Shown in pieces: positions 1 through 64,000 of a stretch of DNA of 64,000 nt (the stretch's first letter is position 1; the number at the start of each line of letters is the position of its first letter). Made by a program: the position numbers and the translations under genes. The notes beneath the pieces are model-generated. The model had not been told where the DNA came from and ran no database searches. It saw only the letters and a program-made list of their open reading frames with translations. Origin of the DNA: a bacterium (GTDB lineage: Bacteria; Electryoneota; JAOADG01); assembly GCA_963681965.1 (NCBI GenBank), contig OY820579.1:2528001-2592000 (forward strand). The letters are read 5' to 3'.

Positions 1-1
1 T

Positions 2-2035
2 ATCGCACTGTTCGCACTTGCGAAAGCGTGCATCAGTGGCAAGGGCGGTTTCGGCCATTTCCAATCGTCGGTACGGTACGGAAAATTCGAAGATACTCTG
101 GATGAATTCACCAAGCGATTCCGCGATAACTGTGCGACGATCAACCAGCTCGTGTACGACAACGGCAAAGAGAATCGTGCCGAAAACTCCACCATCGATG
201 AGTTGCTTCCCGGTGTTAAAGTTGATCTAGCCTATTTCGATCCACCGTATGCGACCGAGTTCTCGACCACCAATTACGAAAGCTATTACCACTTTGTCGA
301 AGGACTGATGACCTATTGGGACGGTCTGACTATCAATATCGATAGTGCCACCCACAAGTTCATTGAAACCGGTGAACAGACGGTAACGCAGGCATCTGCC
401 GAAGCATTTTTTGAGACGTTTCTGAAGAGTGCCGCTGGTATCGGATGCTGGATCATTTCTTATCGCGATCATGCCTTTCCCAACGAAGCGAAGATCAAAT
501 CTCTAATTGCGGATTCCGGTAAAGTGTCCCGAATGTTTTCGAAGGATCACTCTTACCAGCTCGCCGGAAACGACCGTCGTGGCGATGCCTCACAAGCCAA
601 AGAGCGGATATTCGTCTGCGGACCAACTGAGACAGCAATACGAGTTGTAGCAGATTTGGAAGAGGAAGTATCTCAAACTTCACAGGGAGTATCTGAGCAA
701 TTTCCAGCAAGTGGTTTTCGTGACGAGAAACACTGCAAAGCAACGATCACTGCCAATATCAAGTTGGTTGCCGATGCGAAAGTCGCCGGTGTCGCTGATA
801 CAGATCCTGAGTTTGTATTTGTACTAACGCACGTCGGCACCAATCTCAACGGTGATAATTTCACTCGCGACGAACTGATCAAAGCTGCACCTACTGCGAT
901 TTCACGCAAAGTCGATCTCAAACATTCGCAGGATCTCACTGACATCGTCGGTGGCATTACCGATTCCCAGTGGAAAGATGAAGAGGGCGGTTTGATAGAA
1001 TGTACCGGTCGTCTCTTTGTTTCTGATAATCCGCACGCCCAGCTCGCTTACCGGCTCATGAAGGAAGGGATCGTCAAGCAGGTCTCAATGGAATGCCAGT
1101 ACGATGCAGGTGAGTGTTCGATCTGTGGAAAGAAATTCTCTTCTAAGGCTGACTACTGCATCCATCTCCGCAAATACAAAGGTGCCACTTATCAGGGAAA
1201 ACCGGTATTTGAAATCCTGCGTGGTGTCGTGTTTACCGGTGTGGGATTGCTTTCCGATAAAGGTGCCGACGAACGTGCGGTAATCCGTTCCGTTGCTGCA
1301 ACTGGAGACAAAATGAAAACACAGGCATTGTCTTTTTCCGAATATTTCCTCCAGCAACAGCGCAGTATGACGCTGTGGGACGTCGTGGGAGGATTACAAA
1401 GTTATCTGGGCGACCTACTTGGCAAAGTGAAGAATGAAGACCTCACCAACGACCAGGCCTTTGAACTGATGCAGAGTGGTGTTGAGCAATTTCGTTCCTC
1501 GCTGGAGGAGCTGTTTCAAAATCCAGCCGATTTACCAACTGTGGAGGCAAAGAAAATGAGTGATCAGAAACCACCGGAAACCCCTCCGGCGAGTGAGGCA
1601 GCTCCGGCAAGCGAACAGATCAAGACGCTGACGCAGGAGAATGCCGATTTGAAAAAGCAGGTCGAAGAGCTGGCGAAGCAACTTGACACGCTGAAGAAAG
1701 CTGCTGCTCAAGAAAAAGCGAAGGCAAAAGCGACGGAATTAGTGAAACGATTCGAACTCAAGGGTCGCACGTTCGCCAATGATACCGAGCGGGAAGCTGA
1801 GATTGAACGTCTATCAGCGCTTTCTGAAGATGCGCTCGCTGCAGTCGAAAACAGTCTTGCCGTTATCCCGGACATGAGTGCGCAGGCGAATCGCCAGCCG
1901 GTACTCAAAACCGATGCCGGTGTAAAGCCGGTCAATGTTCCCGATGCACCTCCCGGTGATTCACTGGGCAGCGAGCTGAAGGAAGGGATTCTGGCTGCTT
2001 ACAAACACAATCGTGGCGAACCGGTAAACCCCTAA
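2..2035 (+). CDS. 5'-truncated fusion: D12-class N6-adenine DNA methyltransferase (C-terminal half) + prohead/capsid maturation protease + coiled-coil scaffold
   Basis: The frame of ORF 152..2035 is open from base 2 (IALFALAKACISGKGGFGHF...). It contains DLAYFDPPY (MTase motif IV) and WIISY. Further on it has NLNGDNF, DLKH, VSMEC, CSICG..YCIH and FTGVGLL..GAD, typical of phage head proteases, then a charged coiled coil. It lies directly upstream of the decoration and capsid genes. Confidence 0.8.
   Translation: MALFALAKACISGKGGFGHFQSSVRYGKFEDTLDEFTKRFRDNCATINQLVYDNGKENRAENSTIDELLPGVKVDLAYFDPPYATEFSTTNYESYYHFVEGLMTYWDGLTINIDSATHKFIETGEQTVTQASAEAFFETFLKSAAGIGCWIISYRDHAFPNEAKIKSLIADSGKVSRMFSKDHSYQLAGNDRRGDASQAKERIFVCGPTETAIRVVADLEEEVSQTSQGVSEQFPASGFRDEKHCKATITANIKLVADAKVAGVADTDPEFVFVLTHVGTNLNGDNFTRDELIKAAPTAISRKVDLKHSQDLTDIVGGITDSQWKDEEGGLIECTGRLFVSDNPHAQLAYRLMKEGIVKQVSMECQYDAGECSICGKKFSSKADYCIHLRKYKGATYQGKPVFEILRGVVFTGVGLLSDKGADERAVIRSVAATGDKMKTQALSFSEYFLQQQRSMTLWDVVGGLQSYLGDLLGKVKNEDLTNDQAFELMQSGVEQFRSSLEELFQNPADLPTVEAKKMSDQKPPETPPASEAAPASEQIKTLTQENADLKKQVEELAKQLDTLKKAAAQEKAKAKATELVKRFELKGRTFANDTEREAEIERLSALSEDALAAVENSLAVIPDMSAQANRQPVLKTDAGVKPVNVPDAPPGDSLGSELKEGILAAYKHNRGEPVNP
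1543..1558 (+). promoter_or_regulatory. Internal in-frame translation start (GGAGG-8nt-ATG) for a stand-alone scaffold protein (MSDQKPPE..., 1556..2035)
   Basis: GGAGG at 1543-1547, ATG at 1556 in frame with the fusion gene. A second in-frame GGAG..ATG lies at 1304-1315. Confidence 0.55.
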
Positions 2036-2053
2036 CCTGGAGCAAAGTCTCTT

Positions 2054-2473
2054 ATGGCAAACTATCTCAATGCCACCTTGCCGGGAATTGCCTACGGCAA
2101 TGGCGAACTGCAGGGTCCGGGTAACCCCGGGCAAATCGTGAAGTTGATCGGTAACGATCTCTTCGCTGTAGTCAGTAATGCGAACGATGAACCGTTTGGC
2201 ATCATCGGACGCACCAACCGCACCAAGAATTCACCGACCCCGGGACCGAATGACAAGGTACTGGCAGTGGTGTTTGTTGGCGACGGTATCTACGAAACCG
2301 ACAATTTTTCCGGTTCGATCACAGCCGGTGATGCGCTCACCTTCGATGCGACGCTCGGCAACCTGAAAGTTGCTGGCGCCGGAAGCCAGATTATCGGTCG
2401 TGCGCTGTCGGTATCGGATGGGCTTTTGAAGTTTCAGTGGACGAATCACGGGACCAGTGTCCCCTCGGCGTAA
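2054..2473 (+). CDS. Capsid decoration/cement protein
   Basis: 139 aa, Gly-rich beta protein between scaffold and major capsid genes; GGAG RBS. Confidence 0.6.
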   Translation: MANYLNATLPGIAYGNGELQGPGNPGQIVKLIGNDLFAVVSNANDEPFGIIGRTNRTKNSPTPGPNDKVLAVVFVGDGIYETDNFSGSITAGDALTFDATLGNLKVAGAGSQIIGRALSVSDGLLKFQWTNHGTSVPSA

Positions 2474-2483
2474 GGAGTAATCA

Positions 2484-3350
2484 ATGAATAGCACCGAAGT
2501 GAACTCCCGCGAATTCATGGAGAAAATGGGTCGATTGATGACCCGTTCTCTGGAGAGTCCGGAGGGAATGAAAGCGATGGCGGAAGCGATTGCTCCCCCG
2601 ATTGAGATGGAACTCAACCGCAGGATCATTACGCCGTTGCTCTTGACCGAACACCCGTTACCTCCCGGACAACCAGCGAAGTACCAGAAGGTTGCCGGTA
2701 TCAAGGCACATTGGATCGCCACTGGTGGACAGGTGGTTTCCAGTGAAATTGCGGACAATGACGAAGTTGAATTTCCGGTGGACCGTATCCCGGCAAATCC
2801 GATGGTCGATATCTCGGCATTGCAGAGTGGCAACGTCGGCACGCTGACAGACCACCAGAACAAAGCCGCCGATGCCATCCGCAAGGAAATTGATAAACGG
2901 ACGATGGCACTACTTTCGGCTGCCGTTCCCCAGTCGAACATCGTGACCATTACCAGCGGTGGGAAGCTCACCGAAACCGCCTTTTATCAGGCAATCGCCA
3001 AGGTTGAGGATCTCGAACTCAATCCGCGATACATCGTGATGCGTGGTGCCCGAATGGCCGATCTCAAGAGCTGGTCGAATCTCGATCAACAGTCCAATCG
3101 TGAGCTGTTCGAGAAGGGTGTCGTCAAGTCGATGGGTGGCGCTGGTCTGATCAATACCGCCAGTGCGTCGCTGTCGGAAGTGATTCTGATCCCCGATTAC
3201 GAAATCGGAAAGTATGCGATCCGGACTGCAATCACCGCCGAACCGTACAAGGATGTGCAGAAATTCAAGGTTGGCTGGGTCGTCTGGCTCGAGTGTGCGC
3301 TTGGCATTACCCGTCCCGATTTGTTGTTCAAAATCGTCATCAACGGTTAA
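2484..3350 (+). CDS. Major capsid protein (HK97-fold type)
   Basis: 288 aa, strong AAGGAG RBS, position after protease/decoration, C-terminal GITRPDLLFKI typical of capsid ends. Confidence 0.8.
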   Translation: MNSTEVNSREFMEKMGRLMTRSLESPEGMKAMAEAIAPPIEMELNRRIITPLLLTEHPLPPGQPAKYQKVAGIKAHWIATGGQVVSSEIADNDEVEFPVDRIPANPMVDISALQSGNVGTLTDHQNKAADAIRKEIDKRTMALLSAAVPQSNIVTITSGGKLTETAFYQAIAKVEDLELNPRYIVMRGARMADLKSWSNLDQQSNRELFEKGVVKSMGGAGLINTASASLSEVILIPDYEIGKYAIRTAITAEPYKDVQKFKVGWVVWLECALGITRPDLLFKIVING

Positions 3351-3354
3351 TCCG

Positions 3355-3555
3355 ATGGCACAGATCAAAAATAGTTCCGGGACGACGTTGGTGTTCCCTT
3401 CGGGTTTAGTCTTGCTGCCGGACGCATCGCATTCTCCGAGTCGTTTGACTCCCGAGTTAAGCGATGCGCTGGCAAGCGGACTGCTTACCGAAGAGAAACC
3501 GATGGAAGCGACCGGCGAAGTAGAAACGACAACAACCGGTAAGAAAAAGAAATGA
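3355..3555 (+). CDS. Small post-capsid protein (MAQIKNSSG..., 66 aa)
   Basis: Fills the gap between capsid stop and next gene (ATGA overlap); Lys-rich C-terminus as often seen after capsid genes. Confidence 0.6.
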   Translation: MAQIKNSSGTTLVFPSGLVLLPDASHSPSRLTPELSDALASGLLTEEKPMEATGEVETTTTGKKKK

Positions 3556-3980
3556 CACCGTTGTCCGAACTCACGGCGAAATTGCGTCTCGACTACCATG
3601 ATACGCTGAGTGATCCGGCACACGATCTGTCGGACGAGCAATTGTGTCGTTGTATCGAACGGGGATTGCTGTTCCTGAATCGCGACTTCGCTGCAGTCTA
3701 TACGGTGACTGGTGATTCAATCGACCCTGTATTGACGATGGAACACCGCGAACTGCTTTTGCTCAGTTCGCTCGCACTGGTTTGTGAAACGATGGCAGCA
3801 AAATCGTCGCGGCAGGTTTCATTCTCTTCCGGCGATAAATCGGTGACGCATGGCGATGAAGCTCGTATCTGGCTCGCACTGGGTGAGCGCAGTATGTCGA
3901 GATACGATGCCGCAGTTGAGGCTTGGACAGGTGGAGTCGGCAGCCTGCAGCCATTGCTGTATGGTGATTCGGAGTCATGA
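3552..3980 (+). CDS. Head-tail adaptor/connector (putative)
   Basis: 142 aa helical protein with SFSSGDKSV motif, synteny. Confidence 0.6.
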   Translation: MTPLSELTAKLRLDYHDTLSDPAHDLSDEQLCRCIERGLLFLNRDFAAVYTVTGDSIDPVLTMEHRELLLLSSLALVCETMAAKSSRQVSFSSGDKSVTHGDEARIWLALGERSMSRYDAAVEAWTGGVGSLQPLLYGDSES

Positions 3981-4351
3981 CAACTTTTCTGACCATCGCA
4001 CAAGCGAATCAGATTCTTGCCGACATGAAAGTGCTCATTGAAAGTAGCGGCGAATCGGCAACTCGCTCCCGGCAGGTAATAAACCCGGTGTTATACGGTG
4101 GGCAACCTATCGGTGAATCGATCGACCAGATTACTTTTCCAATCCTGCGCAAGCAACTGCCGGAAAGCGATCTGACCGTTTCAGGTAATGCATTCGTGAT
4201 TTCGGTGTTACCGGAGATCGATATCGGTGAAATTGATATCGTCACAATTGGCAGTACGCATTACGGAGTCGTGGAAGTAACGCAGCACAATCTGTTCGGG
4301 GTCATAACGCATCTGGATGTAAAACTGGAACCGTACCGGAGCAATCAGTGA
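3977..4351 (+). CDS. Head closure/stopper protein (putative)
   Basis: 124 aa beta-rich protein following the adaptor; ATGA overlap. Confidence 0.55.
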   Translation: MTTFLTIAQANQILADMKVLIESSGESATRSRQVINPVLYGGQPIGESIDQITFPILRKQLPESDLTVSGNAFVISVLPEIDIGEIDIVTIGSTHYGVVEVTQHNLFGVITHLDVKLEPYRSNQ

Positions 4352-4821
4352 AAATTGTCGTCGACACTCGTGCATTTGCTAAGAGCAAAGCGGTGCTTCG
4401 CAAGCATCCGTTGTTGCTGCAAGCTGCATTACAGAGTGCGATGGTGACGCTTGCCGAGGATGTTCGTAAGGTTGCGGTGACTAAACTTCGTGATAGTGGT
4501 GCAGTCGATTCCGGTTTACTGATGAACAGTATTTCGGTAGTCCCGGAAAGTAAACGGAAACTTACTGTCGGCACCAATGTCGCGTATGCGGCTGCTGTGG
4601 AATTTGGTGCACGGGGTCACTGGCTCCATATCGATTCCGTTCCTGGTATGAGGCTCTGGCTCAAACGTCATGGAATACCGGGGTGGAATACGAGGAAGTT
4701 TTTCTATGTAGCACCCAAGCCGCGTCCCTATTTCGAACCGGCATTTGTGCATGGAAAAGCGGTTGCACCAAAAGTGATCGAAGTGGCATTTGGTAATGTG
4801 TTACTGGGACTCCATTCGTGA
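4348..4821 (+). CDS. HK97 gp10-like neck/tail-completion protein
   Basis: Motifs VDSGLLMNSI, VGTNVAYAAAVEFG, PRPYFEPA. Confidence 0.8.
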   Translation: MKIVVDTRAFAKSKAVLRKHPLLLQAALQSAMVTLAEDVRKVAVTKLRDSGAVDSGLLMNSISVVPESKRKLTVGTNVAYAAAVEFGARGHWLHIDSVPGMRLWLKRHGIPGWNTRKFFYVAPKPRPYFEPAFVHGKAVAPKVIEVAFGNVLLGLHS

Positions 4822-5348
4822 AGCTAGAACTCGCATTAGCGCAGTGGATTACTAGTAATCATCCAGAGCTGCATGTGTTCAAGGATGATTTGGCGCATAC
4901 GGCAGCCGGGTATCCCTATCCACTTCTGCTCATTACTGAAATTGATGCTAGGCGCATGCAGATCGGAACGGGACCATACGATGTAGTGGATGGTTCTACC
5001 GAGCAAAAATGGTGGAATGTTGACAGGACGTTGCGGTTTACAATGCGCTCACCGGCAGATAAACAACATGATGGCAACACGATTGTACATGCGCTGATTG
5101 AGCAGATCGACAATGAGCTGCAGTCGCTTTTTCGTACCGGATCGGTCGACTTACTACTGGGCGATGATTCAGTACACGTCGCAATGGCGAATCACGCAGG
5201 TTTTCATGAGCTGCCTGCTATCACCGATAAGTTGCCATTCGTGTATCAGCGAGCACTGTCATGGCGTTTTCAGGAAATGACCTGTCAGGAGTTTGAAGGA
5301 GTGCCTCCACTGATCGCGGTGCATTTCGAGATGGGAGATTTCGAGTAA
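4818..5348 (+). CDS. Tail terminator protein (putative)
   Basis: 176 aa, YPYP motif, position just before the sheath gene. Confidence 0.5.
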   Translation: MKLELALAQWITSNHPELHVFKDDLAHTAAGYPYPLLLITEIDARRMQIGTGPYDVVDGSTEQKWWNVDRTLRFTMRSPADKQHDGNTIVHALIEQIDNELQSLFRTGSVDLLLGDDSVHVAMANHAGFHELPAITDKLPFVYQRALSWRFQEMTCQEFEGVPPLIAVHFEMGDFE

Positions 5349-5590
5349 TGAACAGACGTACGAACGGGGATTCTGAACCGGTAACCGACTTGATCGCTCC
5401 CGTTGAAACGACAATTACTGTCGCTCCGGAGTATCGGGTGAATGTGTTGCTTCCCGAATTAAAGCAGTATCCGACCCATGTCATGAACGCCGTACTGGCG
5501 CAGCATGGATTGACACCGATGAGTTTGATTTCGAAGACGCGCCTCGTCGAATTGATCGAGTCGTGGTTAAAGGGGGATGCCAATGGCTGA
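5348..5590 (+). CDS. Small hypothetical tail protein
   Basis: 80 aa, TAATG coupling with upstream gene, overlaps sheath start. Confidence 0.55.
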   Translation: MNRRTNGDSEPVTDLIAPVETTITVAPEYRVNVLLPELKQYPTHVMNAVLAQHGLTPMSLISKTRLVELIESWLKGDANG

Positions 5591-7007
5591 CCGCATTATC
5601 AAGAATGTGTACACAGATTATAAGTCGGGTCCGGTGGTCCCTTCCGTCATCCCGACCAACATCGAGTTCTGTGCAGGCACCGCCAAGCGGGGTCTGCTTG
5701 AACATGTCTATCAAGTGTCGGATAAGGCGACCGCGAAGGAACTCTTCGGTAGTGGCGAATTGCTGAAAGCGCTGGAAGAGAAGATCGACGCTTCGCAAGG
5801 ATCGGCAGTCCTGTATGTACTTCGTATCGCGGGTGCCACTGCTGCCGCCGCGACCTCCAATCTGATGGATGCGACTTCCGGCACTGCCATTCCCGCAATT
5901 GTCCTCACGGCAAAGGAAAAGGGGACGTGGTTTAATAGTGACCGAGTGAACGTCGATGTGATCGCCGATTCGAACGACCGCACCATCGTAATTACCATCG
6001 GTGAACAGATTTATCGCTTCACAGGTACGACCAATACTGCCCTGGTAGAATCGATCAACGGCAACAGTAACTGCCCAGTTAAGGCTGTCGTTGCCAGTGG
6101 TTCACCTACGGTGGTGAAAGCGCAAACTGGTGTACACCTAGCTGGTGGGGACGACGGTGATACACTCGCCAACAGTGATTACACCAATGCGATCACACTT
6201 TCCGAAACATACACCGATGCGGCATGGGTGCATTTCGTCGGTGCGACCTCGGTTGCGCTCTGGACTTCGATCCTTACTTCCTGCGCCAACATGATTGCCA
6301 GTAATCGTGGTGAACGATTCGCCATTCTCGATTTTCCGACGATTACGGCAGTCGACAAAATGCAACCGACTGCTGCCGAAATTGTCACTTATCTCGCTTC
6401 TTGCAAGACCTTGTACGATGCGGTTCGCGACCGTAATGCAGTGTTCTGTGTCGGCGAAGGGAAGTTCATCGCTTCCGATGGCACCGTCTATACCAACCGG
6501 CTCACCAATACACTGACTGGACTACTCGCCAATATCGATATCCAGAAGAGTTTGCTGGGTGAAAAGCCAGTCAACTTGATCAATCTCACTACCCATTTCA
6601 CCAATGCGCAGCAGACTTCGTTGGTGACCGAAGGTATCAATTACTTCCGGTTCCAACCGGGATTTGGCACCATCGTAGCGTTGTCGCAGAATCGTTGTCC
6701 GGTGGGTGATACTTACAACCGGGTTGAGAAACTTCGCGCGGTCTACACCGCCGGGAAGAAATGCCGGGCGGCAGCGTTCCCACATCTCGGTCGTCCCAAC
6801 GATTCACAGGGGCATGGCATCAAGTTGCTCGAAACCGACATGAAGAAACCACTCCAGATCATGCAGGATGCCGGGCAGATCGACAGTTACGATCTCTTCA
6901 TCGAATGCACACAAGAAATGCGCGATCTCGGTGAAGCTCGCGTCGTGCTCACTGTGAATTCGATGAAGGCGTTCGAGATCATCCTTAACGAAATCTACCT
7001 GCAGTAA
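5583..7007 (+). CDS. Tail sheath protein
   Basis: ~474 aa; LFGSGEL, AKEKGTWFN, LAGGDDG, RFAILD, GINYFR motifs of contractile sheath. Confidence 0.9.
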   Translation: MADRIIKNVYTDYKSGPVVPSVIPTNIEFCAGTAKRGLLEHVYQVSDKATAKELFGSGELLKALEEKIDASQGSAVLYVLRIAGATAAAATSNLMDATSGTAIPAIVLTAKEKGTWFNSDRVNVDVIADSNDRTIVITIGEQIYRFTGTTNTALVESINGNSNCPVKAVVASGSPTVVKAQTGVHLAGGDDGDTLANSDYTNAITLSETYTDAAWVHFVGATSVALWTSILTSCANMIASNRGERFAILDFPTITAVDKMQPTAAEIVTYLASCKTLYDAVRDRNAVFCVGEGKFIASDGTVYTNRLTNTLTGLLANIDIQKSLLGEKPVNLINLTTHFTNAQQTSLVTEGINYFRFQPGFGTIVALSQNRCPVGDTYNRVEKLRAVYTAGKKCRAAAFPHLGRPNDSQGHGIKLLETDMKKPLQIMQDAGQIDSYDLFIECTQEMRDLGEARVVLTVNSMKAFEIILNEIYLQ

Positions 7008-7028
7008 GCGGAGAAAGGACGCATAGAT

Positions 7029-7487
7029 ATGCCGAATCAAGAACCGATTGGCGTAATGGATGGCATCGCCGAGAACAGTATCAAACTGTTCATCGACGGG
7101 TTGCCGGTCTTCGCCCTGAAAAATTTCAATTGGAAGATCTCACATCCGAAAAAACCGCTTTATGGCGCTGGTTTTCCCAAGGCTCATGGCGTGACCCGTG
7201 CGGTCCACAAAACCTATGAGATCGATTTCGAGATTGCGGAAGTGCTTTCGAATAAAGCATTTGTCGCATCACAATTGCTAAAGAACACCGCACTGCAAGC
7301 GCCGTTCAGTGATCTCACTGATATTCGCGATGCCACCATTATTGCCATGTATCCTGGCGCTGCGATTGGTGAGAGTAAACTATTCACCGGTGTCGAAATC
7401 ACGGATTACGAAGGTGGTTTCGAGGATTCCGAAGATGCGAAACCAGTTGGTATCAAGTGCAAGGGCTTTGCCCTCGAGAAAGTGTAA
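7029..7487 (+). CDS. Tail tube protein
   Basis: 152 aa directly after sheath; AAGGA RBS. Confidence 0.7.
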   Translation: MPNQEPIGVMDGIAENSIKLFIDGLPVFALKNFNWKISHPKKPLYGAGFPKAHGVTRAVHKTYEIDFEIAEVLSNKAFVASQLLKNTALQAPFSDLTDIRDATIIAMYPGAAIGESKLFTGVEITDYEGGFEDSEDAKPVGIKCKGFALEKV

Positions 7488-7498
7488 CGAGGATTTTA

Positions 7499-7888
7499 AT
7501 GGAAACACTCAGCGATAACACCGTCATTCCACCGTTTCAGGTGCAGGAATTGACTCCAGAGATTCTCGCACAACTGCAAGAGAAGTGGAAACAGTACACG
7601 CTCCATGAAATTGAGTTGCCAACCACCGAGCAGAAATTCGTGGTTCGCAGCAGCAACTGGACAGAATTCTCCAAGATGCAGACGTTCCTGTCGAACAACC
7701 AGCAGACTGCCATTACCCGGGCGCCGGTGATGTATATCTCGCAGTTTGTAGTCTTTCCCGAAATCAATGCGATGGAGCTGGAAACCAATACCAGTGGCTT
7801 CTGGCAACCGGGACTCATTCTTTCGCTATTCCTGAAAATTCAGGAAACACTGGGACACAAAGATGGTGGTTCGATAAAAAAGCTCTGA
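7499..7888 (+). CDS. Tail assembly chaperone (gpG equivalent)
   Basis: GAGGA RBS before ATG 7499; between tube and TMP; ends ...ATA AAA AAG CTC TGA. Confidence 0.75.
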   Translation: METLSDNTVIPPFQVQELTPEILAQLQEKWKQYTLHEIELPTTEQKFVVRSSNWTEFSKMQTFLSNNQQTAITRAPVMYISQFVVFPEINAMELETNTSGFWQPGLILSLFLKIQETLGHKDGGSIKKL

Positions 7889-8091
7889 GGCGTGAGCGCG
7901 AGCGAATCGATCACGAATGGTATCTCCAACTGCGGGCTGTGATCTGCAAATGGTTTCCGGGATACACCTTTGCGGTAGTCGATACACTGCCGTTTGAACA
8001 GGTATATGAACTGTATGCCAGCGCCGAGTGGTTATCCGATCAGGAATCGAAGGCCGTTGAACAAAACAAACCGAAGCGGGGACGAAGGTAA
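7876..8091 (+). CDS. -1 frameshift extension of tail chaperone (gpGT equivalent); slippery site A AAA AAG at 7876-7882
   Basis: The -1 frame is open from the heptamer to TAA 8089-8091 (ALRRERERIDHEWYLQLRAVICKWFPGY...), filling the gap to the TMP ATG at 8098. It is missing from the ORF track. Confidence 0.85.
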   Translation, partial: KKALRRERERIDHEWYLQLRAVICKWFPGYTFAVVDTLPFEQVYELYASAEWLSDQESKAVEQNKPKRGRR

Positions 8092-8097
8092 AAAGAG

Positions 8098-11000
8098 ATG
8101 TCGCAAGGGTTTACACAAGCGATTCACATTGCGTTGGTTGGCACTGCCGATCTAGCTGCATTTGATATGGCTACCCGGCAACTCAACACCCTCGAGTCTA
8201 CCCTTCACAAAGCCTCGACCACTCTTGCTAGTCTTGGTCTGAAGTCAACACTGTTCGGTGCCGGCATGGCGTTCTCGGTCGGCACTGCCATCAAATCGGC
8301 AGCTGATTTCGAATCGGAACTTGCAATGGTGAGCACCCTGCTTACTGCCCAGACCGAACAGTACCTCCCGAAATATAAAAAAGAACTCGTGGATCTCGCT
8401 GCATCGTCTCCCAAGGATTCGCTGGAAGGGTTGACGAAGGCGCTTTACCAGACGATCTCCGCCAACGTCCCGGCGAGCGATGCCATGCGGGTGTTGACTA
8501 TTGCTTCGCAATCAGCTGCTGCCGGTCTCACTGATACCGAGACAGCGGTCGATGGCATTACCAGCGTCTTAAATGCCTACCAGATGAGCGCAAAAGAAGC
8601 AACCCGCGTCTCCGACATCATGTTTATGGCGCAGAATTTAGGTAAAACCACCTTCGGCGAAATGGCGAAAGAGTTGGGTGGTGTATTAGGTACGGCATCG
8701 GCAGCCGGCGTGTCGTTTGAAGAAATCGCAGCAGCGATTACGACGATTACGAAGCGTGGTATCAACACTGCCGAATCGGTTACCGCCATCAACATGGCAC
8801 TACAGGATATCATTGCACCCTCAGAAAAAGCAAAACGTGCCTCAGCAAAATTCGGTATCGAGTTGTCACTATCGAAAATGCATGCGATGGGATTCCAGAA
8901 ATACCTGCAGTACCTCTCCAGTGGGGTCGGCGGCAGCATCGAAAACATCGCGCAACTGTCCGATAATGTGCGTGGGTTAAAGGCGATTCTTGCGCTGACC
9001 GGTAAAAATGCAAATGAAGCGGCAAGTGATTTGACTGCGATGACAGTATCGGCGAATGCGACTCGCGATGCATTCGCGAAAGTATCCGATACGGTGAAGG
9101 CGAAATGGAATCATGTCACCAATGCACTAGCAACCTTGAAAGAGACCCTTGGCGAACCATTGCTTTCTCCAATGGCGGTAGTACTAGATAAAGTGGCATC
9201 TATTGTCAACGCGTTTCGACAGTTCGCTGCAGTGCATCCCACATTAGTTTCGGTTGGCGCTTCGTTTATGGCAACCAGTGCATCGGTGTTCCTATTCGGG
9301 GGATTACTGCTACTCTCTGCCAGTGGTGTGACTGCGCTTGCAGCAAACTTGCTTGCCATTCCTACTAAGCTGAGTGCGCTTGCCACCGCCATGAAACTTT
9401 CACTTCCCGCCGGGACCGGAATGCTTGGTATCCTGAAAGCCATCAGTGGAACGATTCTATCGGTCGCATCTCCTGTACTAATTGCTGCTGGTGTGGTGGC
9501 AGGATTGTTCGTCGCCTGGAAGACTAACTTCCTCGGACTACGCGATGTCGTTACCGCGTTCTGGACTGCGATAAAACCGCTTCTGACTGCGCTGTGGTCA
9601 ACTTTCAAGCTGCTTGTTACCGATGTGGTGTACCAGATCCGAGATATTGCACAGGCTGTTACTGGTTGGTTTACGACTTGGAACAGCTCGTTTACTGGTA
9701 TGCAGTCACCACTGATCGCTTTTGCAATGGTTACCGCCTATACCGTTGGATTTACCATCGGACTATTTCGTGGATTCTTCGATCTGCTGCGCACGTCACC
9801 AGTGATGGGGACACTACTGGCAACCGGACTGGGAATTGGGATTTTCAAACTGTGGGGAATGTCGTCGGCGATTGGTGGGATCATTTCACTACTCAAAACG
9901 CTTCCCTATTACACCCGCGTCTTCGGCGCTGAATTAAAGTACCTCAGTATTAAACTGGCTGAGATTGCTGCTAATCCAAAACTTGCCTTCGAGATCCTGC
10001 GCAATGCCATGACCAGTGGTGCCGGTACGGCGAAGAACTTTGCTGTTTCCGTTTACTCCTCGTTTCTCACTGCTTTGAAAGGGATGTGGCAGTTTACGCT
10101 ATCAGCAGCTCAGGGCATCTGGCAGTGGGCACTTTCGCTGGGATCGTCGATTGCATTCGTGGTCAAGAATCTGGCGATGCTCACCTGGAACTTAGCGGTC
10201 GCAGGAATGAAAGTCGTCTGGTTCGGCATGCAGTGGCTAATCACGAAAGCGGTAATGCTCGCCCATGCGATAGCCACCGGTGTTGCCACCAGCGCTCAGT
10301 GGCTACTCAATGTCGCGATGACTGCCAACCCCATCGGTTTGATAATCGCCGGGGTCGTCGCGCTTGGTGCCGCATTCTACCTACTGTACAAACATTGGGA
10401 CACGGTATGGGGTTGGATCAAACAAGCGGCACTCGTTGCCGTACTCGGAATCGTCGCACCATTCTATTTGCTCTGGAAACACTGGGATACCGTACTCGGT
10501 TGGCTGAAAATCGGATTTACTGCCGTTGGTGACTTTTTTTCCGGTATCTGGGACACAGTTAAGCAAGCTGGTATGAATGCTGCTGACTGGGTAATCGAGA
10601 AAATCAACTGGCTCATCGGCAAGATTAATTCCGTTTCGTCCTATCTCGGATTTGAGATTCCGCTCATCCCGACCTTTACCGGGAAAGCCTCGATCCCGAC
10701 CCAACCGGCAGTCATTCCGGTGGAAGTACGCACGTTTACCAAGGACAGCAATCTCGTCCACAACTCGCCGTACACCATTCTGACGCAGCAGGCACAAATT
10801 CCGGTGGCAGTGACGCTCGACGATTTTTTCCTGCGGCTTCAGGATTCGCTGACAAAGACGCTCACCAATCTGCTAGATCTGATGACGCTGCGGTTAGAAC
10901 AGTTTGTGATGACAACGCAGCAACTCTCTAGACTACAGCCATCGCTTTCATTTGCTGGTGGTTCGTTTGATGTCGGTACTCCTCCATCCAGTTCCAGTAT

Positions 11001-11193
11001 CGTATCGAGCCGGATTTTCAATACGCAGCGAAGTCATCGTTCGACCAGCATCGACCGTAGCATTCGCATCGATGCGATCAACATTTCCGGCGTGTCTGGT
11101 GAACAAGGTGAATCGATTCGCGATCAGATTATTGCTGCACTATCCGATGCGCTTTCCGCGACTGACGGGGTCGAGGAGGCATCCATTGGCTGA
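8098..11193 (+). CDS. Tail tape measure protein (TP901-type core)
   Basis: 1031 aa, AADFES, GKTTFGEMA, ANPIGLII, repeated KHWDTV.GW.K units. Confidence 0.92.
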   Translation: MSQGFTQAIHIALVGTADLAAFDMATRQLNTLESTLHKASTTLASLGLKSTLFGAGMAFSVGTAIKSAADFESELAMVSTLLTAQTEQYLPKYKKELVDLAASSPKDSLEGLTKALYQTISANVPASDAMRVLTIASQSAAAGLTDTETAVDGITSVLNAYQMSAKEATRVSDIMFMAQNLGKTTFGEMAKELGGVLGTASAAGVSFEEIAAAITTITKRGINTAESVTAINMALQDIIAPSEKAKRASAKFGIELSLSKMHAMGFQKYLQYLSSGVGGSIENIAQLSDNVRGLKAILALTGKNANEAASDLTAMTVSANATRDAFAKVSDTVKAKWNHVTNALATLKETLGEPLLSPMAVVLDKVASIVNAFRQFAAVHPTLVSVGASFMATSASVFLFGGLLLLSASGVTALAANLLAIPTKLSALATAMKLSLPAGTGMLGILKAISGTILSVASPVLIAAGVVAGLFVAWKTNFLGLRDVVTAFWTAIKPLLTALWSTFKLLVTDVVYQIRDIAQAVTGWFTTWNSSFTGMQSPLIAFAMVTAYTVGFTIGLFRGFFDLLRTSPVMGTLLATGLGIGIFKLWGMSSAIGGIISLLKTLPYYTRVFGAELKYLSIKLAEIAANPKLAFEILRNAMTSGAGTAKNFAVSVYSSFLTALKGMWQFTLSAAQGIWQWALSLGSSIAFVVKNLAMLTWNLAVAGMKVVWFGMQWLITKAVMLAHAIATGVATSAQWLLNVAMTANPIGLIIAGVVALGAAFYLLYKHWDTVWGWIKQAALVAVLGIVAPFYLLWKHWDTVLGWLKIGFTAVGDFFSGIWDTVKQAGMNAADWVIEKINWLIGKINSVSSYLGFEIPLIPTFTGKASIPTQPAVIPVEVRTFTKDSNLVHNSPYTILTQQAQIPVAVTLDDFFLRLQDSLTKTLTNLLDLMTLRLEQFVMTTQQLSRLQPSLSFAGGSFDVGTPPSSSSIVSSRIFNTQRSHRSTSIDRSIRIDAINISGVSGEQGESIRDQIIAALSDALSATDGVEEASIG

Positions 11194-11959
11194 TCTCGTG
11201 TTCGGTATCATCAACCTGCTCCGCCAGAAGGAAGATGATTCAGCAAGGCTCAAGTCGTTGCAGGATAAAGTGAAGGCTAAGCGTACTAGTCAGTGGGATT
11301 CCCGCGAGTATTCTACTGCCGGAGAACTGATGTTGAAGCGAGGTGATACCGAGCTTCACTTATATCCGAAAAAAGTAGGGATCAAGCAGAGCATCAAGAT
11401 CGATGAGATCGAGATTCCGAAATCGTCTGGTAAGATTAAACAAGTACTTGGATACGAAGACACGGAAATCACGGTCACCATCGAGCTGATCAATCTCGAA
11501 GAAAATGGCAAAGTAGTAAAACCCCTGCGTGAGCGGGTCGAGTCGCTTCAAAAGTTATACCGCGAAGGAAAACAAAAGTTGCCGGTGCCATTGACGCTGG
11601 TTTCACCACTTCCCGAAATCGCCGGAATTGATCAGGTGTTCTGGAAAGAATTGCAGCTCGAGGATGATCCGGAGGGATACAACCTCGTCACTGCGCAGTG
11701 TGTTTTTGTCCAGTTCAATTCGATCAAGACTCAACTGGAAAATCAAGCAGCGTTACAAAGCGCACAACAATCGGCACAAAGTGATGCGACTGCGAATATG
11801 CCAAGTGAAATGCAACGACCTGATACGTCACAGGATGATGCACTGGCTCAACGGTTAGGTGCGACAGCGAAGAGTGGCGAGCGTGCCGGTTATACCCTGG
11901 GTTCGCTTGGCGACAGTATGCCCGAACATCCGGCTGCCGACGCATCGGTTACACACTAA
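11186..11959 (+). CDS. Tail tube initiator / baseplate-proximal protein (putative)
   Basis: Likely TTG start at 11186 after GAGGAGG; position after TMP. Confidence 0.55.
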   Translation: MADLVFGIINLLRQKEDDSARLKSLQDKVKAKRTSQWDSREYSTAGELMLKRGDTELHLYPKKVGIKQSIKIDEIEIPKSSGKIKQVLGYEDTEITVTIELINLEENGKVVKPLRERVESLQKLYREGKQKLPVPLTLVSPLPEIAGIDQVFWKELQLEDDPEGYNLVTAQCVFVQFNSIKTQLENQAALQSAQQSAQSDATANMPSEMQRPDTSQDDALAQRLGATAKSGERAGYTLGSLGDSMPEHPAADASVTH

Positions 11960-11971
11960 GGATTCATTTTT

Positions 11972-12757
11972 ATGGTTTTAGAACCTTATCAACTTGCCAA
12001 TCGAACACCGGTCACATCGGTCAAGTACAAAGACCTCGAGATCGGGGATGCGGTTAGTGTATTCGAAGTGACTTCGTTTCGTCGCGGCACTGGTGATACC
12101 GCCTGGCTGAAAATCCCGATTGCCACCGGATTCGATGGGGAATTTTTCGAACGGGGTGCACCAGTAATAATCCAATGGGGACTCGATAGCACTGACAATC
12201 TGGTGCAAATCTTCGATGGTGTGGTCCGCGAAGTGAAGGAGTTGGATCAAGCAATTCGGGTCGAGTTGGTCGACTATATGACATTGCTTCACGCCAAGCA
12301 GATCACGACCACCATCGAAGATGAAAATTCCGAAGCGATTATTCAGCAACTGGTAAAGCACACAGGACTCGCTGTTAAGCTTGAGACATCCGGATTGGAG
12401 TTGAAGAAGTTTCCACTGTTCAACCGGACACTCTTTGAAGCAATGACCCATCTGGCTGAGCGGGTGAAATTCGAACTGGGTAAAACGATGCTGTTCTGGA
12501 TACGAAACAGAACGCTGCTTTGGCAATCTCCCAAACCACCTGCCGAACCGGTCGTTTCCTTCGTTACCGGTTTGAACATCAACAACCGTGGGTCAAGCAA
12601 GTTGCAAGGATACTCTTGGCTCACTACCGGCATTGCTCCAGTGCACCACGGTGACACCATTGAAGTGGATGGTGAAGCGGTTGTGGCGGAACGTGTGTAC
12701 TACAAGTGGTCTCGTGGCGGCCGCAGTAAGATTTACTGGAAGCATGTCAGTGACTGA
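11972..12757 (+). CDS. Baseplate hub (gpD/late-control-like)
   Basis: 261 aa, IQWG..QIFDGVV motif, synteny before spike. Confidence 0.65.
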   Translation: MVLEPYQLANRTPVTSVKYKDLEIGDAVSVFEVTSFRRGTGDTAWLKIPIATGFDGEFFERGAPVIIQWGLDSTDNLVQIFDGVVREVKELDQAIRVELVDYMTLLHAKQITTTIEDENSEAIIQQLVKHTGLAVKLETSGLELKKFPLFNRTLFEAMTHLAERVKFELGKTMLFWIRNRTLLWQSPKPPAEPVVSFVTGLNINNRGSSKLQGYSWLTTGIAPVHHGDTIEVDGEAVVAERVYYKWSRGGRSKIYWKHVSD

Positions 12758-13412
12758 AACGTGCGAACATGATCTGCTGCAGCTCCTGCGCAAGGCGATG
12801 GAGACGATGCGTCCCGATCTATCTGGGTATATGCGCTTTCCGATGCGAGGAAAAGTGGTAGCAGTCGATGCGGATAAGTTCACAGTCGATGTACAGCCTG
12901 ATGACGAGTCAACACCACTGCTTCCTAAATGTCAGATTCTGACGCTTTGGGCAACCAACAGTCAGCGGATTGTGATTCTTCCGAAGATCGATGACGCAGT
13001 CGTGGTCGGCTTTCTCTGGGGAGATCCAACCCAACCATTTGTGATGGGATTTGTAACGGACACAGGGACATGTGGTAAACATCTCATCATCGAGCAGGGT
13101 AGCAGCCGGATTGAAATCGCGGAAGGTGGAGCAATCCTGATCGCAACTGATGCAACGCTGAATGTTACTGCCGGTGCGAAAATCATGATTAGTGGTGATG
13201 CCGATATCGATGTGATTGCTGCCGGAAAAGTGAAACTGTCGGCTCCGCAGGTTGAATTTGGCAGTAGCGCACAGGAAAAAGTGGTACTGGGTGATTCGTT
13301 CTTGAGCTATTTCAATACGCACATCCATACCGGAAATCTTGGTGCACCGACCTCGCCACCGATTCAACCGATGATGACAACGATGTTATCGGAAGTATCA
13401 AAAACGGAATAA
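12744..13412 (+). CDS. Baseplate central spike (gpV-like)
   Basis: OB-fold-like start (GKVVAVD, PKIDDAVVVGFLWGDPTQPFV), beta-helix, C-terminal FNTHIH (HxH metal-binding apex). Confidence 0.85.
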   Translation: MSVTETCEHDLLQLLRKAMETMRPDLSGYMRFPMRGKVVAVDADKFTVDVQPDDESTPLLPKCQILTLWATNSQRIVILPKIDDAVVVGFLWGDPTQPFVMGFVTDTGTCGKHLIIEQGSSRIEIAEGGAILIATDATLNVTAGAKIMISGDADIDVIAAGKVKLSAPQVEFGSSAQEKVVLGDSFLSYFNTHIHTGNLGAPTSPPIQPMMTTMLSEVSKTE

Positions 13413-13414
13413 TC

Positions 13415-13777
13415 ATGGCGCTTTCGGCAACACTACTCAAGGAATTGATCGGACAGCAGTATGACTCGCTGGATGCGGACGGATCGTCGTTAGCTGGTTT
13501 GATCGAACAGCATATCCGGCAGGAATTGGGTAGTGTTCCCGCATTTGCCGGTGGTAGTTATCTCGATCCTATTCCCAAGATGTCGCGTGCGATAGCTCAT
13601 GCGGTACATCAGAATACCAAGACCAGCTTCGCTGAAGCGGTGGCGACAGCCGTGGTGCAGCATTTCGTAAGTGCTGGAGTGGTTACGGTAGCAGCAGGAA
13701 TTGCGGTATCTACTGCTGGTAGTCCGGCAGCACAGACTGGTGCGACGACTGCGCCGGGTATAGGTACGATTGCATGA
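13415..13777 (+). CDS. Small spike-associated hypothetical protein
   Basis: 120 aa, Ala/Gly/Thr-rich C-terminus, directly after gpV-like gene. Confidence 0.6.
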   Translation: MALSATLLKELIGQQYDSLDADGSSLAGLIEQHIRQELGSVPAFAGGSYLDPIPKMSRAIAHAVHQNTKTSFAEAVATAVVQHFVSAGVVTVAAGIAVSTAGSPAAQTGATTAPGIGTIA

Positions 13778-13778
13778 T

Positions 13779-14789
13779 TTAGAACAGGGTGTAGTAAACG
13801 CCACGCCCTTTTCCGTGTTGTTGCAGCAATCCGTTCTTAACCATGCTTTTCAAATGACTCTTTACAGTATTGCGATTGGCTTGAAGTTGGTCGGTGATAT
13901 CGGTGATTGATGCCCGACCTCGCTCTTTTACAAGTTGACGAATTGATTCCGGCAGAGACATAACCTGTGTTTGTCGTTGCTGATCAAGCCGAGTTGAGAG
14001 ATGATCTTTCTGGCGCTTGAGTGATAGTAGAAAGAACTCATTCCAGGCTGGATCATCAAATTTTGTCTGTGTTTTACGCAGTGCGAGATAGTAATCCTGT
14101 TTGTGAAGTTCGATTTGCTGTTCAAGCGATGCGTACTGAATAAAATCATAACCAGATCGAAGTAGTAACAGGTTCGTAAGAATGCGCGATAATCTCCCAT
14201 TGCCATCCTGGAAGGGATGAATCGCAAGAAAGTGAACTACAAAATCAGCGACGATCAACAGTGGATGTTCTTCCATTGATGCGAATCGTGAAGCAATCTG
14301 TTCAATTAGCGCTCTGGTTTGATGAGGTGTTTCCAGTGGTGTGGTCGTCTCGAAAACGATTCCGATTTCTACTCCGGTTTCGTCAAATGCGGCAACGTGA
14401 TTCGCATGATGTTTGTAACTGCCAAGGTGCCATTGGTCTTTGCTCGAATGTTGGAGTAAAAGCTTATGCAGGTACATGACGTTGTTTTCAGTCAAAGGGA
14501 TATCACTATGCGATTCGGAAATCAATTTCATTGCGACAGCGTATCCAGCGACTTCCTCTTCGTCACGGTTGCGAAACGATTTTACATCGAGTCCGCGCAG
14601 AAGAGTCTCAATTTCTAAATCAGATAGCTTTGCCCCTTCGATGCGGGTTGAAGATCCGATGGATTCAATGGTGGCAAAACGACGAAGAGTAGTCAGTGTC
14701 TCAATGGACAAACCAGAGAGACCACGCCAATACCCTTTGAATTCATCAATCTCGGCTATTAGCCGAAGAATGGACGGAGTGAGTGTCAT
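13779..14789 (-). CDS. fic: Fic-domain protein with C-terminal HTH
   Basis: Catalytic HPFQDGNGRLSR; N-terminal autoinhibitory SSTRIEG; C-terminal winged HTH (NRNTVKSHLKSMV...GKGRGVYY). Confidence 0.93.
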   Translation of the reverse strand: MTLTPSILRLIAEIDEFKGYWRGLSGLSIETLTTLRRFATIESIGSSTRIEGAKLSDLEIETLLRGLDVKSFRNRDEEEVAGYAVAMKLISESHSDIPLTENNVMYLHKLLLQHSSKDQWHLGSYKHHANHVAAFDETGVEIGIVFETTTPLETPHQTRALIEQIASRFASMEEHPLLIVADFVVHFLAIHPFQDGNGRLSRILTNLLLLRSGYDFIQYASLEQQIELHKQDYYLALRKTQTKFDDPAWNEFFLLSLKRQKDHLSTRLDQQRQTQVMSLPESIRQLVKERGRASITDITDQLQANRNTVKSHLKSMVKNGLLQQHGKGRGVYYTLF

Positions 14790-14901
14790 TTACAGGTATT
14801 CCTATATCCAGTACCACCCAATTATACCCAATTAGCAACGTCAATACAAGAATATGGATGTAAATAGGTGATATCGATACTAGAAATGAAGGGTTAAAAG
14901 T

Positions 14902-15342
14902 TTGGAACAACATCTCGGCACTGACTTGAAATTTGATGACTTAGGAGATTTAGCCGTCTCCACGACCGGTGATATTGCATTGGTCTCAGGTCGGGACTGT
15001 CTGTTGGGCGATCTGGCAGATGCCCTACGGACACAACCGGGTGATTTGTTCCCTCATCCCGAATTTGGCTGTGGTTTGCTTGGCATGCTAGGCGTGAATG
15101 ATACACCGCTCAACCGGACGCTGGCACAGCGATTTATCACAAAGACTCTGGAGAATGATCAACGGGTGAAACAATCAACGATACAGGTGGAGCTGCTTTC
15201 GTTCAGTAGCGAGGAAAAGACCTTCCGGGCACGGTTTGAAGCAGTCGGTGATACCGAGACTCACACACTTGTCTGGGGCTATGGCATTAAAAGCATCGAA
15301 GATCTAAAACGGAATTCTACGAATTATGAAATCGTACAGTGA
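14902..15342 (+). CDS. Baseplate wedge subunit, gp25/gpW-like
   Basis: LGTDL, HPEFGCGL, LENDQRV motifs. Confidence 0.8.
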   Translation: MEQHLGTDLKFDDLGDLAVSTTGDIALVSGRDCLLGDLADALRTQPGDLFPHPEFGCGLLGMLGVNDTPLNRTLAQRFITKTLENDQRVKQSTIQVELLSFSSEEKTFRARFEAVGDTETHTLVWGYGIKSIEDLKRNSTNYEIVQ

Positions 15343-16528
15343 CATTCGCGATGAGTTGATTACGAAGGTGGCGGCGAAAACTCCGTTCACTAATTTCTCG
15401 ACCTCGAGTGGGATACGGAACCTGCTCGAAATTATCGCGTATGTCATCGCGTCACTCTACAATTTTGTTTTCAAGGTGTCGCAGCAAGGTTTTTTGATGA
15501 CTGCTACTGGTGAGTGGCTCGACCTGCGTGCTCGCGAATGTGGTGTGGAGAGGTTGCCCGGCAGCAAGGCACAAATTTGGATCACATTCTACCGTGCACA
15601 ATCGCCGAACACTCTTACCATACCAGCCGGAACAATCGTTAAAAGTCGTGCGGATTCCAGTGGAAATGAATACCGTTTTTCCACGATCCAGGCAGCATCA
15701 ATTCCAGCCAATGAAGCATTTATTCGAGTACTGGTTGAAGCTGAAGTGATTGGCACCTGCTGCAATCTTGGCGCGGGAACCGTTACCCGAATCGTTACCT
15801 CGATTTCCGGTGTTACCAGTGCCATCAATGAGAATTTTGAAGCTAACGGTAAGCAAGTATCGGCACTCTTTCGCGAAGGTTCGGATCGCGAAACTGATAC
15901 GGCACTTCGCAAGCGAGCACAACTGGCTTGGCAGACTCTTGGTGTCGGTGGTAATCGTGCCGCTTATGAGCAATGGGCACTGTCAGTTCCGGGGGTTCGA
16001 GCTGCCCAGATCCTCGATGATTTTCCGTTTGGACCCGGCACCGTCGGAGTCGTGGTTCTTGGTGCCAGCGGCATGCCAACACCGCAGCTACTGTCCGATG
16101 TCTTGATTTACTTGCGAAAGCGTAAACCGCTCACTTCCGATGTTCGAGTGGTTGGTCCCAGTAAACGCACGGTAAATGTTTCAATGAAAGTGTGGCGATT
16201 AGCGAGTGCCGACCGTGACCGTATTGATACGGCAGTCAGTCAAGTGGTGGCATTGCATACCAGCAAATTGCTGCTTGGTGAAGGATTGCTGGTTGCCCGG
16301 TTATTGCAGGCAATTCTTAGCATCGATGGTGTCTACAACGTTCACATCGAACAGCCACAATCCGATTTGCTGTGTGGTCCCACGGAGTTTCTGGAACTGG
16401 GTTCGCTAACGATTGAACATTATCTGAAGGGGCGCAGTTACCAGGACACTGGCATCATTACCGAACCTGTAGAATCGACAAATGGCGATGAGGTACTGGC
16501 GCTTCGCAGGGAGAATTTTTACGCATGA
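15326..16528 (+). CDS. Baseplate J/gp47-family protein
   Basis: ATGEWLD, GSDRETDTALRKR, YEQWALSVPGV, GPGTV motifs. Confidence 0.92.
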   Translation: MKSYSDIRDELITKVAAKTPFTNFSTSSGIRNLLEIIAYVIASLYNFVFKVSQQGFLMTATGEWLDLRARECGVERLPGSKAQIWITFYRAQSPNTLTIPAGTIVKSRADSSGNEYRFSTIQAASIPANEAFIRVLVEAEVIGTCCNLGAGTVTRIVTSISGVTSAINENFEANGKQVSALFREGSDRETDTALRKRAQLAWQTLGVGGNRAAYEQWALSVPGVRAAQILDDFPFGPGTVGVVVLGASGMPTPQLLSDVLIYLRKRKPLTSDVRVVGPSKRTVNVSMKVWRLASADRDRIDTAVSQVVALHTSKLLLGEGLLVARLLQAILSIDGVYNVHIEQPQSDLLCGPTEFLELGSLTIEHYLKGRSYQDTGIITEPVESTNGDEVLALRRENFYA

Positions 16529-17196
16529 GCGCCATTGGAGAGTTTCTCTGGATGCTTCTGCCCGGTATCCGCAAACAAAAGGACACAGAGCATTCCGTGT
16601 TGTATGGATTGCTTACTGCAATCGGTGAATTGCTCGACGATGTGAAATCGGATATCCGGCGCATGCGATTGTCGTGGTATGCACAGACGATTGAATCCAG
16701 TAACAGTTACTACCAGCAACCCGAACGTAGTAATGATCTCGATGAGATTGCATTAGGAAAATCAACTCGCAGATATCCAGATGAATCGAATGAATTACTG
16801 GCAGATCGGCTCACCGACTGGACGAATTTATGTAAATGGAATGGCACCAAGCCGGGACTCAAATTGTTGATCGAATCGCAAGGATTCGTCTGCCGGGAAA
16901 TCGTTGAAAGTTATGCCGATAGTCAAGGTTTAATACTACTGTCTCGTGTCGATCAACCGCTCGAAGCGGAGATCAATCTGACGCATCTGTTTTCATCTGG
17001 TGATGCGCAGAAGGAAGAATACCAAGAATATCGGCAGAACCGAGTCTACCGTGCCAGTGAGCTTGTGTGGAATTTCTGTTTTGCGGTGAGTGTCGGAAGT
17101 AATGGATTACCGGAACACCGACGTGAACAATTGCAACAAGCGATTTATGAATTCAAACCGGCGCATACCCGCGCCCAAATCATGTTTGTGGACTGA
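16525..17196 (+). CDS. Baseplate wedge protein, gpI/YmfQ-like
   Basis: Follows J; ends with FKPAHT motif. Confidence 0.7.
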   Translation: MSAIGEFLWMLLPGIRKQKDTEHSVLYGLLTAIGELLDDVKSDIRRMRLSWYAQTIESSNSYYQQPERSNDLDEIALGKSTRRYPDESNELLADRLTDWTNLCKWNGTKPGLKLLIESQGFVCREIVESYADSQGLILLSRVDQPLEAEINLTHLFSSGDAQKEEYQEYRQNRVYRASELVWNFCFAVSVGSNGLPEHRREQLQQAIYEFKPAHTRAQIMFVD

Positions 17197-17200
17197 ATAA

Positions 17201-19321
17201 ATGAAGAAACTACTGTACTTCTCCGGCATCAAACCGACCATCGAAGATCTCGAATTCCAACAGGACGGGATAGAACTGGCGTTGTCTTCGCTGCAATCCG
17301 ATCTGGTAAGTGATGGGATCGTGCGAGGACTATCGGTCGGGGAAGGCATGAATACCGGTGAATACGTTGTATCTCCCGGTGCCGCATTTGTTAAAGGAAA
17401 ACGAGTTGAAGTTCCGGAAGCGACGACTTTTCAATCTGCAGTGAACCGGTTTGTGGTATTGCAATACTCGCAGTCTACCAGTAATGAAGTATCACATTTC
17501 CTGACCGGTGAGAAACATGCAATTTACGGAGATGACAGTTTTGCTATTGAAGTTCGTAGTACCGATGCAATCACAGTCGGTGAAATACTGCTCGCGAAAA
17601 TCGAGTCGGATGGATCAGTATCTGATCTTCGCACTCCAGTTTCGCTACTAATTGATGAACGACTTCATTCACTGAACAGCGATACCCATACGATATCGCC
17701 GGTGTTCCGCATTGGTGGAGCAAACGGACCTGCCGCGTTAACGGTTGCAAATCTATTGTCCGAATCGCCCGAGCTGCGCAATTTGCTGCGTAATGGACTC
17801 GTCAATTATCTCGATGGTAAAGGTGACCAATTATTGTTAACCCGGAAGATTCCATCACAGCCGAATGCGCCGGTGCTGTTGCTTTCGAATGTCCAGCTCA
17901 AAGTGTATGGACAGTCCTCCCGATCCACTGAATTGTCGCTGGCACTCGATTCGTATCAAGCAGCCTCGATAACCGGACAGCAGTTATCTTCGCATGTGTC
18001 GGCGATTTCTGAACTGCGTTCACTGGTTGTTGCCAAACAAATCGCAGGTCTCACACTCGATCAACTTCGTGGCGACGTGACACTACCGGGTGGAACCTAT
18101 GATCATGAAGTTCGCATCCGAAAAAATGAACTAATCCGAAGCGGTGTGTTGGCGAATACTAGGTTGCCGGGAACGGTATCGGTATCGAGTGGTTCGCAAG
18201 TCTTGACTGGCATCGGAACCGCATTCGACAACAGCTATATCGGCAAGCGAATTCTGATTGATCCCGGTGCGACAGGAACTCCGGTAGAATTACTAATTTC
18301 GTCTGTTTCCGATGCGACTCACGCGTCACTTTCTTCGGCATCAACCGTCAACATTTCGAATGGGGTGTTCTATTTTGCCGATGTACCGGAGATTGGATTT
18401 GGTGGTTCGATTACAACGATTTCTGCGATGCTTGGCGGTATCGATGCGGTTAAATCCGGGAAAGAGCAGTCCCGTTCACTGGCGCTTCAACAGCAGACTG
18501 ACGCTGCCACGATTGTCAGCAGCCATGCCGTAAAACTATCGCAACCGGTCAGTAACCAGTATGGTCTATTTCTCACCTGGGCAAAACCCGTACTCGTGGA
18601 TCGCGAGGAGATTACCCACTATCTCGTCCGGGTTGTGGAGCTGATTTCCGATGCTGGTTCACTATCCAACAATCTGACTGTGGAAACCCTGGAAGCGAAT
18701 CATTCCGATCTGATTTTTCGGGTTGCCGAAAGCGTTACCAAGAAACGCCAGCAAATCGAAATCGATGATGCTGTCACGACTGTTGCCACAGGCTCCACCA
18801 CTCAGCAGATCGTTTATACCGGCAATGTGTCCATCGCATTGAATCAGCGCATCGTTATCGGAACCGAAAGCGCTATTGTTCGTTCGGTCGATCCGGCGAC
18901 CAAGACGATCCAGCTTCTAACACCTTTATCTATTGTACCCATCGCTAACACTCCCTTGGTAACGAAGAAATTACTGTTCGAATCCGATGTCCGGACGGAA
19001 AGTTTCTCACTTCCGGTAGAGCCGGGACAACGTTTGCTGTTGTTTGTTCGGGCTGTATCCGAGTACGGTGTAGCGTCCCAATGGAGCAACGCACTGGCAG
19101 TGGATGTGAATTCACTGGCAACAGGTAGTGGCAAAACGGTATCCCAGTTGGCGGAGAGTGAACGACAAACGCTTACCATTGCCAAACAGATCGAACGCGA
19201 ACAAGTAACTCGTGATCTTTCCGAACAACTCTTTGCCCTGCAACGCGCTATCGCTGAAGCACCAACACAGGAGCAACTCGACGCGATTGCCAGCTCGATC
19301 AGTACAGGAGCGGCACTCTGA
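17201..19321 (+). CDS. Baseplate-anchored tail fibre/adaptor protein
   Basis: 706 aa; N-terminal DGIVRGLSV..VSPGAAFVKGKRV anchor-like segment; GTVSVSSGS..GIGTAF fibre motif; FN3-like end motif VRAVSEYGVASQWS. Confidence 0.65.
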   Translation: MKKLLYFSGIKPTIEDLEFQQDGIELALSSLQSDLVSDGIVRGLSVGEGMNTGEYVVSPGAAFVKGKRVEVPEATTFQSAVNRFVVLQYSQSTSNEVSHFLTGEKHAIYGDDSFAIEVRSTDAITVGEILLAKIESDGSVSDLRTPVSLLIDERLHSLNSDTHTISPVFRIGGANGPAALTVANLLSESPELRNLLRNGLVNYLDGKGDQLLLTRKIPSQPNAPVLLLSNVQLKVYGQSSRSTELSLALDSYQAASITGQQLSSHVSAISELRSLVVAKQIAGLTLDQLRGDVTLPGGTYDHEVRIRKNELIRSGVLANTRLPGTVSVSSGSQVLTGIGTAFDNSYIGKRILIDPGATGTPVELLISSVSDATHASLSSASTVNISNGVFYFADVPEIGFGGSITTISAMLGGIDAVKSGKEQSRSLALQQQTDAATIVSSHAVKLSQPVSNQYGLFLTWAKPVLVDREEITHYLVRVVELISDAGSLSNNLTVETLEANHSDLIFRVAESVTKKRQQIEIDDAVTTVATGSTTQQIVYTGNVSIALNQRIVIGTESAIVRSVDPATKTIQLLTPLSIVPIANTPLVTKKLLFESDVRTESFSLPVEPGQRLLLFVRAVSEYGVASQWSNALAVDVNSLATGSGKTVSQLAESERQTLTIAKQIEREQVTRDLSEQLFALQRAIAEAPTQEQLDAIASSISTGAAL

Positions 19322-19944
19322 TGTCCGATGCCATTCTGAATCTATCGGGACTGCCACCAAAGCGCGCAGCAACACTGTTCGATCTGCTGGCACGTACTCG
19401 TCGCGATAGTAAATGGCAATCGATTCCGGTGCGGGTGGTATCAGTATCAGACGATGGAACGCTCACCATAAATGGTCTTCGGGATAGTCGGTATGCGTTG
19501 CTGTTTTCAGATCCGACTGCTATGTCGTTTTCCCGTTTCAAACTTGATGTTGGCGATAAATCGAAGTACCGGACGATCTATCTGAGTGATCCAATTCCGA
19601 CACCGGTATTGCAATCGGTTGTTGGTTCAGTTCGGCTTAATGAAATCATCGCCCGTTTGAGCTGGACAATCCAAAGTGATGTCGCCGTTACCGCGTTCGA
19701 TGTTTACTGGAAGTGTGAGAACGAACCAGCATTTACTCTCGCAAGTACAGTTGCTGATCGGACAGCACGATCCTGTGAAATATTCGGACTACAAGCCGAG
19801 AGCCGGTTTCGCTGGTACATCGTGGCACGAGGAGCTGGATCAATGAATCGTAAGTCGAATACTGTAGAAATGTTAACACCGGTCTCACCAGTCGCTGAAC
19901 CGAATTTGATCGTGAATGGAAATTTTGAGACTGCCATTTGGTAG
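19321..19944 (+). CDS. FN3-like domain tail protein ending in first strand of a CBM-like domain
   Basis: LSWT..FDVYW..GLQAESRFRWYIVAR..SN fibronectin-III pattern; terminal NLIVNGNFETAIW. Confidence 0.65.
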   Translation: MSDAILNLSGLPPKRAATLFDLLARTRRDSKWQSIPVRVVSVSDDGTLTINGLRDSRYALLFSDPTAMSFSRFKLDVGDKSKYRTIYLSDPIPTPVLQSVVGSVRLNEIIARLSWTIQSDVAVTAFDVYWKCENEPAFTLASTVADRTARSCEIFGLQAESRFRWYIVARGAGSMNRKSNTVEMLTPVSPVAEPNLIVNGNFETAIW

Positions 19945-19961
19945 TTAGGAGATGATATAAC

Positions 19962-22577
19962 ATGGCACAACCGATTAAAATTTCAACTGTCGAAAAACTG
20001 TTCGGCAACCAGTCGATGGAAATCAATCCGGATGGAAATGCCGGGAGTGTATTGACCGACCTGACTAAGACCAACTTTGTCAATCTACAAGGTTTGACAT
20101 CGGTTACAGTATCCGGGTACATCAATGCGAAGACATACACTGGCGGTTACATCGTTGCCCGGGCAGTGTTCTTCGATGTCAATGATGCACAGCTTGGCAC
20201 CCATGACTGGATAACACTTTCGGCAACTACTTCCGGATTCACCCGCTTCTACCAGACCTATTACCTGTCGCAAGCACCGGTTCCTGCCAATACCGTCAAG
20301 ATGAAATTGCAGTTCGGTGGTATCCAGAAAACCGGGGTCAATCCGAACTTCGATGCATTCATCGATGGAGTAAAAGTCGAGCAGGGCGACAAGCTCACCG
20401 CCTATACCGACTATACGCTGAAAGAAAACGATTCACTTGATCTGGTTGGCGATGGTGTCATTTTCAAAAAGATTACCGGTGTCAGCAGTAGCAATCAGGT
20501 CACCGCGAACTCAATTGAATCTGCTGCTGTTACTTCAGTGAAAATCGCCGATGGTGCAGTCGCCACAGCGAAAATTGCTGCCGGCGCAGTTACGACCAAT
20601 GAACTCGGTGCCAATGCAGTTACAACCGGTAAACTGGCGACTGGAGCCGTTACCAGTAACGAGCTGGCTGCCAATTCGGTCATTGATACGAAGATTGCTA
20701 GCAGTGCCGTAACCAATGCGAAAATCGCAACCAACGCGGTCGACAGCACCAAGATAGCTGACAGCTCGATCTCGACGGCTAAGATCAATGCTGGCGCAGT
20801 CGATGGAACCAAGATCGCTACCGGTGCAGTTGATAATGCACAATTAGCTAACAATGCGGTCGATAATTCAAAGATTGCGGATAGTGCAGTATCGAACACG
20901 AAGCTCCAGGACGGTGCAATTACCAATTTGAAGATCGCATCGGGATCGGTGGCTGAGGATCGTTTGAACACTGCGCTCACGACTAAACTATCCAAGCACC
21001 TTACGGACGGAAATTTCAAGGGCGATGTATTTGCCAGTGATGGTACTACTAAGCTCATCGATGCGACTACCGGAAAAGTAACGACTGCATTACAGACTTC
21101 CAGTGGTGCTTCGCTAAACGACCGGGTTGAGGCGATCTACAGCGATGTCTATAACAAGGATGTCGCACTCCCAGTCATCGATAAAAATGTCAACAAATCC
21201 TTGGTGCATGCCACCTACAAGACCTATCGTCCCGGAACGACCACAGCCGATCTGAACATTGGTGTTACCGGTGACGCCTGGGATAGTCTGTTCGATCTTA
21301 CCCGTGCTGATAATGGTGAGGATTTGCTCGATGCATCTGGTGCACCGATTAAAGTAGTTGCGTTGTGGGGAAAACAAACTAAAGCGAGTCCAATTTCGGC
21401 AGGCAGTGATCCGAATGGTGTCGGGGCTGGATGGTCTCGCAACGATGGTGATGGCACCACTAATTCGACCTGGTTTGAATTATCTGCGGTCCCGACTGCA
21501 AACTTCAACATCGTTTATTCTATCCGTAAGAAACTGTCTACGCTACAGACTCGCGACTTGGTTACCGTTGGTGTCATTAAAGGTGGTCAATCCGACGCCA
21601 ATATTACCGGCGCACTGCAGGATCTGAAGGGCACAACCAACTGGAACGATGCGGTTCCGAGTGGCCGGAAACTCACCGATCTTACCACGACCAAAGATGC
21701 CGGGGCAACCTATATCATTGCTGATGGTAAGGTTAAGGGAACCTCGATTGTCGCTGGTGAAGTCGGAACGACCCAGCTCGCTGATAATGGTGTCACCACC
21801 GCCAAGCTTCCCGATAACGCGATTACCACTCAGAAAATCAATGCCGGAGCGGTTACTGGTGCAAAGATCGCTTCGGCGACGATTACCGGTTCCAATGTTG
21901 CCAATGCGACCATAACTGGTACTCAGATTGCATCGAGTACGGTAACTGGCAGCAACATTGCCTCGGCAACCATTGCGCAGGGTAATCTCGCGAACAACAG
22001 TATCGGGTCCGCACAAATCGTCGATGCAAACATTACTACTGCGAAAATAGCGGCACTAGCAGTTGACAATACTAAACTCGCAGATGGATCTGTTACCAAT
22101 GCCAAGATCGGTGCAAATGCGGTTGATGCAGCCAAACTTGCGAATGGTGCCGTTGGAACGACTCAACTTGCCAACTTGGCTGTCGATAATACCAAGCTTG
22201 CCGATAGCAGTGTCGGTACGAGTAAGCTCGCAAACCTCGCGGTTGACTCAATCAAGATTGCTGACAGTGGTGTTACCACAGTGAAGATTGCGGCAAATGC
22301 GGTCGATGCCTCGAAAATTGCCTCGGGTGCTGTAGGAACCACTCAGCTTGCTAATAGCGCAGTTGATTCAACCAAGCTGGCAAACAATGCGGTCACTGCC
22401 GGAAAGATTGCGACAAACGCGGTTGTGAACGGCAATATCGCCGATGGTGCGATCACCGATACCAAGATTTCCGATGGATCGGTAACCACTGCCAAACTGA
22501 ATGCGACCGCGCTTTCGGTATTCGATGGTCGCAATCTGGTGCAGAATCCTTCGTTTGAATCGGGAGCGTGGGTCTGA
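19962..22577 (+). CDS. Long tail fibre with 10-aa repeats
   Basis: 871 aa, AGGAG RBS; N-terminal CBM-like domain; two blocks of AVT.AKIADG decamers; terminal NLVQNPSFESGAWV. Confidence 0.8.
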   Translation: MAQPIKISTVEKLFGNQSMEINPDGNAGSVLTDLTKTNFVNLQGLTSVTVSGYINAKTYTGGYIVARAVFFDVNDAQLGTHDWITLSATTSGFTRFYQTYYLSQAPVPANTVKMKLQFGGIQKTGVNPNFDAFIDGVKVEQGDKLTAYTDYTLKENDSLDLVGDGVIFKKITGVSSSNQVTANSIESAAVTSVKIADGAVATAKIAAGAVTTNELGANAVTTGKLATGAVTSNELAANSVIDTKIASSAVTNAKIATNAVDSTKIADSSISTAKINAGAVDGTKIATGAVDNAQLANNAVDNSKIADSAVSNTKLQDGAITNLKIASGSVAEDRLNTALTTKLSKHLTDGNFKGDVFASDGTTKLIDATTGKVTTALQTSSGASLNDRVEAIYSDVYNKDVALPVIDKNVNKSLVHATYKTYRPGTTTADLNIGVTGDAWDSLFDLTRADNGEDLLDASGAPIKVVALWGKQTKASPISAGSDPNGVGAGWSRNDGDGTTNSTWFELSAVPTANFNIVYSIRKKLSTLQTRDLVTVGVIKGGQSDANITGALQDLKGTTNWNDAVPSGRKLTDLTTTKDAGATYIIADGKVKGTSIVAGEVGTTQLADNGVTTAKLPDNAITTQKINAGAVTGAKIASATITGSNVANATITGTQIASSTVTGSNIASATIAQGNLANNSIGSAQIVDANITTAKIAALAVDNTKLADGSVTNAKIGANAVDAAKLANGAVGTTQLANLAVDNTKLADSSVGTSKLANLAVDSIKIADSGVTTVKIAANAVDASKIASGAVGTTQLANSAVDSTKLANNAVTAGKIATNAVVNGNIADGAITDTKISDGSVTTAKLNATALSVFDGRNLVQNPSFESGAWV
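20498..20966 (+). repeat. Degenerate 30-bp (10-aa) coding repeat block 1 in tail fibre
   Basis: AVTSVKIADG-AVATAKIAAG-AVTTNELGAN... periodicity. Confidence 0.85.
21731..22502 (+). repeat. Degenerate 30-bp (10-aa) coding repeat block 2 in tail fibre
   Basis: AVDNTKLADG-SVTNAKIGAN-AVDAAKLANG... periodicity. Confidence 0.85.
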
Positions 22578-23323
22578 TGAGTTACTTCGATACTGATAAT
22601 TCACATTCCGTGTTTGGTGGCAGTTCACTGCGGTTGGTCGGTGATTCGACCACACCGAATGTCATCACCGGACACAGCAATGATATTCCTGTTGCCAACC
22701 GGGATTCGGTTGTTATTTCCGCTTATGTGTTCGCTCCGGCAATTACTGCTGGCACATCATTCACAGGCAAAATAGAATACGTCGACAAGAACGGCAGCTC
22801 GCTCGGAAGTGGGGACTGGTTAAAACTTACATCATCGAACAGCCAGTTTACCCGGTACTATGCGATCAAGGATGTAACCACTTTTCCCAAGGATACCGTT
22901 GCCATCCAATTGTCATTCTCCCTAACCGAGAGTGCCGGGAAACCAACTGGTACGGTTTACGTCGACTGTGTTAAGTGTGAGTATGGCAACAAACTGACTG
23001 GATATTCCGAGTCAGTGTTCTATGAAGAAATCTACCAGCACATCGGTGGCTTCGGGATTTCGAAGATCGGTACATCACAAATTGACAAGGATGCTGTAAC
23101 CAGTGAACAACTAGCAATCGACTTTACCAGTCTGGAAAAAATAACTGACACCGCACTGCAGTTCGATGGTTCAATCCTGACCACCAACAAGCAATTGAAT
23201 GCTTGCGCTGGAATGTCAGCTAACGGGAAAACCGGCATTACACAAACAATCGATGTGCCGGATACTGGTGGCGGGAAATACACCATTGCTATTACCGATG
23301 GCATCATTACGAGCATCACATGA
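22577..23323 (+). CDS. Distal tail fibre / receptor-binding protein with CBM-like N-terminal domain
   Basis: ATG 22577 overlaps upstream TGA, with GGGAG RBS. N-terminal domain is paralogous to that of 19962..22577 (FG..S, DW..L...S.FTR.Y, D.VK.E.G.KLT.Y). C-terminal ITDGIITSI. Confidence 0.7.
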   Translation: MSYFDTDNSHSVFGGSSLRLVGDSTTPNVITGHSNDIPVANRDSVVISAYVFAPAITAGTSFTGKIEYVDKNGSSLGSGDWLKLTSSNSQFTRYYAIKDVTTFPKDTVAIQLSFSLTESAGKPTGTVYVDCVKCEYGNKLTGYSESVFYEEIYQHIGGFGISKIGTSQIDKDAVTSEQLAIDFTSLEKITDTALQFDGSILTTNKQLNACAGMSANGKTGITQTIDVPDTGGGKYTIAITDGIITSIT

Positions 23324-23607
23324 GCGAACCGGAACACATTGAACATTCTCAACTTGAGCCGCCATACTCCTGCCAGTACCACCTGGCAAAAATGGAGCAG
23401 GTTTCTCAACAACTAGCCGATCTACGCGATGCGGTGAAAGAACTAAACTCATCGATTAAAGGGAATGGTAAGGAAGGTATCATCGTCAAGGTGGACCGCA
23501 ACACCAACTTCCGGTTGCTGATGACGAAGCTGCTCTGGGTGTTATTTACGCCACTGTACGGTGGTTTGATCGCATTCGTTTTTCAACATTTTATGGCACA
23601 TCACTGA
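23320..23607 (+). CDS. Holin-like/hemolysin XhlA-like membrane protein
   Basis: Coiled coil, GNGKEG motif, single C-terminal hydrophobic helix; first gene of lysis cassette. Confidence 0.55.
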   Translation: MSEPEHIEHSQLEPPYSCQYHLAKMEQVSQQLADLRDAVKELNSSIKGNGKEGIIVKVDRNTNFRLLMTKLLWVLFTPLYGGLIAFVFQHFMAHH

Positions 23608-23614
23608 GGTAAGC

Positions 23615-24031
23615 ATGAGCCTATTAACTGCCGTGCCCATTGTGGGACAGATCATCGATAAAGCCGCCGGTATCATCGACAAGTGGGTGCCGGACAAAGA
23701 CCTTGCTGCAAAGTTGAATCACGACCTGCAGGCGCAGATGCTTTCGCTCGACTACAGTGCACTCGAAAAGGAAATCGATGCCAAGGCGAAAGTACTGGTC
23801 GCGGAAGTACAGGGACAGAGCTGGCTGCAACGCAACTGGCGACCATTGCTCATGCTCGTGTTCACATACATCGTTGCACACAATTTCGTGATCGCACCGA
23901 TCTTCGGTATCACGTCAGTACCCGTACCGGAGCAAATGTGGACATTGCTTAATATTGGCATTGGTGGTTACATCGTTGGGCGCAGCGCTGAGAAAATTGC
24001 GACTGTTGTGAAAAAGGATGATGCAAAATGA
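23615..24031 (+). CDS. Holin, 3TM (GTA-type) family
   Basis: SWLQRNWRP, GIGGYIVGRSAEK family motifs; two hydrophobic helices. Confidence 0.85.
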   Translation: MSLLTAVPIVGQIIDKAAGIIDKWVPDKDLAAKLNHDLQAQMLSLDYSALEKEIDAKAKVLVAEVQGQSWLQRNWRPLLMLVFTYIVAHNFVIAPIFGITSVPVPEQMWTLLNIGIGGYIVGRSAEKIATVVKKDDAK

Positions 24032-24594
24032 CCTTCGATGAAATTGAATTTGTTCCTGCTGCACAAGGAAATTATTCTTCACGTCCTCGTGGTACAGCGA
24101 TTGATACCATCGTCATTCATTACACCGCGAATGGCAGTATCGAGGATACGATTGCATGGTTTCAGAATCCGGCGAACAAAGTTTCCGCGCATTATGTAGT
24201 TGGTCTTGATGGTCAAATTGTTCTAATGGTGCCGGTTGCCAAGCGTGCCTATCATGCCGGTGTTTCATCATTGAGTGGTCGCACTGGTGTCAATGCATTT
24301 TCCATCGGTATCGAACTTGTCAACTGGGGTCCCATCAAACTTCGTGACGAATCCTTTTTCGCATGGCCTGGCGATTACACGCACCATTTTGAAGGGGATA
24401 CACCGTTACTTATCGCTGGCGAATACTGGCAACCCTACCCAGAACCGCAGCTAACTGCCCTGGAGCAGCTGATACAACTCCTCCGCGAAGAGCATCCAAT
24501 TCAGTGGATTGTGGGGCACAACGAGATAGCACCCGAACGCAAGATGGACCCAGGTCCAGCGTTTCCGTGGGAGCGTATTCGCTCCAACGTTTGA
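24028..24594 (+). CDS. Endolysin, N-acetylmuramoyl-L-alanine amidase (Amidase_2/AmpD-like)
   Basis: IVIHYT, VSAHY, AYHAG, SIGIEL, GHNEIAPERKMDPG. Confidence 0.93.
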   Translation: MTFDEIEFVPAAQGNYSSRPRGTAIDTIVIHYTANGSIEDTIAWFQNPANKVSAHYVVGLDGQIVLMVPVAKRAYHAGVSSLSGRTGVNAFSIGIELVNWGPIKLRDESFFAWPGDYTHHFEGDTPLLIAGEYWQPYPEPQLTALEQLIQLLREEHPIQWIVGHNEIAPERKMDPGPAFPWERIRSNV

Positions 24595-24751
24595 CCTTCT
24601 CTACACTTCCATAAACATCCATAATTACACCCCTTCTAATATCCTGTAAGCCTTACCAGTAAAGCGTTTGCAGGTATTGCCTTGACTTGACTTCGGCAAT
24701 CACTTCCTCGTAATGTGTTGCCAACGAGTTGTTCTAACACAAGGCAATACC

Positions 24752-25666
24752 ATGATATACACGATATACAACCAACGCTTCGGTGTCGAGATTGAGACTG
24801 TAGGATGCGAACGAGCCAAGATTGCCAAGGCAATTGCAGAAGTCGTAATCGGTCAGATATCACTTGATCCTACTGGTGCATACAACGCAACGCTGGTAAC
24901 GCAAACGGATGGCAGAATCTGGCGCATCCAAAACGACGCTTCGGTAGCAACAGTGAATGGAGTAAAGGGGTCGGAAATTATCTCACCGATACTCCTTTAC
25001 AGCGATATAGAGAATCTACAAAAGATAGTAAGAGCGGTTCGCAATGCGGGTTGTAAGACTTCATCCTCATGCAGTGTCCACGTGCATGTTGAGGGCGCTC
25101 CGCATACACCGCAAACGCTTAGCAACCTTGCCAAGCTCTATTACCGCAACGAGGATTTACTGTTTCAAGCGGTTGGAACATTGCCATCCCGCAAGGTGCG
25201 CTTCACCAAGCCGATGGAACAGGATTTTATCGACCGTATTGCCAGTAGTCGACCGACGACGATGGATGAATTTAACAAGTTGGTTTTCGGTCAATACACG
25301 CCGCATCCGGAACATTACAACAATAGTCGATACCGAGCGATCAACTGGGTGAATCTTTGGAGACCAATCAACACGGTCGAGTTTAGGCTCTACAATAGCA
25401 CGTTAAATGCCTTGAAGGTCACCGCCTGGGTGCAACTCTCGCTAGCACTGTCGGTACGCGCTCTCAACATGAAGCAGACAACCCATACCAAGATCAATAC
25501 CGACAATCCCAAGTTCAACTTCCGGGTCTTCCTTGTATCCTCACTTGGCATGATTGGCAACGAGTTTAAGTCGACCCGCAGCATCCTACTCAAGAATCTA
25601 CCGGGCAACAGCGCTTGGCGATACGGTAAGCCAGAAAATCATGTTGAGGTCGCCAATGCCAAGTGA
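24752..25666 (+). CDS. Putative amidoligase (Amidoligase_2 family)
   Basis: FGVEIE, DASV, EIISPIL, CSVHVHV, SRY, TVEFRL motifs. Possible promoter TTGACT(24687)-18nt-TAATGT upstream. Confidence 0.88.
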   Translation: MIYTIYNQRFGVEIETVGCERAKIAKAIAEVVIGQISLDPTGAYNATLVTQTDGRIWRIQNDASVATVNGVKGSEIISPILLYSDIENLQKIVRAVRNAGCKTSSSCSVHVHVEGAPHTPQTLSNLAKLYYRNEDLLFQAVGTLPSRKVRFTKPMEQDFIDRIASSRPTTMDEFNKLVFGQYTPHPEHYNNSRYRAINWVNLWRPINTVEFRLYNSTLNALKVTAWVQLSLALSVRALNMKQTTHTKINTDNPKFNFRVFLVSSLGMIGNEFKSTRSILLKNLPGNSAWRYGKPENHVEVANAK

Positions 25667-26111
25667 TACTTGCACCATACCGTATTTCGCGTACGGGGCG
25701 AATCTCAATCTGGTTGGAATGGACTGCCGTTGCCCTGGTCATCTTCCTCGCTGTATTGCATACATCGAAGATTACCAGCTCGTCTTTCGAGGTGTAGCAT
25801 CCATCGAGCCAGCGGAGGGACACCGGGTGTATGGCGCATTGTACTTACTCGATGAAAAACATCTTGCCGCACTTGACCGTTTCGAAGGATACCCGCGACT
25901 GTATCGCCGTGAGATTTTATCACTCCGCAAAGCCGGAAACAACCACCGTACGGAAGCATGGGTGTACCTCATGAATGCTGAACGCAACGATTATTACCCA
26001 CCATCCGGCGGATACCTGAGCACCATTATCGACGGCTGTCACGACTGGGGAATTCCCAATATATACATCCGTGAAATTCACTCAATCGCAAGGAGAAGCA
26101 AACAATGGTAA
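25656..26111 (+). CDS. Gamma-glutamylcyclotransferase-like (AIG2/GGCT) protein
   Basis: YFAYGANLN, LDRFEGYP.LY, PS..YL motifs; GAGG RBS. Confidence 0.9.
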   Translation: MPSDTCTIPYFAYGANLNLVGMDCRCPGHLPRCIAYIEDYQLVFRGVASIEPAEGHRVYGALYLLDEKHLAALDRFEGYPRLYRREILSLRKAGNNHRTEAWVYLMNAERNDYYPPSGGYLSTIIDGCHDWGIPNIYIREIHSIARRSKQW

Positions 26112-26374
26112 CCAAACACGAACTCGTGAATGACAATGCGGTCTTTGTCGGCTCAGCCGCCGAGATTGTCGAACAACTTCGCACGCAGGCATACTTCGAA
26201 CGGTCACTGCCGTTTCGCGAGTATATCTGCCAACTCGCAAATGTGGTCGAACAACTGACTAGCGCACAGATCGTCAAACCACTTTTCGAACAATCGGACA
26301 TGCTCGATGACAATCAATTGGCGGAGCATTTCGTTCAACACCTCATCGCAAATGGAATGTTCAAAGAAGCGTGA
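26105..26374 (+). CDS. Hypothetical protein (amidoligase operon)
   Basis: AGGAG RBS, overlaps GGCT stop. Confidence 0.65.
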   Translation: MVTKHELVNDNAVFVGSAAEIVEQLRTQAYFERSLPFREYICQLANVVEQLTSAQIVKPLFEQSDMLDDNQLAEHFVQHLIANGMFKEA

Positions 26375-26461
26375 ACGACTTGACAATTACACCCCGCAAC
26401 GTACATTGCGACCCCGCAATCCGGGCGGATTCCCAACAACCAAGCTAAGAAAGGAAGTACA

Positions 26462-27175
26462 ATGAATCAGCAACCACAACGCAAGAAGCAAGTCGGCGAC
26501 TGGGTCGTCGTCACAGGCGGACAAAATCGCGGTATTGCCGGTGAAATAACCGTGATCAACCATCCTCGAATAACAGTTACCACTGCAGATGGAAATGAGA
26601 TCCATACCACCAGTGGATGGTTGGAATTTGCTAAGCGACCCGCAAAAAGAAAAGTGGAAGTGTCGTCGTTAGATGCACCAGTACCTGCGAGCGAACCAAT
26701 CGATTTATCTCGTGTCGCATTTGTTCACAGTGTAACTACCATCGAGTCGGAACCACCAGTTATTGAGCCGTTTGAAACTGTGGAAACGACACTGTCCGAA
26801 GTGGAACCCTCTCTCATCCCGGTGCCTGAGCCGGACGTCTCTTCCATTGCCGAGCCCGTATCTGTGCCACCGGAGTTAGTTACCGAGCAATCATCCGAAC
26901 CAGCACCGGAAAATGCCACTGTAGCCATCGTGGCTACGAACCCCTACAGCGAAATGACGGTCGTGCAACTGCAGTTGCTCGCCAAAGAGCGCGGCATCAG
27001 TATTGCCCGAACCAAGAGCGACTTCGTTCGGATTCTTACTGCTCAAGTTCCGGATATCGATGTCACTACGCTGAAAGGTCCCGAGCTATACAACAAGGTC
27101 GCAGAGCACCATATCTCTAGGCTCCGCTCCAAACACGATTTGGTTGATTTGCTGTCGCAAGGGGTTAGCCAATGA
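26462..27175 (+). CDS. Hypothetical protein: KOW-like N-terminus, Pro/Glu linker, duplicated SAP/Rho-N-like helical C-terminus
   Basis: VGDWVVVTGGQNRGIAGEI (KOW-like); two similar units GISIARTKSDFVRIL / HISRLRSKHDLVDLL; AAGGA RBS; upstream TTGACA(26380)-16nt-TACATT. Confidence 0.65.
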   Translation: MNQQPQRKKQVGDWVVVTGGQNRGIAGEITVINHPRITVTTADGNEIHTTSGWLEFAKRPAKRKVEVSSLDAPVPASEPIDLSRVAFVHSVTTIESEPPVIEPFETVETTLSEVEPSLIPVPEPDVSSIAEPVSVPPELVTEQSSEPAPENATVAIVATNPYSEMTVVQLQLLAKERGISIARTKSDFVRILTAQVPDIDVTTLKGPELYNKVAEHHISRLRSKHDLVDLLSQGVSQ

Positions 27176-28755
27176 TCCAACGCTTTGAAAATCTGAGTGC
27201 AACAGGTACGCCGCCGCTTCATGCAGTGGCGTATCTGCGCAAGTCGACGCGGGAGATGCAAGAAAACTCTATCTACAACCAACAGCTCGCGATTGACAAG
27301 TTTGCACAACACCACAATATCAAGATCGTAAAATACTTCATCGATGATGGCATCTCCGGTCTCACCATGCAGAAACGGGATGCCTTCAAGGAACTCATTA
27401 ACGATTACGTCGTTGGTGGTAAAGATCATTTTAGCATCATCCTGGTGCTGGATGTAACTCGCTGGGGTCGCTTCCAGGACATTGACGAATCAGCGCACCT
27501 GGAATTTCTTTGTCGGAAGCATGGCAAGGAAATCATCTATGTGACTGAGGAATTCAAGAACGATAATTCGATCATGGATTCACTGATCAAGGCGCTGAAA
27601 CGAGCAATGGCTGCTGAGTATTCCAAGAATTTGAGCGACAAGGTCCTTGCCGGTTCACTTACCATAGCAAAGCAGGGATTCCGAGTCGGTGCGCCTGCTC
27701 CCTACGGATATGAACGAATGCGCCTCGACCAGCAACGTAATCCCGTTGGAATTCTTCGCGATGGTGAACGAAAAGCGATTGCCAATGAACGTGTTACCCT
27801 TGTACCCGGTTCACCGGAAGAGACTGAAACCATTCGCCACATATTTTCCGCATTTACTGAACGTGGTCTGCGTGAAGGTAAAATTGCGGTTGAATTGAAT
27901 GAACGAAAAGTTCCCTCACCGGGTGGAGGTGAGTGGTCGGAAAATACGATCAGGGTGCTACTGCGCGATGAAACGTACACCGGTACTCTGCGGTACAATC
28001 GTACATCGTCGCGACTGCATGGACCTACGAAGAAAAATCCGCGTGACCGGTGGGTACTGGTTCCGCAGGCATTCGAAGCGATTGTCTCTCCGGATACCTT
28101 CGTGCAAGCCCAACAGATATTTCAAGAGCGACATCCAGTTTGGAATGATCAGGATATTATTCTCCGTTTACAGGAGCTGTTTCAGAAGCATGGAAAGCTG
28201 ACTGGATTGATCATTGAATCAACACCGGAGATGCCTTCTACCACCATCCTGAAAAAGCGATTCGGTTCGTTGTTCAATGCCTACAAATTGGTCGGGTATG
28301 TACCACCCTATGATATCCGATTCTTCGAATTGAAGGACATGGTAAAATCCATCGAAGAAAAATTGTGGCAAGATGTACTTGCAGCACTTAACGAGATGGG
28401 ACTCACCGTAGTTGATCATGGCACTCACCTTTGTCTCAATGAACAGCTCAACATTCAACTCATGGCTTCCAGTATCCGTAATAACAATGGGAAGAAACGC
28501 TGGGCATACCGCTTCGACCATCAGGTTGATATTGATCTGACTCTTGCTGTACGCCTTGCTGATGACGAAGGAAACATTCTTGATTTCTACTGTTTCCCAA
28601 CTATCGCAATGGAGACGGAAAAATTATTTGTCTCGTGGTCAAACGGAATCTACATCGATGCGTTTCGGTTCGATACCCTGATCGATGTGTACGATTTGTT
28701 TGGTGACACTGACCGTATTAGAAAGGAGGAACCAACGTATGAAAACCGTTCGTAA
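27172..28755 (+). CDS. Large serine recombinase (resolvase + recombinase domains, atypical C-terminus)
   Basis: AYLRKST catalytic motif, DVTRWGRFQ, AAEYSKNLS, APYGY; no Zn ribbon seen. Confidence 0.92.
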   Translation: MIQRFENLSATGTPPLHAVAYLRKSTREMQENSIYNQQLAIDKFAQHHNIKIVKYFIDDGISGLTMQKRDAFKELINDYVVGGKDHFSIILVLDVTRWGRFQDIDESAHLEFLCRKHGKEIIYVTEEFKNDNSIMDSLIKALKRAMAAEYSKNLSDKVLAGSLTIAKQGFRVGAPAPYGYERMRLDQQRNPVGILRDGERKAIANERVTLVPGSPEETETIRHIFSAFTERGLREGKIAVELNERKVPSPGGGEWSENTIRVLLRDETYTGTLRYNRTSSRLHGPTKKNPRDRWVLVPQAFEAIVSPDTFVQAQQIFQERHPVWNDQDIILRLQELFQKHGKLTGLIIESTPEMPSTTILKKRFGSLFNAYKLVGYVPPYDIRFFELKDMVKSIEEKLWQDVLAALNEMGLTVVDHGTHLCLNEQLNIQLMASSIRNNNGKKRWAYRFDHQVDIDLTLAVRLADDEGNILDFYCFPTIAMETEKLFVSWSNGIYIDAFRFDTLIDVYDLFGDTDRIRKEEPTYENRS

Positions 28756-29638
28756 TGTCGTTGAAATCAAGATCGACAGAATCAAAATCATCAATCCACG
28801 CGAGCGCGATCCGGCGAAGTTTGCAGAAAATGTCGCCAGTATTCAGCGCCTCGGTTTGAAACGTCCGATTGTCGTCAATTCCCGCTTCATCAAGGAGCAT
28901 GGTAAGTACGAGTTGGTTTGTGGTCAAGGGCGCATTGAAGCATTCCAGAAATTGAAACGTGACACTATTCCAGCATTAACCGTAGATGTCGACCGCGAGA
29001 CCGCACTCATCATGTCCATCGCGGAGAATGCTACCCGGAGCATGCCACCACCCATCTGGTTCGCACAAGTAGTCAAAGGGCTCGTAGAAAGTGGAATGTC
29101 GATTGATAACATTGCTGTTATTGTTGATCGGAGTCCGGTTGTGGTTAGAGACTACTTGACCTTGATTGAGCATGGTGACCGGCGACTAATTAATGCCGTA
29201 GAACAACAACGGATAGCCGTTCGAGCTGCGATAGCAATCTCACGAGAGCCTAATGGGGAGTTGCAACAACTTCTGGCGAAAGGAATCGAGAGTGGTTTGT
29301 TTGACGCAAATGAGATTTCTGCTGTGCGAAAAATTATCCAGAACCGGATGCGTTTTCTACAAGCCAACCAGGCAAAGAAGGAAAGTAAGAATTCCGGGAG
29401 ATTGGAGCTTTCAATAGAGGCACTGCGAAAGGAAATCAAGCGGAAACTCGACAAATGGGATGACTTCATTCGCAGGTCTCGTCGTAACGAGAATCAAATA
29501 ACAATCCTCAGCGATTCCTGTACCCGGTTGTTTGAAGATTCCGACTGGTTAGAAGTGATCGAAGCACAGAAACTTACGGAATTTCCAAAGTTGCGTGGCG
29601 ACGATTTGAGTGTACTCTTCCCAACAATGAAAAAGTGA
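28739..29638 (+). CDS. ParB/RepB-like N-terminal domain protein 1
   Basis: NPRER, GLKRPIVV, LVCGQGRIEA, SIAEN; AGGAGG RBS before ATG 28739. Confidence 0.85.
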   Translation: MKTVRNVVEIKIDRIKIINPRERDPAKFAENVASIQRLGLKRPIVVNSRFIKEHGKYELVCGQGRIEAFQKLKRDTIPALTVDVDRETALIMSIAENATRSMPPPIWFAQVVKGLVESGMSIDNIAVIVDRSPVVVRDYLTLIEHGDRRLINAVEQQRIAVRAAIAISREPNGELQQLLAKGIESGLFDANEISAVRKIIQNRMRFLQANQAKKESKNSGRLELSIEALRKEIKRKLDKWDDFIRRSRRNENQITILSDSCTRLFEDSDWLEVIEAQKLTEFPKLRGDDLSVLFPTMKK

Positions 29639-29645
29639 GGTTATT

Positions 29646-30506
29646 ATGCGCAAGCATGCTTTCGAAACGAACACAGTATTACTTCCGGTCTGCGACCTGA
29701 ATGCGATGTTCACACGTAACACCAAAAGCTCAAAAACGATGCTCTACCAGCGCATCCTATCATCAATCCGTGAAGTCGGACTCATTGAACCACTCGTCGT
29801 TGTGGAAAAAGAGGGTCGGTACTTCATCAAGGATGGATACTTGCGGTATAAGGCACTGCAGGAGCTGAACATCGATTACGCGGAGTGTTTGATTAGCTCC
29901 GATGATGACGTGTACACCTACAACAAGCGTGTTAATCCCCTCTCAGCCTCCGAGGCACATACCATGATCAATAAGGCGATTACCGAAGGGGTTAGTATCG
30001 ACAAAATTGCGAAGACATTAAATGTGGAAAAGCAGTGGGTTCGCCAAATGGATAATCTACTGGTCGGAATTGCACCTTCTCTGGTTGGTGTACTGAAACA
30101 GCACAATGTTTCGAAATCCATCTACGAAGAGCTGAAAAAGGTAACCCAGGCTCGTCAAATCGAGATCGTGGAATTCCTCCGGACTACCAATGACTTTTCC
30201 CTGCGGTACACTCGGATGCTGGTAGGTGCCACGCCGAAAGAGCAATGGGTCGAATCCAAGCTGCCAAAGAAATCCATCGACGAGGAAATCAAGCGTGAAC
30301 TTGCCGGGAAACTCTACAAGATGGAAGAGTCCTTCAAAAAGGCAACCGACACCTTTCGGGACAATGTGTTCAATCTGGTTATGCTGTCCGGGTATCTACG
30401 TCAAGTGATCAGCAACCCAACTGCAAAGGGGTTCCTTGACCAGAATTACCCTGATATCCTGGTTACGTTCGAGAAGATTGTCAAAGACCCAAGTCTGGAT
30501 GTGTGA
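29646..30506 (+). CDS. ParB/RepB-like protein 2
   Basis: SIREVGLIEPLVV, DGYLR, YTYNKRVN motifs. Confidence 0.85.
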   Translation: MRKHAFETNTVLLPVCDLNAMFTRNTKSSKTMLYQRILSSIREVGLIEPLVVVEKEGRYFIKDGYLRYKALQELNIDYAECLISSDDDVYTYNKRVNPLSASEAHTMINKAITEGVSIDKIAKTLNVEKQWVRQMDNLLVGIAPSLVGVLKQHNVSKSIYEELKKVTQARQIEIVEFLRTTNDFSLRYTRMLVGATPKEQWVESKLPKKSIDEEIKRELAGKLYKMEESFKKATDTFRDNVFNLVMLSGYLRQVISNPTAKGFLDQNYPDILVTFEKIVKDPSLDV

Positions 30507-30556
30507 GCCACTAACTTATGAAATAACAAGATGTAACGTATCTTTAAGTAGCTATA

Positions 30557-30585
30557 TTGACATTGACTGTCTATTATGTTACTTT
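30557..30585 (+). promoter_or_regulatory. Sigma70-like promoter
   Basis: TTGACA (30557-62), 17-nt spacer ending TGT, TACTTT (30580-85); GGAGG RBS before ATG 30606. Confidence 0.6.
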
Positions 30586-30605
30586 GCGGTACGGAGGAAA
30601 TTATC

Positions 30606-31757
30606 ATGGCAACTCTCCAGCTATCATCCAATCTAAAACGCATCCGACACCATTGTAAACTCACTCAACCTGAGGTAGCGGAGAAAGCTGGTCTTTCTCT
30701 TGCTGCGTACCGCAAGATTGAATCAGGCGTTTCGGAACCGCGTGTAAACAGCTTACAAGCTATCGCGAAAGCGCTGAGTACTAATATACCGGAGCTTCTG
30801 CTGCCAGTGCAGCAGTTGAGTGCGGTACGATTCCGGTCGAGTAAAAAACTAAGGAGCCGCGAGCAGATTCTCGCACAAGTCGGAACTTGGAGTTCGAACT
30901 ACCATTTACTGGAAAAGCTACTTCACGATTATAGTAAATCAAAGTTACCAGCCACTTCTAAGTCTTCACGTCGGTCAACTTCCTCGGTTGAAGAGCTAGC
31001 GATGTCGATCAGATCTGCTTTCGGTATAAGGGGCGACGAACCGATACAAGATATCTGCGGTTTGATAGAAAAAAATGGCATCAAAATCGGAACCTTACGT
31101 ATTGCTTCACCTGAATTCTTTGGATTGTCGATTTCCGCTCGCGACGGTGGACCTGCAGTGGTAGTAAATACTTGGGAAAGAATCTCGGTTGAACGCTGGA
31201 TATTTACCACTGCTCACGAGCTTGGGCACTTAGTAATGCATGACTCAGATTACGATGCTGAACAGAAAGACGAAGAGGCAAGGCACGAGCAAGAGGCTAA
31301 TCAATTCGCATCTTACTTTCTGATGCCGCGAGATGCTTTTCTGAAAGAATGGGATGAACCATACGGGTTAGCTTTTCTTGACCGTGTGTTGAAAGTTAAG
31401 CGTCTATTCAAAGTCAGTTACAAAACGATTCTCTATCGTCTGGTAGAGGAGAAAAAAGCAGATTCTGATGTTTGGGCTAGCTTTCACTTTGAATTCAAAC
31501 GGAAATATGGTCGTTCTCTCCTACATCACGTTGAGCCTAATGCGATATCACAGGATGCGTTTCGTTCTAATCAACCAGCAGTACTCGCAGCCGATGAACC
31601 GGAAGGAGTTTCTAAGTATGAATTTCCAGGTGATCGTTACTCCCGTCTTGTTCGAAAAGCAGTGGAAGAAAGTCACATTTCACTTAGCCGAGCAGCTGAG
31701 ATGATTGGTTGTTCGTTATCAGAAATGAGACAACGTGCTGCTACGTGGGTAGCATAA
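30606..31757 (+). CDS. XRE-family HTH + ImmA/IrrE (DUF955) metallopeptidase
   Basis: N-terminal HTH (LTQPEVAEKAGLS...IESG), AHELGH zincin motif, EANQFASYFLMP, ISLSRAAE. Confidence 0.92.
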   Translation: MATLQLSSNLKRIRHHCKLTQPEVAEKAGLSLAAYRKIESGVSEPRVNSLQAIAKALSTNIPELLLPVQQLSAVRFRSSKKLRSREQILAQVGTWSSNYHLLEKLLHDYSKSKLPATSKSSRRSTSSVEELAMSIRSAFGIRGDEPIQDICGLIEKNGIKIGTLRIASPEFFGLSISARDGGPAVVVNTWERISVERWIFTTAHELGHLVMHDSDYDAEQKDEEARHEQEANQFASYFLMPRDAFLKEWDEPYGLAFLDRVLKVKRLFKVSYKTILYRLVEEKKADSDVWASFHFEFKRKYGRSLLHHVEPNAISQDAFRSNQPAVLAADEPEGVSKYEFPGDRYSRLVRKAVEESHISLSRAAEMIGCSLSEMRQRAATWVA

Positions 31758-31758
31758 A

Positions 31759-32001
31759 ATGAAAACGCCCCCACATCGACTACTTTTAATGGACGCGAAT
31801 GTACTGATCGACTTTGTCAAATCCGATGCTTCTATGCTTCCCGTTTTTTCTGATACTCAGACCAGTTGGATACCGCCGACTTCCCACCACGGTTGCACCT
31901 GTCGCAATTCCTCTACCCATCCAAGCTACTATCGATTCTACGTTTCAGTGCCACCTGAACGCAACCTGTCGCGAACTCGACGAGCGTCAGGCTCCAGTTG
32001 A
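31759..32001 (+). pseudogene. Truncated PIN-domain partner gene
   Basis: Starts 1 nt after peptidase stop with LLLMDANVLID (PIN first motif); protein-like character lost after ~31850. Confidence 0.6.
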
Positions 32002-32482
32002 TTCTGTGCGTCATTTTCTGTCGCTTCAAACTGGTAACTTGGAAGTTCGCGTTAACAAGTGTCGAATTTTCTTTGTGTTCTAATTGCTTGATTCCAATTA
32101 AGATTATGACGGTAGTGGAGTTGCAGAACATTGCTAAAGAGTACGACATTTCAGGTGCAAGAACGAAAACTATTTCTGCACTTCATTAAGAAACTTGATT
32201 AGAACTTAGAATAACTGAGGAGTTTAGCACTGTGAAGAAAATCTCCACATCTCGTTTCTCGCAATTGCGTACAAAGAAGATCTGAAAGAGTAACTCTAGT
32301 AATAAGTCTCGGCAAATCAACTCTGCATGCAGATAAATCAGACGTGACATCTTCTTTTGATTTTTTAAAAAATAGTAATCGGGAGTAGCTCTTGGGCTGG
32401 TTGTTTGCGTAAATTGCATTTTCTCTCAAACTACGTATTAAAAAGAAAAGTAACGTCGTAGATCGTAAAGTTCGAGTTAACA

Positions 32483-35400
32483 ATGACCAAATTACTTCCC
32501 GGGGACATCATCGCTGGGTTGGAACCAGATGAGCACGTTCAAATCAGAAGCCTTACACAGCTTGGTGAGAAGGTTTTGATTGATGGTATCGGCGAACGAA
32601 GTCGTCGTGAAATCCGGCGCCCTGTTTCTGTAACTGAGATTGAGCGCCTTACTAAAATTCGTGGTTCGAACTACTCGTTTGATGGTGATTCACGAAGTTT
32701 CCTATTGGGTATGGAAGCGACCCGCATCCAAATCGCTTACCAGTTTGACCCATTGTTCGCAGTGAACTCTAGTGTCGTTGACGTGCTTCCTCATCAGGTA
32801 GAAGCAGTCTATCGGTATCTGTTACCACTACCCCGAATCCGCTTCCTACTTGCCGATGACACAGGTGCTGGCAAGACTATCATGACCGGATTGTTAATTA
32901 AGGAATTGTTATTTCGAGGCATCATTAGTAAGGTGCTCATCATAACGCCAGGTGGTCTTACTGGACAGTGGCGTGACGAAATGATTGACAAGTTTGGTCT
33001 CCCATTCCGACTGATTAACCGTGCGACATTTGATGCAGAGCCTGGTCAGTTTGCGCGTAACGATGAAGGGGCATTTATCACATCCATCGACTTTATTTCT
33101 CGCAACGAAGGATGCCTGAATGCCGCCAAAGAAACTCCGTGGGACATCATCGTCGTAGATGAAGCTCACAAGTTGTCCGCTTATGAGTATGGCACCAAAG
33201 TCGATAAAAACGAACGCTACCAAGCGATTGAGGCTCTATCGACCCGCACTGACCACTTACTTTTCCTGACTGCTACCCCACATCGTGGTCGCAAGGATAC
33301 GTTCCGCAGATTACTGATGCTGTTAGACCAGGATTTGTTTCAGAAAGATGAACTGGTCACTGAACGCTTGAAACGCCAAGCGCAGACAGTCAATCTCAAT
33401 ACGGAACAGTTTGAAGCGGAAGCAGCAATCAATGAAGCGAGGAATCGATTCTTCCTGCGAAGATTGAAAGAGGAGATGGTCGATTGGAACGGTAACCAGC
33501 TCTTCAAACCCCGCCATACGAACACCGTCGGATACAATCTGACACCAGAAGAGTATCAACTGTACTTAGCGGTCACAGCGTATGTTCGGTCACGTCGAAA
33601 GCAGGCGAAGGAAAAGAAAAATCGAAACGTCGAACTAGCTCTAGTCGTTATGCAACGCCGATTGGCAAGCAGTATCTACGCCATTACCAAGACGCTGGAA
33701 AACCGACTCAATTCTTTAGAGTATGCTCTGGATGTACTCAAAGATGCACAGCGCAAGACTGAATTGAAAGCGTTGCTGAGGGGCAGTGAAAACGATATCC
33801 CCACCAGTTACGACGACTATGAAGAGCAGGATGACATTCAGCGGGAAGATGTCGACAAGAAGATTTTCCGTTACGTTCTTAGCGATAATCCTGAGGAAGT
33901 TGCCAAAGAAAAATCGGAAGTGATTGCGTTACTTGAGATGGCTCGTGCGTTGAAGAATCACAAGGAAGCCAAGTTCTCAGAATTGTTACGGGTACTCGAT
34001 TCTTCCGATGTGATTCGACGAGAAGAAGAGAAGCTCGTCATCTTCACCGAACACAAACACACCCTTGACAATCTTCAAATGCGACTTTCCGCAATGGGGT
34101 ATTCAGTCACCACGATTCATGGTGGGATGGATATCGAAATGCGTAAGCAGGCGCAACGAGAATTCCGAACGCGCTCTAAAATCATGATTGCCACCGATGC
34201 CGCAGGCGAAGGTATCAACCTCCAGTTTTGTCGATATCTCATCAACTGGGACATCCCATGGAATCCTAATCGCCTTGAACAGCGCATGGGTCGTATCCAC
34301 CGCTACGGTCAGTTAAGCGACGTATGGGTCTACAATCTTGTCGCAACTAACACACGTGAAGGTTCTGTTCTTCAACGTGTTCTAACGAAGCTTGACCAAA
34401 TGCGAGAGCAGATGGGTACGGACCGCGTCTATGATGTTATCGACGAACTTCTCGATGATGTTCCACTGGTAGAATTGATTGAACGCTCCATCGACGAAGA
34501 CTCGCCTGATGATGTATGTGATGATACCGACCGATTGTTGAGTAATGACAAAGAAGGTCGTGCCGAAGAGCTTATCAACTTGCAGAAGAAAGCGTCACTA
34601 GCCTCCCATCTAGATATGCGTCAGGCTACTGAATTACGTGATGCCTCCGACGAGAGAAGACTGCAACCAATCTTCGTACAGAACTTCTTCTTTGATGCCT
34701 ATCGTGCCGCAAGTGGGATGATTACCGAAGACAATTACTATCCTGTTTTCACTGTTGGTAAAGTTCCTTCCGTACTATTGGAAGTCGCCAGACAGAATCA
34801 CTTTCCCATTACTGAATCGTACCTAACTCCATTCGTATTCGACAAGAACTTGGTAAGTGTTGCCAGTCGTACTGCTGTCCCTGATGGCACCAGAATGATT
34901 GGTCCCGGTCATCCACTGTTCGAAACTCTCATCATGTGGGCGTTGAAAAGTTCACGGGAAGCGTTCACGAAGGGAACAGTTCTCATCGACCCGAACATTG
35001 CTTCCCCACAACGGATTTGGATTGTCCGCTCCAAGATTGAAGATGAACGCCGGGAAGAGCGGGTACGTACTGCACACGAGAAACTTGCTGTCGTGATTGA
35101 AGACCATCTCGGTTTGCGGTCAACGTCACCGGCGAATCTGCTGATATACACGACACCCGATTCACCGATTGACTTGCCAACGGTAGATGCAAAGTCGAAT
35201 GATGAAATCCAACTTTGGACCTACGAGTACATCACTGAACCACAGAAGAAGCAGGTTACCAAGCATCGGCAAACTGAGACTGACTTGCGTCGCACGTACT
35301 TGACTCACACTTTTTCGGAACTGATAAGCGAGTTACAAAGTCAGCTTGAAGAATTGCAACGCTACCAACTGTACGGTGATGACAAACCGGAAGAGCGGCA

Positions 35401-35983
35401 GAAGTTGGAACAGCGCGTACAACAACTGAAGGATCGCAAGATAGTCCGACTGGAAGAGTTGGAATTGATGATGCGATTACGTGCCAACCTTCCTGAGATT
35501 ATAACTTCTGCGGTGGTCATCCCTTCACCGATTGCAATGGTTGTTTCCGACGACAGCTCGCTACAGCGTGGCGTACCGATGCGTCGCGATGACGAAGTCG
35601 AACGCATTGCAATGGATGTGGTGATGCGGTTTGAGCGTAGTCGTGGATGGCATCCTACCGATGTATCGCAAGATGGCGAACACTATGATATCCGCTCTGA
35701 ATCGCCAGATGGACAGAAACGCTTCATCGAAGTAAAAGGTCGTGCGACAACAGGCGCCATCGTTATCACATCGTCGGAGCGGGATAAGCTGGCACAACTA
35801 AAAGACCGCGCCTTTCTGTATATTGTGACACAGTGCCGAAGCGCATTACCGCGACTTCGTATCATTCCGAATCCGATGGATTGCCTGAACCCTGAACAAT
35901 GGTATCGGCAGGTTCAGTACCTCGTTCAACTATCTGACTGGCAACATCAAGGGGAAGAATATGACTTGTCCGCGCTTAATTGA
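32483..35983 (+). CDS. SNF2-family helicase with C-terminal DUF3883-type PD-(D/E)XK nuclease
   Basis: LADDTGAGKT, DEAH, LTATPH, TDAAGEGINLQ, QRMGRIHR; C-terminal YDI.S...FIEVKGR. Confidence 0.93.
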   Translation: MTKLLPGDIIAGLEPDEHVQIRSLTQLGEKVLIDGIGERSRREIRRPVSVTEIERLTKIRGSNYSFDGDSRSFLLGMEATRIQIAYQFDPLFAVNSSVVDVLPHQVEAVYRYLLPLPRIRFLLADDTGAGKTIMTGLLIKELLFRGIISKVLIITPGGLTGQWRDEMIDKFGLPFRLINRATFDAEPGQFARNDEGAFITSIDFISRNEGCLNAAKETPWDIIVVDEAHKLSAYEYGTKVDKNERYQAIEALSTRTDHLLFLTATPHRGRKDTFRRLLMLLDQDLFQKDELVTERLKRQAQTVNLNTEQFEAEAAINEARNRFFLRRLKEEMVDWNGNQLFKPRHTNTVGYNLTPEEYQLYLAVTAYVRSRRKQAKEKKNRNVELALVVMQRRLASSIYAITKTLENRLNSLEYALDVLKDAQRKTELKALLRGSENDIPTSYDDYEEQDDIQREDVDKKIFRYVLSDNPEEVAKEKSEVIALLEMARALKNHKEAKFSELLRVLDSSDVIRREEEKLVIFTEHKHTLDNLQMRLSAMGYSVTTIHGGMDIEMRKQAQREFRTRSKIMIATDAAGEGINLQFCRYLINWDIPWNPNRLEQRMGRIHRYGQLSDVWVYNLVATNTREGSVLQRVLTKLDQMREQMGTDRVYDVIDELLDDVPLVELIERSIDEDSPDDVCDDTDRLLSNDKEGRAEELINLQKKASLASHLDMRQATELRDASDERRLQPIFVQNFFFDAYRAASGMITEDNYYPVFTVGKVPSVLLEVARQNHFPITESYLTPFVFDKNLVSVASRTAVPDGTRMIGPGHPLFETLIMWALKSSREAFTKGTVLIDPNIASPQRIWIVRSKIEDERREERVRTAHEKLAVVIEDHLGLRSTSPANLLIYTTPDSPIDLPTVDAKSNDEIQLWTYEYITEPQKKQVTKHRQTETDLRRTYLTHTFSELISELQSQLEELQRYQLYGDDKPEERQKLEQRVQQLKDRKIVRLEELELMMRLRANLPEIITSAVVIPSPIAMVVSDDSSLQRGVPMRRDDEVERIAMDVVMRFERSRGWHPTDVSQDGEHYDIRSESPDGQKRFIEVKGRATTGAIVITSSERDKLAQLKDRAFLYIVTQCRSALPRLRIIPNPMDCLNPEQWYRQVQYLVQLSDWQHQGEEYDLSALN

Positions 35984-38909
35984 GGTCGCACTACCGATTC
36001 GAGAAATCTCGGCGGAAAGTGTTCGGGACAAGTCTCTTCGTCATGGTCACATTTCCACACTTCACCTTTGGTGGGCACGTCGTCCGCTCTCCGCTAGTCG
36101 TGCAATTGTATTTGCTTCGCTTGTTCCAGACCCTGACCATCCAGATTGTCCACAGGATTTCAAAGATACTGTATATCGTTTTCTTGGAAAGGGTAACGTT
36201 CCCAGAATATTACAGCAGTACCGGCGAGGAAGACACGATTTTGAATCCACAGACCCCTATAAACCTTACGAAGGAATGGAAGACACGCTTCGGAATCGGT
36301 TACTGACTTTTATCGCCAGATGGTCGCCGGAATGGATTCAATTTGAGGCAGGTCGTAGCGATAAACAGCCTGGACCCAGCGAGATGTTGGACGATCGTTG
36401 TCTGGTCAAGTGGGAAACCAGTGACCCGCAGAATGAACAAGGGAAAGTGATTCTCCATATCGCTAAGGAGCTTATCAGAATTGCCAATGGAGGTGAAACA
36501 CCGACTGTACTTGACCCATTTTCAGGTGGTGGTTCAATACCACTGGAAGCAGGTAGGTTAGGGTGCAATACGATAGCAAACGATTACAATCCTGTGGCAT
36601 ATCTGATACTTCGTGCTACTTGCGAATATCCTCAAAAATATGGGAAACCGGGACGTCGTAATGGACCTAATGGAGAAGAATCGGAAGTCCCAAATGTACT
36701 TGCTTTTGATGTCGACTATTGGGCAAAAAGAGTTCAAGAAATTGCAAAAGTCCAGATTAATGAATTTTATCCAGTTGGAATGGATGGAAATCCAATCGTT
36801 GGTTATTTATGGGCACGAACCGTTTTGTGTGCTAACCCGAATTGTAAAGCAGAAATTCCCTTATTGCGTAGTTTGACAATTTGTGAGAAAACGAATAAGA
36901 AATATACATTAACGATGCAGTTGGACAGAAACAACAAAAGTGTAAAGTTCGGAGTTGTTCACAATGATGTAACCGCTGAAACAACAGGGACGATGCTTTC
37001 TGGAGGAAACTGTAATTGTCCATTTTGTGAACAAATTACTTCGGTTCAGCACATCAGACAGTCTGGGTTAGATGGAAAAATCGGTGAAGTAATGCTTGCC
37101 GTAGTAACTGATACTCCTGATGGAAAATCCTACAGAACTGTAGAGAAGCTTGACTTAGAGGCTTATCAAAAAGCAAAACTAGTTTATGCTGACATTGAAA
37201 AGCCAACCGAGTTCATTGTCCCCGAAATAAACTCTCCTCAAGCAGATATCGATGCTGGTGCACATCGAAGTATAAGTGTTGATATGTATGGTTATAAAAC
37301 GTTTGCAAGTCTGTTTAATCCACGTCAACTAGTATGTATGTCTGCCTTCGTGATTGCAATAAATCAAGTAGAAACAGAATTATTGGCACAAGTGAACGAT
37401 AGCGAGTATCGAAAGTGTATAATGCTCTATCTAGGTGTGCTTTTGAGCCGCATATCACAACGAATGTCTAACATCGGTATTTGGAATACCGGAGGGGAAA
37501 AGTTTGAGCATCCCTTTGGAAGACAATCACTTGCGATGGTTTGGGATTATCCTGAAGTCAATCCTTTTTCTGATTCAACCGGAGGAACTGATGGTCAATT
37601 AGGATGGATACAAAGAGTAATTGCTCATGAGCAAGTGCAAGGCACCATATCAAATTCTATTTCTGTAAGACAAGGTGACGCAGCTTCAATAAATGGTAGT
37701 GTAAAACCAGTCCAAACTATTATTACTGACCCTCCTTATTTTGACGCCATCGCTTATGCAGATTTGTCTGATTATTTCTACGTATGGCTTAAGCGAGTTC
37801 TGAATAATAGTTTTCCGAGTGCTTTTATAACACCTCAAACTCCTAAAATTGATGAAGCAGTCGCACATAAACATCGTCATCATGGAAAAAAAGAACTTGG
37901 CAAAAAACACTTTTCGAAAAAACTTGCAGAGTCATTTGCTACTGCAAAAAAACACTGTAGGCAAGATGGCACAGTTAGTATCATGTTTGCGCATCAGTCT
38001 ACAGAAGCATGGACAGCATTGATAGACGCTATTTTTTCTGCTGGTCTGAACATAACCGCAACATATCCAATTGATACTGAAAGAGTTTTGGCACTTAAAA
38101 AGGACATATCTGCACTTGCTTCTTCAATAACTGTTGTGTGTCGACACCGTGAGTTTGGAAATGCAATAACGTTTCGTGATGTACGAGCGTTAATAGAAAA
38201 AGAAGTTGCCAAAGCAGTCAATAGATTTTGGAATTATGGTTTTCGAGGTGCTGACCTTATTGTCGCATGTTTTGGTCCGGCTGTTGGAGTATTCGGGCAG
38301 TTTGAGCGTGTAGAACGTGCCGATGGGACATTAGTTGGCGTCAAAGAGCTTCTCGATTTTGTAAGAGAGTGTGCGCTAAAAGCTATCGCAGGTGAGTTCA
38401 ATGGTGACCACCTATCCAGACTATATTTCGTTTGGGTCAATTTGTATGGAACAAGCGTTCAAAAGTTCAATGATGCTCGATTAGTGATTCAAATCGGTGG
38501 TGGCGACGATATAAACATCGATATTGCCAAGCAAGAAAAGTTGTTCATCGTCGATGGTTCTGATTGTCGATTGGCTTTGCTTGCTGACCGTACTGATATT
38601 TCCAAATTGGGCCGTGAGCCGGAATCCCCACTCATCGACCGACTTCACTTTGCCATGCGATTATGGCAAGCTGAACTTCGCAACGATTTAATTGGCTACC
38701 TTCGCAGTAATGACCTGTTGGAAGATGAACGGTTCTGGAAGTTGGCACAGGCACTTTTCGAAGTACTTCCCCGTACCGAAGTAGACTGGAAGTTGGTGTC
38801 TGCTTTGCTTAGTGAACGTGACACCCTGAAACTCGAATCACGTAAGAAGTTACCTACCGAACCCGAAATCGGGCAGTCAAGAAGTTTAGATTTACCGGCT
38901 GAGGAATAA
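35961..38909 (+). CDS. DUF1156 adenine-specific DNA methyltransferase with Zn ribbon
   Basis: LHLWWARRPL, DPFSGGGSIPLE, CxxxxC/CxxC, TDPPY. Confidence 0.92.
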   Translation: MTCPRLIEVALPIREISAESVRDKSLRHGHISTLHLWWARRPLSASRAIVFASLVPDPDHPDCPQDFKDTVYRFLGKGNVPRILQQYRRGRHDFESTDPYKPYEGMEDTLRNRLLTFIARWSPEWIQFEAGRSDKQPGPSEMLDDRCLVKWETSDPQNEQGKVILHIAKELIRIANGGETPTVLDPFSGGGSIPLEAGRLGCNTIANDYNPVAYLILRATCEYPQKYGKPGRRNGPNGEESEVPNVLAFDVDYWAKRVQEIAKVQINEFYPVGMDGNPIVGYLWARTVLCANPNCKAEIPLLRSLTICEKTNKKYTLTMQLDRNNKSVKFGVVHNDVTAETTGTMLSGGNCNCPFCEQITSVQHIRQSGLDGKIGEVMLAVVTDTPDGKSYRTVEKLDLEAYQKAKLVYADIEKPTEFIVPEINSPQADIDAGAHRSISVDMYGYKTFASLFNPRQLVCMSAFVIAINQVETELLAQVNDSEYRKCIMLYLGVLLSRISQRMSNIGIWNTGGEKFEHPFGRQSLAMVWDYPEVNPFSDSTGGTDGQLGWIQRVIAHEQVQGTISNSISVRQGDAASINGSVKPVQTIITDPPYFDAIAYADLSDYFYVWLKRVLNNSFPSAFITPQTPKIDEAVAHKHRHHGKKELGKKHFSKKLAESFATAKKHCRQDGTVSIMFAHQSTEAWTALIDAIFSAGLNITATYPIDTERVLALKKDISALASSITVVCRHREFGNAITFRDVRALIEKEVAKAVNRFWNYGFRGADLIVACFGPAVGVFGQFERVERADGTLVGVKELLDFVRECALKAIAGEFNGDHLSRLYFVWVNLYGTSVQKFNDARLVIQIGGGDDINIDIAKQEKLFIVDGSDCRLALLADRTDISKLGREPESPLIDRLHFAMRLWQAELRNDLIGYLRSNDLLEDERFWKLAQALFEVLPRTEVDWKLVSALLSERDTLKLESRKKLPTEPEIGQSRSLDLPAEE

Positions 38910-38915
38910 ACCACG

Positions 38916-41780
38916 ATGGCACCTGAACTAAAACCCTGGTACGCAATTGCAACACCCCATTCCGATATTCGTGAGGGGCGACTCGATGAAGCGGTTTTTG
39001 CTGCTGACCTGTGGAAAGTTGTACAGGGTGAAGCGCCGGATATCTACCTCAACACCGCAGATTTCTTTGCTAAGACCTATCTCACTGCCGGTCTCACAAA
39101 TGTGCTAAAGAAAGTTGCCAGAGCCCTATCCGGTGATGCTGATGCCGGTGATAGAATCGTCAGTTTGCAGACATCGTTCGGTGGTGGTAAAACCCATGCC
39201 CTAGTCGCATTGTGGCATCTTGCCAAGCATGCCGATGTGATTCGCAACGACCCTGCTTGTTCTGAATTGAATAGTGCAATCGGTGCTTTTTTACCGAAGC
39301 AACCGATTTCTGTTGCCGTGTTCACCAATAAAACAACCGATGCTACCCAAGGACGTCACACCCCTGAAGGGTTAGTCATCCGAACGATGTGGGGGGAGCT
39401 TGCCTACCAACTCGGTGGTATTGAACTGTACAAGCGCATCGAAGCGAACGACCAAGCAAGGACTGTACCTCAGGGTCTTTTCGGTGAACTCTTAAAAAGT
39501 GTCAGTCCCTGTTTAATTCTGCTTGACGAAGTTGCCGATTACTGCATTGGTGCTAATGGTGTTCCGGTCGGTAATCTCACGCTCTCCGACCAGACGGTCT
39601 CCTTCGCCCAACAACTTTCTGAAGCGGTTTCCAGTATCAAGGAGGTCGCAGTTGTCGCTACCCTTCCTGCCAGTCACCTTGAAGTTGCCGGGTCTGAGCG
39701 TGGCGTGGAAATCCTGAATAGTTTGGAGCGACGGTTCGGTCGTATGAGTGCCGATGTCAAACCAGTGGCGGACCAAGAAATCTACGATGTCGTTCGTCGT
39801 CGTTTGTTCGATTCTGTTGGTGACCTTACCGAACAGGAACGGGTCGCGACAGCTTACATGGCGATGTACACTACCCACAAGTCAGAGGTTCCGACTGAAG
39901 CGGCACGTTCCAATTACAAGGACCAATTGGTTCGTGCTTATCCTTTCCATCCGATGGTAATCGACGCTCTGTTTCTCCGTTGGGGTAGCCATCCAGACTT
40001 CCAGCGTACACGTGGAGTTCTTCGTTTGTTGGCTTCGGTGGTCGGTGACCTGTGGAAGCGTCGAAACAATGAGACACAAGCGCAGTCGATGATACTTCCC
40101 TGCCACATTCGATGGGATGTGGATGCACTTCATGCCGCCCTTACCCGAATGTGGGGTAGTGCCTATGACTCAGTGGTCGCAGCAGATATCATCGGTGAAA
40201 AAGCCAATGCGATGATGATTGATGAAGAACGTGGTGGCGAGTATTTCACGCAGAAGATTGCACAAGGTTTGGCTTCTGCGGCTCTGCTCGGCTCCTTTGG
40301 TGGACAAGGGGAACGCTCAGGATACAGTAACAAGGAATTGAAACTTTGTGTCGGTCGTCCGGAACTGAATTGGAATTTTACCGATGGTGCCATCACAGTT
40401 TTAGAAGAAAAGGCGTTTTACCTTCATTCGACTACAGTCGGTGAATCCACTAGTAAGCGGTATTGGTTCGCCACAAAACCGACTTTAAACAAACTGATTG
40501 TTCAGTACCGCGCTCAAATTGGTGACAAGAGCTTTGATAAAGAGATTTCCGACACCATCCGCGACCAAGCACATAAAGTTGTCACAGGTACTGACAAATG
40601 GAAAATCCTTGTTAGTCCTGATGATGATTTGCCGGAACAAAAGTCACTAACTCTTCTCATTATGTCTCCGGAGTTCGCGTACTCCGAAAATGGTGGGCAG
40701 AAGAATCTGCTGTCTTCGCCGATTGATGACCAACTTCTGAAAATCAGCCTGAAGTGCGGTCAGAAGGAACGACTATTCCGAAACACCCTCATCTTTTTGC
40801 TCCCTTCGCATAAGGGATTGAATAAATTGCGGACCACATTTCGAGAAGTTGCTGCTCTGGAGCTAGTGAAACGGGATTACTACTCCCAACTGGATAAAGA
40901 ACAGCAGGAGGAACTACTGAAGCGTCTTGAAAGGGAGCGTAAAAACGTCCAGGAGAGCCTTGGAAGCACCTATACATACATCGCCCGTGTTTCTGGTCAA
41001 ACGGCAGATGTAAAACCTCTCACGGACGTTAAAACGAGTTTTGCTGACCATCTTGGTGCTGCTTGGTCATGGGTTATCGACGATGAATGGGTTTTGCGGA
41101 AAGTTGGGTCGGTTACGCTCGAAAAATCAGGGTTAGTACTACAGGATGGCGGAATTCGAGTCAAAGATGCACTGGAGTCGATGCTCCGCTACACCGATAA
41201 GCCGATGTTGGCTAATCGTGATGCTCTACTTCGTGGATTGGTTGATGCCTGCAAGGATTCTGTGATTGGAATCGCACGTGGTATTACATTGAACAACATC
41301 CAAAAGCAGTGGTGCGGTGAGACAATCACTTTGGACCCGAACGAAGATGGATTATGGATTATCCCGAAGTTTACAAAGGTTGTGGTTCCACCCGAACCAA
41401 TGGGTAGTGGGTCACAGGGAAGTACACCTTCAGGCACAACCTCTACGCCGACAGGAAACGAATTAGGAGCATCTACTGGAAGCATATTCGGTGGCGACGG
41501 TTCTATTCCACCGGCAACTGGTGAAGAAACCGTAGTCGAAGTCGTAGATGACAACAACAAAATTCACAGCTTCCGAATCTCGGGGAATGTTGCCACAGAA
41601 AACTGGACTGAACTGTTCCGCTGTTTCATCCAACCGACACTGCGATTGAATTTGAAGAAGCTCCAGATAAGTGTGTCCTTCAGCGGCGAAACCCACGAAG
41701 GGAATCCACTTGATGTAAATGACCCATCGGTCAAAGGCATGAAGGAAGCGGCAAAGCAGTTGGGGTTGAAGTTTGATTAA
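38916..41780 (+). CDS. DUF499 AAA+ ATPase
   Basis: FAADL, QTSFGGGKTH Walker A, LILLDE Walker B, YPFHP, FQRTRGVLR. Confidence 0.92.
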   Translation: MAPELKPWYAIATPHSDIREGRLDEAVFAADLWKVVQGEAPDIYLNTADFFAKTYLTAGLTNVLKKVARALSGDADAGDRIVSLQTSFGGGKTHALVALWHLAKHADVIRNDPACSELNSAIGAFLPKQPISVAVFTNKTTDATQGRHTPEGLVIRTMWGELAYQLGGIELYKRIEANDQARTVPQGLFGELLKSVSPCLILLDEVADYCIGANGVPVGNLTLSDQTVSFAQQLSEAVSSIKEVAVVATLPASHLEVAGSERGVEILNSLERRFGRMSADVKPVADQEIYDVVRRRLFDSVGDLTEQERVATAYMAMYTTHKSEVPTEAARSNYKDQLVRAYPFHPMVIDALFLRWGSHPDFQRTRGVLRLLASVVGDLWKRRNNETQAQSMILPCHIRWDVDALHAALTRMWGSAYDSVVAADIIGEKANAMMIDEERGGEYFTQKIAQGLASAALLGSFGGQGERSGYSNKELKLCVGRPELNWNFTDGAITVLEEKAFYLHSTTVGESTSKRYWFATKPTLNKLIVQYRAQIGDKSFDKEISDTIRDQAHKVVTGTDKWKILVSPDDDLPEQKSLTLLIMSPEFAYSENGGQKNLLSSPIDDQLLKISLKCGQKERLFRNTLIFLLPSHKGLNKLRTTFREVAALELVKRDYYSQLDKEQQEELLKRLERERKNVQESLGSTYTYIARVSGQTADVKPLTDVKTSFADHLGAAWSWVIDDEWVLRKVGSVTLEKSGLVLQDGGIRVKDALESMLRYTDKPMLANRDALLRGLVDACKDSVIGIARGITLNNIQKQWCGETITLDPNEDGLWIIPKFTKVVVPPEPMGSGSQGSTPSGTTSTPTGNELGASTGSIFGGDGSIPPATGEETVVEVVDDNNKIHSFRISGNVATENWTELFRCFIQPTLRLNLKKLQISVSFSGETHEGNPLDVNDPSVKGMKEAAKQLGLKFD

Positions 41781-42885
41781 AGCACAAAAACATTCAATTC
41801 CGATCAGGGTTTATGATTTTTTTTCTGGTTGCGGAGGTACAAGCTTAGGTTTTGGGCAAGCTGGAATTCAGCATGCTCTAGCGGTTGATTCATGCCAAGA
41901 TGCCGTTTCAACATTTATTAAAAATTTTCCTGGTGTTAATGTTATTAATGAACCGATTGAGACTTTGGATGTGAAACGGATTCAATCTCATTTTTTGAAT
42001 GTGCCCGAAGTGAAGCTCTTTTGTGGTTGTGCACCCTGTCAGCCATTTACCAAGCAGAAAACAAACACAATATTAGTAAATTCAAAAGATGAACGGCGCG
42101 AACTATTAACTTACTTTGCTGAAATGGTTCATCAATGCCTTCCTGAGTTGGTTTTCATAGAAAATGTCCCTGGACTACAAAAAGTAACTCTTGGTGCAGA
42201 AGGACCGTTTTCTAGGCTTATCGACCAACTCGAAAAGGATAAATACTTTTGTTCCTATGGAGTTATAACTGCACAAGATTATGGAGCAGCACAGTTTCGC
42301 AGGCGCCTGGTTTTAGTCGCCAGTAGATTAGGTAAAATCGACTTACCCCTTCCTACACATGGAATGCAAACGCCAAACAAATTTGTTACTGTTTGGGATG
42401 CGATCAGCGAACTTCCTTCAATAAATCATGGTGAAGAGCATCCAGATACAATTAGATATCCCAATCATCGTGCAGCAAGACTTTCAAAGCTTAACTTGGA
42501 ACGAATTCAGAATACTAAGACGAATGGACGTCGAGATTGGCCTGACAGATTATTACCGGATTGCTATACGAAGAAAAAGAATGGTAATCGGTATACTGGT
42601 CATACTGATTGTTATACGCGTTTGGCATGGCATGAGTCTGCACCAGGACTTACAACACGATGCATTAGTTATTCAAATGGAAGATTCGGACATCCAGAAC
42701 AGGATCGTGCTATTTCTGTGAGAGAGGCTGCGAGATTGCAAGGATTCCCCGACAACTTCATTTTCACTGGATCGCTAAATTCTATGGCACGCCAGATCGG
42801 AAATGCAGTTCCTGTATCAGTAGCACGAGCATTCGGAATTCATTTTGTAAATCATGTTAAAAAGGCTGGGCTGTGGCATGGCTAA
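41773..42885 (+). CDS. C5-cytosine DNA methyltransferase
   Basis: DFFSGCGG, APCQPF, ENVPG, Q.RRR, REAARLQGFP, QIGNAVP; TTG start overlaps DUF499 stop. Confidence 0.95.
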   Translation: MIKAQKHSIPIRVYDFFSGCGGTSLGFGQAGIQHALAVDSCQDAVSTFIKNFPGVNVINEPIETLDVKRIQSHFLNVPEVKLFCGCAPCQPFTKQKTNTILVNSKDERRELLTYFAEMVHQCLPELVFIENVPGLQKVTLGAEGPFSRLIDQLEKDKYFCSYGVITAQDYGAAQFRRRLVLVASRLGKIDLPLPTHGMQTPNKFVTVWDAISELPSINHGEEHPDTIRYPNHRAARLSKLNLERIQNTKTNGRRDWPDRLLPDCYTKKKNGNRYTGHTDCYTRLAWHESAPGLTTRCISYSNGRFGHPEQDRAISVREAARLQGFPDNFIFTGSLNSMARQIGNAVPVSVARAFGIHFVNHVKKAGLWHG

Positions 42886-45841
42886 GTTTCGGACTAAGGC
42901 AAGAGCAGTTGACATGCTTGGTCGACAACAAATCGCAGATGCGTCTACTGCCATTAGTGAACTCTTTAAAAACGCACATGATGCGTATGCTGATAATGTA
43001 GAAGTCGATTTTTTTAGATCAGACCTTCTTTTGGTGATTCGAGATGATGGAATCGGTATGTCTTTCAAGGAGTTCGAATCAAATTGGTTAGTTTTGGGAA
43101 CGGATAGCAAAGTTAAGTCTGTATTAGGAGAGCAGTTGTATTCTCCGCAAGACAAGCCTTTGCGTGCGGTAATGGGTGAGAAAGGTATTGGACGTCTCGC
43201 AATAGCCTTCCTAGGGCGTCAGGTAATGGTGTTGACACGATCAGAAAAAATAGGCGAAAGCAATGACATCACTATGTGTTACGTTCACTGGGGATTATTT
43301 GAGCAACCGTCCTTGAATCTTGACGACGTCGAAATCCCTATTAGACGTATTTCTGGTGGTGAAAATGTTTCACATAATGATGTTGCCGAATTGCTCCGGG
43401 AAAATGTTGAATGCATTGTGCGACTTCAAGCAAAATTTCCACAGTGCACATTTAACGCGATATTAAATGACATTTCTGATTTTCAAGTAGACCCACAAAA
43501 CTTCGAGAAAACTGTTGGAGGACTTTCTCTTTCTAACGGAAAAAGCGGTACTCATTTTTACGTAGCTCCAGCATCAGAAACAATCCTTGCTGATATCCAA
43601 ACTGAGAAAAAATCAGAATCGAAAGAATTCAGTAAGTGCTTACTTGGCTTCTGCAATTCTACCTTTTCTGTTGACAGTTCCCCCCCGATAAAAACCGCTT
43701 TCAGATTCTGGTCAACTGACAGTTCTTTTGAAGACTTGATCGGAGAAGGTGAGTTTTTTACAAAAAATGATCTAAAGCAGTCCGACCAATTCGTTAGCGG
43801 TAATGTTGATGAATATGGACAGTTCAGAGGTACTGTAAGGGTTTACAAACAAGATTACAATAACCACATCATTTCGTGGAAAGATGGAGGTGGAAAACCG
43901 ACAGCATGTGGTCCTTTTGGTATAGAATTCGGGTATCTACAAGGAAATCAACGTGAAAGTATGTCTGATCCATCAGATTTTGTACTACTTAACAAAAAGC
44001 TAAACAATATCGGTGGTCTTTATGTATATCGTGATCGAATTCGCATTCTTCCCTATGGTAATTCAGACGTCGATTGGTTGAATATCGAAGAGAGACGAAA
44101 CAAAGGCTTTGGTTACTACTTTTTCTCATACAGACGAATCTATGGCGGCGTGAGCCTTACCAGGCAAATGAATGGCGATTTGCGTGAAAAAGCTGGTCGT
44201 GAAGGCTTCCAGAAGGATAAAGCCTATCGACACTTAAAGAGTGTTCTAGAAAACATATTTCTACAACTAGCTGCTGATTTCTTTCGCAAGGAAGCACCGT
44301 TAGGTGGTCACTTTAAGGATCACAAAGATGAATTGGATAGAGTAGAAAGAGCCCGTCGAAAACGTGAACAACAAACGGCAACAAAACGTAGCAAACTTAC
44401 TGAAGCGCTTAATGCATTTTTCTCCAAAACAAGTCAGGGAGTACCCGAGTTAGAAATTGCTTCACTAAGGCAACACATACAAGCCAGAATGCAACTCGCA
44501 TCTAAAATGACAGATGCCGACAATGCTTCGCGTGAATTACTAGATGCAGAACTCGAGGCCAACCGCAGGCTTTCAGATTTGCGAACTAAATACAACATTG
44601 TTCGTCCTCGCGGGGTTGGTTTAACTAAACAGCTGGACAGAGATTGGGAAGCATTTCTGCGCGAGTTAACTAGACTTGAGACTGAAGTTTTCGCCCCATT
44701 CGCTTCGACGATTGCTGAGTCTTTGGGTTCCATGGCTGCGCAAGCTAAAATTTATATCGACCAACGTCGACGAATGCAGGATCTAATCCATCGTCTAGCA
44801 GACGAACAGAATTCGATTATGCGAACCGAAGCAAATGCACTTCAGCAGACAACAGGTCAAACGCGCCGTGCAGCAATCAATACAGCACGATCGGCATTGA
44901 AGGAGCTTCGAGATGCAATCGAAGCTGTCAACGAAGACCTCGCACACAGGGATTTAAGCGATTTACCACCTCATCAGATTGAAGAAATTCGAGCAAACTA
45001 CGAGCAACGTATTAACACAGTTTCCACTAAAAACGCTGAGACCATGGGAAGTGTTCGTGAGTTACTGGTTGGAATTACTGAAAGTCTCGAACAAAAAAAC
45101 GACGTCAGTCAATTGGATATGGCAGAAGCAATGGAAACAGAGCTTCAGTCACTTCGTGAACAAGTTGATACCGACGAAGAATTAGTACAGTTAGGGCTTG
45201 CTGTAGCAGTAATTAATCATGAATTCGTCGCAGCAATCAAAATGATCAGGAGTCAACTACGTGAGCTTAGAGCTTGGGCGCAAGCAAACGACGGACTACT
45301 TCCGATCTACAGTGAGATCCGGACTAATTTTGATCACCTGGATGCCCATCTAAATCTGTTCACTCCTCTTCAACGACGTCTTTATCGGCAACGCATTGAC
45401 ATTCAAGGTAGCGAAATCGTTCATTATGTTCATGCACTTTTTAGTGTACGGCTAGATCGACATAAAATTTCACTTAGTGCCACTCAAGCGTTTCAGGACA
45501 GCAGGATACATAGTTATCCTTCAACGATCTATCCAGTATTTGTAAACATTATCGATAACTTCATTTTCTGGTTAAAGGATCAGCCTCACGAGCGTCTAAT
45601 TTTACTCGACTGCTCTAATGATGAATACCACATCGAAAACAACGGACCTTCGGTTAGCAAGCGCGACTCGGAATCGATTTTCGAACAGGGCTTTTCTCGA
45701 AAACCAGGAGGACGGGGATTGGGTCTCTATATTTCGAGAAAAGTACTACAAAAAGAGGGAATGAGCCTCGAATTGGATTCACAGCGCGATTCTAAAGTTG
45801 GTGTTAGATTCATTCTCTCTTGGAGAAAAGACAATGTGTGA
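42878..45841 (+). CDS. GHKL (MORC/MutL-like) ATPase fused to C-terminal histidine-kinase module
   Basis: ELFKNAHDA, DDGIGM, GEKGIGR; long coiled coil; INHEF (H-box), NIIDN, ENNGP, FEQGF..KPGGRGLGL. Confidence 0.88.
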   Translation: MAKFRTKARAVDMLGRQQIADASTAISELFKNAHDAYADNVEVDFFRSDLLLVIRDDGIGMSFKEFESNWLVLGTDSKVKSVLGEQLYSPQDKPLRAVMGEKGIGRLAIAFLGRQVMVLTRSEKIGESNDITMCYVHWGLFEQPSLNLDDVEIPIRRISGGENVSHNDVAELLRENVECIVRLQAKFPQCTFNAILNDISDFQVDPQNFEKTVGGLSLSNGKSGTHFYVAPASETILADIQTEKKSESKEFSKCLLGFCNSTFSVDSSPPIKTAFRFWSTDSSFEDLIGEGEFFTKNDLKQSDQFVSGNVDEYGQFRGTVRVYKQDYNNHIISWKDGGGKPTACGPFGIEFGYLQGNQRESMSDPSDFVLLNKKLNNIGGLYVYRDRIRILPYGNSDVDWLNIEERRNKGFGYYFFSYRRIYGGVSLTRQMNGDLREKAGREGFQKDKAYRHLKSVLENIFLQLAADFFRKEAPLGGHFKDHKDELDRVERARRKREQQTATKRSKLTEALNAFFSKTSQGVPELEIASLRQHIQARMQLASKMTDADNASRELLDAELEANRRLSDLRTKYNIVRPRGVGLTKQLDRDWEAFLRELTRLETEVFAPFASTIAESLGSMAAQAKIYIDQRRRMQDLIHRLADEQNSIMRTEANALQQTTGQTRRAAINTARSALKELRDAIEAVNEDLAHRDLSDLPPHQIEEIRANYEQRINTVSTKNAETMGSVRELLVGITESLEQKNDVSQLDMAEAMETELQSLREQVDTDEELVQLGLAVAVINHEFVAAIKMIRSQLRELRAWAQANDGLLPIYSEIRTNFDHLDAHLNLFTPLQRRLYRQRIDIQGSEIVHYVHALFSVRLDRHKISLSATQAFQDSRIHSYPSTIYPVFVNIIDNFIFWLKDQPHERLILLDCSNDEYHIENNGPSVSKRDSESIFEQGFSRKPGGRGLGLYISRKVLQKEGMSLELDSQRDSKVGVRFILSWRKDNV

Positions 45842-47570
45842 ACATAATTCTCAGTTCAGTAAGTTTATTCTTGAGTCCGTTAGTAAATATCTTCAAACTG
45901 TTGTTGTCGTCGACGACCGGATTTATGAAAAAACGAGCAGTGGTTTACCAACAGGTTTAATGGCACCACCGACAAGGAGTAGAAAAGCTGCAGTAAAAAG
46001 TGCACAAACAGAAAACGATAAAAAGAGTGCACTCGCGGGTAATTTTGTAAACTCAGAAAAATCAGAAGAAGTGTCATTTCACGATGTACAAAATAGTTTC
46101 GCTAAAAAACGTATAGTTTGTTCTTTATACCAACCTCTAAAAACTGCTTCATTCGGCGAGCAATCTGATGTCTATTGTTTATGCTCAACTGCGGATGTTG
46201 TAATTGTTGACTGGGATCTTCACGGTGATATGGGTAACAAAGCTACAATTCTGGTAGGTAGCTTAATAGAACAAAGCATGAAGGAGATTCCACATCAATT
46301 ACGGCTAGTTCTAATATACACTATGGAAGCAAACCTTCAGGCGATTGCAAGCAAAATCTATGACGATCTCGTTACACGAATCAAGAAAGAATTAATCGAC
46401 GTTGATAAAAAAAACAATGGACTTGTTCTTACAACGAAAACCGCTAGAATCGTCGTGTTGGGAAAACGTGAGAACACCGCACTGAAAGAATATGCTGATT
46501 ACTGGGTTCCAGAAAAAAAATTAGCAGAAAGAACAATATTTGAATTTTCTCATCTTGCTTCTGGTTTGTTACAAGCTATTGTGCTTCGTGGTGTTGCGAA
46601 TCTTCGAGCAAACAACCGACGTATTCTAACTAGATTCCATGAAGGTCTTGATACCGCTTTTCTTGTACATCGTGCACTAATTTTACCTGAAGAGACTTTT
46701 AGTCAGATAATTCCCTTGCTGACTGACGAACTGCGGGCAGTACTTGAAGATACTTTCGGAGAAAACCTAGTCGGGACTAATCTGATTACTGAAGGAATTA
46801 TAGCTGACTGGTGTGCAATGCGTTGGAAACCTATCAGTGACGCACAAGAGTCTTTTGGAAAGAAAAGTGATGTAAATGAGTTTGCTAAAAACGTTTTCAG
46901 TAATGGGCCAATTGTCAAGGAAAGCTACACAAATCACAATTTAGGAAAATTTAGTAGCCTTGTTGACACAAAAACGGGCTCAGATGGGATTCAGCAGTGG
47001 GGAAGTGAAAAAAAATGTTATGAACTTGCGAAATTCCTAACTGCTGGCTGTGGCGGCGATTTGAGCCATTTACAATTTAGCTCCCTCATGAGCCAAAGAA
47101 TTGCTTATCGAGATTCACGGAGAACTCTACACCTTGGTGTAATTGTTAAAGAATTGAGCCAACAGGGCCGCTACCTTCTTTGCCTCCAGCCTGTATGTGA
47201 TAGTGTTAGACTCAAAGGGAAGTTAGTACCTTTTATTTTCTGTTGTTTGGAGATTCACTCAAGTGATCATCCCGTCACTCATGTGGTGATTAATCTAAAA
47301 AATGAAATCGTTCAACTTCACTATAAACCCAAAACGACTAACTGCTTTGTCACAAGTTTCACCACTAACAAAGATTCAGTACACGCTATTTCAAATGACA
47401 ATGATGACCAGATCACTTTCGAGGATAACAAAAAAATCAAGTATGAATGGATTGCCGAGTTGAAGACCGAACATGCCCAACGTGCAGCTGAAGAGTTTGG
47501 GAGTGCCTTATCTCGAGTAGGTCTAAGCGAATCTGAGTGGTTAAGATTGAAGGCAAAACTTAAAAAATGA
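45834..47570 (+). CDS. Atypical response-regulator receiver-domain protein
   Basis: VVVVDD and VIVDWDL receiver motifs; C-terminal CLQPVCDSVR domain; GGAG RBS; overlaps kinase stop. Confidence 0.8.
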   Translation: MCEHNSQFSKFILESVSKYLQTVVVVDDRIYEKTSSGLPTGLMAPPTRSRKAAVKSAQTENDKKSALAGNFVNSEKSEEVSFHDVQNSFAKKRIVCSLYQPLKTASFGEQSDVYCLCSTADVVIVDWDLHGDMGNKATILVGSLIEQSMKEIPHQLRLVLIYTMEANLQAIASKIYDDLVTRIKKELIDVDKKNNGLVLTTKTARIVVLGKRENTALKEYADYWVPEKKLAERTIFEFSHLASGLLQAIVLRGVANLRANNRRILTRFHEGLDTAFLVHRALILPEETFSQIIPLLTDELRAVLEDTFGENLVGTNLITEGIIADWCAMRWKPISDAQESFGKKSDVNEFAKNVFSNGPIVKESYTNHNLGKFSSLVDTKTGSDGIQQWGSEKKCYELAKFLTAGCGGDLSHLQFSSLMSQRIAYRDSRRTLHLGVIVKELSQQGRYLLCLQPVCDSVRLKGKLVPFIFCCLEIHSSDHPVTHVVINLKNEIVQLHYKPKTTNCFVTSFTTNKDSVHAISNDNDDQITFEDNKKIKYEWIAELKTEHAQRAAEEFGSALSRVGLSESEWLRLKAKLKK

Positions 47571-47758
47571 TCTTACAGTAAATCAGGTCAATATTTATCA
47601 AGTAGAGCAGAGAAACTAAGAACCTTTTCCCTAAACAATGCGCGATTGCTGAATCACTCTGTTTGTATACTCTGCAAGGATGGACGAAGAAACCTAACCC
47701 ACCCCAAGCATAATCGGGCATGAAGATATTGAAAAAGGTGGAAGAATAAACTGATTTC

Positions 47759-47787
47759 TTGCAATCACAAGACACTTAATATATGTT
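47759..47787 (+). promoter_or_regulatory. Sigma70-like promoter for 62-aa gene
   Basis: TTGCAA-17nt-TATGTT, then AAGGAG RBS. Confidence 0.5.
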
Positions 47788-47818
47788 GTAACAATAACTT
47801 ACTAAAGGAGCAAACCCT

Positions 47819-48007
47819 ATGGAAGAGAAGCTTCAACTCGCGATCAATACGATTTTCGATTCTTTAATGACAGTCTGGGAAGACAACGGGAATGTAATGG
47901 CTGATGCCGTGAGAGACAGTGTTGTTACAAATCTGTCTAAGCTGACGGGAATGTCATCTGAAGAGGTCGAAGCGCAAGTTGAGTTGATGGTAAATTCAGC
48001 GCAATGA
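47819..48007 (+). CDS. Small acidic hypothetical protein (62 aa)
   Basis: Own promoter and AAGGAG RBS; amphipathic helical sequence. Confidence 0.65.
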   Translation: MEEKLQLAINTIFDSLMTVWEDNGNVMADAVRDSVVTNLSKLTGMSSEEVEAQVELMVNSAQ

Positions 48008-48114
48008 TATTTATCACTATGTTTCACCTGATTTTGTATGATGTCTGATATTGCTTTGACAGTCAGGGATTTGTTAGTGATTCCGAATGATCAGATAGTT
48101 CGGCAGATGGTCAG

Positions 48115-48266
48115 CCTGTCAGTTCCACCCATAAGCGAACAGTAAATCTTCTCAGCTATCGTAACTGTAGCCGAATCGCTTCGCGCAAAGCAACGAAGTC
48201 CGAACAGGAACTCGAAAACCATTTTTATAGAGCCTTCTGCAGAAGGCGTTTCAGGGGGAGTTGTGA
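48115..48266 (+). pseudogene. hsdS: Relic 3' end of a type I RM specificity gene
   Basis: Reads VPPISEQ*..ESLRAKQ / SEQELEN / SLLQKAFQGEL* with a stop and frameshifts; DNA closely matches 63798-63865 (AGCCTTCTGCAGAAGGCGTTTCAGGGG exact). Confidence 0.85.
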
Positions 48267-49000
48267 AACGGCTGATCGAGGATAATACTTATTTGACGAT
48301 CTCCGTACTTGAGAATGCTATCGATTCATTGGAAACTGCTGCAGCACAATTAGTGCGTTTGGATAATCTTAAATGGAAGTGGGTTGCCATTACATTACAT
48401 CACGCTTTGTACACTTTCTGCGTCGCTGCATTAACCGGAAGTAATTACGAAAATGTGTTAGGCGATGACTCAAACTGCAATTGGTGTAAAATTGGAAGTT
48501 CGGAGAAGTGGAATAGACTGTATCAAATGAAACGTCCTAAAAGTAGTGGCTATCTTATCGAATGGAAAGAAACTGACGAAGTACCGCCAGTTTTTAATGA
48601 GAAGTTGGCAGCAAGCGACAATAATAATTCCAAGAGAAGGGCAACAAATCGTAAAAAGCTCATTGGGTTTTGGACTGCCTTTGCACGAATTCAGGACGAT
48701 GTTTTCTGGATGAAGCGGTTTGTTCACTCTCGGGCAGTTGGTATTTCAAATACTGAATGGGACAACATTGAATGGCTGACCAACGAAGTCCGAAATGGTT
48801 GCGTCCACTTTATTCCAAAGTTTTTGATTATCCCGATTGTGGACATTCAGGAGGCTTGTAAAGATGTAGTTCGAATTATTGAATTCTTGGCTTTTGAGTC
48901 GAATACGATACTTTTCAATAACCATGAATCTCAAACAAAGAGAATTGCTAAAGCAATTGAGCAATTCAGTAACTACAGAGATTCCGCAGACAGCGTCTGA
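48263..49000 (+). CDS. Hypothetical protein, HEPN-like (RxxxxH)
   Basis: Helical N-terminus WKWVAITLHHAL and VRNGCVHF motif; GTG start overlaps the relic hsdS stop. Confidence 0.55.
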   Translation: MKRLIEDNTYLTISVLENAIDSLETAAAQLVRLDNLKWKWVAITLHHALYTFCVAALTGSNYENVLGDDSNCNWCKIGSSEKWNRLYQMKRPKSSGYLIEWKETDEVPPVFNEKLAASDNNNSKRRATNRKKLIGFWTAFARIQDDVFWMKRFVHSRAVGISNTEWDNIEWLTNEVRNGCVHFIPKFLIIPIVDIQEACKDVVRIIEFLAFESNTILFNNHESQTKRIAKAIEQFSNYRDSADSV

Positions 49001-49071
49001 GCAATTGAGGATTTGGAGATATCTGAGACAGTATCTCGGAAAATCGACTTTGTAGAAAGCGACGATAATCG

Positions 49072-50136
49072 ATGATTGATGAAAGTTCCAGTAGCTCCGC
49101 CCCAAAAGAATCCGAACTACTGTTTTACCAGTTGGAGGATGGTCGCACGCGGGTCGAAGTGCGTCTCGACGGGGAAACCGTCTGGCTGACTCAAGCCGCG
49201 CTTGCTGAACTATATCAAACGACCATCCCCAACATCAACATACATATTCGCAATATCTTGGACGAACGAGAGCTAGATGAATCGGCAACTATTAAGCAAT
49301 ACTTAATAGTTCGAGCAGAAGGTACTCGTCAGGTCGAGCGTCAAGTAAAGTTCTACAATTTAGAGATGATCCTTGCCGTCGGCTACCGGGTTCGATCCCC
49401 CCGTGGCACCCAGTTTCGCCGCTGGGCGACCGAGCGGTTGCGCGAGTACATCGTAAAAGGCTTTACGATGGATGATGAGCGGCTCAAGGAAGGCAAGACG
49501 CTGGGTGTCGATTACTTCGACGAGTTGTTGGAACGCATCCGCGATATCCGCGCCAGCGAGAAACGTTTTTACCAGAAAATCCGCGACCTGTTCACCCTCG
49601 CCATCGATTACGATCCGAAGTCGCTTACCACGCAGGAGTTCTTCCAAATCGTTCAGAACAAGCTACATTGGGCGGTCACCCGAATGACGGCACCGGAATT
49701 GATCGCTAGTCGCTCTGATGCTTCGAAGCCGAATATGGGGTTGACCAGTTGGAAAGGGGTAAAAGTACGCAAGGGAGATGTCACCGTTGCGAAAAATTAT
49801 CTCAATGCCGACGAAATGGGCGAGTTGAACCGCATCGTCTCACTGTACCTCGACTTCGCCGAAGACCAGACCAAACGTCGGCAGCCACTCTACATCAAGG
49901 ATTGGCGAGCAAAGCTCGATGCCTTCCTGAAATTCACCGAGCGAGAGGTTCTCGATAATCCCGGACAAGTTTCGATGGAAGTTGCACAGACGCTGGCACT
50001 GGAGCAGTACGAACAATTCCAGCAACGTCGCCTGACTGAGAAAGCATCGACAGCCTTTGCCGAGGACGCAGAGCTGGAACGCACGCAGAAACTATTGGAA
50101 TCAGGGAAAATCGGTAAAACCCGGAGGGAAAAATAA
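49072..50136 (+). CDS. rhuM: RhuM-family (virulence/DNA-binding) protein
   Basis: ETVWLTQ, YNLEMILAVGYRVRS.RGTQFR.WAT, IRDIRASEKRFYQK, VAKNYL. Confidence 0.92.
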   Translation: MIDESSSSSAPKESELLFYQLEDGRTRVEVRLDGETVWLTQAALAELYQTTIPNINIHIRNILDERELDESATIKQYLIVRAEGTRQVERQVKFYNLEMILAVGYRVRSPRGTQFRRWATERLREYIVKGFTMDDERLKEGKTLGVDYFDELLERIRDIRASEKRFYQKIRDLFTLAIDYDPKSLTTQEFFQIVQNKLHWAVTRMTAPELIASRSDASKPNMGLTSWKGVKVRKGDVTVAKNYLNADEMGELNRIVSLYLDFAEDQTKRRQPLYIKDWRAKLDAFLKFTEREVLDNPGQVSMEVAQTLALEQYEQFQQRRLTEKASTAFAEDAELERTQKLLESGKIGKTRREK

Positions 50137-50320
50137 GGCCTTCAGTTTGCTTCCAATATTGATCGCGCTAAGTTACTCATACAGTAACCTTGCGCAACCG
50201 ACACCTGCTATAATTGAGAATTTCTCAGACGACATTCCTTCTCGAATCGCTCAACTAACACTTATTTCGCACAGTATCATTTAGTATGTTAGTGTTCAGT
50301 AATAGCGTTAGTAGGATGAC

Positions 50321-51307
50321 ATGAACAAGCTCAAAATTAATCTGGTACAGTACTTACGCGATACAATCGGTGTCGAAGTGGATCTTCGAGACTGGGAGAA
50401 GTGGCGCGGGTTTCCACAGTATCTCCGGGCTCGGTATCACTACTTTATGATGACAATGCTGGGTACGGAATGTGTCCTGGTGGTTGATACTGATGAAAAG
50501 GAACAGACTCCTGCAATCATCAATAAGCAATTCGATCAGATTCGCTCTCTTCAAAATGCCACTCTCATTTATGTACGCGAGGCTGTAAGTTCTTTTAACC
50601 GTAAGCGCTTGATCGAGCATAAAGTCCCTTTTATCATACCGGGAAACCAAATGTACCTACCGATGCTTGGTATCGACTTACGAGAACATATCCGGCAAAT
50701 ACGGGAGTCTAAACCGAAGCTTAGTCCCTCTACTCAAGCGCTCATTCTATCAATACTGTGGAAAATGGAAACTGGTACAATTACTCCGACTGAAGTTGCG
50801 ACTCGACTTGGGTACTCTTTGATGACGATGACACGCGCATTCAACGAGCTGGAGCTTGCGGGTATTGGAAAGCATACGACAATGGGAAAAAGTCGTCAAT
50901 TGAAAATTGTGGAGCAAGGAAACGAGCTGTTGAATTTAGCCATGCCCTTTCTTGGTAGTCCGATTCGGAAGCAGTGTTATGTTGCCAGCAAGGACATGAT
51001 TACTTGTGAAATCTACTTAGCTGGTGAAAGCGCACTTGCTAAATACTCGATGTTGACAGAATCAACCATACCGGTGTATGCTCTTTCGTTGGAAGACTGG
51101 AAGCAGGAAAAAGTACAGAAACAAGTAATGGAGCTTACTTATCCCGAACAGGATTGCTGCGGAATCGAGATCTGGAAGTACGCTCCTGCGTTGTTTGCGC
51201 AAAATGGTGTCGTTGACCGAGTATCACTTTATTTGTCACTCATGGATAACCACGACGCACGGGTTCAAATCGCCCAGGACCAGATGATTGGTGAGATAAC
51301 ATGGTAA
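50321..51307 (+). CDS. MarR-like winged-HTH protein, type IV TA antitoxin-like
   Basis: RKRLIEHKVPFIIPGNQMYLP, YSLMTMTRA, AGESALAKYSML, VDRVSLYLSL; overlaps an MVKGLD start typical of the partner nucleotidyltransferase. Confidence 0.7.
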   Translation: MNKLKINLVQYLRDTIGVEVDLRDWEKWRGFPQYLRARYHYFMMTMLGTECVLVVDTDEKEQTPAIINKQFDQIRSLQNATLIYVREAVSSFNRKRLIEHKVPFIIPGNQMYLPMLGIDLREHIRQIRESKPKLSPSTQALILSILWKMETGTITPTEVATRLGYSLMTMTRAFNELELAGIGKHTTMGKSRQLKIVEQGNELLNLAMPFLGSPIRKQCYVASKDMITCEIYLAGESALAKYSMLTESTIPVYALSLEDWKQEKVQKQVMELTYPEQDCCGIEIWKYAPALFAQNGVVDRVSLYLSLMDNHDARVQIAQDQMIGEITW

Positions 51308-51319
51308 AAGGATTAGACA
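51247..51319 (+). repeat. 73-bp direct repeat copy 1
   Basis: Matches 51901-51973 with 2 mismatches. Confidence 0.95.
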
Positions 51320-51420
51320 GAGGACACGTCAATCTTGGATATGAATTGCTTGTTATGAGTTTACTGAAACCGTGAGTACTCTGCGATGGAAATTTGCAAA
51401 ATTTGACCGAAGGCTAATCA

Positions 51421-51510
51421 TTAATATCTCATTATGATTCATTGTGTTATGAAAAATTGCACTACGATACTCTGCGATGGAAAACTCATGAAAACGGTTG
51501 CACGTGGGGA
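51421..51510. repeat. Diverged copy of the recombinase 3'-end / att arm (matches 54061-54150)
   Basis: Shared TCTGCGATGGAAAACTCATGAAAACGGTT with ungapped flanking similarity at offset 2640; shorter third copy TACTCTGCGATGGAAA at 51377-51392. Confidence 0.9.
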
Positions 51511-51890
51511 AATTCTAAGCGAAACTTACCCTCCTCATGAAAAAAAGGCGAACTAATTTAACAGATAGCGCATGAGCTCTTTTTTAGACTTTTCCGAAAA
51601 ACATGTTTAAGTGTTTGTAATGGCAGATGTTCGATTGTTTTGCCAGTTCGTTTTCTCGCTACACTCCTGTTAAATTTGCGAGTCACTGTAATCTTGCAAA
51701 AAAGGGATTTCTTAGCAACCCTATTCTCTTCCAAGCAAAGAGCCGTCTTAGTTAACAGAAAGCGAATGAATCTTTTTTTGACTTAGTAGAGATGTTTATT
51801 TAAGAGTTTATAATTACAGATGTTCATGTTATTTCCCATTTCATTTACTTGCATAATTCCTGTTAAATTAGCGAATTTTCACAATCTTGC
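51507..51890. repeat. Two diverged tandem ~190-bp non-coding units (51507-51697, 51704-51890)
   Basis: Collinear shared blocks: GGGA..TTCT.AGC, TTAACAGA.AGCG.ATGA, TTTTT.GACTT, CAGATGTTC, TCCTGTTAAATT.GCGA, AATCTTGC. Confidence 0.8.
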
Positions 51891-51900
51891 CTTGATCGTG

Positions 51901-51973
51901 TAACCACGACGCACGGATTCAAATCGCCCAGGATCAGATGATTGGTGAGATAACATGGTAAAAGGATTAGACA
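51901..51973 (+). repeat. 73-bp direct repeat copy 2
   Basis: Matches 51247-51319. Confidence 0.95.
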
Positions 51974-52030
51974 AGTTCCGTTAGACTTTCGCGGCACACC
52001 AGCAAAACTACCTCGTCATTGGTGTGCGGC
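51955..52030 (+). pseudogene. Relic 5' end of nucleotidyltransferase (AbiEii-like) toxin
   Basis: MVKGLDKFR*TFAAHQQNYLVIG with in-frame TAG at 51982-84; similarity lost afterwards. Confidence 0.65.
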
Positions 52031-52303
52031 TTAACGGGAAGCGGATGAGTTCACACAAATCAACAACAAACACGAAGATCCTGCAGAAATCTACGATACC
52101 ACTTACTTGCTTGTTGCAAATGGTCTGACAATATTTCTGTCGTTAGACGATACGCAACACTCTTATGCCATTCAAACTAAAATCGATTTCAAGTGGTTTT
52201 GTGTTTGCTACCCTGTTTCAGGCAATCCAAGACCGTCCTCAGACTCACATGAGCATTGTCGCTTGCACCTAAGCACCATTGATACCTGCTGAACTAAGAA
52301 TAG

Positions 52304-52353
52304 AGTTGACTATCTGTTACCAATTACGTATAATAGGTAACACTTGGTCAACT
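52304..52353 (+). promoter_or_regulatory. Sigma70 promoter embedded in 50-bp imperfect palindrome (AbiEi operator)
   Basis: TTGACT (52306-11)-17nt-TATAAT (52329-34); symmetric arms AGTTGAC/GTCAACT and TGTTACC/GGTAACA about 52328.5. Confidence 0.85.
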
Positions 52354-52360
52354 GAATGTC

Positions 52361-52966
52361 ATGAGAATAGCACCCAAATCCAATATTATCATAAGTCGTC
52401 TTCGTCGCTCGGGCATTCTCCGAACAAGCGATCTAATCGCGCTTGGGGTTACTAAAGAGTATCTCAGAAAACTGGCACGCAGTGGAATAATTGAAAATGT
52501 CAGTCGCGGTCTCTACCGACTCCCTAACTCAGATGTATCGATCCACCATTCGATTGCAGTAGCTTGTAAGCAAGTGCCATCTGGAGTCATCTGTCTGCTT
52601 TCAGCCCTTCGGTTCCACAACGTGACAACCCAGAATCCGACTGCCGTCTGGATCGCAATTGGTAGAGAGACTCGTCAACCCACCATTTCTACTGTACCCA
52701 TGCGGTTCGTTAAGTCGTCTAGTAAGTTCATTTCAACCGGTGTTGAGCGTCATCGCACTGCGGATGGACAGGTACGCGTCTACTCCCTTGCCAGAACAAT
52801 TGCGGACTGTTTTAAATTTAGGAACAAGATTGGAATTGATGTAGCGGTAGAAGCTCTTCAATCCGCTCTGAAAAACCACAAAGTTGACATTGATGAGCTT
52901 TGGAAGTATGCCAAACTGAATCGGATAACGAAAATCATGACACCCTACCTAACGGTCACTGAATGA
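52361..52966 (+). CDS. abiEi: Type IV TA antitoxin AbiEi
   Basis: RGLYRL, VICLLSAL.FH, RTIADCFKFRNKIG. Confidence 0.9.
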   Translation: MRIAPKSNIIISRLRRSGILRTSDLIALGVTKEYLRKLARSGIIENVSRGLYRLPNSDVSIHHSIAVACKQVPSGVICLLSALRFHNVTTQNPTAVWIAIGRETRQPTISTVPMRFVKSSSKFISTGVERHRTADGQVRVYSLARTIADCFKFRNKIGIDVAVEALQSALKNHKVDIDELWKYAKLNRITKIMTPYLTVTE

Positions 52967-53844
52967 AAAAGCCGATTACAAATATCTCAGCATCGATCCT
53001 GCAGCGGTTGATGAACTACCGGAAAGTACGGAATGAAGAGTTCAGTGTTGTAGTATCTCGGTACATCGTCGAGCGGTTTCTTTATCGTCTTAGCATTTCG
53101 CAATTCTCGGATTCATTTGTTCTCAAGGGAGCACAACTCTTTACACTCTGGTCGGAAATCACTCCGCGTACAACCCGCGATTTGGATTTACTCCACTACG
53201 GTGATTCCAGTATTGATTCGATGGTGTCAACTATCCGACATATTTGTACTATCCCGTGTGAGGAAGATGGGGTAGAATTCCTGCTTGATACGGTCCGGGG
53301 TGAAGCTATCCGAGAGCAGGCAAACTACATCGGCGTTCGGATTCTAATGTCCTACCGAATCGGTACATTGCATGATACTCTTCAAATTGATGTCGGTTTC
53401 GGTGATGCAGTCGTTTCGCAAAAGCCAAAACAAACCGTTACGGCAATCCTAGAAAATCTTCCAGCACCAGTTCTTCTAGCATATTCGAGGGAAACTGTTA
53501 TTGCTGAAAAGTATGAAGCAATGGTCATATTGGGAATTAGGAATAGCCGGATGAAAGATTTCTTCGATATTTGGACACTTTTTTCAAAGTTTACGATTGA
53601 CGAGTCACTACTTGAGGAATCGATTCTGGCTACTTTTACCAGGCGTAATACACCTTTCCCTAAAAATACTCCACTAGCATTGGCTGAAGAGTTTGCGACG
53701 AATCCAGACAAAATGAAACAATGGTCGGCATTCCTCAAACGAACCCGTGCGACGGGCATTCCGAGTGAGTTAGAAGTGGTAATTGGGTATCTGCATGAAC
53801 GACTCGAACCTGTTCGATTGAATCTTCTCAAACGAGCCGATTGA
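52963..53844 (+). CDS. abiEii: Type IV TA toxin AbiEii (nucleotidyltransferase)
   Basis: ERFLYRLS, FVLKGA, RTTRDLD, IDVGFGD, AEKYEA, NSRMKDFFDI. Confidence 0.92.
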   Translation: MKKPITNISASILQRLMNYRKVRNEEFSVVVSRYIVERFLYRLSISQFSDSFVLKGAQLFTLWSEITPRTTRDLDLLHYGDSSIDSMVSTIRHICTIPCEEDGVEFLLDTVRGEAIREQANYIGVRILMSYRIGTLHDTLQIDVGFGDAVVSQKPKQTVTAILENLPAPVLLAYSRETVIAEKYEAMVILGIRNSRMKDFFDIWTLFSKFTIDESLLEESILATFTRRNTPFPKNTPLALAEEFATNPDKMKQWSAFLKRTRATGIPSELEVVIGYLHERLEPVRLNLLKRAD

Positions 53845-54073
53845 CTTCATTCGGGTTCACCATTTCGGAAGAAATACTCCAAAAACTTCGCAGATTAATC
53901 CCGACCCTGGCTCTCTACTCAAGACATAAAATGACTGCCAGCGTATTCACTTCGTTAACCATGACAAAGCATGAATTCCAAATTGTACTGGAGTGTTAGT
54001 TAACAGTTTGAGAGTGCTCCCGCTGTTAACCGAGAATAAATTTTTGGAAAGCGTAGATTGTTTATTTCTCGTT

Positions 54074-55819
54074 TTAATACCTTATGTTGTAAAAATGAGC
54101 CCTTCGATATTCTGCGATGGAAAACTCATGAAAACGGTTACACCCGGGGAGCCCTAATAGTCCGACTTGATTCAAATCAGGTCGGGCTATTTTTTTGTTT
54201 TGCGCATCGAGTTCCACCTCCACCCGCGTCTTCTTTGCCATCGGGGGCTTCAGCGTTTTTCCGGTCGTCAGCTTGGGAATCCGCATGTTGATCCGTGCGA
54301 TGGATTCATCGATTATTTCGATGCTCTCAACGAAATGAATTACCACCATCCGCAATCTCTCGAAAGGTATTGTTTCCGCTTCTGAGTCGAAGTTTCTAAT
54401 CAATTTTCGACAGATATCGAGATCCCGTTTCAACGCTTCTGTGAGGATTTCCACATTGTATTTCTGCTTGAATTCTGCATCCAGAAACCGCTTTTCACGT
54501 TGTAATTCATCAATCTTCACCTTGCATGTTTCCACGTCCATTCCAGCGCCAATTGCATCGTAGTAGCGTTCGATACTGATACTAAGCTCTTTCAAGCGTT
54601 CTGCCAACCGTTGCTCCTCGCCACTCTTGCCGGCTTTTAATTCCATTAACTTCGCCTGGATGGATTGCTCAATTTCATCGAGTCGTCCGGGTTTCGCGAT
54701 TTCATGCTGGATGGCCCTTAGGACGGCGCTTTCCAGAAAATCCTTGTCAATATAGAATGAACCGCATTTACACTCTTTCTGATTGATGTAACCAGAGCAC
54801 ACATAACGCTTTAGCATGTATTCGATGCGTTCGTTTTCGAGTTTACTGACCTTCTTTCTCCGGATTCCTACGTATGCTTGACCGCATTTACCACAGCGAA
54901 TAATCTTAGATAAGAGCCACTCTTCCTTCTGGGTAACTGTCGGGAAAGCCTTGCCAATGTTGCCTGCAGCCATGGCTTTGCGACGGAAGTACATTTCCTT
55001 GCTCACAATAGGATCGTGGGTGTTCTCAACAATCATCCATTCGCTTTCAGGGCGCTGCTTGTGGGACTTGGAGTTAGTGCGGTTCCAGACTGTGGCACCG
55101 TAGTACACCGGGTTATTCAAGTACTGACCGATTCTCTGCTTACACCACGGTTTTCCACTGGCCGTCACGATACCTTCAGCGGTTAATCGATTTACGATCG
55201 CCTTAGCCCCGAGACCATCATTGGTGGCCCATTCGAAGATTTTACGGATGGTTGCTACTTCCATGGGATCACCTAGAGCCAGCTTTTTATGCACCCTGTC
55301 GCCAATACCAGGCACATCGATCTTGGTGTAGCCGTAAGGCACACTCCCACCATTTAAGAAGCCGCGTGAGGCATTCTCCGCCATTCCCTTGCGGGTTTCC
55401 ATCGAGAGGTTCATCGAGTAAAACTGGTTGATCACTTCGATGATTCCTTCGAAGAGAAAGCCCGACGGGGTATCCGAGTCAAAGCTCTCGCACAGGGATT
55501 TTACTGATACACCGTACTTGTTTAGTAAGGACTTGAAGATGACGGATTCTTCACGATTTCGCGAGAAGCGATCCAGTTTATGTACCAGGATGAATTTGAC
55601 ATTGTTCTCCTTGGCAAAACTGATCATTTCCATGAAGCCGCGACGCTTATCAGCGGATGCATACGCCGATACACCCTCATCCTTGAACATCTGCAATAGC
55701 TGCATCTCTGGCTGATCATTCACGTACTTTTCGATGGCTTTGATCTGGGCCGGAATGGAGAGATCCTTCTGTGCCTGATCTTCCGATGAAACTCGCGCAT
55801 AACCTACGACTCGAACCAT
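54074..55819 (-). CDS. Large serine recombinase/integrase (resolvase, recombinase, Zn ribbon, coiled coil)
   Basis: GYARVSS, KLDRFSRN, PYGY, CGKCG...YVC...C; AGGAGG RBS on minus strand. Confidence 0.95.
   Translation of the reverse strand: MVRVVGYARVSSEDQAQKDLSIPAQIKAIEKYVNDQPEMQLLQMFKDEGVSAYASADKRRGFMEMISFAKENNVKFILVHKLDRFSRNREESVIFKSLLNKYGVSVKSLCESFDSDTPSGFLFEGIIEVINQFYSMNLSMETRKGMAENASRGFLNGGSVPYGYTKIDVPGIGDRVHKKLALGDPMEVATIRKIFEWATNDGLGAKAIVNRLTAEGIVTASGKPWCKQRIGQYLNNPVYYGATVWNRTNSKSHKQRPESEWMIVENTHDPIVSKEMYFRRKAMAAGNIGKAFPTVTQKEEWLLSKIIRCGKCGQAYVGIRRKKVSKLENERIEYMLKRYVCSGYINQKECKCGSFYIDKDFLESAVLRAIQHEIAKPGRLDEIEQSIQAKLMELKAGKSGEEQRLAERLKELSISIERYYDAIGAGMDVETCKVKIDELQREKRFLDAEFKQKYNVEILTEALKRDLDICRKLIRNFDSEAETIPFERLRMVVIHFVESIEIIDESIARINMRIPKLTTGKTLKPPMAKKTRVEVELDAQNKKIARPDLNQVGLLGLPGCNRFHEFSIAEYRRAHFYNIRY
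54158..54196 (+). terminator. Rho-independent terminator on + strand, inside the 3' coding end of the recombinase
   Basis: TAGTCCGACTTGAT-TCAA-ATCAGGTCGGGCTA 14-bp stem (2 G-U) followed by T7. Confidence 0.8.
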
Positions 55820-55945
55820 TTTATCCTCCTTGCTATCCCAGTAGTAATGGCAATCACTATGCCACGATTCCAGGTGCGATTTAGTGGTTCGAAGTTACAC
55901 GAACGTTCCGCAGAATCAAGTCCAGTCTGCATGCCCCCCGAATCG

Positions 55946-56259
55946 AGTTAGTAACCCTGCAAAGCGAAAAGTGCTTAATATGATCACTTATAGGGTTACT
56001 AACTACCAAAATGGTGATCAAAATGATCACTCAGGGTAACTAACGGTGACCATAATGCTCATTTTGCTGTAAAACTGGGTTACTAACTACTTCCGGAGGA
56101 TTTCTTGAAGAGAATTTGAAGTAACCTTGCATCTCAAAACGATACTCATATTGCTCACCCTGTATAGGTTTGGATGAGCAGAATGATCATTTCTAGGGTT
56201 ACTAACTGGCTAGCTGCTATTCAATTTGCTCACCCTGCTCGAAATTAGGGTTACTATCG
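55946..56259. repeat. Interleaved array of a 13-bp motif (AGGGTTACTAACT) and a 17-bp palindrome (GTGATCA-N3-TGATCAC)
   Basis: Motif A at 55946 (inverted), 55992, 56033, 56076, 56195, 56247; motif B at 55971, 56014, 56046, 56142, 56174, 56217. Confidence 0.9.
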
Positions 56260-56475
56260 TTTCTCACTGCTTTCTATCTACTGAATAATCCATTAGTTAC
56301 ATCATTCATCAGACTTCGGCATACCTATTGCGTTAACCGGTATCGTCGTGATTCCGCACGATGAATCCAGTTGAAAATGGAGAACAATGAACCAGCCACA
56401 TAATCTTCGTTTTGAAGTCGTGCAGTCACCGAATGCGAGTGTTGCCGAAGAACATGCAGCAATAAATGTGCTGGC

Positions 56476-57849
56476 AAACAGGAGAGTTTCCCCCGGATCG
56501 CGATCTCAGTCGATATGCTGGACACCGGTGTTGACATCCCCGAAGTTGTAAACCTCGCATTTATGAAACCGGTCAGTTCGTATGTGAAATTCTGGCAAAT
56601 GATCGGTCGCGGTTCCCGGAACAACGAAACCTGCAAGCAGCACTCTTGGCTCCCCAACGGGAAAAAAGAACGCTACCTGATCATCGACTACTGGGAGAAT
56701 TGGGGAGATACACTGCGGAAGAACCGCCGCAAGGAACCAACTCAAATCCCAGTATTGGTAACAATCCTCACCACTCGAATCAAAAAACTCGAGTTGTTGC
56801 TTGCCGACCAGACCGACTCGGCTTTTGTGCGGATCGTAGCAGATTTGCGGCGGGAGCTTGAGCATATTCCGCAGACATCCTTCTCGGTTCAGAAAGCATG
56901 GAGCGAAGTCAAGGATGCCTGGGAGGATGATTTCTGGCGATACTTGACTGCAGACAAACTAGACTTCCTGCAGATGAAGGTTGCACCGTTGCTACGCTTC
57001 GCTGTCGACGTGAACCCTGACGAGGCGTTTTTCATCAGCAAGATGGAGCGTCTCGGTTTATTGCTGCTGCAGCGCAAGGATATGGCGAAACAGATCGAAT
57101 CGATACGCGAGGATGTAGCGCGGCTTCCCACCAACCTATCGCAAGTCGATGAACAAAGACAGCAGGTCGATTTCGTACTTTCCAATGCGTTTGGACAACC
57201 CCAGTCGCTTGCAGCGATTGACGAGACCAAAGCGGCTCTCGCCCCGTTGATGAAGTACCGGAAAGATCGCCCTTCAAACGTCATCGAGCTGGGACTTGAC
57301 GATGTAATTCAATCTCGACACTGGTGTATCGTCCAGAATGGCGACCAGCGCATTTACGTCGAGGAATACAAGCGACTGGTCGAGGAACGGGTACTCGCGC
57401 TTGCAGAAAACCACCCGACGATTAAGAAACTGAAAGCCGGTGGCGACATCACAACCGACGATCTAGTGAGCTTGGAACAGACACTCACCACGGAATTACA
57501 ATCCGATGAAGTATCGTTGTTCGACGATAACATGGAGAAGGCGTTCGGTGTTCGCGTCGGTAGTCTGGTCGATTTCATTCGACACGTTTTGAATCTAGAG
57601 AAACTTCCGACTCGAGAGAGTATCATCGGGGCGGCGTTCGATGCATTTGTGCTGGAGCATAACTTCAATGCCGACCAGAGCCGCTTTCTGCGGGCGGTAC
57701 GGGTTGTGTTCAAGGAACGGAAGAAGATCACGCTCGAAGACTTGTACGACGAACCGTTCACCAACTTCGGAGCGAATGCTGTCGAGAAACTCTTTAGCCA
57801 GCAGGAAATTGACGAGTTGCTGCAGTTGACAGGCGGGTTGGCGGCGTAG
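56476..57849 (+). pseudogene. hsdR: 5'-truncated type I restriction subunit (EcoEI R C-terminal type)
   Basis: Begins at KQESFPRIAISVDMLDTGVDIP and QMIGRG.R (late helicase motifs); nuclease and Walker A/B regions absent. Confidence 0.88.
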
Positions 57850-57861
57850 TAAAAGGAGATT

Positions 57862-60800
57862 ATGGTGGCAGATCTAAAGATGATTACCGATAGACCTAGC
57901 TTTAAAGGTGTTGGTCACTCCGATGCAGACGCATTCAATCATAGGGTGATTGCTGATTCTATCCTAGAAATCCTCGAAAAAAATGACCCTCCAATGACCA
58001 TCGGTTTGTTTGGTGGGTGGGGGGTTGGAAAATCATCAATCATGAATCTCATCGAATCGCTCCTTGATCGGGACAAGTATGCCTATGTCTATTTCAATGC
58101 TTGGAAATACTCAGGTGATTCGTTTAGACGAGAGTTCCTATTGACTGTTGCAAGATCGGAAGAGATAATCAAGAGCAAATCGGAACGTGAATCCAAAGTC
58201 AACGAGCTGAGTACACTTAGTCACACTTCGATTCTTAAAAAACCAAAAGAGACAATTTCGATATCGAAGTCGGGTGTAATTCAATCCTCAGCTTTCATCG
58301 TTCTAGCAACAATTGCCACCTACCTTCTTATTAGTGGTGGTGAAGTAAAAAGTTTACCAACGATGGGTAGCGGAATATTTGCGTTGGTAGTCAGCCTTGT
58401 TGTTTTATTTCTAAATCAAGTTAAACAGATAATCAAAGTCGATGTAGACAACTCACAAGATCCGAAACTTATCTTCCCTGAGCAATTTGTAGAAAAGTTT
58501 AAAGAATTAGTCAACATAGCAAGCAAAAATAAACCTTCACGCAAATTGGTGTTCGTTATCGATGATTTAGATCGTTGTGAAATCGATATGATCAATTCAG
58601 TTCTCGTTTCATTGAAAAACTTTTTTGAAGTTGATCGTTGCTGTTTTATTGTGCCAATGGACGATTCCTCAGTTGTTCAAATGTTTTCAGCCAAAAATAC
58701 GAACATTGGTTACGAGCAGTTAAGAAAATATTTCTCTGTATCAATACGAATCCCAGTTTTTCACAATGAAGATATTGTTCTCTTCGCAAAGGAAACAGCA
58801 AAAAAATACAATATCTCTCAAAATGTTGCGTATTTAGCGGCAAAAGGGTACTGCAAAGATGCCCGGAAGATGAAACACTTCCTAAACTTATTTATGATCA
58901 AAAGAGCTATTGCCGTTGCACGACACACCCAAGGATATTTGGGTGAGTTAGATGTTAGCAAACTTGAACCCCAGATTGCCAAACTTACAGTTTTAGAGTA
59001 CCAGTATCCAGAGTTTTACAGAGTTATAACCGAGAACCCGGAGTACTTGAACCGATTCACAAATGCTGCGCGCGGACATGAAGAAAATCTTAGCGAAAGC
59101 GAGATACTGTGCGAGTTCTCAGAATCCAAAGACGGGAAGATTTCGATCAATGATGTTTGGAAAAAATACCGTGGGTTGAGAAAGTTCTTGGCTGAAACTT
59201 ACCAAATCGAGATTATAGATTTAGACACACTTGCGAAGCTAAAAACAACGGAACAAGTCACTAGACTCGGTTCAATTGGTTCAAAACTTAGTCGAGCAGT
59301 TACCGAGAATGAGTTTCACTTCGAAGAATTTCTGACTGCAGATTCTGTTCAAGGAAAGGATGAAGCAATTGTTGATACGCTTCAAGCTTCAATAGATGAT
59401 GATCTAGAGCTAGTTACAAGGCGCGTTATTGAAATAGCGCACTACTTATTGATAAATAAAATGTTAATTGCTGAGGAACATAAGAGATTATTTATTGATG
59501 TCACTAGAGTCATCACTTCGAAAACGTTGGATTTTAAACTTCAAATCGAGGATTTGAGTTTTTACCTTAACGAGTCGCCACAGTTGAGCGAATCATTACA
59601 TGACGACATTCTCAGTAAAGTGCAGAGTACTCTCCTTTCACAAGATTCATACACTGACGCTGTTTGGGAAGTCATCAACCATCCCGAATTTTTTAGTCGC
59701 GCTCGGAATGACTCAAATCAATTCAATACTTCCCTTGAACGGTGGCTACAAGAAGTTTTTGATAACCCAGTACGACTGCTCAGTTTCCTTAAAGGTCTGA
59801 ACTCACTTCGATTGACGAAGGGTGAGCGTAAGAACGCAGGATTGGTTGTTCCTTCTGCTGTGCTTGAACACCAACTTGTGTCTCGGATATCGGGTGACGA
59901 CACCGAAATGTTAAACCAAATCAATGACGAACTATATAAGTTATTCCTTAATCCCAACAACGCGGGTGAGTTTACTTCTGACGATACGCTTGATTCGACT
60001 TTAGTGCGAATTCTCAAAGACCTGCTATCTAGGAATGCGGAAACCGAAGGATTCACTCGTTGTGCTGATTTCGTTCTTCGGTTGCCCCGCGAATTGCATT
60101 CAGATCAAGCTTTAAAGTTGTCAAGGTTCTTAACAAATCAACCAATTGAAGAAGAGGAGGAAGTGAGTTCTGAACCAGTTATTGTGGAAAACACACCATT
60201 GGTATTATGTCTCCTTCTTCGGTGTTTACCAAGACTATCTGAAACCCAATCTAAATCAGAAATAGAATTCGTCGAGGGCGTTTACAGTTGCTCTTCGACA
60301 GAACTTCAAGCAGTAATCGATCTGATAAATTCATACTCTTATTTACAAAACGAGTATACATGCAAGCTTCTGAACCAAGGAGTCACTAAAAAGTGGCAGT
60401 GGGTAAAAGACAACTTCCAGACTCTGCACAAAGAAACGGATCTCTTACCCTTTGCAAGAATTTGCCAGTCCTACTTGGGAAATATAGACATAGAGGTTAA
60501 ATCTTTCGTTCAGCAGCTTTTGTCTCTATCGGAGGTGGAACAACTCCAACATGCAACTAATTACATCGTCGAAAAAGCACGAGAATTTGGCGAACCATTT
60601 ATTATCGAATGCATTACGGCAGTAACGAGCAATATTTCGAATCAAGAGCTACCTATTGATTGCCGAACCATCTACATCGACCTCTACAACGCTCTCTTGA
60701 ACCTGATTCCGAGTGAAAGAAGAGGTAATACCTTTGACGAGTTGGTTGCCACTATCCAAATCGATGATTTTGATCTATTGCCAATTTTCACCGAGAAGTT

Positions 60801-61242
60801 CGAACCTTTACGGAGCACAGTAGGTCGTGGGTTGCTTCAACCCCAGCAACGTATTTTCCTCGAAGCAATTGTAAACGATGAGACGAACGACCTTTCGCAG
60901 TATTCTACCTTTTTTAACACTTGTCTACTAAATGGAAAACTATCCCCTGAAAGTTCAACTACACTCGCACGTAGAATTATGAATGAACTACCCCTGTCTG
61001 AAAAAAGTGAGGGGCATCGGATGTTGTTACTCGAACTCACGAATGAAATTACCGCAATGAGTGATGACAAAAAAGATGATTTGTCACAGACGCTATACTA
61101 TTATAAAGATACCGGAGATAATCCCCAATTAAGGGGGAAGGCACATGAGATCAATGAGATGTTGATTTCGAACGGCACAATACGCCGGTATTCACCTCCA
61201 CCACCACCTCCGCCATCTGAAGCAACAACTGAGGAAGCTTAA
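57862..61242 (+). CDS. KAP-family P-loop NTPase with two TM helices and long helical C-terminus
   Basis: GGWGVGKSS, FNAWKY, two hydrophobic segments, FVIDDLDRC, YEQLRKYF, R.MKHFLN; AAGGAG RBS. Confidence 0.92.
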   Translation: MVADLKMITDRPSFKGVGHSDADAFNHRVIADSILEILEKNDPPMTIGLFGGWGVGKSSIMNLIESLLDRDKYAYVYFNAWKYSGDSFRREFLLTVARSEEIIKSKSERESKVNELSTLSHTSILKKPKETISISKSGVIQSSAFIVLATIATYLLISGGEVKSLPTMGSGIFALVVSLVVLFLNQVKQIIKVDVDNSQDPKLIFPEQFVEKFKELVNIASKNKPSRKLVFVIDDLDRCEIDMINSVLVSLKNFFEVDRCCFIVPMDDSSVVQMFSAKNTNIGYEQLRKYFSVSIRIPVFHNEDIVLFAKETAKKYNISQNVAYLAAKGYCKDARKMKHFLNLFMIKRAIAVARHTQGYLGELDVSKLEPQIAKLTVLEYQYPEFYRVITENPEYLNRFTNAARGHEENLSESEILCEFSESKDGKISINDVWKKYRGLRKFLAETYQIEIIDLDTLAKLKTTEQVTRLGSIGSKLSRAVTENEFHFEEFLTADSVQGKDEAIVDTLQASIDDDLELVTRRVIEIAHYLLINKMLIAEEHKRLFIDVTRVITSKTLDFKLQIEDLSFYLNESPQLSESLHDDILSKVQSTLLSQDSYTDAVWEVINHPEFFSRARNDSNQFNTSLERWLQEVFDNPVRLLSFLKGLNSLRLTKGERKNAGLVVPSAVLEHQLVSRISGDDTEMLNQINDELYKLFLNPNNAGEFTSDDTLDSTLVRILKDLLSRNAETEGFTRCADFVLRLPRELHSDQALKLSRFLTNQPIEEEEEVSSEPVIVENTPLVLCLLLRCLPRLSETQSKSEIEFVEGVYSCSSTELQAVIDLINSYSYLQNEYTCKLLNQGVTKKWQWVKDNFQTLHKETDLLPFARICQSYLGNIDIEVKSFVQQLLSLSEVEQLQHATNYIVEKAREFGEPFIIECITAVTSNISNQELPIDCRTIYIDLYNALLNLIPSERRGNTFDELVATIQIDDFDLLPIFTEKFEPLRSTVGRGLLQPQQRIFLEAIVNDETNDLSQYSTFFNTCLLNGKLSPESSTTLARRIMNELPLSEKSEGHRMLLLELTNEITAMSDDKKDDLSQTLYYYKDTGDNPQLRGKAHEINEMLISNGTIRRYSPPPPPPPSEATTEEA

Positions 61243-62774
61243 TGCTAACAGACCCTATTCTCCGTTCGAAAGTCGATGCCCTCTGGGACAAGTTCTGGTC
61301 AGGTGGAATCTCGAATCCGCTGTCTGCGATTGAGCAGATGTCGTACCTCATTTTCCTGAAGCGGATCGAGGATATGGACGATACACGAGCGGCATCGGCA
61401 CGCCGCCGGTCAACACCGTTCACTTCGTTGTTTGACAATCCCATCGGTTGGAAAACCGGTGACATCGACCGTACCCAGTGTCGCTGGTCGTATTGGAGTC
61501 AGCTCCCCGGCGAACGGATGTTGAAGCACGTCCGGGACAATGTGTTTGAATTCCTGCGGACGCTCGGCGGCGAAACCAGCACCTTCACACAGCACATGCA
61601 GGACGCGGTGTTCATTATCCCCAAAGCGTCGCTGCTGCAGGAAGCGGTCAAGATCATCGAGGAGATGCACATCTCCGAGCAGAACATCGACGTGCAAGGC
61701 GACTTGTACGAGTACCTGCTTCGCCAGTTGACGATGGCGGGGAAAAACGGTCAATTCCGCACCCCTCGTCACATAATTCGGATGATCACGAAACTGGTGA
61801 ATCCACAGATCGGTCAAAAAGTGTGTGACCCGGCGGGCGGCACCGGTGGTTTTCTCGTCGCGGCTTACGAGCACATTCTCGAGGCGAACACCAGTCCCGA
61901 CATTCTCGAATACGACGAGGACGGCAAACCGCACCACCTCATCGGCGATAAAATTGCCGACAAGCGACTCCAGACATTCCTGAAAAGCCACGCGCTGACT
62001 GGGTACGATTTCGATCCTACAATGGTTCGCATCGGCGCGATGAATTTGATGCTCCACGGTATCGACAACCCGAATTTCATCTGGACGGATACGTTGAGCA
62101 AGACCTTCACCGAAAAAGGGTTGTACGACGTCATTATCGCGAACCCGCCGTTCAAAGGGTCGATTGACAAGAACGATATTAACCCCCGGTTCAAGGTCAA
62201 AACCACCAAGACGGAACTGTTGTTTCTCGAGCTGATGATCGACCTGCTGGTGATGGGTGGTCGCTGTGGGGTCATTGTACCAGACGGGGTGCTGTTCGGT
62301 GGCAGCAACGCCCATGTGGACGTGCGTAAACGGCTGTTAGACGCTTGTAAACTCGAAGGGGTAATATCGATGCCATCGGGAGTTTTCAAGCCGTATGCGG
62401 GCGTGTCGACGGCGGTGCTGATCTTCCAAAAGGGGGGCATCACCGATAACGTCTGGTTCTACGATATGCAGGCGGACGGCTTCTCGCTCGACGACAAGCG
62501 GAATCGCGTCGCTGAGAACGACATTCCCGATCTGGTCGCTCAGTGGCAACAACGGGCAACCGCAGCCGGTGCCGACCGTTCGCAGAAATGCTTCATGGTT
62601 CCGGTCGACGAGATTCGCGCGAACAAGCACGACCTCTCGATTTCGAGATATCGCCAAACAGTTTCCGATTCCGTTTGTTTCGAGAATCCTGTAATTCTGA
62701 TTGATAAGCTCTACGATCTCGAGGGTGAAATTCAATCTGATATCGTTGCAATTAGAAAGCTGATGAGTAGATGA
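61242..62774 (+). CDS. hsdM: Type I RM methyltransferase subunit
   Basis: GDLYEYLL, GQFRTPRH, DPAGGTGGFL, ANPPF, VPDGVLFG. Confidence 0.96.
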   Translation: MLTDPILRSKVDALWDKFWSGGISNPLSAIEQMSYLIFLKRIEDMDDTRAASARRRSTPFTSLFDNPIGWKTGDIDRTQCRWSYWSQLPGERMLKHVRDNVFEFLRTLGGETSTFTQHMQDAVFIIPKASLLQEAVKIIEEMHISEQNIDVQGDLYEYLLRQLTMAGKNGQFRTPRHIIRMITKLVNPQIGQKVCDPAGGTGGFLVAAYEHILEANTSPDILEYDEDGKPHHLIGDKIADKRLQTFLKSHALTGYDFDPTMVRIGAMNLMLHGIDNPNFIWTDTLSKTFTEKGLYDVIIANPPFKGSIDKNDINPRFKVKTTKTELLFLELMIDLLVMGGRCGVIVPDGVLFGGSNAHVDVRKRLLDACKLEGVISMPSGVFKPYAGVSTAVLIFQKGGITDNVWFYDMQADGFSLDDKRNRVAENDIPDLVAQWQQRATAAGADRSQKCFMVPVDEIRANKHDLSISRYRQTVSDSVCFENPVILIDKLYDLEGEIQSDIVAIRKLMSR

Positions 62775-63865
62775 AACAAGAATTCATTAAAATCAGCGAT
62801 TTGTGTAAGTTCGAGTATGGCGACAGCCTTCCCGCTCGAACAAGAAACACGGGAAGTGTCCCTGTCTATGGTTCGAACGGTATCGTTGGATTCCACGACA
62901 GTGCTGTGACTTCAGGAGAAACAATAATTGTTGGGAGAAAAGGTTCGGTTGGTGAAGTTCATTACTCGCCAGTTGCCTGTTTTCCTATTGACACGACTTA
63001 CTACATTTCACGAACGCTAAAAAAGTGCTCACTTAAATGGTTGTATTTCATTTTGAAAAGTTCCGGAATGACTGAGATGAATAAAGCGTCAGCAGTACCG
63101 GGTTTGAACAGAAACGATGCATACGATGTCAAAATCCACTATCCCCCACTACCCGAGCAGGAGCGCATCGCGGCGATCTTGGAGAAGGCAGATGCGGCTC
63201 GTGCCAAACGCCGCCAAGCCAATGCCCTGACTGAGGAGTTCCTCCAGTCCGCTTTCATCGACCTCTTCGGCGATCCCGCCACTAATCCGAAAGGATGGAA
63301 GACAAAACCTCTAGGGTCATTGTGTGACATTAGACGCGGCGCATCACCTAGACCAATAAAAGAATTTCTGGGCGGAACCATTCCTTGGATAAAAATTGGT
63401 GATGGTTCGCAAGGTGGTTCTATTTTCCTATCATCGACAGCAGAACACATAATCGAGTCAGGTCAATCCAAAAGTGTGTTCGTACCTGAAGGTTCGTTGA
63501 TTTTTGCTAACTGCGGTGTGAGCTTAGGATTTGCTAGGATTCTCAAAATTTCTGGTTGCATTCACGACGGTTGGTTAGCATTTAGCAATTATTCAAACGA
63601 ACTAAATCCCTTGTTTTTACTCGCGACAATCAATGAGTTGACGGGGTATCTTAGAGGGATTGCCCCTTCAGGAACTCAACCCAATTTGAATACTTCGATC
63701 ATGAAAAATCTGCAGATTCCGCTACCACCCGTCAAAATGCAGTCCAACTACGCTGAAACAATGATTCAAATCGAAAACCTACGAACTAAGCAACTTCAGT
63801 CCGAGCAGGAACTCGAGAACCTGTTCCAAAGCCTTCTGCAGAAGGCGTTTCAGGGGAAGTTGTAA
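62771..63865 (+). CDS. hsdS: Type I RM specificity subunit
   Basis: Two TRDs with PPLPEQERIA, FGDPATNPKGW and SLLQKAFQGKL conserved regions. Confidence 0.95.
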   Translation: MKQEFIKISDLCKFEYGDSLPARTRNTGSVPVYGSNGIVGFHDSAVTSGETIIVGRKGSVGEVHYSPVACFPIDTTYYISRTLKKCSLKWLYFILKSSGMTEMNKASAVPGLNRNDAYDVKIHYPPLPEQERIAAILEKADAARAKRRQANALTEEFLQSAFIDLFGDPATNPKGWKTKPLGSLCDIRRGASPRPIKEFLGGTIPWIKIGDGSQGGSIFLSSTAEHIIESGQSKSVFVPEGSLIFANCGVSLGFARILKISGCIHDGWLAFSNYSNELNPLFLLATINELTGYLRGIAPSGTQPNLNTSIMKNLQIPLPPVKMQSNYAETMIQIENLRTKQLQSEQELENLFQSLLQKAFQGKL

Positions 63866-63881
63866 TCAATTAGGAGATGTA

Positions 63882-64000
63882 ATGAGTGGAATATTAATTG
63901 ACCGTTTAAGCGGTATTCATGGTATTCTCATGGCGTCATTCGAAGCTAGTGCAAAGATGTCCAGTTCAACTATAGGTTCAGAACGCGAAAACTTCGTCAA
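63882..64000 (+). CDS. 3'-truncated gene, possibly DUF6602/NucC-like nuclease N-terminus
   Basis: AGGAG RBS; MSGILIDRLSGIHGILMASFEASAKMSSSTIGSERENFV open to window end; the G.ERE.F motif is only suggestive. Confidence 0.45.
   Translation, partial: MSGILIDRLSGIHGILMASFEASAKMSSSTIGSERENFV

Follow-up and report, generated by a model that had tools for sequence, protein, structure and literature searches.

Chaperone-usher pili (FimA, PapA), type V pili, archaeal cannulae and TasA fibers are donor-strand or strand-exchange systems, and they are the closest in kind to the locus described here. In the pili, a beta-sandwich subunit without one strand is filled by its neighbor, which results in a head-to-tail fiber that is non-covalent and mechanically strong. 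The chaperone-usher pili use an N-terminal extension to fill the groove left by the missing C-terminal strand of an Ig-like fold, and they form long homopolymers whose assembly requires both a chaperone and an usher. A short beta-strand peptide also completes a truncated beta-sandwich, and thereby links two proteins, in SpyTag/SpyCatcher, which was engineered from a CnaB domain and is locked by an isopeptide bond. How multi-gene tail-fiber proteins are held together is known for few phages. In the long tail fiber of phage T4, the segments encoded by the consecutive genes gp34-gp35-gp36-gp37 are joined end to end non-covalently, and we know of no split domain at these joints. Full-text searches of openly accessible articles turned up no account of a phage fiber joint made by a split domain or by strand complementation.

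Within a window of 64,000 nucleotides (the whole stretch of DNA that was analyzed), three consecutive tail fiber genes of a myovirus-type prophage, g1, g2 and g3, carry a domain that is split at both gene junctions. The split is real and conserved, and its position relative to fused homologues is established. The three products are probably joined head to tail by this split CBM_4_9-type jelly roll, in which a plug at the end of one protein enters a socket at the start of the next. By sequence, g2 and g3 would each be a subunit that lacks one strand present in complete homologues. In contrast to the pili, it is the first segment of a CBM-type jelly roll that would be provided here, by a C-terminal tail; the chain consists of three distinct proteins in a fixed gene order, and its sequences are unrelated to those of the pili. 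Pfam and PHROGs scans of the eight proteins encoded from 16525 to 24594 found no chaperone or usher family; the system is a phage tail module and therefore not a chaperone-usher member, just a possible mechanistic analogue. As in T4, there are several consecutive fiber genes, and the end-to-end joints would lack covalent bonds. The split is natural, in contrast to that of SpyTag/SpyCatcher, and nothing points to a covalent bond.

The tail module

The genes around the split are as follows.

15326-16528: baseplate gene (phrog_6), upstream of g0
16525-17196: Mu gp48-like gene, upstream of g0; match below threshold
17201..19321, + strand: g0, open reading frame of 706 aa after the baseplate wedge genes
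19321..19944, + strand: g1, open reading frame of 207 aa; adaptor with an N-terminal part, an fn3-like domain and a C-terminal plug
19962..22577, + strand: g2, 871 aa; fiber shaft with socket, 10-residue repeats, central domain, repeats and plug
22577..23323, + strand: g3, open reading frame of 248 aa; distal fiber protein with socket and C-terminal tip domain
23615-24031: holin, downstream of g3 (Pfam/PHROG)
24028-24594: amidase, downstream of g3 (Pfam/PHROG)

The genes g1-g3 lie downstream of those for sheath, tape measure, baseplate hub and wedge and upstream of the genes for holin and amidase, and g2 matches the tail fiber family phrog_892 (E 8.5e-67). By this family match and their position in the tail module, they are phage tail fiber genes. 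The product of g0 is presumed, from gene position alone, to be the proximal fiber or a baseplate-attached part. Its stop codon overlaps the g1 start (ATGA), and in locus L015 a 658-aa counterpart with a similar C-terminus lies 5' of gene A, which itself resembles g1 (31% identity, E 1.3e-22). The fn3 match of g1 (Pfam, E 3.3e-4) scores 21.2 bits, under the cut-off of 25. Orthologues of g2 are P0008, P0009 and gene B of L015-L017, at 37-69% identity. The final structural gene 5' of the lysis genes is g3, which matches no Pfam or PHROG family above threshold, so that its tip domain belongs to no known family. A search of 50,697 phage records returned no match, so that no sequence similarity to the T4 fiber was seen, and no cultured phage relative was found.

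The split domain and its fused homologues

The two junctions comprise the following parts.

19903..19941, + strand: plug 1, NLIVNGNFETAIW, the final 13 codons of g1; stop codon TAG at 19942-19944
19945..19961, + strand: junction 1 spacer of 17 nt, with AGGAG at 19947-19951
19962..20426, + strand: socket 1, g2 residues 1-155; CBM_4_9-like domain without its first strand
22533..22574, + strand: plug 2, NLVQNPSFESGAWV, the final 14 codons of g2; stop codon TGA at 22575-22577
22577..23041, + strand: socket 2, g3 residues 1-155; CBM_4_9-like domain without its first strand

A preliminary description of this DNA had reported these gene ends, and all of its sequence statements hold. The two sockets are paralogous, as it had proposed (29% identity over 146 aa, E 4e-18), and each downstream gene has its own Shine-Dalgarno sequence, that of g3 being GGAG at 22563-22566. 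The g3 start is likely ATG 22577, which overlaps the g2 stop by one base (TGATG). The GTG at 22568, given by a program as the start of the open reading frame, shares its frame, and six of six g3 homologues begin MS[YF][FY]DT. The two plugs are very alike. This likeness weighs against the model, in which binding of g2 to itself, or of g1 directly to g3, would need to be avoided.

Across all six reading frames of the 4,244,867-bp genome, the pattern N[LMIVF]..N..FE is matched 11 times. Four of these matches are the junctions under study (two from the window and two from a second copy), each 13-14 codons before a stop. Chance origin of the plug motifs is excluded, because the pattern is rare genome-wide and so many of its occurrences lie at these junctions near stops.

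A socket profile built from five sequences was searched against 1.84 billion proteins (E<=1e-3), and 50 representatives were found. The domain is internal in 39, of which 31 have a clear N..N..FE...W directly ahead; the other eight include proteins with degenerate versions, one that is cut short within the motif and one without any recognizable motif. Nine of the 50 begin within 1-3 residues of the point after the motif W; two of the nine are fragments. The fused knob domains (PF02018 CBM_4_9, PF22637 'BppA domain 1'; P0011-P0054) are homologous, with profile E values down to 1e-14 for the internal copies, and share both the motif and the C-terminal signature Y[VI]D.V......G. They are one continuous chain, whereas the proteins of the window and those nine representatives are cut after W, between genes.

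A profile of 17 fused forms, with 166 positions and the W at position 16, places both halves. The upstream C-termini cover positions 1-4 through 16 and end at their last or next-to-last residue, while the downstream N-termini align from positions 17-24, such that positions 1-16 are missing. Plug 1 aligns to positions 3-16, ending at the final g1 residue, a match that is weak alone (iE 0.037), and g2 residues 858-870 match positions 4-16 (iE 0.0031). In socket 1, residues 7-154 match positions 22-162 (iE 2e-27); in socket 2, residues 8-149 match positions 24-162 (iE 8e-25). Together, the socket and fused-form alignments bear out the proposal that the next genes hold the rest of the domain. The socket proteins start just after W, which leaves them no extra N-terminal residues as a stand-in for the missing segment.

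The claim that the motif is the first segment of a CBM4/9-type domain is upheld by P0017, which matches Pfam CBM_4_9 (E 6.4e-41, four stretches) and CBM_4_9_1 (E 3.4e-14). Its CBM_4_9 match begins exactly with the N of NLLSNSDFE, at position 2 of the Pfam profile, and a below-threshold match in P0047 starts in the same way. The socket profile matches P0017 at E 1.6e-11, indicating homology to CBM_4_9 carriers. When g1, g2 and g3 were scanned separately, no CBM family was found at E<=0.1 and the Pfam gathering score was not reached. The tandem CBM_4_9 proteins P0017 and P0053 end 5 and 1 residues past the W of a further motif.

Plug and socket can also be lost together. P0074 (376 aa) consists of a part like gene A residues 1-186 (41% identity) and a part like gene C residues 154-324 (62% identity), such that a g1-like core is joined directly to a g3-like tip and the plug, gene B (g2) and the socket are all missing. 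P0075-77 resemble it, judged by their termini. This co-loss suggests that the CBM-like domain may serve mainly as a joint.

Conservation of the two cuts

The three-gene chain is present with both cuts in a second element in this genome, and again in three metagenome contigs and two related genomes. Junction 1 is present in seven loci (the window, L005, L011, L013, L015, L016 and L017), as is junction 2 (the window, L005, L006, which is the same record as L009, L008, L015, L016 and L017), so the stops are not strain-specific lesions, an outcome that the preliminary description had named as fatal to its proposal. L015-L017, all from a single metagenome, have 64-66% GC compared with 47% for this genome, and share 39-40% identity with g2 in their gene B. 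Overall, the cuts persist between lineages in which identity of the g2 proteins is as low as 37-40%.

At all 14 junctions in loci with context, a plug-ending gene is followed immediately by a socket-starting gene. All 14 junction peptides keep N, L, F, E and W, except that one has M in place of L, and N858, S864, F865, E866 and W870 of plug 2 are invariant among seven g2 orthologues. Codons for the conserved plug residues vary (AAT/AAC, TTG/CTG/TTA, TTT/TTC, GAG/GAA), and the junction peptides of the window and L006 differ by five synonymous and no non-synonymous changes in 13 codons. Judged by these codons, the plugs are under purifying selection.

The proposed joint, its alternatives and its significance

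In the proposed joint, the plug, N-L-x-x-[NG]-x-x-F-E-x-x-x-W, would be the first segment of the domain, carried at the extreme C-terminus of the upstream protein, and the socket would be the ~150 residues that remain, with which the downstream protein begins. The g1 plug would enter the g2 socket and the g2 plug the g3 socket, and docking would restore the full fold non-covalently by complementation of the fragment or donor-strand type. The chain would thus correspond to the fiber of the fused relatives, interrupted within two consecutive knob domains at the loop after the conserved W. Strand complementation is likely to be the fiber joint; its docking and stoichiometry are what we infer. Synthesis of the partners is probably coupled by the close packing of their genes, which overlap by 1 nt or lie 8-18 nt apart, with a ribosome-binding site.

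Structure prediction was applied to a fused homologue and to one cognate pair. The AF2 model of P0014 contains a confident domain (blocks 161-290, pLDDT 77-93) that by Foldseek resembles CBM22 4xup (E 5e-9), CBM16 2zew (TM 0.72 by target length) and the phage fiber proteins 8zdq/8zdp and 7xyc. Its motif (residues 144-156) has pLDDT of 43 for block 141-150 and 67 for block 151-160, and DSSP assigns it no strand. That the motif is a core beta-strand is therefore assumed from CBM4/22 structures and the Pfam boundaries, and not from the P0014 model. The AF2 model of g3 alone is unusable (mean pLDDT 48.2). ESMFold2, with self-made alignments, was given g3 residues 1-155 and g2 residues 827-871. The complex scored 0.56 (runs 0.57, 0.51 and 0.56), compared with 0.01 for the best of three controls, and was graded 'weak support': in the calibration set, 58 out of 80 solved complexes passed the mark, against 2 out of 110 mismatched pairs, and the passes at <=0.60 comprise just 7 of the 80 solved complexes plus both passing mismatches. 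Contact agreement among runs was at least 68%, and partner pLDDT at least 49. Socket 2 had pLDDT 84-85 with its cognate partner. The earlier claim that the peptide completes the fold of the next subunit is favored by the comparative evidence, has a weak pass in complex prediction and gains no help from the P0014 model, in which the motif is poorly placed.

Other readings of the two stops can be weighed against this joint. It is scarcely credible that they are lesions of a decaying prophage or assembly errors. Decay does occur in this genome, given that the second copy is a deletion derivative without tail genes, but the same cuts recur in at least two deeply diverged lineages with peptides under selection, and the open reading frames are all intact otherwise. 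Assembly error is excluded because contigs of four runs from two studies, one run possibly being the source sample, agree across both junctions, with no differences in seven of the eight bridging pieces, one in the eighth, and no insertions or deletions. Recoding, by frameshift, stop read-through or ribosomal bypass, would produce one chain and make the split only apparent. It could draw on the frame relation at junction 2, which is always -1/+2 (TGATG or TAATG), and on junction 1 of L005 and L016, where the stop and next ATG are in frame. Yet junction 1 spacers are 17 nt in the window and 8, 8, 9, 14 and 18 nt in relatives, with a frame relation of 0 in two loci and 2 in four. Recoding is excluded, to the point of being very improbable, because spacers and frame relations vary among loci. 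Stop codons vary as well (TAG/TGA at junction 1, TGA/TAA at junction 2), every downstream gene comes with an ATG and a ribosome-binding site of its own, and gene callers gave 26 independent proteins starting at the cut (9 + 17). In the window, the g2 frame is interrupted by a TGA at 19953-19955, between the g1 stop and the g2 ATG at 19962, so that junction 1 is not joinable by a simple frameshift, as previously noted. Ahead of junction 2 in the window, a TGA situated 19 nt before the stop closes the -1 frame, and no slippery heptamer was seen by eye after this TGA.

The cuts could also be real and conserved with plug and socket unpaired, the truncated domain folding alone and other surfaces joining the fiber; the motif would then serve, for example, in trimer capping or in recognition of an assembly factor or the baseplate. 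The weak grade of the docking prediction and the motif that is not confidently packed in P0014 are consistent with this, as is the socket pLDDT of 77-78 that is still reached with unrelated partners. However, the plug keeps the same N, L, F, E and W that are conserved ahead of fused domains, nothing substitutes for the missing segment in sockets that begin right after the W position, P0074 loses plug and socket at once, and the plug gene is directly 5' of the socket gene at every junction. The absence of pairing is therefore judged unlikely, and pairing of plug and socket is preferred.

A broader and more doubtful proposal is that plug and socket are a general natural connector for extracellular fibers. 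Because plugs are nearly identical at both joints and across lineages, g1 could accept g2 or g3, and g2 could be inserted, omitted or repeated, with exchangeable cassettes that vary length and tip and with P0074-77 as the zero-joint form. The same trick might exist outside the family. A metal lock is possible: a structural metal site, a feature of CBM folds, may link the plug's invariant E to an equally invariant D in the last socket strand (D130 of g3).

If the joint is as proposed, phages would have in it a simple, portable way of linking proteins, their equivalent of donor-strand complementation in pili. Such a joint would explain how distal, host-recognizing segments can be swapped as whole genes with folding undisturbed, and it would provide a natural peptide-and-socket pair for modular receptor-binding proteins.

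Fibre genes of the prophage and their two junctions

The window (G000:C1:2528001-2592000) comes from a genome assembled as a single contig of 4.24 Mb with 47% GC. A myovirus-type prophage spans window positions ~150-28755 and carries four consecutive genes of the tail fibre (for g0, presumed), g0 to g3, with junction 1 at the g1/g2 boundary and junction 2 at the g2/g3 boundary.

Features of the prophage (window positions)
2484-3350: major head protein
5577-7007: sheath
8098-11193: tape measure
up to 16528: baseplate hub and wedge genes
16525-17196: gene with a weak resemblance to Mu gp48
17201-19321: g0
19321-19944: g1
19962-22577: g2, tail-fibre protein (phrog_892, E 8.5e-67)
22577-23323: g3
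3' of g3: a 95-aa gene, then the holin, then an amidase
23615-24031: holin with three TM segments (GTA_holin_3TM, E 1.4e-17; phrog_3427), of a family named after gene-transfer agents
24713-26111, immediately 3' of the endolysin: a gene for an Amidoligase_2 protein (E 2.5e-51) and one that resembles gamma-glutamyl cyclotransferase (GGACT, E 7e-17); the junction 2 locus L006 has a similar-looking 303-aa ORF 3' of its amidase (compared by eye, unaligned)
27172-28755: serine recombinase

The region that runs 3' from the serine recombinase (27172-47570) holds two ParB-like genes, a regulator with HTH and M78 peptidase domains, and several very large genes. The first of these (32483-35983) encodes an SNF2-type helicase that also has a NOV_C domain, and the other large genes up to 47570 encode 982, 954, 370, 995 and 590 aa. 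The shaft of g2 is built of 10-residue repeats, A-x-x-A-V-x-x-x-K-[IL], at residues ~175-340 and ~630-850 (window 20480-20990 and 21850-22520), which score 27.3 bits against Pentapeptide_4, below the cut-off of 38.

The g1 protein ends in NLIVNGNFETAIW, followed by a TAG stop, and the 17 nt between this stop and the g2 ATG at 19962 contain AGGAG as well as a TGA in the g2 frame. The g2 protein ends in NLVQNPSFESGAWV, followed by a TGA whose A is also the A of the g3 ATG. Over their first ~150 residues, g2 and g3 are paralogous to each other (29% identity, E 4e-18). The preliminary description is borne out on the two C-terminal motif peptides, on the paralogous downstream remainders, on the TGA within the spacer and on the ribosome-binding site that each downstream gene has of its own. 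It had proposed a check of the junctions in raw reads; contigs from four runs of two studies bridge both junctions, with no insertions or deletions.

The C-terminal N..N..FE...W peptide of the upstream protein is here called the plug, and the ~150-aa N-terminal domain of the downstream protein the socket. The pattern N[LMIVF]..N..FE occurs 11 times in a six-frame translation of the whole genome; four of these occurrences are the fibre junctions of two prophage copies, all 13-14 codons 5' of a stop. The plugs of the two junctions are very alike. W is the last residue at junction 1 (seven of seven loci), and at junction 2 it is followed by one extra residue, V or I (again seven of seven), a difference that may reflect specificity of the joints. 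P0009, which is known as a protein alone, terminates at W.

Conservation of the split among relatives

Elsewhere in the genome, L005 (G000:C1:1262000-1278000) is a second, related element that carries g1', g2' and g3', with protein identities of 83% for g2' and 86% for g3' and with the junction peptides NLIVNGNFETAVW and NMVQNPSFESGAWI, each followed by a stop. Positions 2425-7723 of L005 match window 2-5314 (79%), and positions 7724-13244 match window 19076-24595 (80%). Because the matching blocks abut, L005 lacks exactly 13.8 kb, a stretch that takes in the sheath gene, most of g0 and everything between them. With g1', g2', g3' and the lysis genes retained intact, L005 is a tail-less deletion derivative with a variant fibre cassette.

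Two genomes that are related to that of the window, and belong to its family, have the junctions too. At junction 2, the terminal peptide is NLVQNPSFESGAWI in L008 and, as in the window, NLVQNPSFESGAWV in L006 (which lies on the same record as L009); at junction 1, it is NLIVNGNFETATW in L013, and in L011 NLIINGNFEQMVW is followed by TGA, 14 nt and then MANQITIST. A phylum-wide search of 79 genomes gave matches in three, all from the window's own family. A search with split forms as the query extended the range to a distant family: 17 proteins, 328-349 aa long, each of which starts at the socket; one bears the name of a Delongbacteria MAG. The whole three-gene chain recurs on three metagenome contigs (L015-L017, 64-66% GC) that encode this distant family. 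Gene A (~205 aa, 31% identical to g1) has the C-terminus NLQ[RW]GGSFE...W, gene B (874-875 aa, 39-40% identical to g2) begins with a socket and ends in NL[IV]INGSFET..W[IV], and gene C has the socket at its N-terminus; in L015, a g0-like gene lies 5' of gene A. The peptides of all 14 junctions share an invariant N, F, E and W, L is replaced once by M, and the codons of these residues vary. The residues between N, L, F, E and W, and the stretch just upstream, are variable.

If the genes were joined by recoding, the split would be merely apparent, but this is excluded by the same loci. The spacers of junction 1 differ in length (8, 8, 9, 14, 17 and 18 nt), with a frame relation of 0 or 2 and a stop of either TAG or TGA. 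Junction 2 has a one-base overlap throughout, yet its stop is TGA or TAA, and every downstream gene is provided with a separate ATG and ribosome-binding site. The earlier claim that no simple frameshift joins g1 and g2 holds; the spacer, frame relation and stop codon of junction 1 all vary between loci. Split inteins were also ruled out, because the plug ends at W and the socket begins right after, a boundary that leaves no space for intein halves. At the level of the genes, the split is old and certain.

Searches of 50,697 phage records gave no match for g3, the 7-kb DNA, the g2 socket or P0014, and the IMG/VR viral contigs contained no relative of alignment A1 (g3 and five homologues), P0009, alignment A3 (P0025, P0030 and P0055), P0053 or P0017. 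The ESM Atlas returned unnamed clusters only, with scores of 0.90-0.92; CBM_4_9 on 11% of the members of one cluster is a lead.

Split and fused forms of the domain

A socket profile from alignment A2 (five sequences) was scored exhaustively against 1.84 billion representatives, and the profile start was projected onto each of the 50 proteins found with E<=1e-3 in order to place the domain. In nine of the 50, the domain starts at residue 1-3 of an M-initiated protein (P0003, P0007, P0008, P0009, P0010, P0016, P0025, P0030 and P0055), two are N-terminal fragments, and in 39 the domain is internal. A clear motif stands immediately N-terminal of the domain in 31 of the 39 internal copies, as in P0014, where the motif is NYIVNGSFEYGTW and the domain starts with GGGETQSTDYAKFGKYS. 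The strict pattern missed the other eight, which are mostly degenerate by eye (for example NLVRNSDFASGASSW) and include one copy truncated within the motif and one with no recognisable motif. The comparison of homologues proposed earlier gives both split and fused forms, with the cut conserved at the same point in a distant lineage. Among 574 candidates, a word-based search gave no relative of g3 that was longer (fused), whereas the exhaustive profile search did find fused forms.

Seventeen fused forms gave a local profile of 166 positions, in which W is position 16. On this profile, the C-terminal ends of g1 and g2, and of the orthologues of both, map to positions 1-4 through 16 and the matches stop at the final or penultimate residue of the protein; the N-terminal ends of g2 and g3, and of the orthologues of both, map from positions 17-24. 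The plug matches are individually weak (iE 0.001-0.15 for g2-type and 0.02-16 for g1-type) and informative by position. Judged from these alignments, plug and socket are complementary pieces with neither overlap nor gap.

None of g1, g2 and g3 reaches a CBM model when each protein is scanned singly against Pfam. In P0017, the N of NLLSNSDFE is where the Pfam CBM_4_9 match starts (profile position 2), so Pfam's domain boundary takes in the motif, in agreement with its earlier assignment as the first segment of a CBM4/9-like domain. P0017 (744 aa) and P0053 (527 aa) have tandem CBM_4_9 domains and end 5 and 1 residues, respectively, past the W of a further N..N..FE...W motif; these ends may be more C-terminal plugs, or truncations at a contig end.

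Plug and socket are lost together in four metagenomic proteins, P0074-77. By alignment, P0074 (376 aa), whose gene shares a 275-kb contig with L015 but lies outside that locus, consists of gene A residues 1-186 followed by gene C residues 154-324, and P0075-77 have its length and similar termini. Therefore, the adaptor core runs straight into the tip in P0074-77, which have no plug (gene A 193-205), nothing of gene B and no socket (gene C 1-~150). Such co-loss is what would be predicted for a plug and a socket that make up the two halves of a single connector and have no further essential function.

Models of the fold and of docking

An AF2 model of the fused P0014 (16-row alignment) is a confident beta-sandwich at residues ~161-290, which Foldseek groups with CBM22, CBM16 and phage fibre proteins. 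By the architecture of CBM4 and CBM22 structures, the motif would form the first strand and pack within the sandwich. In the P0014 monomer model, the motif (residues 144-156) is placed with low to moderate confidence and is assigned no strand, which counts against the simple picture. The AF2 model of g3 (6-row alignment) has a mean pLDDT of 48.2 and is unusable for claims about the fold. The fused-family profile had no match among PDB sequences; a match of the socket profile to 9k9w, a phycobilisome linker (E 5.9e-4), was rejected as spurious, as no stretch passes alone.

For folding, alignment A8 of split forms alone was used, and the mixed fused and split alignment A4 was set aside because its first five residues are misaligned. 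A complex prediction of the kind that had been proposed was run for junction 2 alone, and paired the g3 socket (residues 1-155; split-only alignment of 25 rows) with residues 827-871 of g2 (7 rows). It scored 0.56 (runs of 0.57, 0.51 and 0.56), against 0.01 for the best of three controls, with a verdict of 'weak support'. When the tool was calibrated, 58 of 80 solved complexes reached the mark, as did 2 of 110 mismatched pairs; of those that passed, just 7 of the 80 solved complexes and both mismatched pairs did so with a score of 0.60 or under. Contact agreement between runs was at least 68% and partner pLDDT at least 49. The low confidence of the 45-residue partner may arise because it is mostly fibre repeat, modelled unpartnered in this construct. 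The pLDDT of the socket was 84-85 with its cognate partner vs 77-78 with unrelated partners.

The proposal that the C-terminal peptide completes the next subunit is favoured by the complementary profile positions and the co-loss, and held back by the weak complex score and the poorly placed motif of the P0014 model. Searches of open full-text papers, PMC12143355 among them, gave no description of strand complementation, or of a domain split between proteins, where the segments of a phage fibre join. In the reading that we consider probable, the fibre is a nicked version of a fused fibre, and a complemented CBM-type domain holds its pieces together at each of two joints: the chain of the fused relatives would be cut inside this jelly-roll domain, after the W, at both joints, and the domain would be completed at each by the plug of the upstream protein.

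Follow-up and report, generated by a model that had tools for sequence, protein, structure and literature searches.

In the ssrA islands of Dehalococcoides, as portrayed in the account of McMurdie et al. (2011, PMC3146451), the dsiB gene lies on the reverse strand and adjoins attL. Its 3' end always overlaps attL, its stop codon is found only within ssrA or the adjacent island, and the C-termini of DsiB diverge in length and sequence. The same account (PMC3146451) describes islands arranged in tandem and flanked by direct repeats of the target 3' end, some of them integrase-less, with a short conserved motif directly upstream of each repeat. It also presents a six-gene integration module (dsiB, the small serine recombinase gene dsiA, recF-like, parB, and mom with an embedded tRNA-like gene) and discusses the SCC/SCCmec islands.

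Here we analyse a serine recombinase locus at a tRNA-Asn site of a bacterial genome. The window, i.e. the whole stretch of DNA analysed, comprises 64,000 nt (GCA_963681965.1, OY820579.1:2528001-2592000). Positions are counted from its first letter and the features are collected in Table 1. Our preferred reading, to which we assign a probability of about 70% from sequence comparisons, is that the recombinase LSR#1 spans the att core of its own element, derived from tRNA-Asn, that the composite on its left was stacked later, and that the repeated arms found there would be ends of neighbouring elements.

Table 1. Features of the tRNA-Asn-associated recombinase locus (window coordinates)
Feature	Position	Strand	Evidence
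D2 copy 1: final 61 nt of the wHTH gene 50321-51307 and 12 nt downstream	51247-51319	plus	
16-nt exact arm-core copy TACTCTGCGATGGAAA (family D5)	51377-51392	plus	
Arm D1 copy 1; its half core CGTGGGGA (51503-51510) is degenerate and followed by unrelated DNA	51421-51510	plus	
Two tandem non-coding units of ~180 nt (U2, U3)	51530-51905	plus	local alignment
D2 copy 2, orphaned wHTH-gene 3' end	51901-51973	plus	
AbiEi	52361-52966	plus	Pfam AbiEi_4 5.4e-11
AbiEii	52963-53844	plus	Pfam AbiEii 2.2e-40
Arm D1 copy 2, putative right end of the left-hand element	54061-54142	plus	repeat search, blastn
Large serine recombinase LSR#1, 581 aa, intact	54074-55819	minus	Pfam domains, homologues
Core CCCGGGGAGCC, copy of the tRNA-Asn 3' end (acceptor strand, discriminator, CC)	54143-54153	plus	
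Element-borne spacer and predicted intrinsic terminator of tRNA-Asn transcription (P' side)	54154-54200	plus	terminator scan
Cluster of GGGTTACTAAC-type direct and inverted repeats (D3, D4, D7, I2, I5), upstream of LSR#1	55935-56260		
hsdR fragment, C-terminal 477 codons only, open frame from 56416	56416-57849	plus	Pfam EcoEI_R_C

LSR#1 matches the Pfam families Resolvase (PF00239, 4.8e-31, residues 4-153), Recombinase (PF07508, 1.7e-24) and Zn_ribbon_recom (PF13408, 1.6e-12), and its catalytic serine motif (Y7 R9 V10 S11 S12 Q15) is invariant in 22 aligned homologues. In an AF2 model, long helices are placed with low confidence at residues 359-481, after the zinc-ribbon domain. Judged by this architecture, LSR#1 appears to be a phage-type large serine integrase. 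Such enzymes recombine attP with attB at a central dinucleotide and require an RDF for excision. The conserved part of LSR#1 stops at ..NQVGLLGLPG (around residue 556), the final 25 residues being neighbouring arm sequence, and the strand opposite the 3' end of the gene holds the 11-mer CCCGGGGAGCC as well as an intrinsic terminator.

This 11-mer has two copies in the whole genome, one at 54143 and the other at the end of the sole tRNA-Asn gene (1 of 47 tRNA genes; genome 2495393-2495467), whose 3' end reads ..CCCGGGGAGCC (11-mer at genome 2495457, window -32543) and which sits 86.7 kb left of the core copy of LSR#1. The intact tRNA-Asn and the direct repeat of its 3' end, at 54143, thus mark the two ends of the intervening DNA, and no tRNA gene was detected inside the window. 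The original prediction had anticipated a tRNA-Asn target to the left of the window, as was found. The crossover would be located somewhere inside the 11-mer. Directly after the core, on the plus strand, comes the top terminator-like site of the region, with a stem of 16 pairs (54156-54191) and the tail TTTTTGTTTT; the antisense of the spacer and terminator is KKIARPDLNQVGLLG of LSR#1. The 10 distinct relatives compared retain the hairpin, with 95.8% of cells paired and compensatory changes in 4 of 12 pairs, and the covariation score was reached by 0 of 500 shuffles. In an empty-site comparison the relatives had the tRNA alone in common; the flank of G001, from the same genus, differs, and synteny is too weak for an empty site to be delimited.

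In G003, a genome of a sister genus, an LSR with ~99% amino acid identity directly adjoins tRNA-Asn. Its contig C89 carries in order the tRNA-Asn, bases identical to window 54143-54200 and the LSR (92% nucleotide identity over 1946 nt), and the bases matching the core form the end of the intact tRNA-Asn. The tail following ..GLPG is antisense tRNA in G003 (RDSNSQPIG) and CNRFHEF.. in LSR#1, so that two near-identical enzymes differ in their tails. Among 631 homologues the tails diverge past ..LP, and close homologues of LSR#1 part ways exactly past GGCTCCCCG. The 23 close proteins are conserved up to ..NQV[RG]xxxLP with unrelated tails beyond, which fall into clear antisense tRNA (3), CNxxH including LSR#1 (5), NNW..YLGNG (3), [EA]WS-stop (4) and other tails (8); in P0003-5 and P0007, arm-like sequence is read as CNxLH tails. 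At the DNA level, nine distinct junctions, those among 138 loci caught by a regular expression requiring the ...GSCTCCCC motif, have in common an A-run, the hairpin and GGCTCCCC(G), with divergence thereafter, and two loci of one MAG (L003 and L004) are identical through GGCTCCCC(G) and different beyond. Of the 72 homologue loci scanned, 6 have a convergent tRNA that adjoins or overlaps the end of the LSR ORF (tRNA-Asn in L041, L076, L121, L034 and L036, tRNA-Lys in L019). No stop codon precedes the core, so the ORF always continues into the adjoining DNA. From the G003 comparison and the family-wide divergence past GGCTCCCCG we conclude that the core lies inside the LSR gene and that the C-terminus depends on context. 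The claim that the junction partner sets the C-terminus is thereby upheld; the proposed comparison of close homologues revealed no single fixed C-terminus, tails being unrelated past the core.

The element to which LSR#1 belongs, now decayed, is on the right, and the arms are across the core from it. Homologues have terminator, core and recombinase at the left end of an element that runs rightward, and since the G003 prophage continues past its LSR, the element must be on the recombinase side of the core. The genes of this prophage beyond the LSR are 72% identical to the phage located left of the present window; its attR was looked for and not found. Upstream of LSR#1 only non-coding repeats are encountered (55820-56415), followed by the hsdR fragment. 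The homology with G003 reaches 56088, similar repeats precede the phage early genes in G003, and the repeat cluster, the sole one of its kind in the genome, is predicted to be an operator-like region of the decayed prophage owning LSR#1. The hsdR fragment aligns from residue 512 of a 928-aa paralogue and the N-terminal half is absent from the genome; this truncation probably marks the point where the remaining LSR#1 element was lost. Because the terminator, core and LSR form the left end of a rightward element, this element includes neither the arms nor the AbiE cassette, contrary to the original prediction of an integron-like array run by LSR#1.

The 86.7 kb between tRNA-Asn and LSR#1 are bounded exactly by the two 11-mers. 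This DNA starts at tRNA-Asn with another type of left end and has its own pair of DUF2924 and serine recombinase (LSR#3). The flank past the tRNA-Asn is the best genome-wide match (E 0.021) of an 'L-type' left-end profile made from other genomes, and locus L200 displays the right-end module, core, L-type end, DUF2924 and then an LSR 56% identical to LSR#3. Pairwise identities between LSR#1, LSR#3 and the L235 enzyme are just 22-34%. The integrase of this prophage composite is likely to be LSR#3 rather than LSR#1, to which insertion of the left-hand cassettes had been attributed. An alternative reading, which we regard as unlikely, takes D1 copy 2, core and terminator as the intact attP of LSR#1, the left-hand phage and LSR#1 being a single permuted prophage that entered via another site or enzyme, without stacking at 54143. 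It would account for the P-type sequence past the core in close homologues (CNxLH tails, 5 of 23), for L235 and L240, where the module is joined directly to a P'-type flank, for the resemblance of the left-hand phage to a G003 phage having the same integrase, and for cargo adjoining attP, the usual phage layout. However, the exact delimitation by only two 11-mer copies and the L-type left end with its own recombinase pair speak against it, as do an operator region that meets a truncated hsdR instead of phage early genes and a plus strand devoid of tRNA-end motifs from 54154 to 75195.

The right end of the composite was compared with other genomes. The sequence ..ATGAAGAGGGTTGCACA followed by CGGGGAGCC is present in at least 120 genome stretches, and divergence directly past the core was seen in 80 of the 80 loci fetched from them; in 4 of these 80, a tRNA-Asn of the same strand is located 1.8-4.9 kb upstream, and the cargo, which includes AbiEi/ii, has no integrase. 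The corresponding right-end module, a grouping made in the present analysis, is a conserved block of ~120-135 nt ending ..GGTTATGAAGAGGGTTGCACA followed by CGGGGAGCC. D1 copy 2 fits it well over the last ~28 nt only, and the link between D1 and the module is circular because the search pattern was derived from these same bases adjoining the core. The nhmmer match of the module in the window has an E-value of 2.8e-5, its extension being weak. BLAST with a canonical module returned nothing in the present genome or G003, and among 31 genomes of the phylum its sole match was weak and 22 nt long. The ~19 nt adjoining the core in D1 copy 2, TCATGAAAACGGTTACACC, resemble a P-type half-site. The arms appear to be right ends of neighbouring tRNA-Asn elements, namely the prophage composite and a 2.6-kb integrase-less AbiE remnant.

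As had been noticed originally, the recombinase tail recurs in a first arm and in a shorter form further left. The D1 repeat (51421-51510 versus 54061-54150, repeat search) spans 90 nt with 79% identity, its 35-nt core (51465-51499 / 54105-54139) is 97% identical by blastn, and TAYTCTGCGATGGAAA (D5) occurs at 51377, 51468 and 54108. On the minus strand D1 copy 1 translates as PTCNRFHEFSIAEYRSA... and the LSR#1 tail as ..LPGCNRFHEFSIAEYRRAHFYNIRY before the stop. Chance falls far short of explaining a perfect 16-mer and a single-mismatch 35-mer inside 3 kb. Similarity ends past GGGGA (51510 / 54150), as claimed, and in the gene the plus-strand terminator follows. A genome search for further copies yielded no other arm in the 4.24-Mb genome and no match of the exact 28-mer arm core in the genome contigs; for the 11-mer it did yield the copy at the tRNA-Asn end. 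D1 copy 1 lacks GCC past GGGGA, its right flank matches nothing and no recombinase remnant was detected to its right (51511-51900 versus 54151-54700, z = -0.4); it may represent an older or secondary-site junction. The 16-nt copy may be what is left of a third arm.

The two D2 copies (73 nt, 97% identical) precede D1 in the same order, with unrelated D2-D1 spacers; the wHTH gene holding the first has weak Pfam matches to HTH_24/MarR. D2 and the U2/U3 units are repeats missing from the original list. U2 and U3 align locally with a score of 86, versus 17.3 +/- 2.4 for shuffles (z = 28), with no match from TRF or Rfam. AbiEi and AbiEii, a type IV toxin-antitoxin/abortive-infection pair carried as cargo, have their own predicted promoter-like site (52306-52334), and in L242 and L174 AbiEi/ii pairs adjoin the same kind of right end. 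Given the orphan wHTH 3' end, the AbiE segment formerly had the wHTH-spacer-arm layout of a right end, and it would be a decayed element having lost its integrase. It is very unlikely, in our view, that the D2-D1 block was instead copied around the AbiE operon by unequal homologous recombination or slippage, the arms being unrelated to site-specific recombination. The conserved D2-D1 order, the 97% identity of D2, the lack of an integrase remnant between the copies and the breaks of public assemblies at D2, which point to an active repeat for assemblers, would fit such a duplication. But D1 similarity stops exactly at the core, an element boundary according to the homologues and G003, D1 (79%) and D2 (97%) have diverged very unequally, the spacers are unrelated and the arm-core arrangement is seen again in other genomes. 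A switch in which the tails are functional, activity or stability is state-dependent and LSR#1 runs an integron-like cassette array is also highly improbable: the tail differs provably between two near-identical enzymes, the NNWF..LPxYLGNG.. class keeps amino acid similarity over ~35 residues (L080, L081, P0008), integration-dependent immunity with attP within the repressor gene of mycobacteriophage BPs is a precedent (PMC4557955) and McMurdie et al. suggest likewise for dsiB (in the account cited, PMC3146451), but tail length and sequence vary and the stop codons follow no pattern of position, the terminator and tRNA end of the opposite strand determine what the last conserved residues are, tail pLDDT is <30 (weak evidence, the AF2 model being poor overall with a mean pLDDT of 62), the arms lie outside the LSR#1 element and integron features are absent. 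The tail, unconserved and poorly modelled, would rather be a by-product without function of its own.

Returning to stacking at tRNA-Asn as the preferred reading, we infer the following for the insertion order and for the enzyme that placed the left-hand composite. A temperate-phage-type element with integrase LSR#1 would insert into the tRNA-Asn 3' end, its core and a replacement tRNA terminator lying antisense within the last ~50 codons of the LSR#1 gene. The tail would be antisense tRNA as long as the element is directly at the tRNA, and the neighbour's right end once another element has entered between them. The LSR#1 element would then have been reduced to a stump (terminator, integrase, operator-like region, break at the truncated hsdR), and a later composite of prophage and defence island would have displaced it 86.7 kb from tRNA-Asn. 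This composite would start with the L-type end at the tRNA, carry DUF2924 and LSR#3 and end with D1 copy 2, the two 11-mers being its direct repeats. D1 copy 1, with its half core, may be an older junction within the composite, and the 2.6-kb interval that separates the arms (U2/U3, orphan wHTH 3' end, AbiEi/AbiEii) the remnant of a further integrase-less element. Counting against entry between tRNA and LSR#1, attL is not an expected serine-integrase target. Circle or deletion junctions were not seen in public assemblies, which cannot show absence.

The P-type half-site might be a docking end common to distant tRNA-Asn serine integrases, the orphan LSR#1 being able to mobilise its 86.7-kb neighbour, a proposal that we consider quite unlikely. 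If the docking end were common, every element-element junction in the stack would be a complete attP-like site. LSR#1 could then recombine the junction at 54125-54175 with the tRNA-Asn site and excise the 86.7-kb neighbour with no directionality factor, and the tail, neighbour-read or tRNA-read, would report and perhaps tune the excision state.

Of the original interpretation, the core within the gene, the tRNA-Asn target and tandem accretion at that site stand, but the integron-like array does not. Integrons combine the tyrosine recombinase IntI, attI and attC-bounded promoterless cassettes with a common promoter. Like them, the locus has multiple cargo units in series at one recombination hotspot; unlike them, it has neither attI nor a common promoter, and its units are elements, whole or decayed, that bring their own ends and integrases rather than promoterless units captured at attI. 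The arms are not attC-like hairpins, and a scan of the window ORFs of 110 aa or longer and of the flanks gave no match to a tyrosine-recombinase family. In SCC/SCCmec, CcrAB inserts at the 3' end of rlmH, with composites having repeated att cores and integrase-less pseudo-elements. The present locus likewise combines serine recombinases, a single-copy gene whose 3' end is the target and composites in tandem, whereas Ccr needs two proteins, ccr lies inside the element and not across att, the target is no tRNA and no prophages are involved. The textbook phage serine integrases (phiC31, Bxb1, A118, TP901-1, SprA of SPbeta) have attP outside the int ORF and protein-gene targets. LSR#1 has in common with them the Resolvase, Recombinase and Zn-ribbon domains, a small core and attP next to int, and differs by a core inside the int ORF and a tRNA-Asn target. 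A full-text literature search, which is not proof of absence, turned up no published case in which a tRNA is the target and int contains in antisense a tRNA end and terminator borne by the element.

In mycobacteriophage BPs the gene holding attP is reportedly the repressor, the enzyme being a tyrosine integrase and the resulting change functional; SSV-type archaeal integrases, also tyrosine enzymes, are said to be split by their own attP, the SSV1 int gene being cut in two. Immunity in BPs is described as integration-dependent (PMC4557955). As in these systems, the att site lies inside an element gene and integration alters the protein, but LSR#1 is a serine enzyme and the change is limited to a non-conserved tail. 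Finally, compared with the ssrA islands as portrayed in PMC3146451, the LSR#1 locus has no DsiB-type six-gene module, nor a small DsiA-like partner, ParB or mom beside LSR#1; the target is tRNA-Asn with an 11-nt repeat and not tmRNA with a 20-nt repeat, the LSR#1 element is phage-type, judged from G003, and the tRNA-Asn site is common to two kinds of left end with distant LSRs (22-34% identity). As in DsiB, the gene is on the reverse strand beside the att site, the 3' end of the ORF overlaps that site, the stop codon lies only in the target or neighbour and the C-termini vary in sequence and length, and as in the ssrA islands there are tandem elements, repeated target 3' ends and an integrase-less member. 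By its sequence layout, the LSR#1/tRNA-Asn locus thus appears to match the Dehalococcoides ssrA islands known since the 2011 description of dsiB.

Contig C89 of the sister-genus genome G003 carries, in this order, flank genes syntenic with those of the present genome, tRNA-Asn, the bases found at window 54143-54200, and a recombinase. The latter matches LSR#1 at 92% of nucleotides over 1946 nt and at about 99% in protein sequence; LSR#1 is a large serine recombinase by its Resolvase, Recombinase and Zn-ribbon architecture. The tail of the G003 enzyme, ..NQVGLLGLPG then RDSNSQPIG and the stop, is read off the tRNA, whereas LSR#1 continues after ..GLPG with CNRFHEF.. A nearly identical enzyme ending in two different tails in two genera provides a natural comparison, which defines the attachment core as 11 tRNA-Asn bases. 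Past the G003 recombinase lie operator-like repeats resembling those located upstream of LSR#1, followed by phage replication and structural genes that are 72% identical to the prophage that here occupies window -23267 to -5948, on the left side. As the phage genes lie beyond the recombinase, the left end of this phage-type element is made up of terminator, core and recombinase, and the rest of it extends from the core in the direction of the recombinase. For the attR of the G003 prophage, the 6 other CCGGGGAGCC sites of that genome had no arm-like flank, and window 49000-54142 found no match in G003 or in the same-genus genome G001.

The original prediction called for a tRNA with a matching 3' end to the left of the window. 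ARAGORN identified 47 tRNAs in the genome, a single one being tRNA-Asn, and this gene is present at the anticipated side with the expected end (see the table). On both strands of the genome, the 11-mer CCCGGGGAGCC occurs only at the tRNA-Asn end and at the core. Among 72 scanned homologue loci, 6 have a convergent tRNA that touches or overlaps the end of the ORF, namely tRNA-Asn in five (L041, L076, L121, L034, L036) and tRNA-Lys in L019.

We collected 631 homologues of LSR#1 and compared the C-termini of the 22 closest (53-80% identity). Conservation extends to ..KPPMAKKTR..KKxSPxxNQV[RG]xxxLP, beyond which the sequences part ways, in agreement with the prediction that the enzyme tail is exchanged. 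Counting LSR#1, the tails comprised an antisense tRNA T-arm in 3 cases (LPGRDLNPQPSG, LPGTDSNRQPIG), CNxxH in 5 including LSR#1, ..NNW..YLGNG.. in 3, [EA]WS-stop in 4, and sequences unrelated to all others in 8. At the DNA level, a regular expression requiring ...GSCTCCCC was run over 138 loci and caught 9 distinct junctions, all of which have in common an A-run, a hairpin and GGCTCCCC(G), with complete divergence beyond. Two loci of one metagenome-assembled genome, L003 and L004, are identical up to the junction point and different after it.

On the opposite strand, the conserved block is made up of the tRNA 3' end CGGGGAGCC and an intrinsic terminator, with a short spacer between them. Across 10 distinct relatives, the cells of the terminator stem were 95.8% paired, with compensatory changes in 4 of 12 pairs, a covariation score reached by none of 500 shuffles. 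Since the covarying terminator lies on the other strand, the protein motif KKxxPxxNQV, conserved in appearance, is its shadow. The LSR#1 tail itself is unconserved, stops at arbitrary places among homologues and is modelled at a pLDDT below 30, the model as a whole being poor (mean 62). From these sequence and model data, we would rate the tail as a by-product. In one class, ..LPEWGTLDQNNWY..IPLPKYLGNG.. (L080, L081, L003; P0008, P0009, P0023), amino acid similarity is kept over about 35 residues across contigs, a similarity without counterpart in the other tail classes. Given this conservation, the tail may have a role in some lineages.

The repeat described in the original prediction is real. 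D1, the pair of arms, was recovered by a repeat search of the window as 90 nt at 79% identity, with a 35-nt core 97% identical between copies (blastn), and the same search retrieved a 16-mer in three copies. The minus-strand reading of arm copy 1 gives PTCNRFHEFSIAEYRSA.. and the LSR#1 ORF ends in ..LPGCNRFHEFSIAEYRRAHFYNIRY and the stop; the similarity ends after GGGGA, as had been noticed. Searching for further copies by blastn, as had been proposed, returned none beyond the known ones in the 4.24-Mb single-contig genome, and the 28-nt core had no exact match among 185,579 species genomes. A second repeat, D2 (73 nt, 97%), duplicates the 3' end of the ORF at 50321-51307. Between arm copy 1 and the resulting orphan wHTH end lie two tandem non-coding units of about 180 nt, U2 and U3 (z = 28), about 75% alike, each with TTAACAG and a T-run and with no match elsewhere in the genome. 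Kinship of U1 and U4 with U2/U3 was dropped (z = 1.4-2.6 only), and a U1-U2 match at z 6.0 was an artefact of overlapping query ranges.

Taken together, D2, the tandem units and D1 give the layout D2, about 100 nt, D1, U2, U3, D2, AbiEi-AbiEii, D1, core, terminator, recombinase. Arm copy 2 and the core are the right boundary of the left-hand composite, an 86.7-kb prophage and defence island between the two 11-mer copies, which abuts the left end of the LSR#1 stump. Arm copy 1 carries a P-type half-site, i.e. the approximately 19 nt adjoining the core in D1, and half a core (CGTGGGGA), after which the DNA is unrelated; it is either an older junction whose right partner was deleted or a junction at a secondary site. 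The 2.6 kb between the arms, where the AbiE operon and an arm of its own follow the orphan wHTH 3' end (D2 copy 2), seems to be related to the element on its left and to have lost its own left part. D1 and D2 are too unequally diverged for a single recent duplication to have produced both. A third arm may have left the 16-mer at 51377 as its stump. An L-type left end, the type following the genome's own tRNA-Asn, was also considered after arm copy 1 and dropped, the profile giving no match. Reading the arms as the 3' end of a plus-strand gene, along the open frame CDGKLMKTV.., was abandoned as there is no upstream ORF and these bases do not encode protein in other genomes. The alternative by which the original prediction could have failed, that the copies are debris of a paralogous recombinase gene, was rejected: alignment found no recombinase remnant to the right of copy 1, and the arms stand on the non-recombinase side of the core.

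Features of the locus (window coordinates unless marked; composite items numbered from the left)
Feature	Position	Strand	Description
tRNA-Asn	genome 2495393-2495467	+	ARAGORN; ends ..TCTCTCCCGGGGAGCC; 32.6 kb left of window start
Composite item 1			other-type left end: hairpin-terminator, GTTAAC, second hairpin
Composite item 2			AAA_15 / RNA-ligase cassette
Composite item 3			DUF2924 and LSR#3, second serine recombinase, 22% identical to LSR#1
Composite item 4			phage replication, head, tail and lysis genes
Composite item 5			LSR#2, third recombinase, with ParB/RepB
Composite item 6			several defence systems, then RhuM, wHTH gene, arms
HigB-like toxin gene	L055:19020-19307		just left of window
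Fic/DOC-family gene	13779-14789	-	within otherwise plus-strand prophage tail/baseplate block
Third serine recombinase region	26462-47570		recombinase 27172-28755; ParB-like, RepB-like, IrrE/HTH genes; then defence island
RhuM gene	49072-50136		81% protein identity to next
RhuM gene	65823-66875		right of window; LexA-like S24 gene follows
Further AbiEi/AbiEii and LexA-like set	window +104246
16-mer	51377, 51468, 54108
D1 copies 1, 2	51421-51510, 54061-54150
U2/U3	51530-51905
D2 copy 2	51901-51973
Core	54143-54153
Intrinsic terminator	54156-54191	+	terminator scan; tail TTTTTGTTTT
LSR#1	54074-55819	-	581 aa
GGGTTACTAAC-type repeats	55935-56260		direct and inverted
Type I restriction system	56416-63865		hsdR without first ~510 codons
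hsdR fragment	from 56416		C-terminal 477 codons

An L-type left-end profile built only from other genomes had its best genome-wide match directly after tRNA-Asn here (E 0.021). In locus L200, an L-type end is followed by DUF2924 and a recombinase 56% identical to LSR#3. We infer from such sequence comparisons that an LSR#3-type enzyme brought in the left-hand composite when the element of LSR#1 was already in place, an insertion that would then have moved the latter away from the tRNA. The locus accounts for the pile-up of defence genes (AbiE, RhuM, restriction systems) beside one tRNA. The defence island past LSR#2 also encodes an SNF2/NOV_C helicase, a DUF1156 methylase, DUF499, a C5 methylase and a HATPase/HEF_HK protein with a Response_reg_2 partner. 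The approximately 250 nt that follow tRNA-Asn, and a piece of 73-194 nt situated 2.8 kb beyond them (genome 2495475-2498749), both recur close together at genome 2155683-2156117, genome 2635973-2636165 being listed with these recurrences. Since the pieces lie near each other there, it seems that at the tRNA locus the AAA_15 / unknown / RNA-ligase cassette has been inserted between the two.

To the right, the element of LSR#1 is a stump. The repeats upstream of the gene (about 10 motif matches, the sole such cluster in the genome) are probably operators; similar repeats precede the early genes of the G003 prophage. The hsdR fragment is followed by a KAP-family NTPase gene (1126 aa) and by intact hsdM and hsdS. 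The N-terminal half of hsdR was found nowhere in the genome, and hsdR was dropped as an insertion target on that ground.

A degenerate pattern derived from the arm, the core and CNxLH tails was scanned against the species genomes and matched at least 120 stretches in many phyla, often at contig ends, of which 80 were examined (L163-L242). All 80 exhibit a conserved block ending in ..GGTTATGAAGAGGGTTGCACA and then CGGGGAGCC, with divergent flanks beyond. Its median length is about 116 nt, and the conserved extent can be put at about 120-135 nt (e.g. L195:4892-5026). The flanks are mostly host-specific terminators; 7 of 80 carry an L-type left end that belongs to a further element, one (L235) a recombinase 24% identical to LSR#1 whose tail reads the block, and one (L240) a P'-type hairpin. 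In 4 loci, tRNA-Asn lies 1.8-4.9 kb upstream on the same strand, and the integrase-less cargo in between includes chrAB, PIN and methyltransferase genes, as well as AbiEi/AbiEii in L242. RhuM and AbiE homologues recur near block ends. These flank patterns point to the block as the right end of tRNA-Asn elements. D1 has in common with it the last approximately 19 nt and the core, a link that is circular, the pattern having been built from D1, and for which nhmmer extension was weak; window 54125-54153 appears as a diverged end of the block. The canonical block had no BLAST match in this genome and one weak 22-nt match among 31 genomes of the phylum. It is absent from Rfam, and known RNA families were found neither in the window nor in 12 module loci, a relaxed threshold giving one chance-level match. 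A structured RNA was not supported: with one strand folded, RNAalifold gave only 5 invariant pairs and 12 of 12 modules folded no better than shuffles (z -0.77 to +1.41). The block is probably a protein-binding DNA end, and could serve as a candidate marker for island boundaries.

Over 47000-59000, the contigs of four public runs contained no joint at either arm, which is no evidence either way as contigs drop rare forms. Run X12 had one 11-kb skip with only 21 letters on one side; D2 and the RhuM duplicate are points at which assemblies break. In run X9, contig mean depths were 26.9, 23.4 and 21.9 left of 51964 and 14.5 for a 14.6-kb contig rightwards from 51944; contig depth being a poor measure, this might reflect extra left-hand prophage copies in culture, or nothing. 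Viral contigs provided 3 loci only, L006 alone being informative.

Part of the "conserved" C-terminus of the enzyme is thus a tRNA end and a transcription terminator read backwards, and gene callers or integrase catalogues trusting the annotated stop codon will mis-assign both C-terminus and att site. The tmRNA islands of Dehalococcoides have the same design, according to McMurdie et al. 2011 (PMC3146451). There, the serine integrase gene dsiB is located beside attL on the reverse strand and always overlaps it with its 3' end; the stop codon comes only within ssrA or the neighbouring island, and the C-termini diverge. The islands are in tandem, some without integrases, with a short conserved motif just upstream of each repeat, and the authors also raise the question whether the dsiB tail matters. 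A full-text literature search retrieved no description of a tRNA-Asn version with an embedded terminator, which does not prove its absence. For tmRNA islands the principle was published in 2011, and the gain here is one of extent and detail, not of kind: the useful details are the exchange of tails between two genera, the terminator lying antisense in the gene and the right-end block with its wide distribution.
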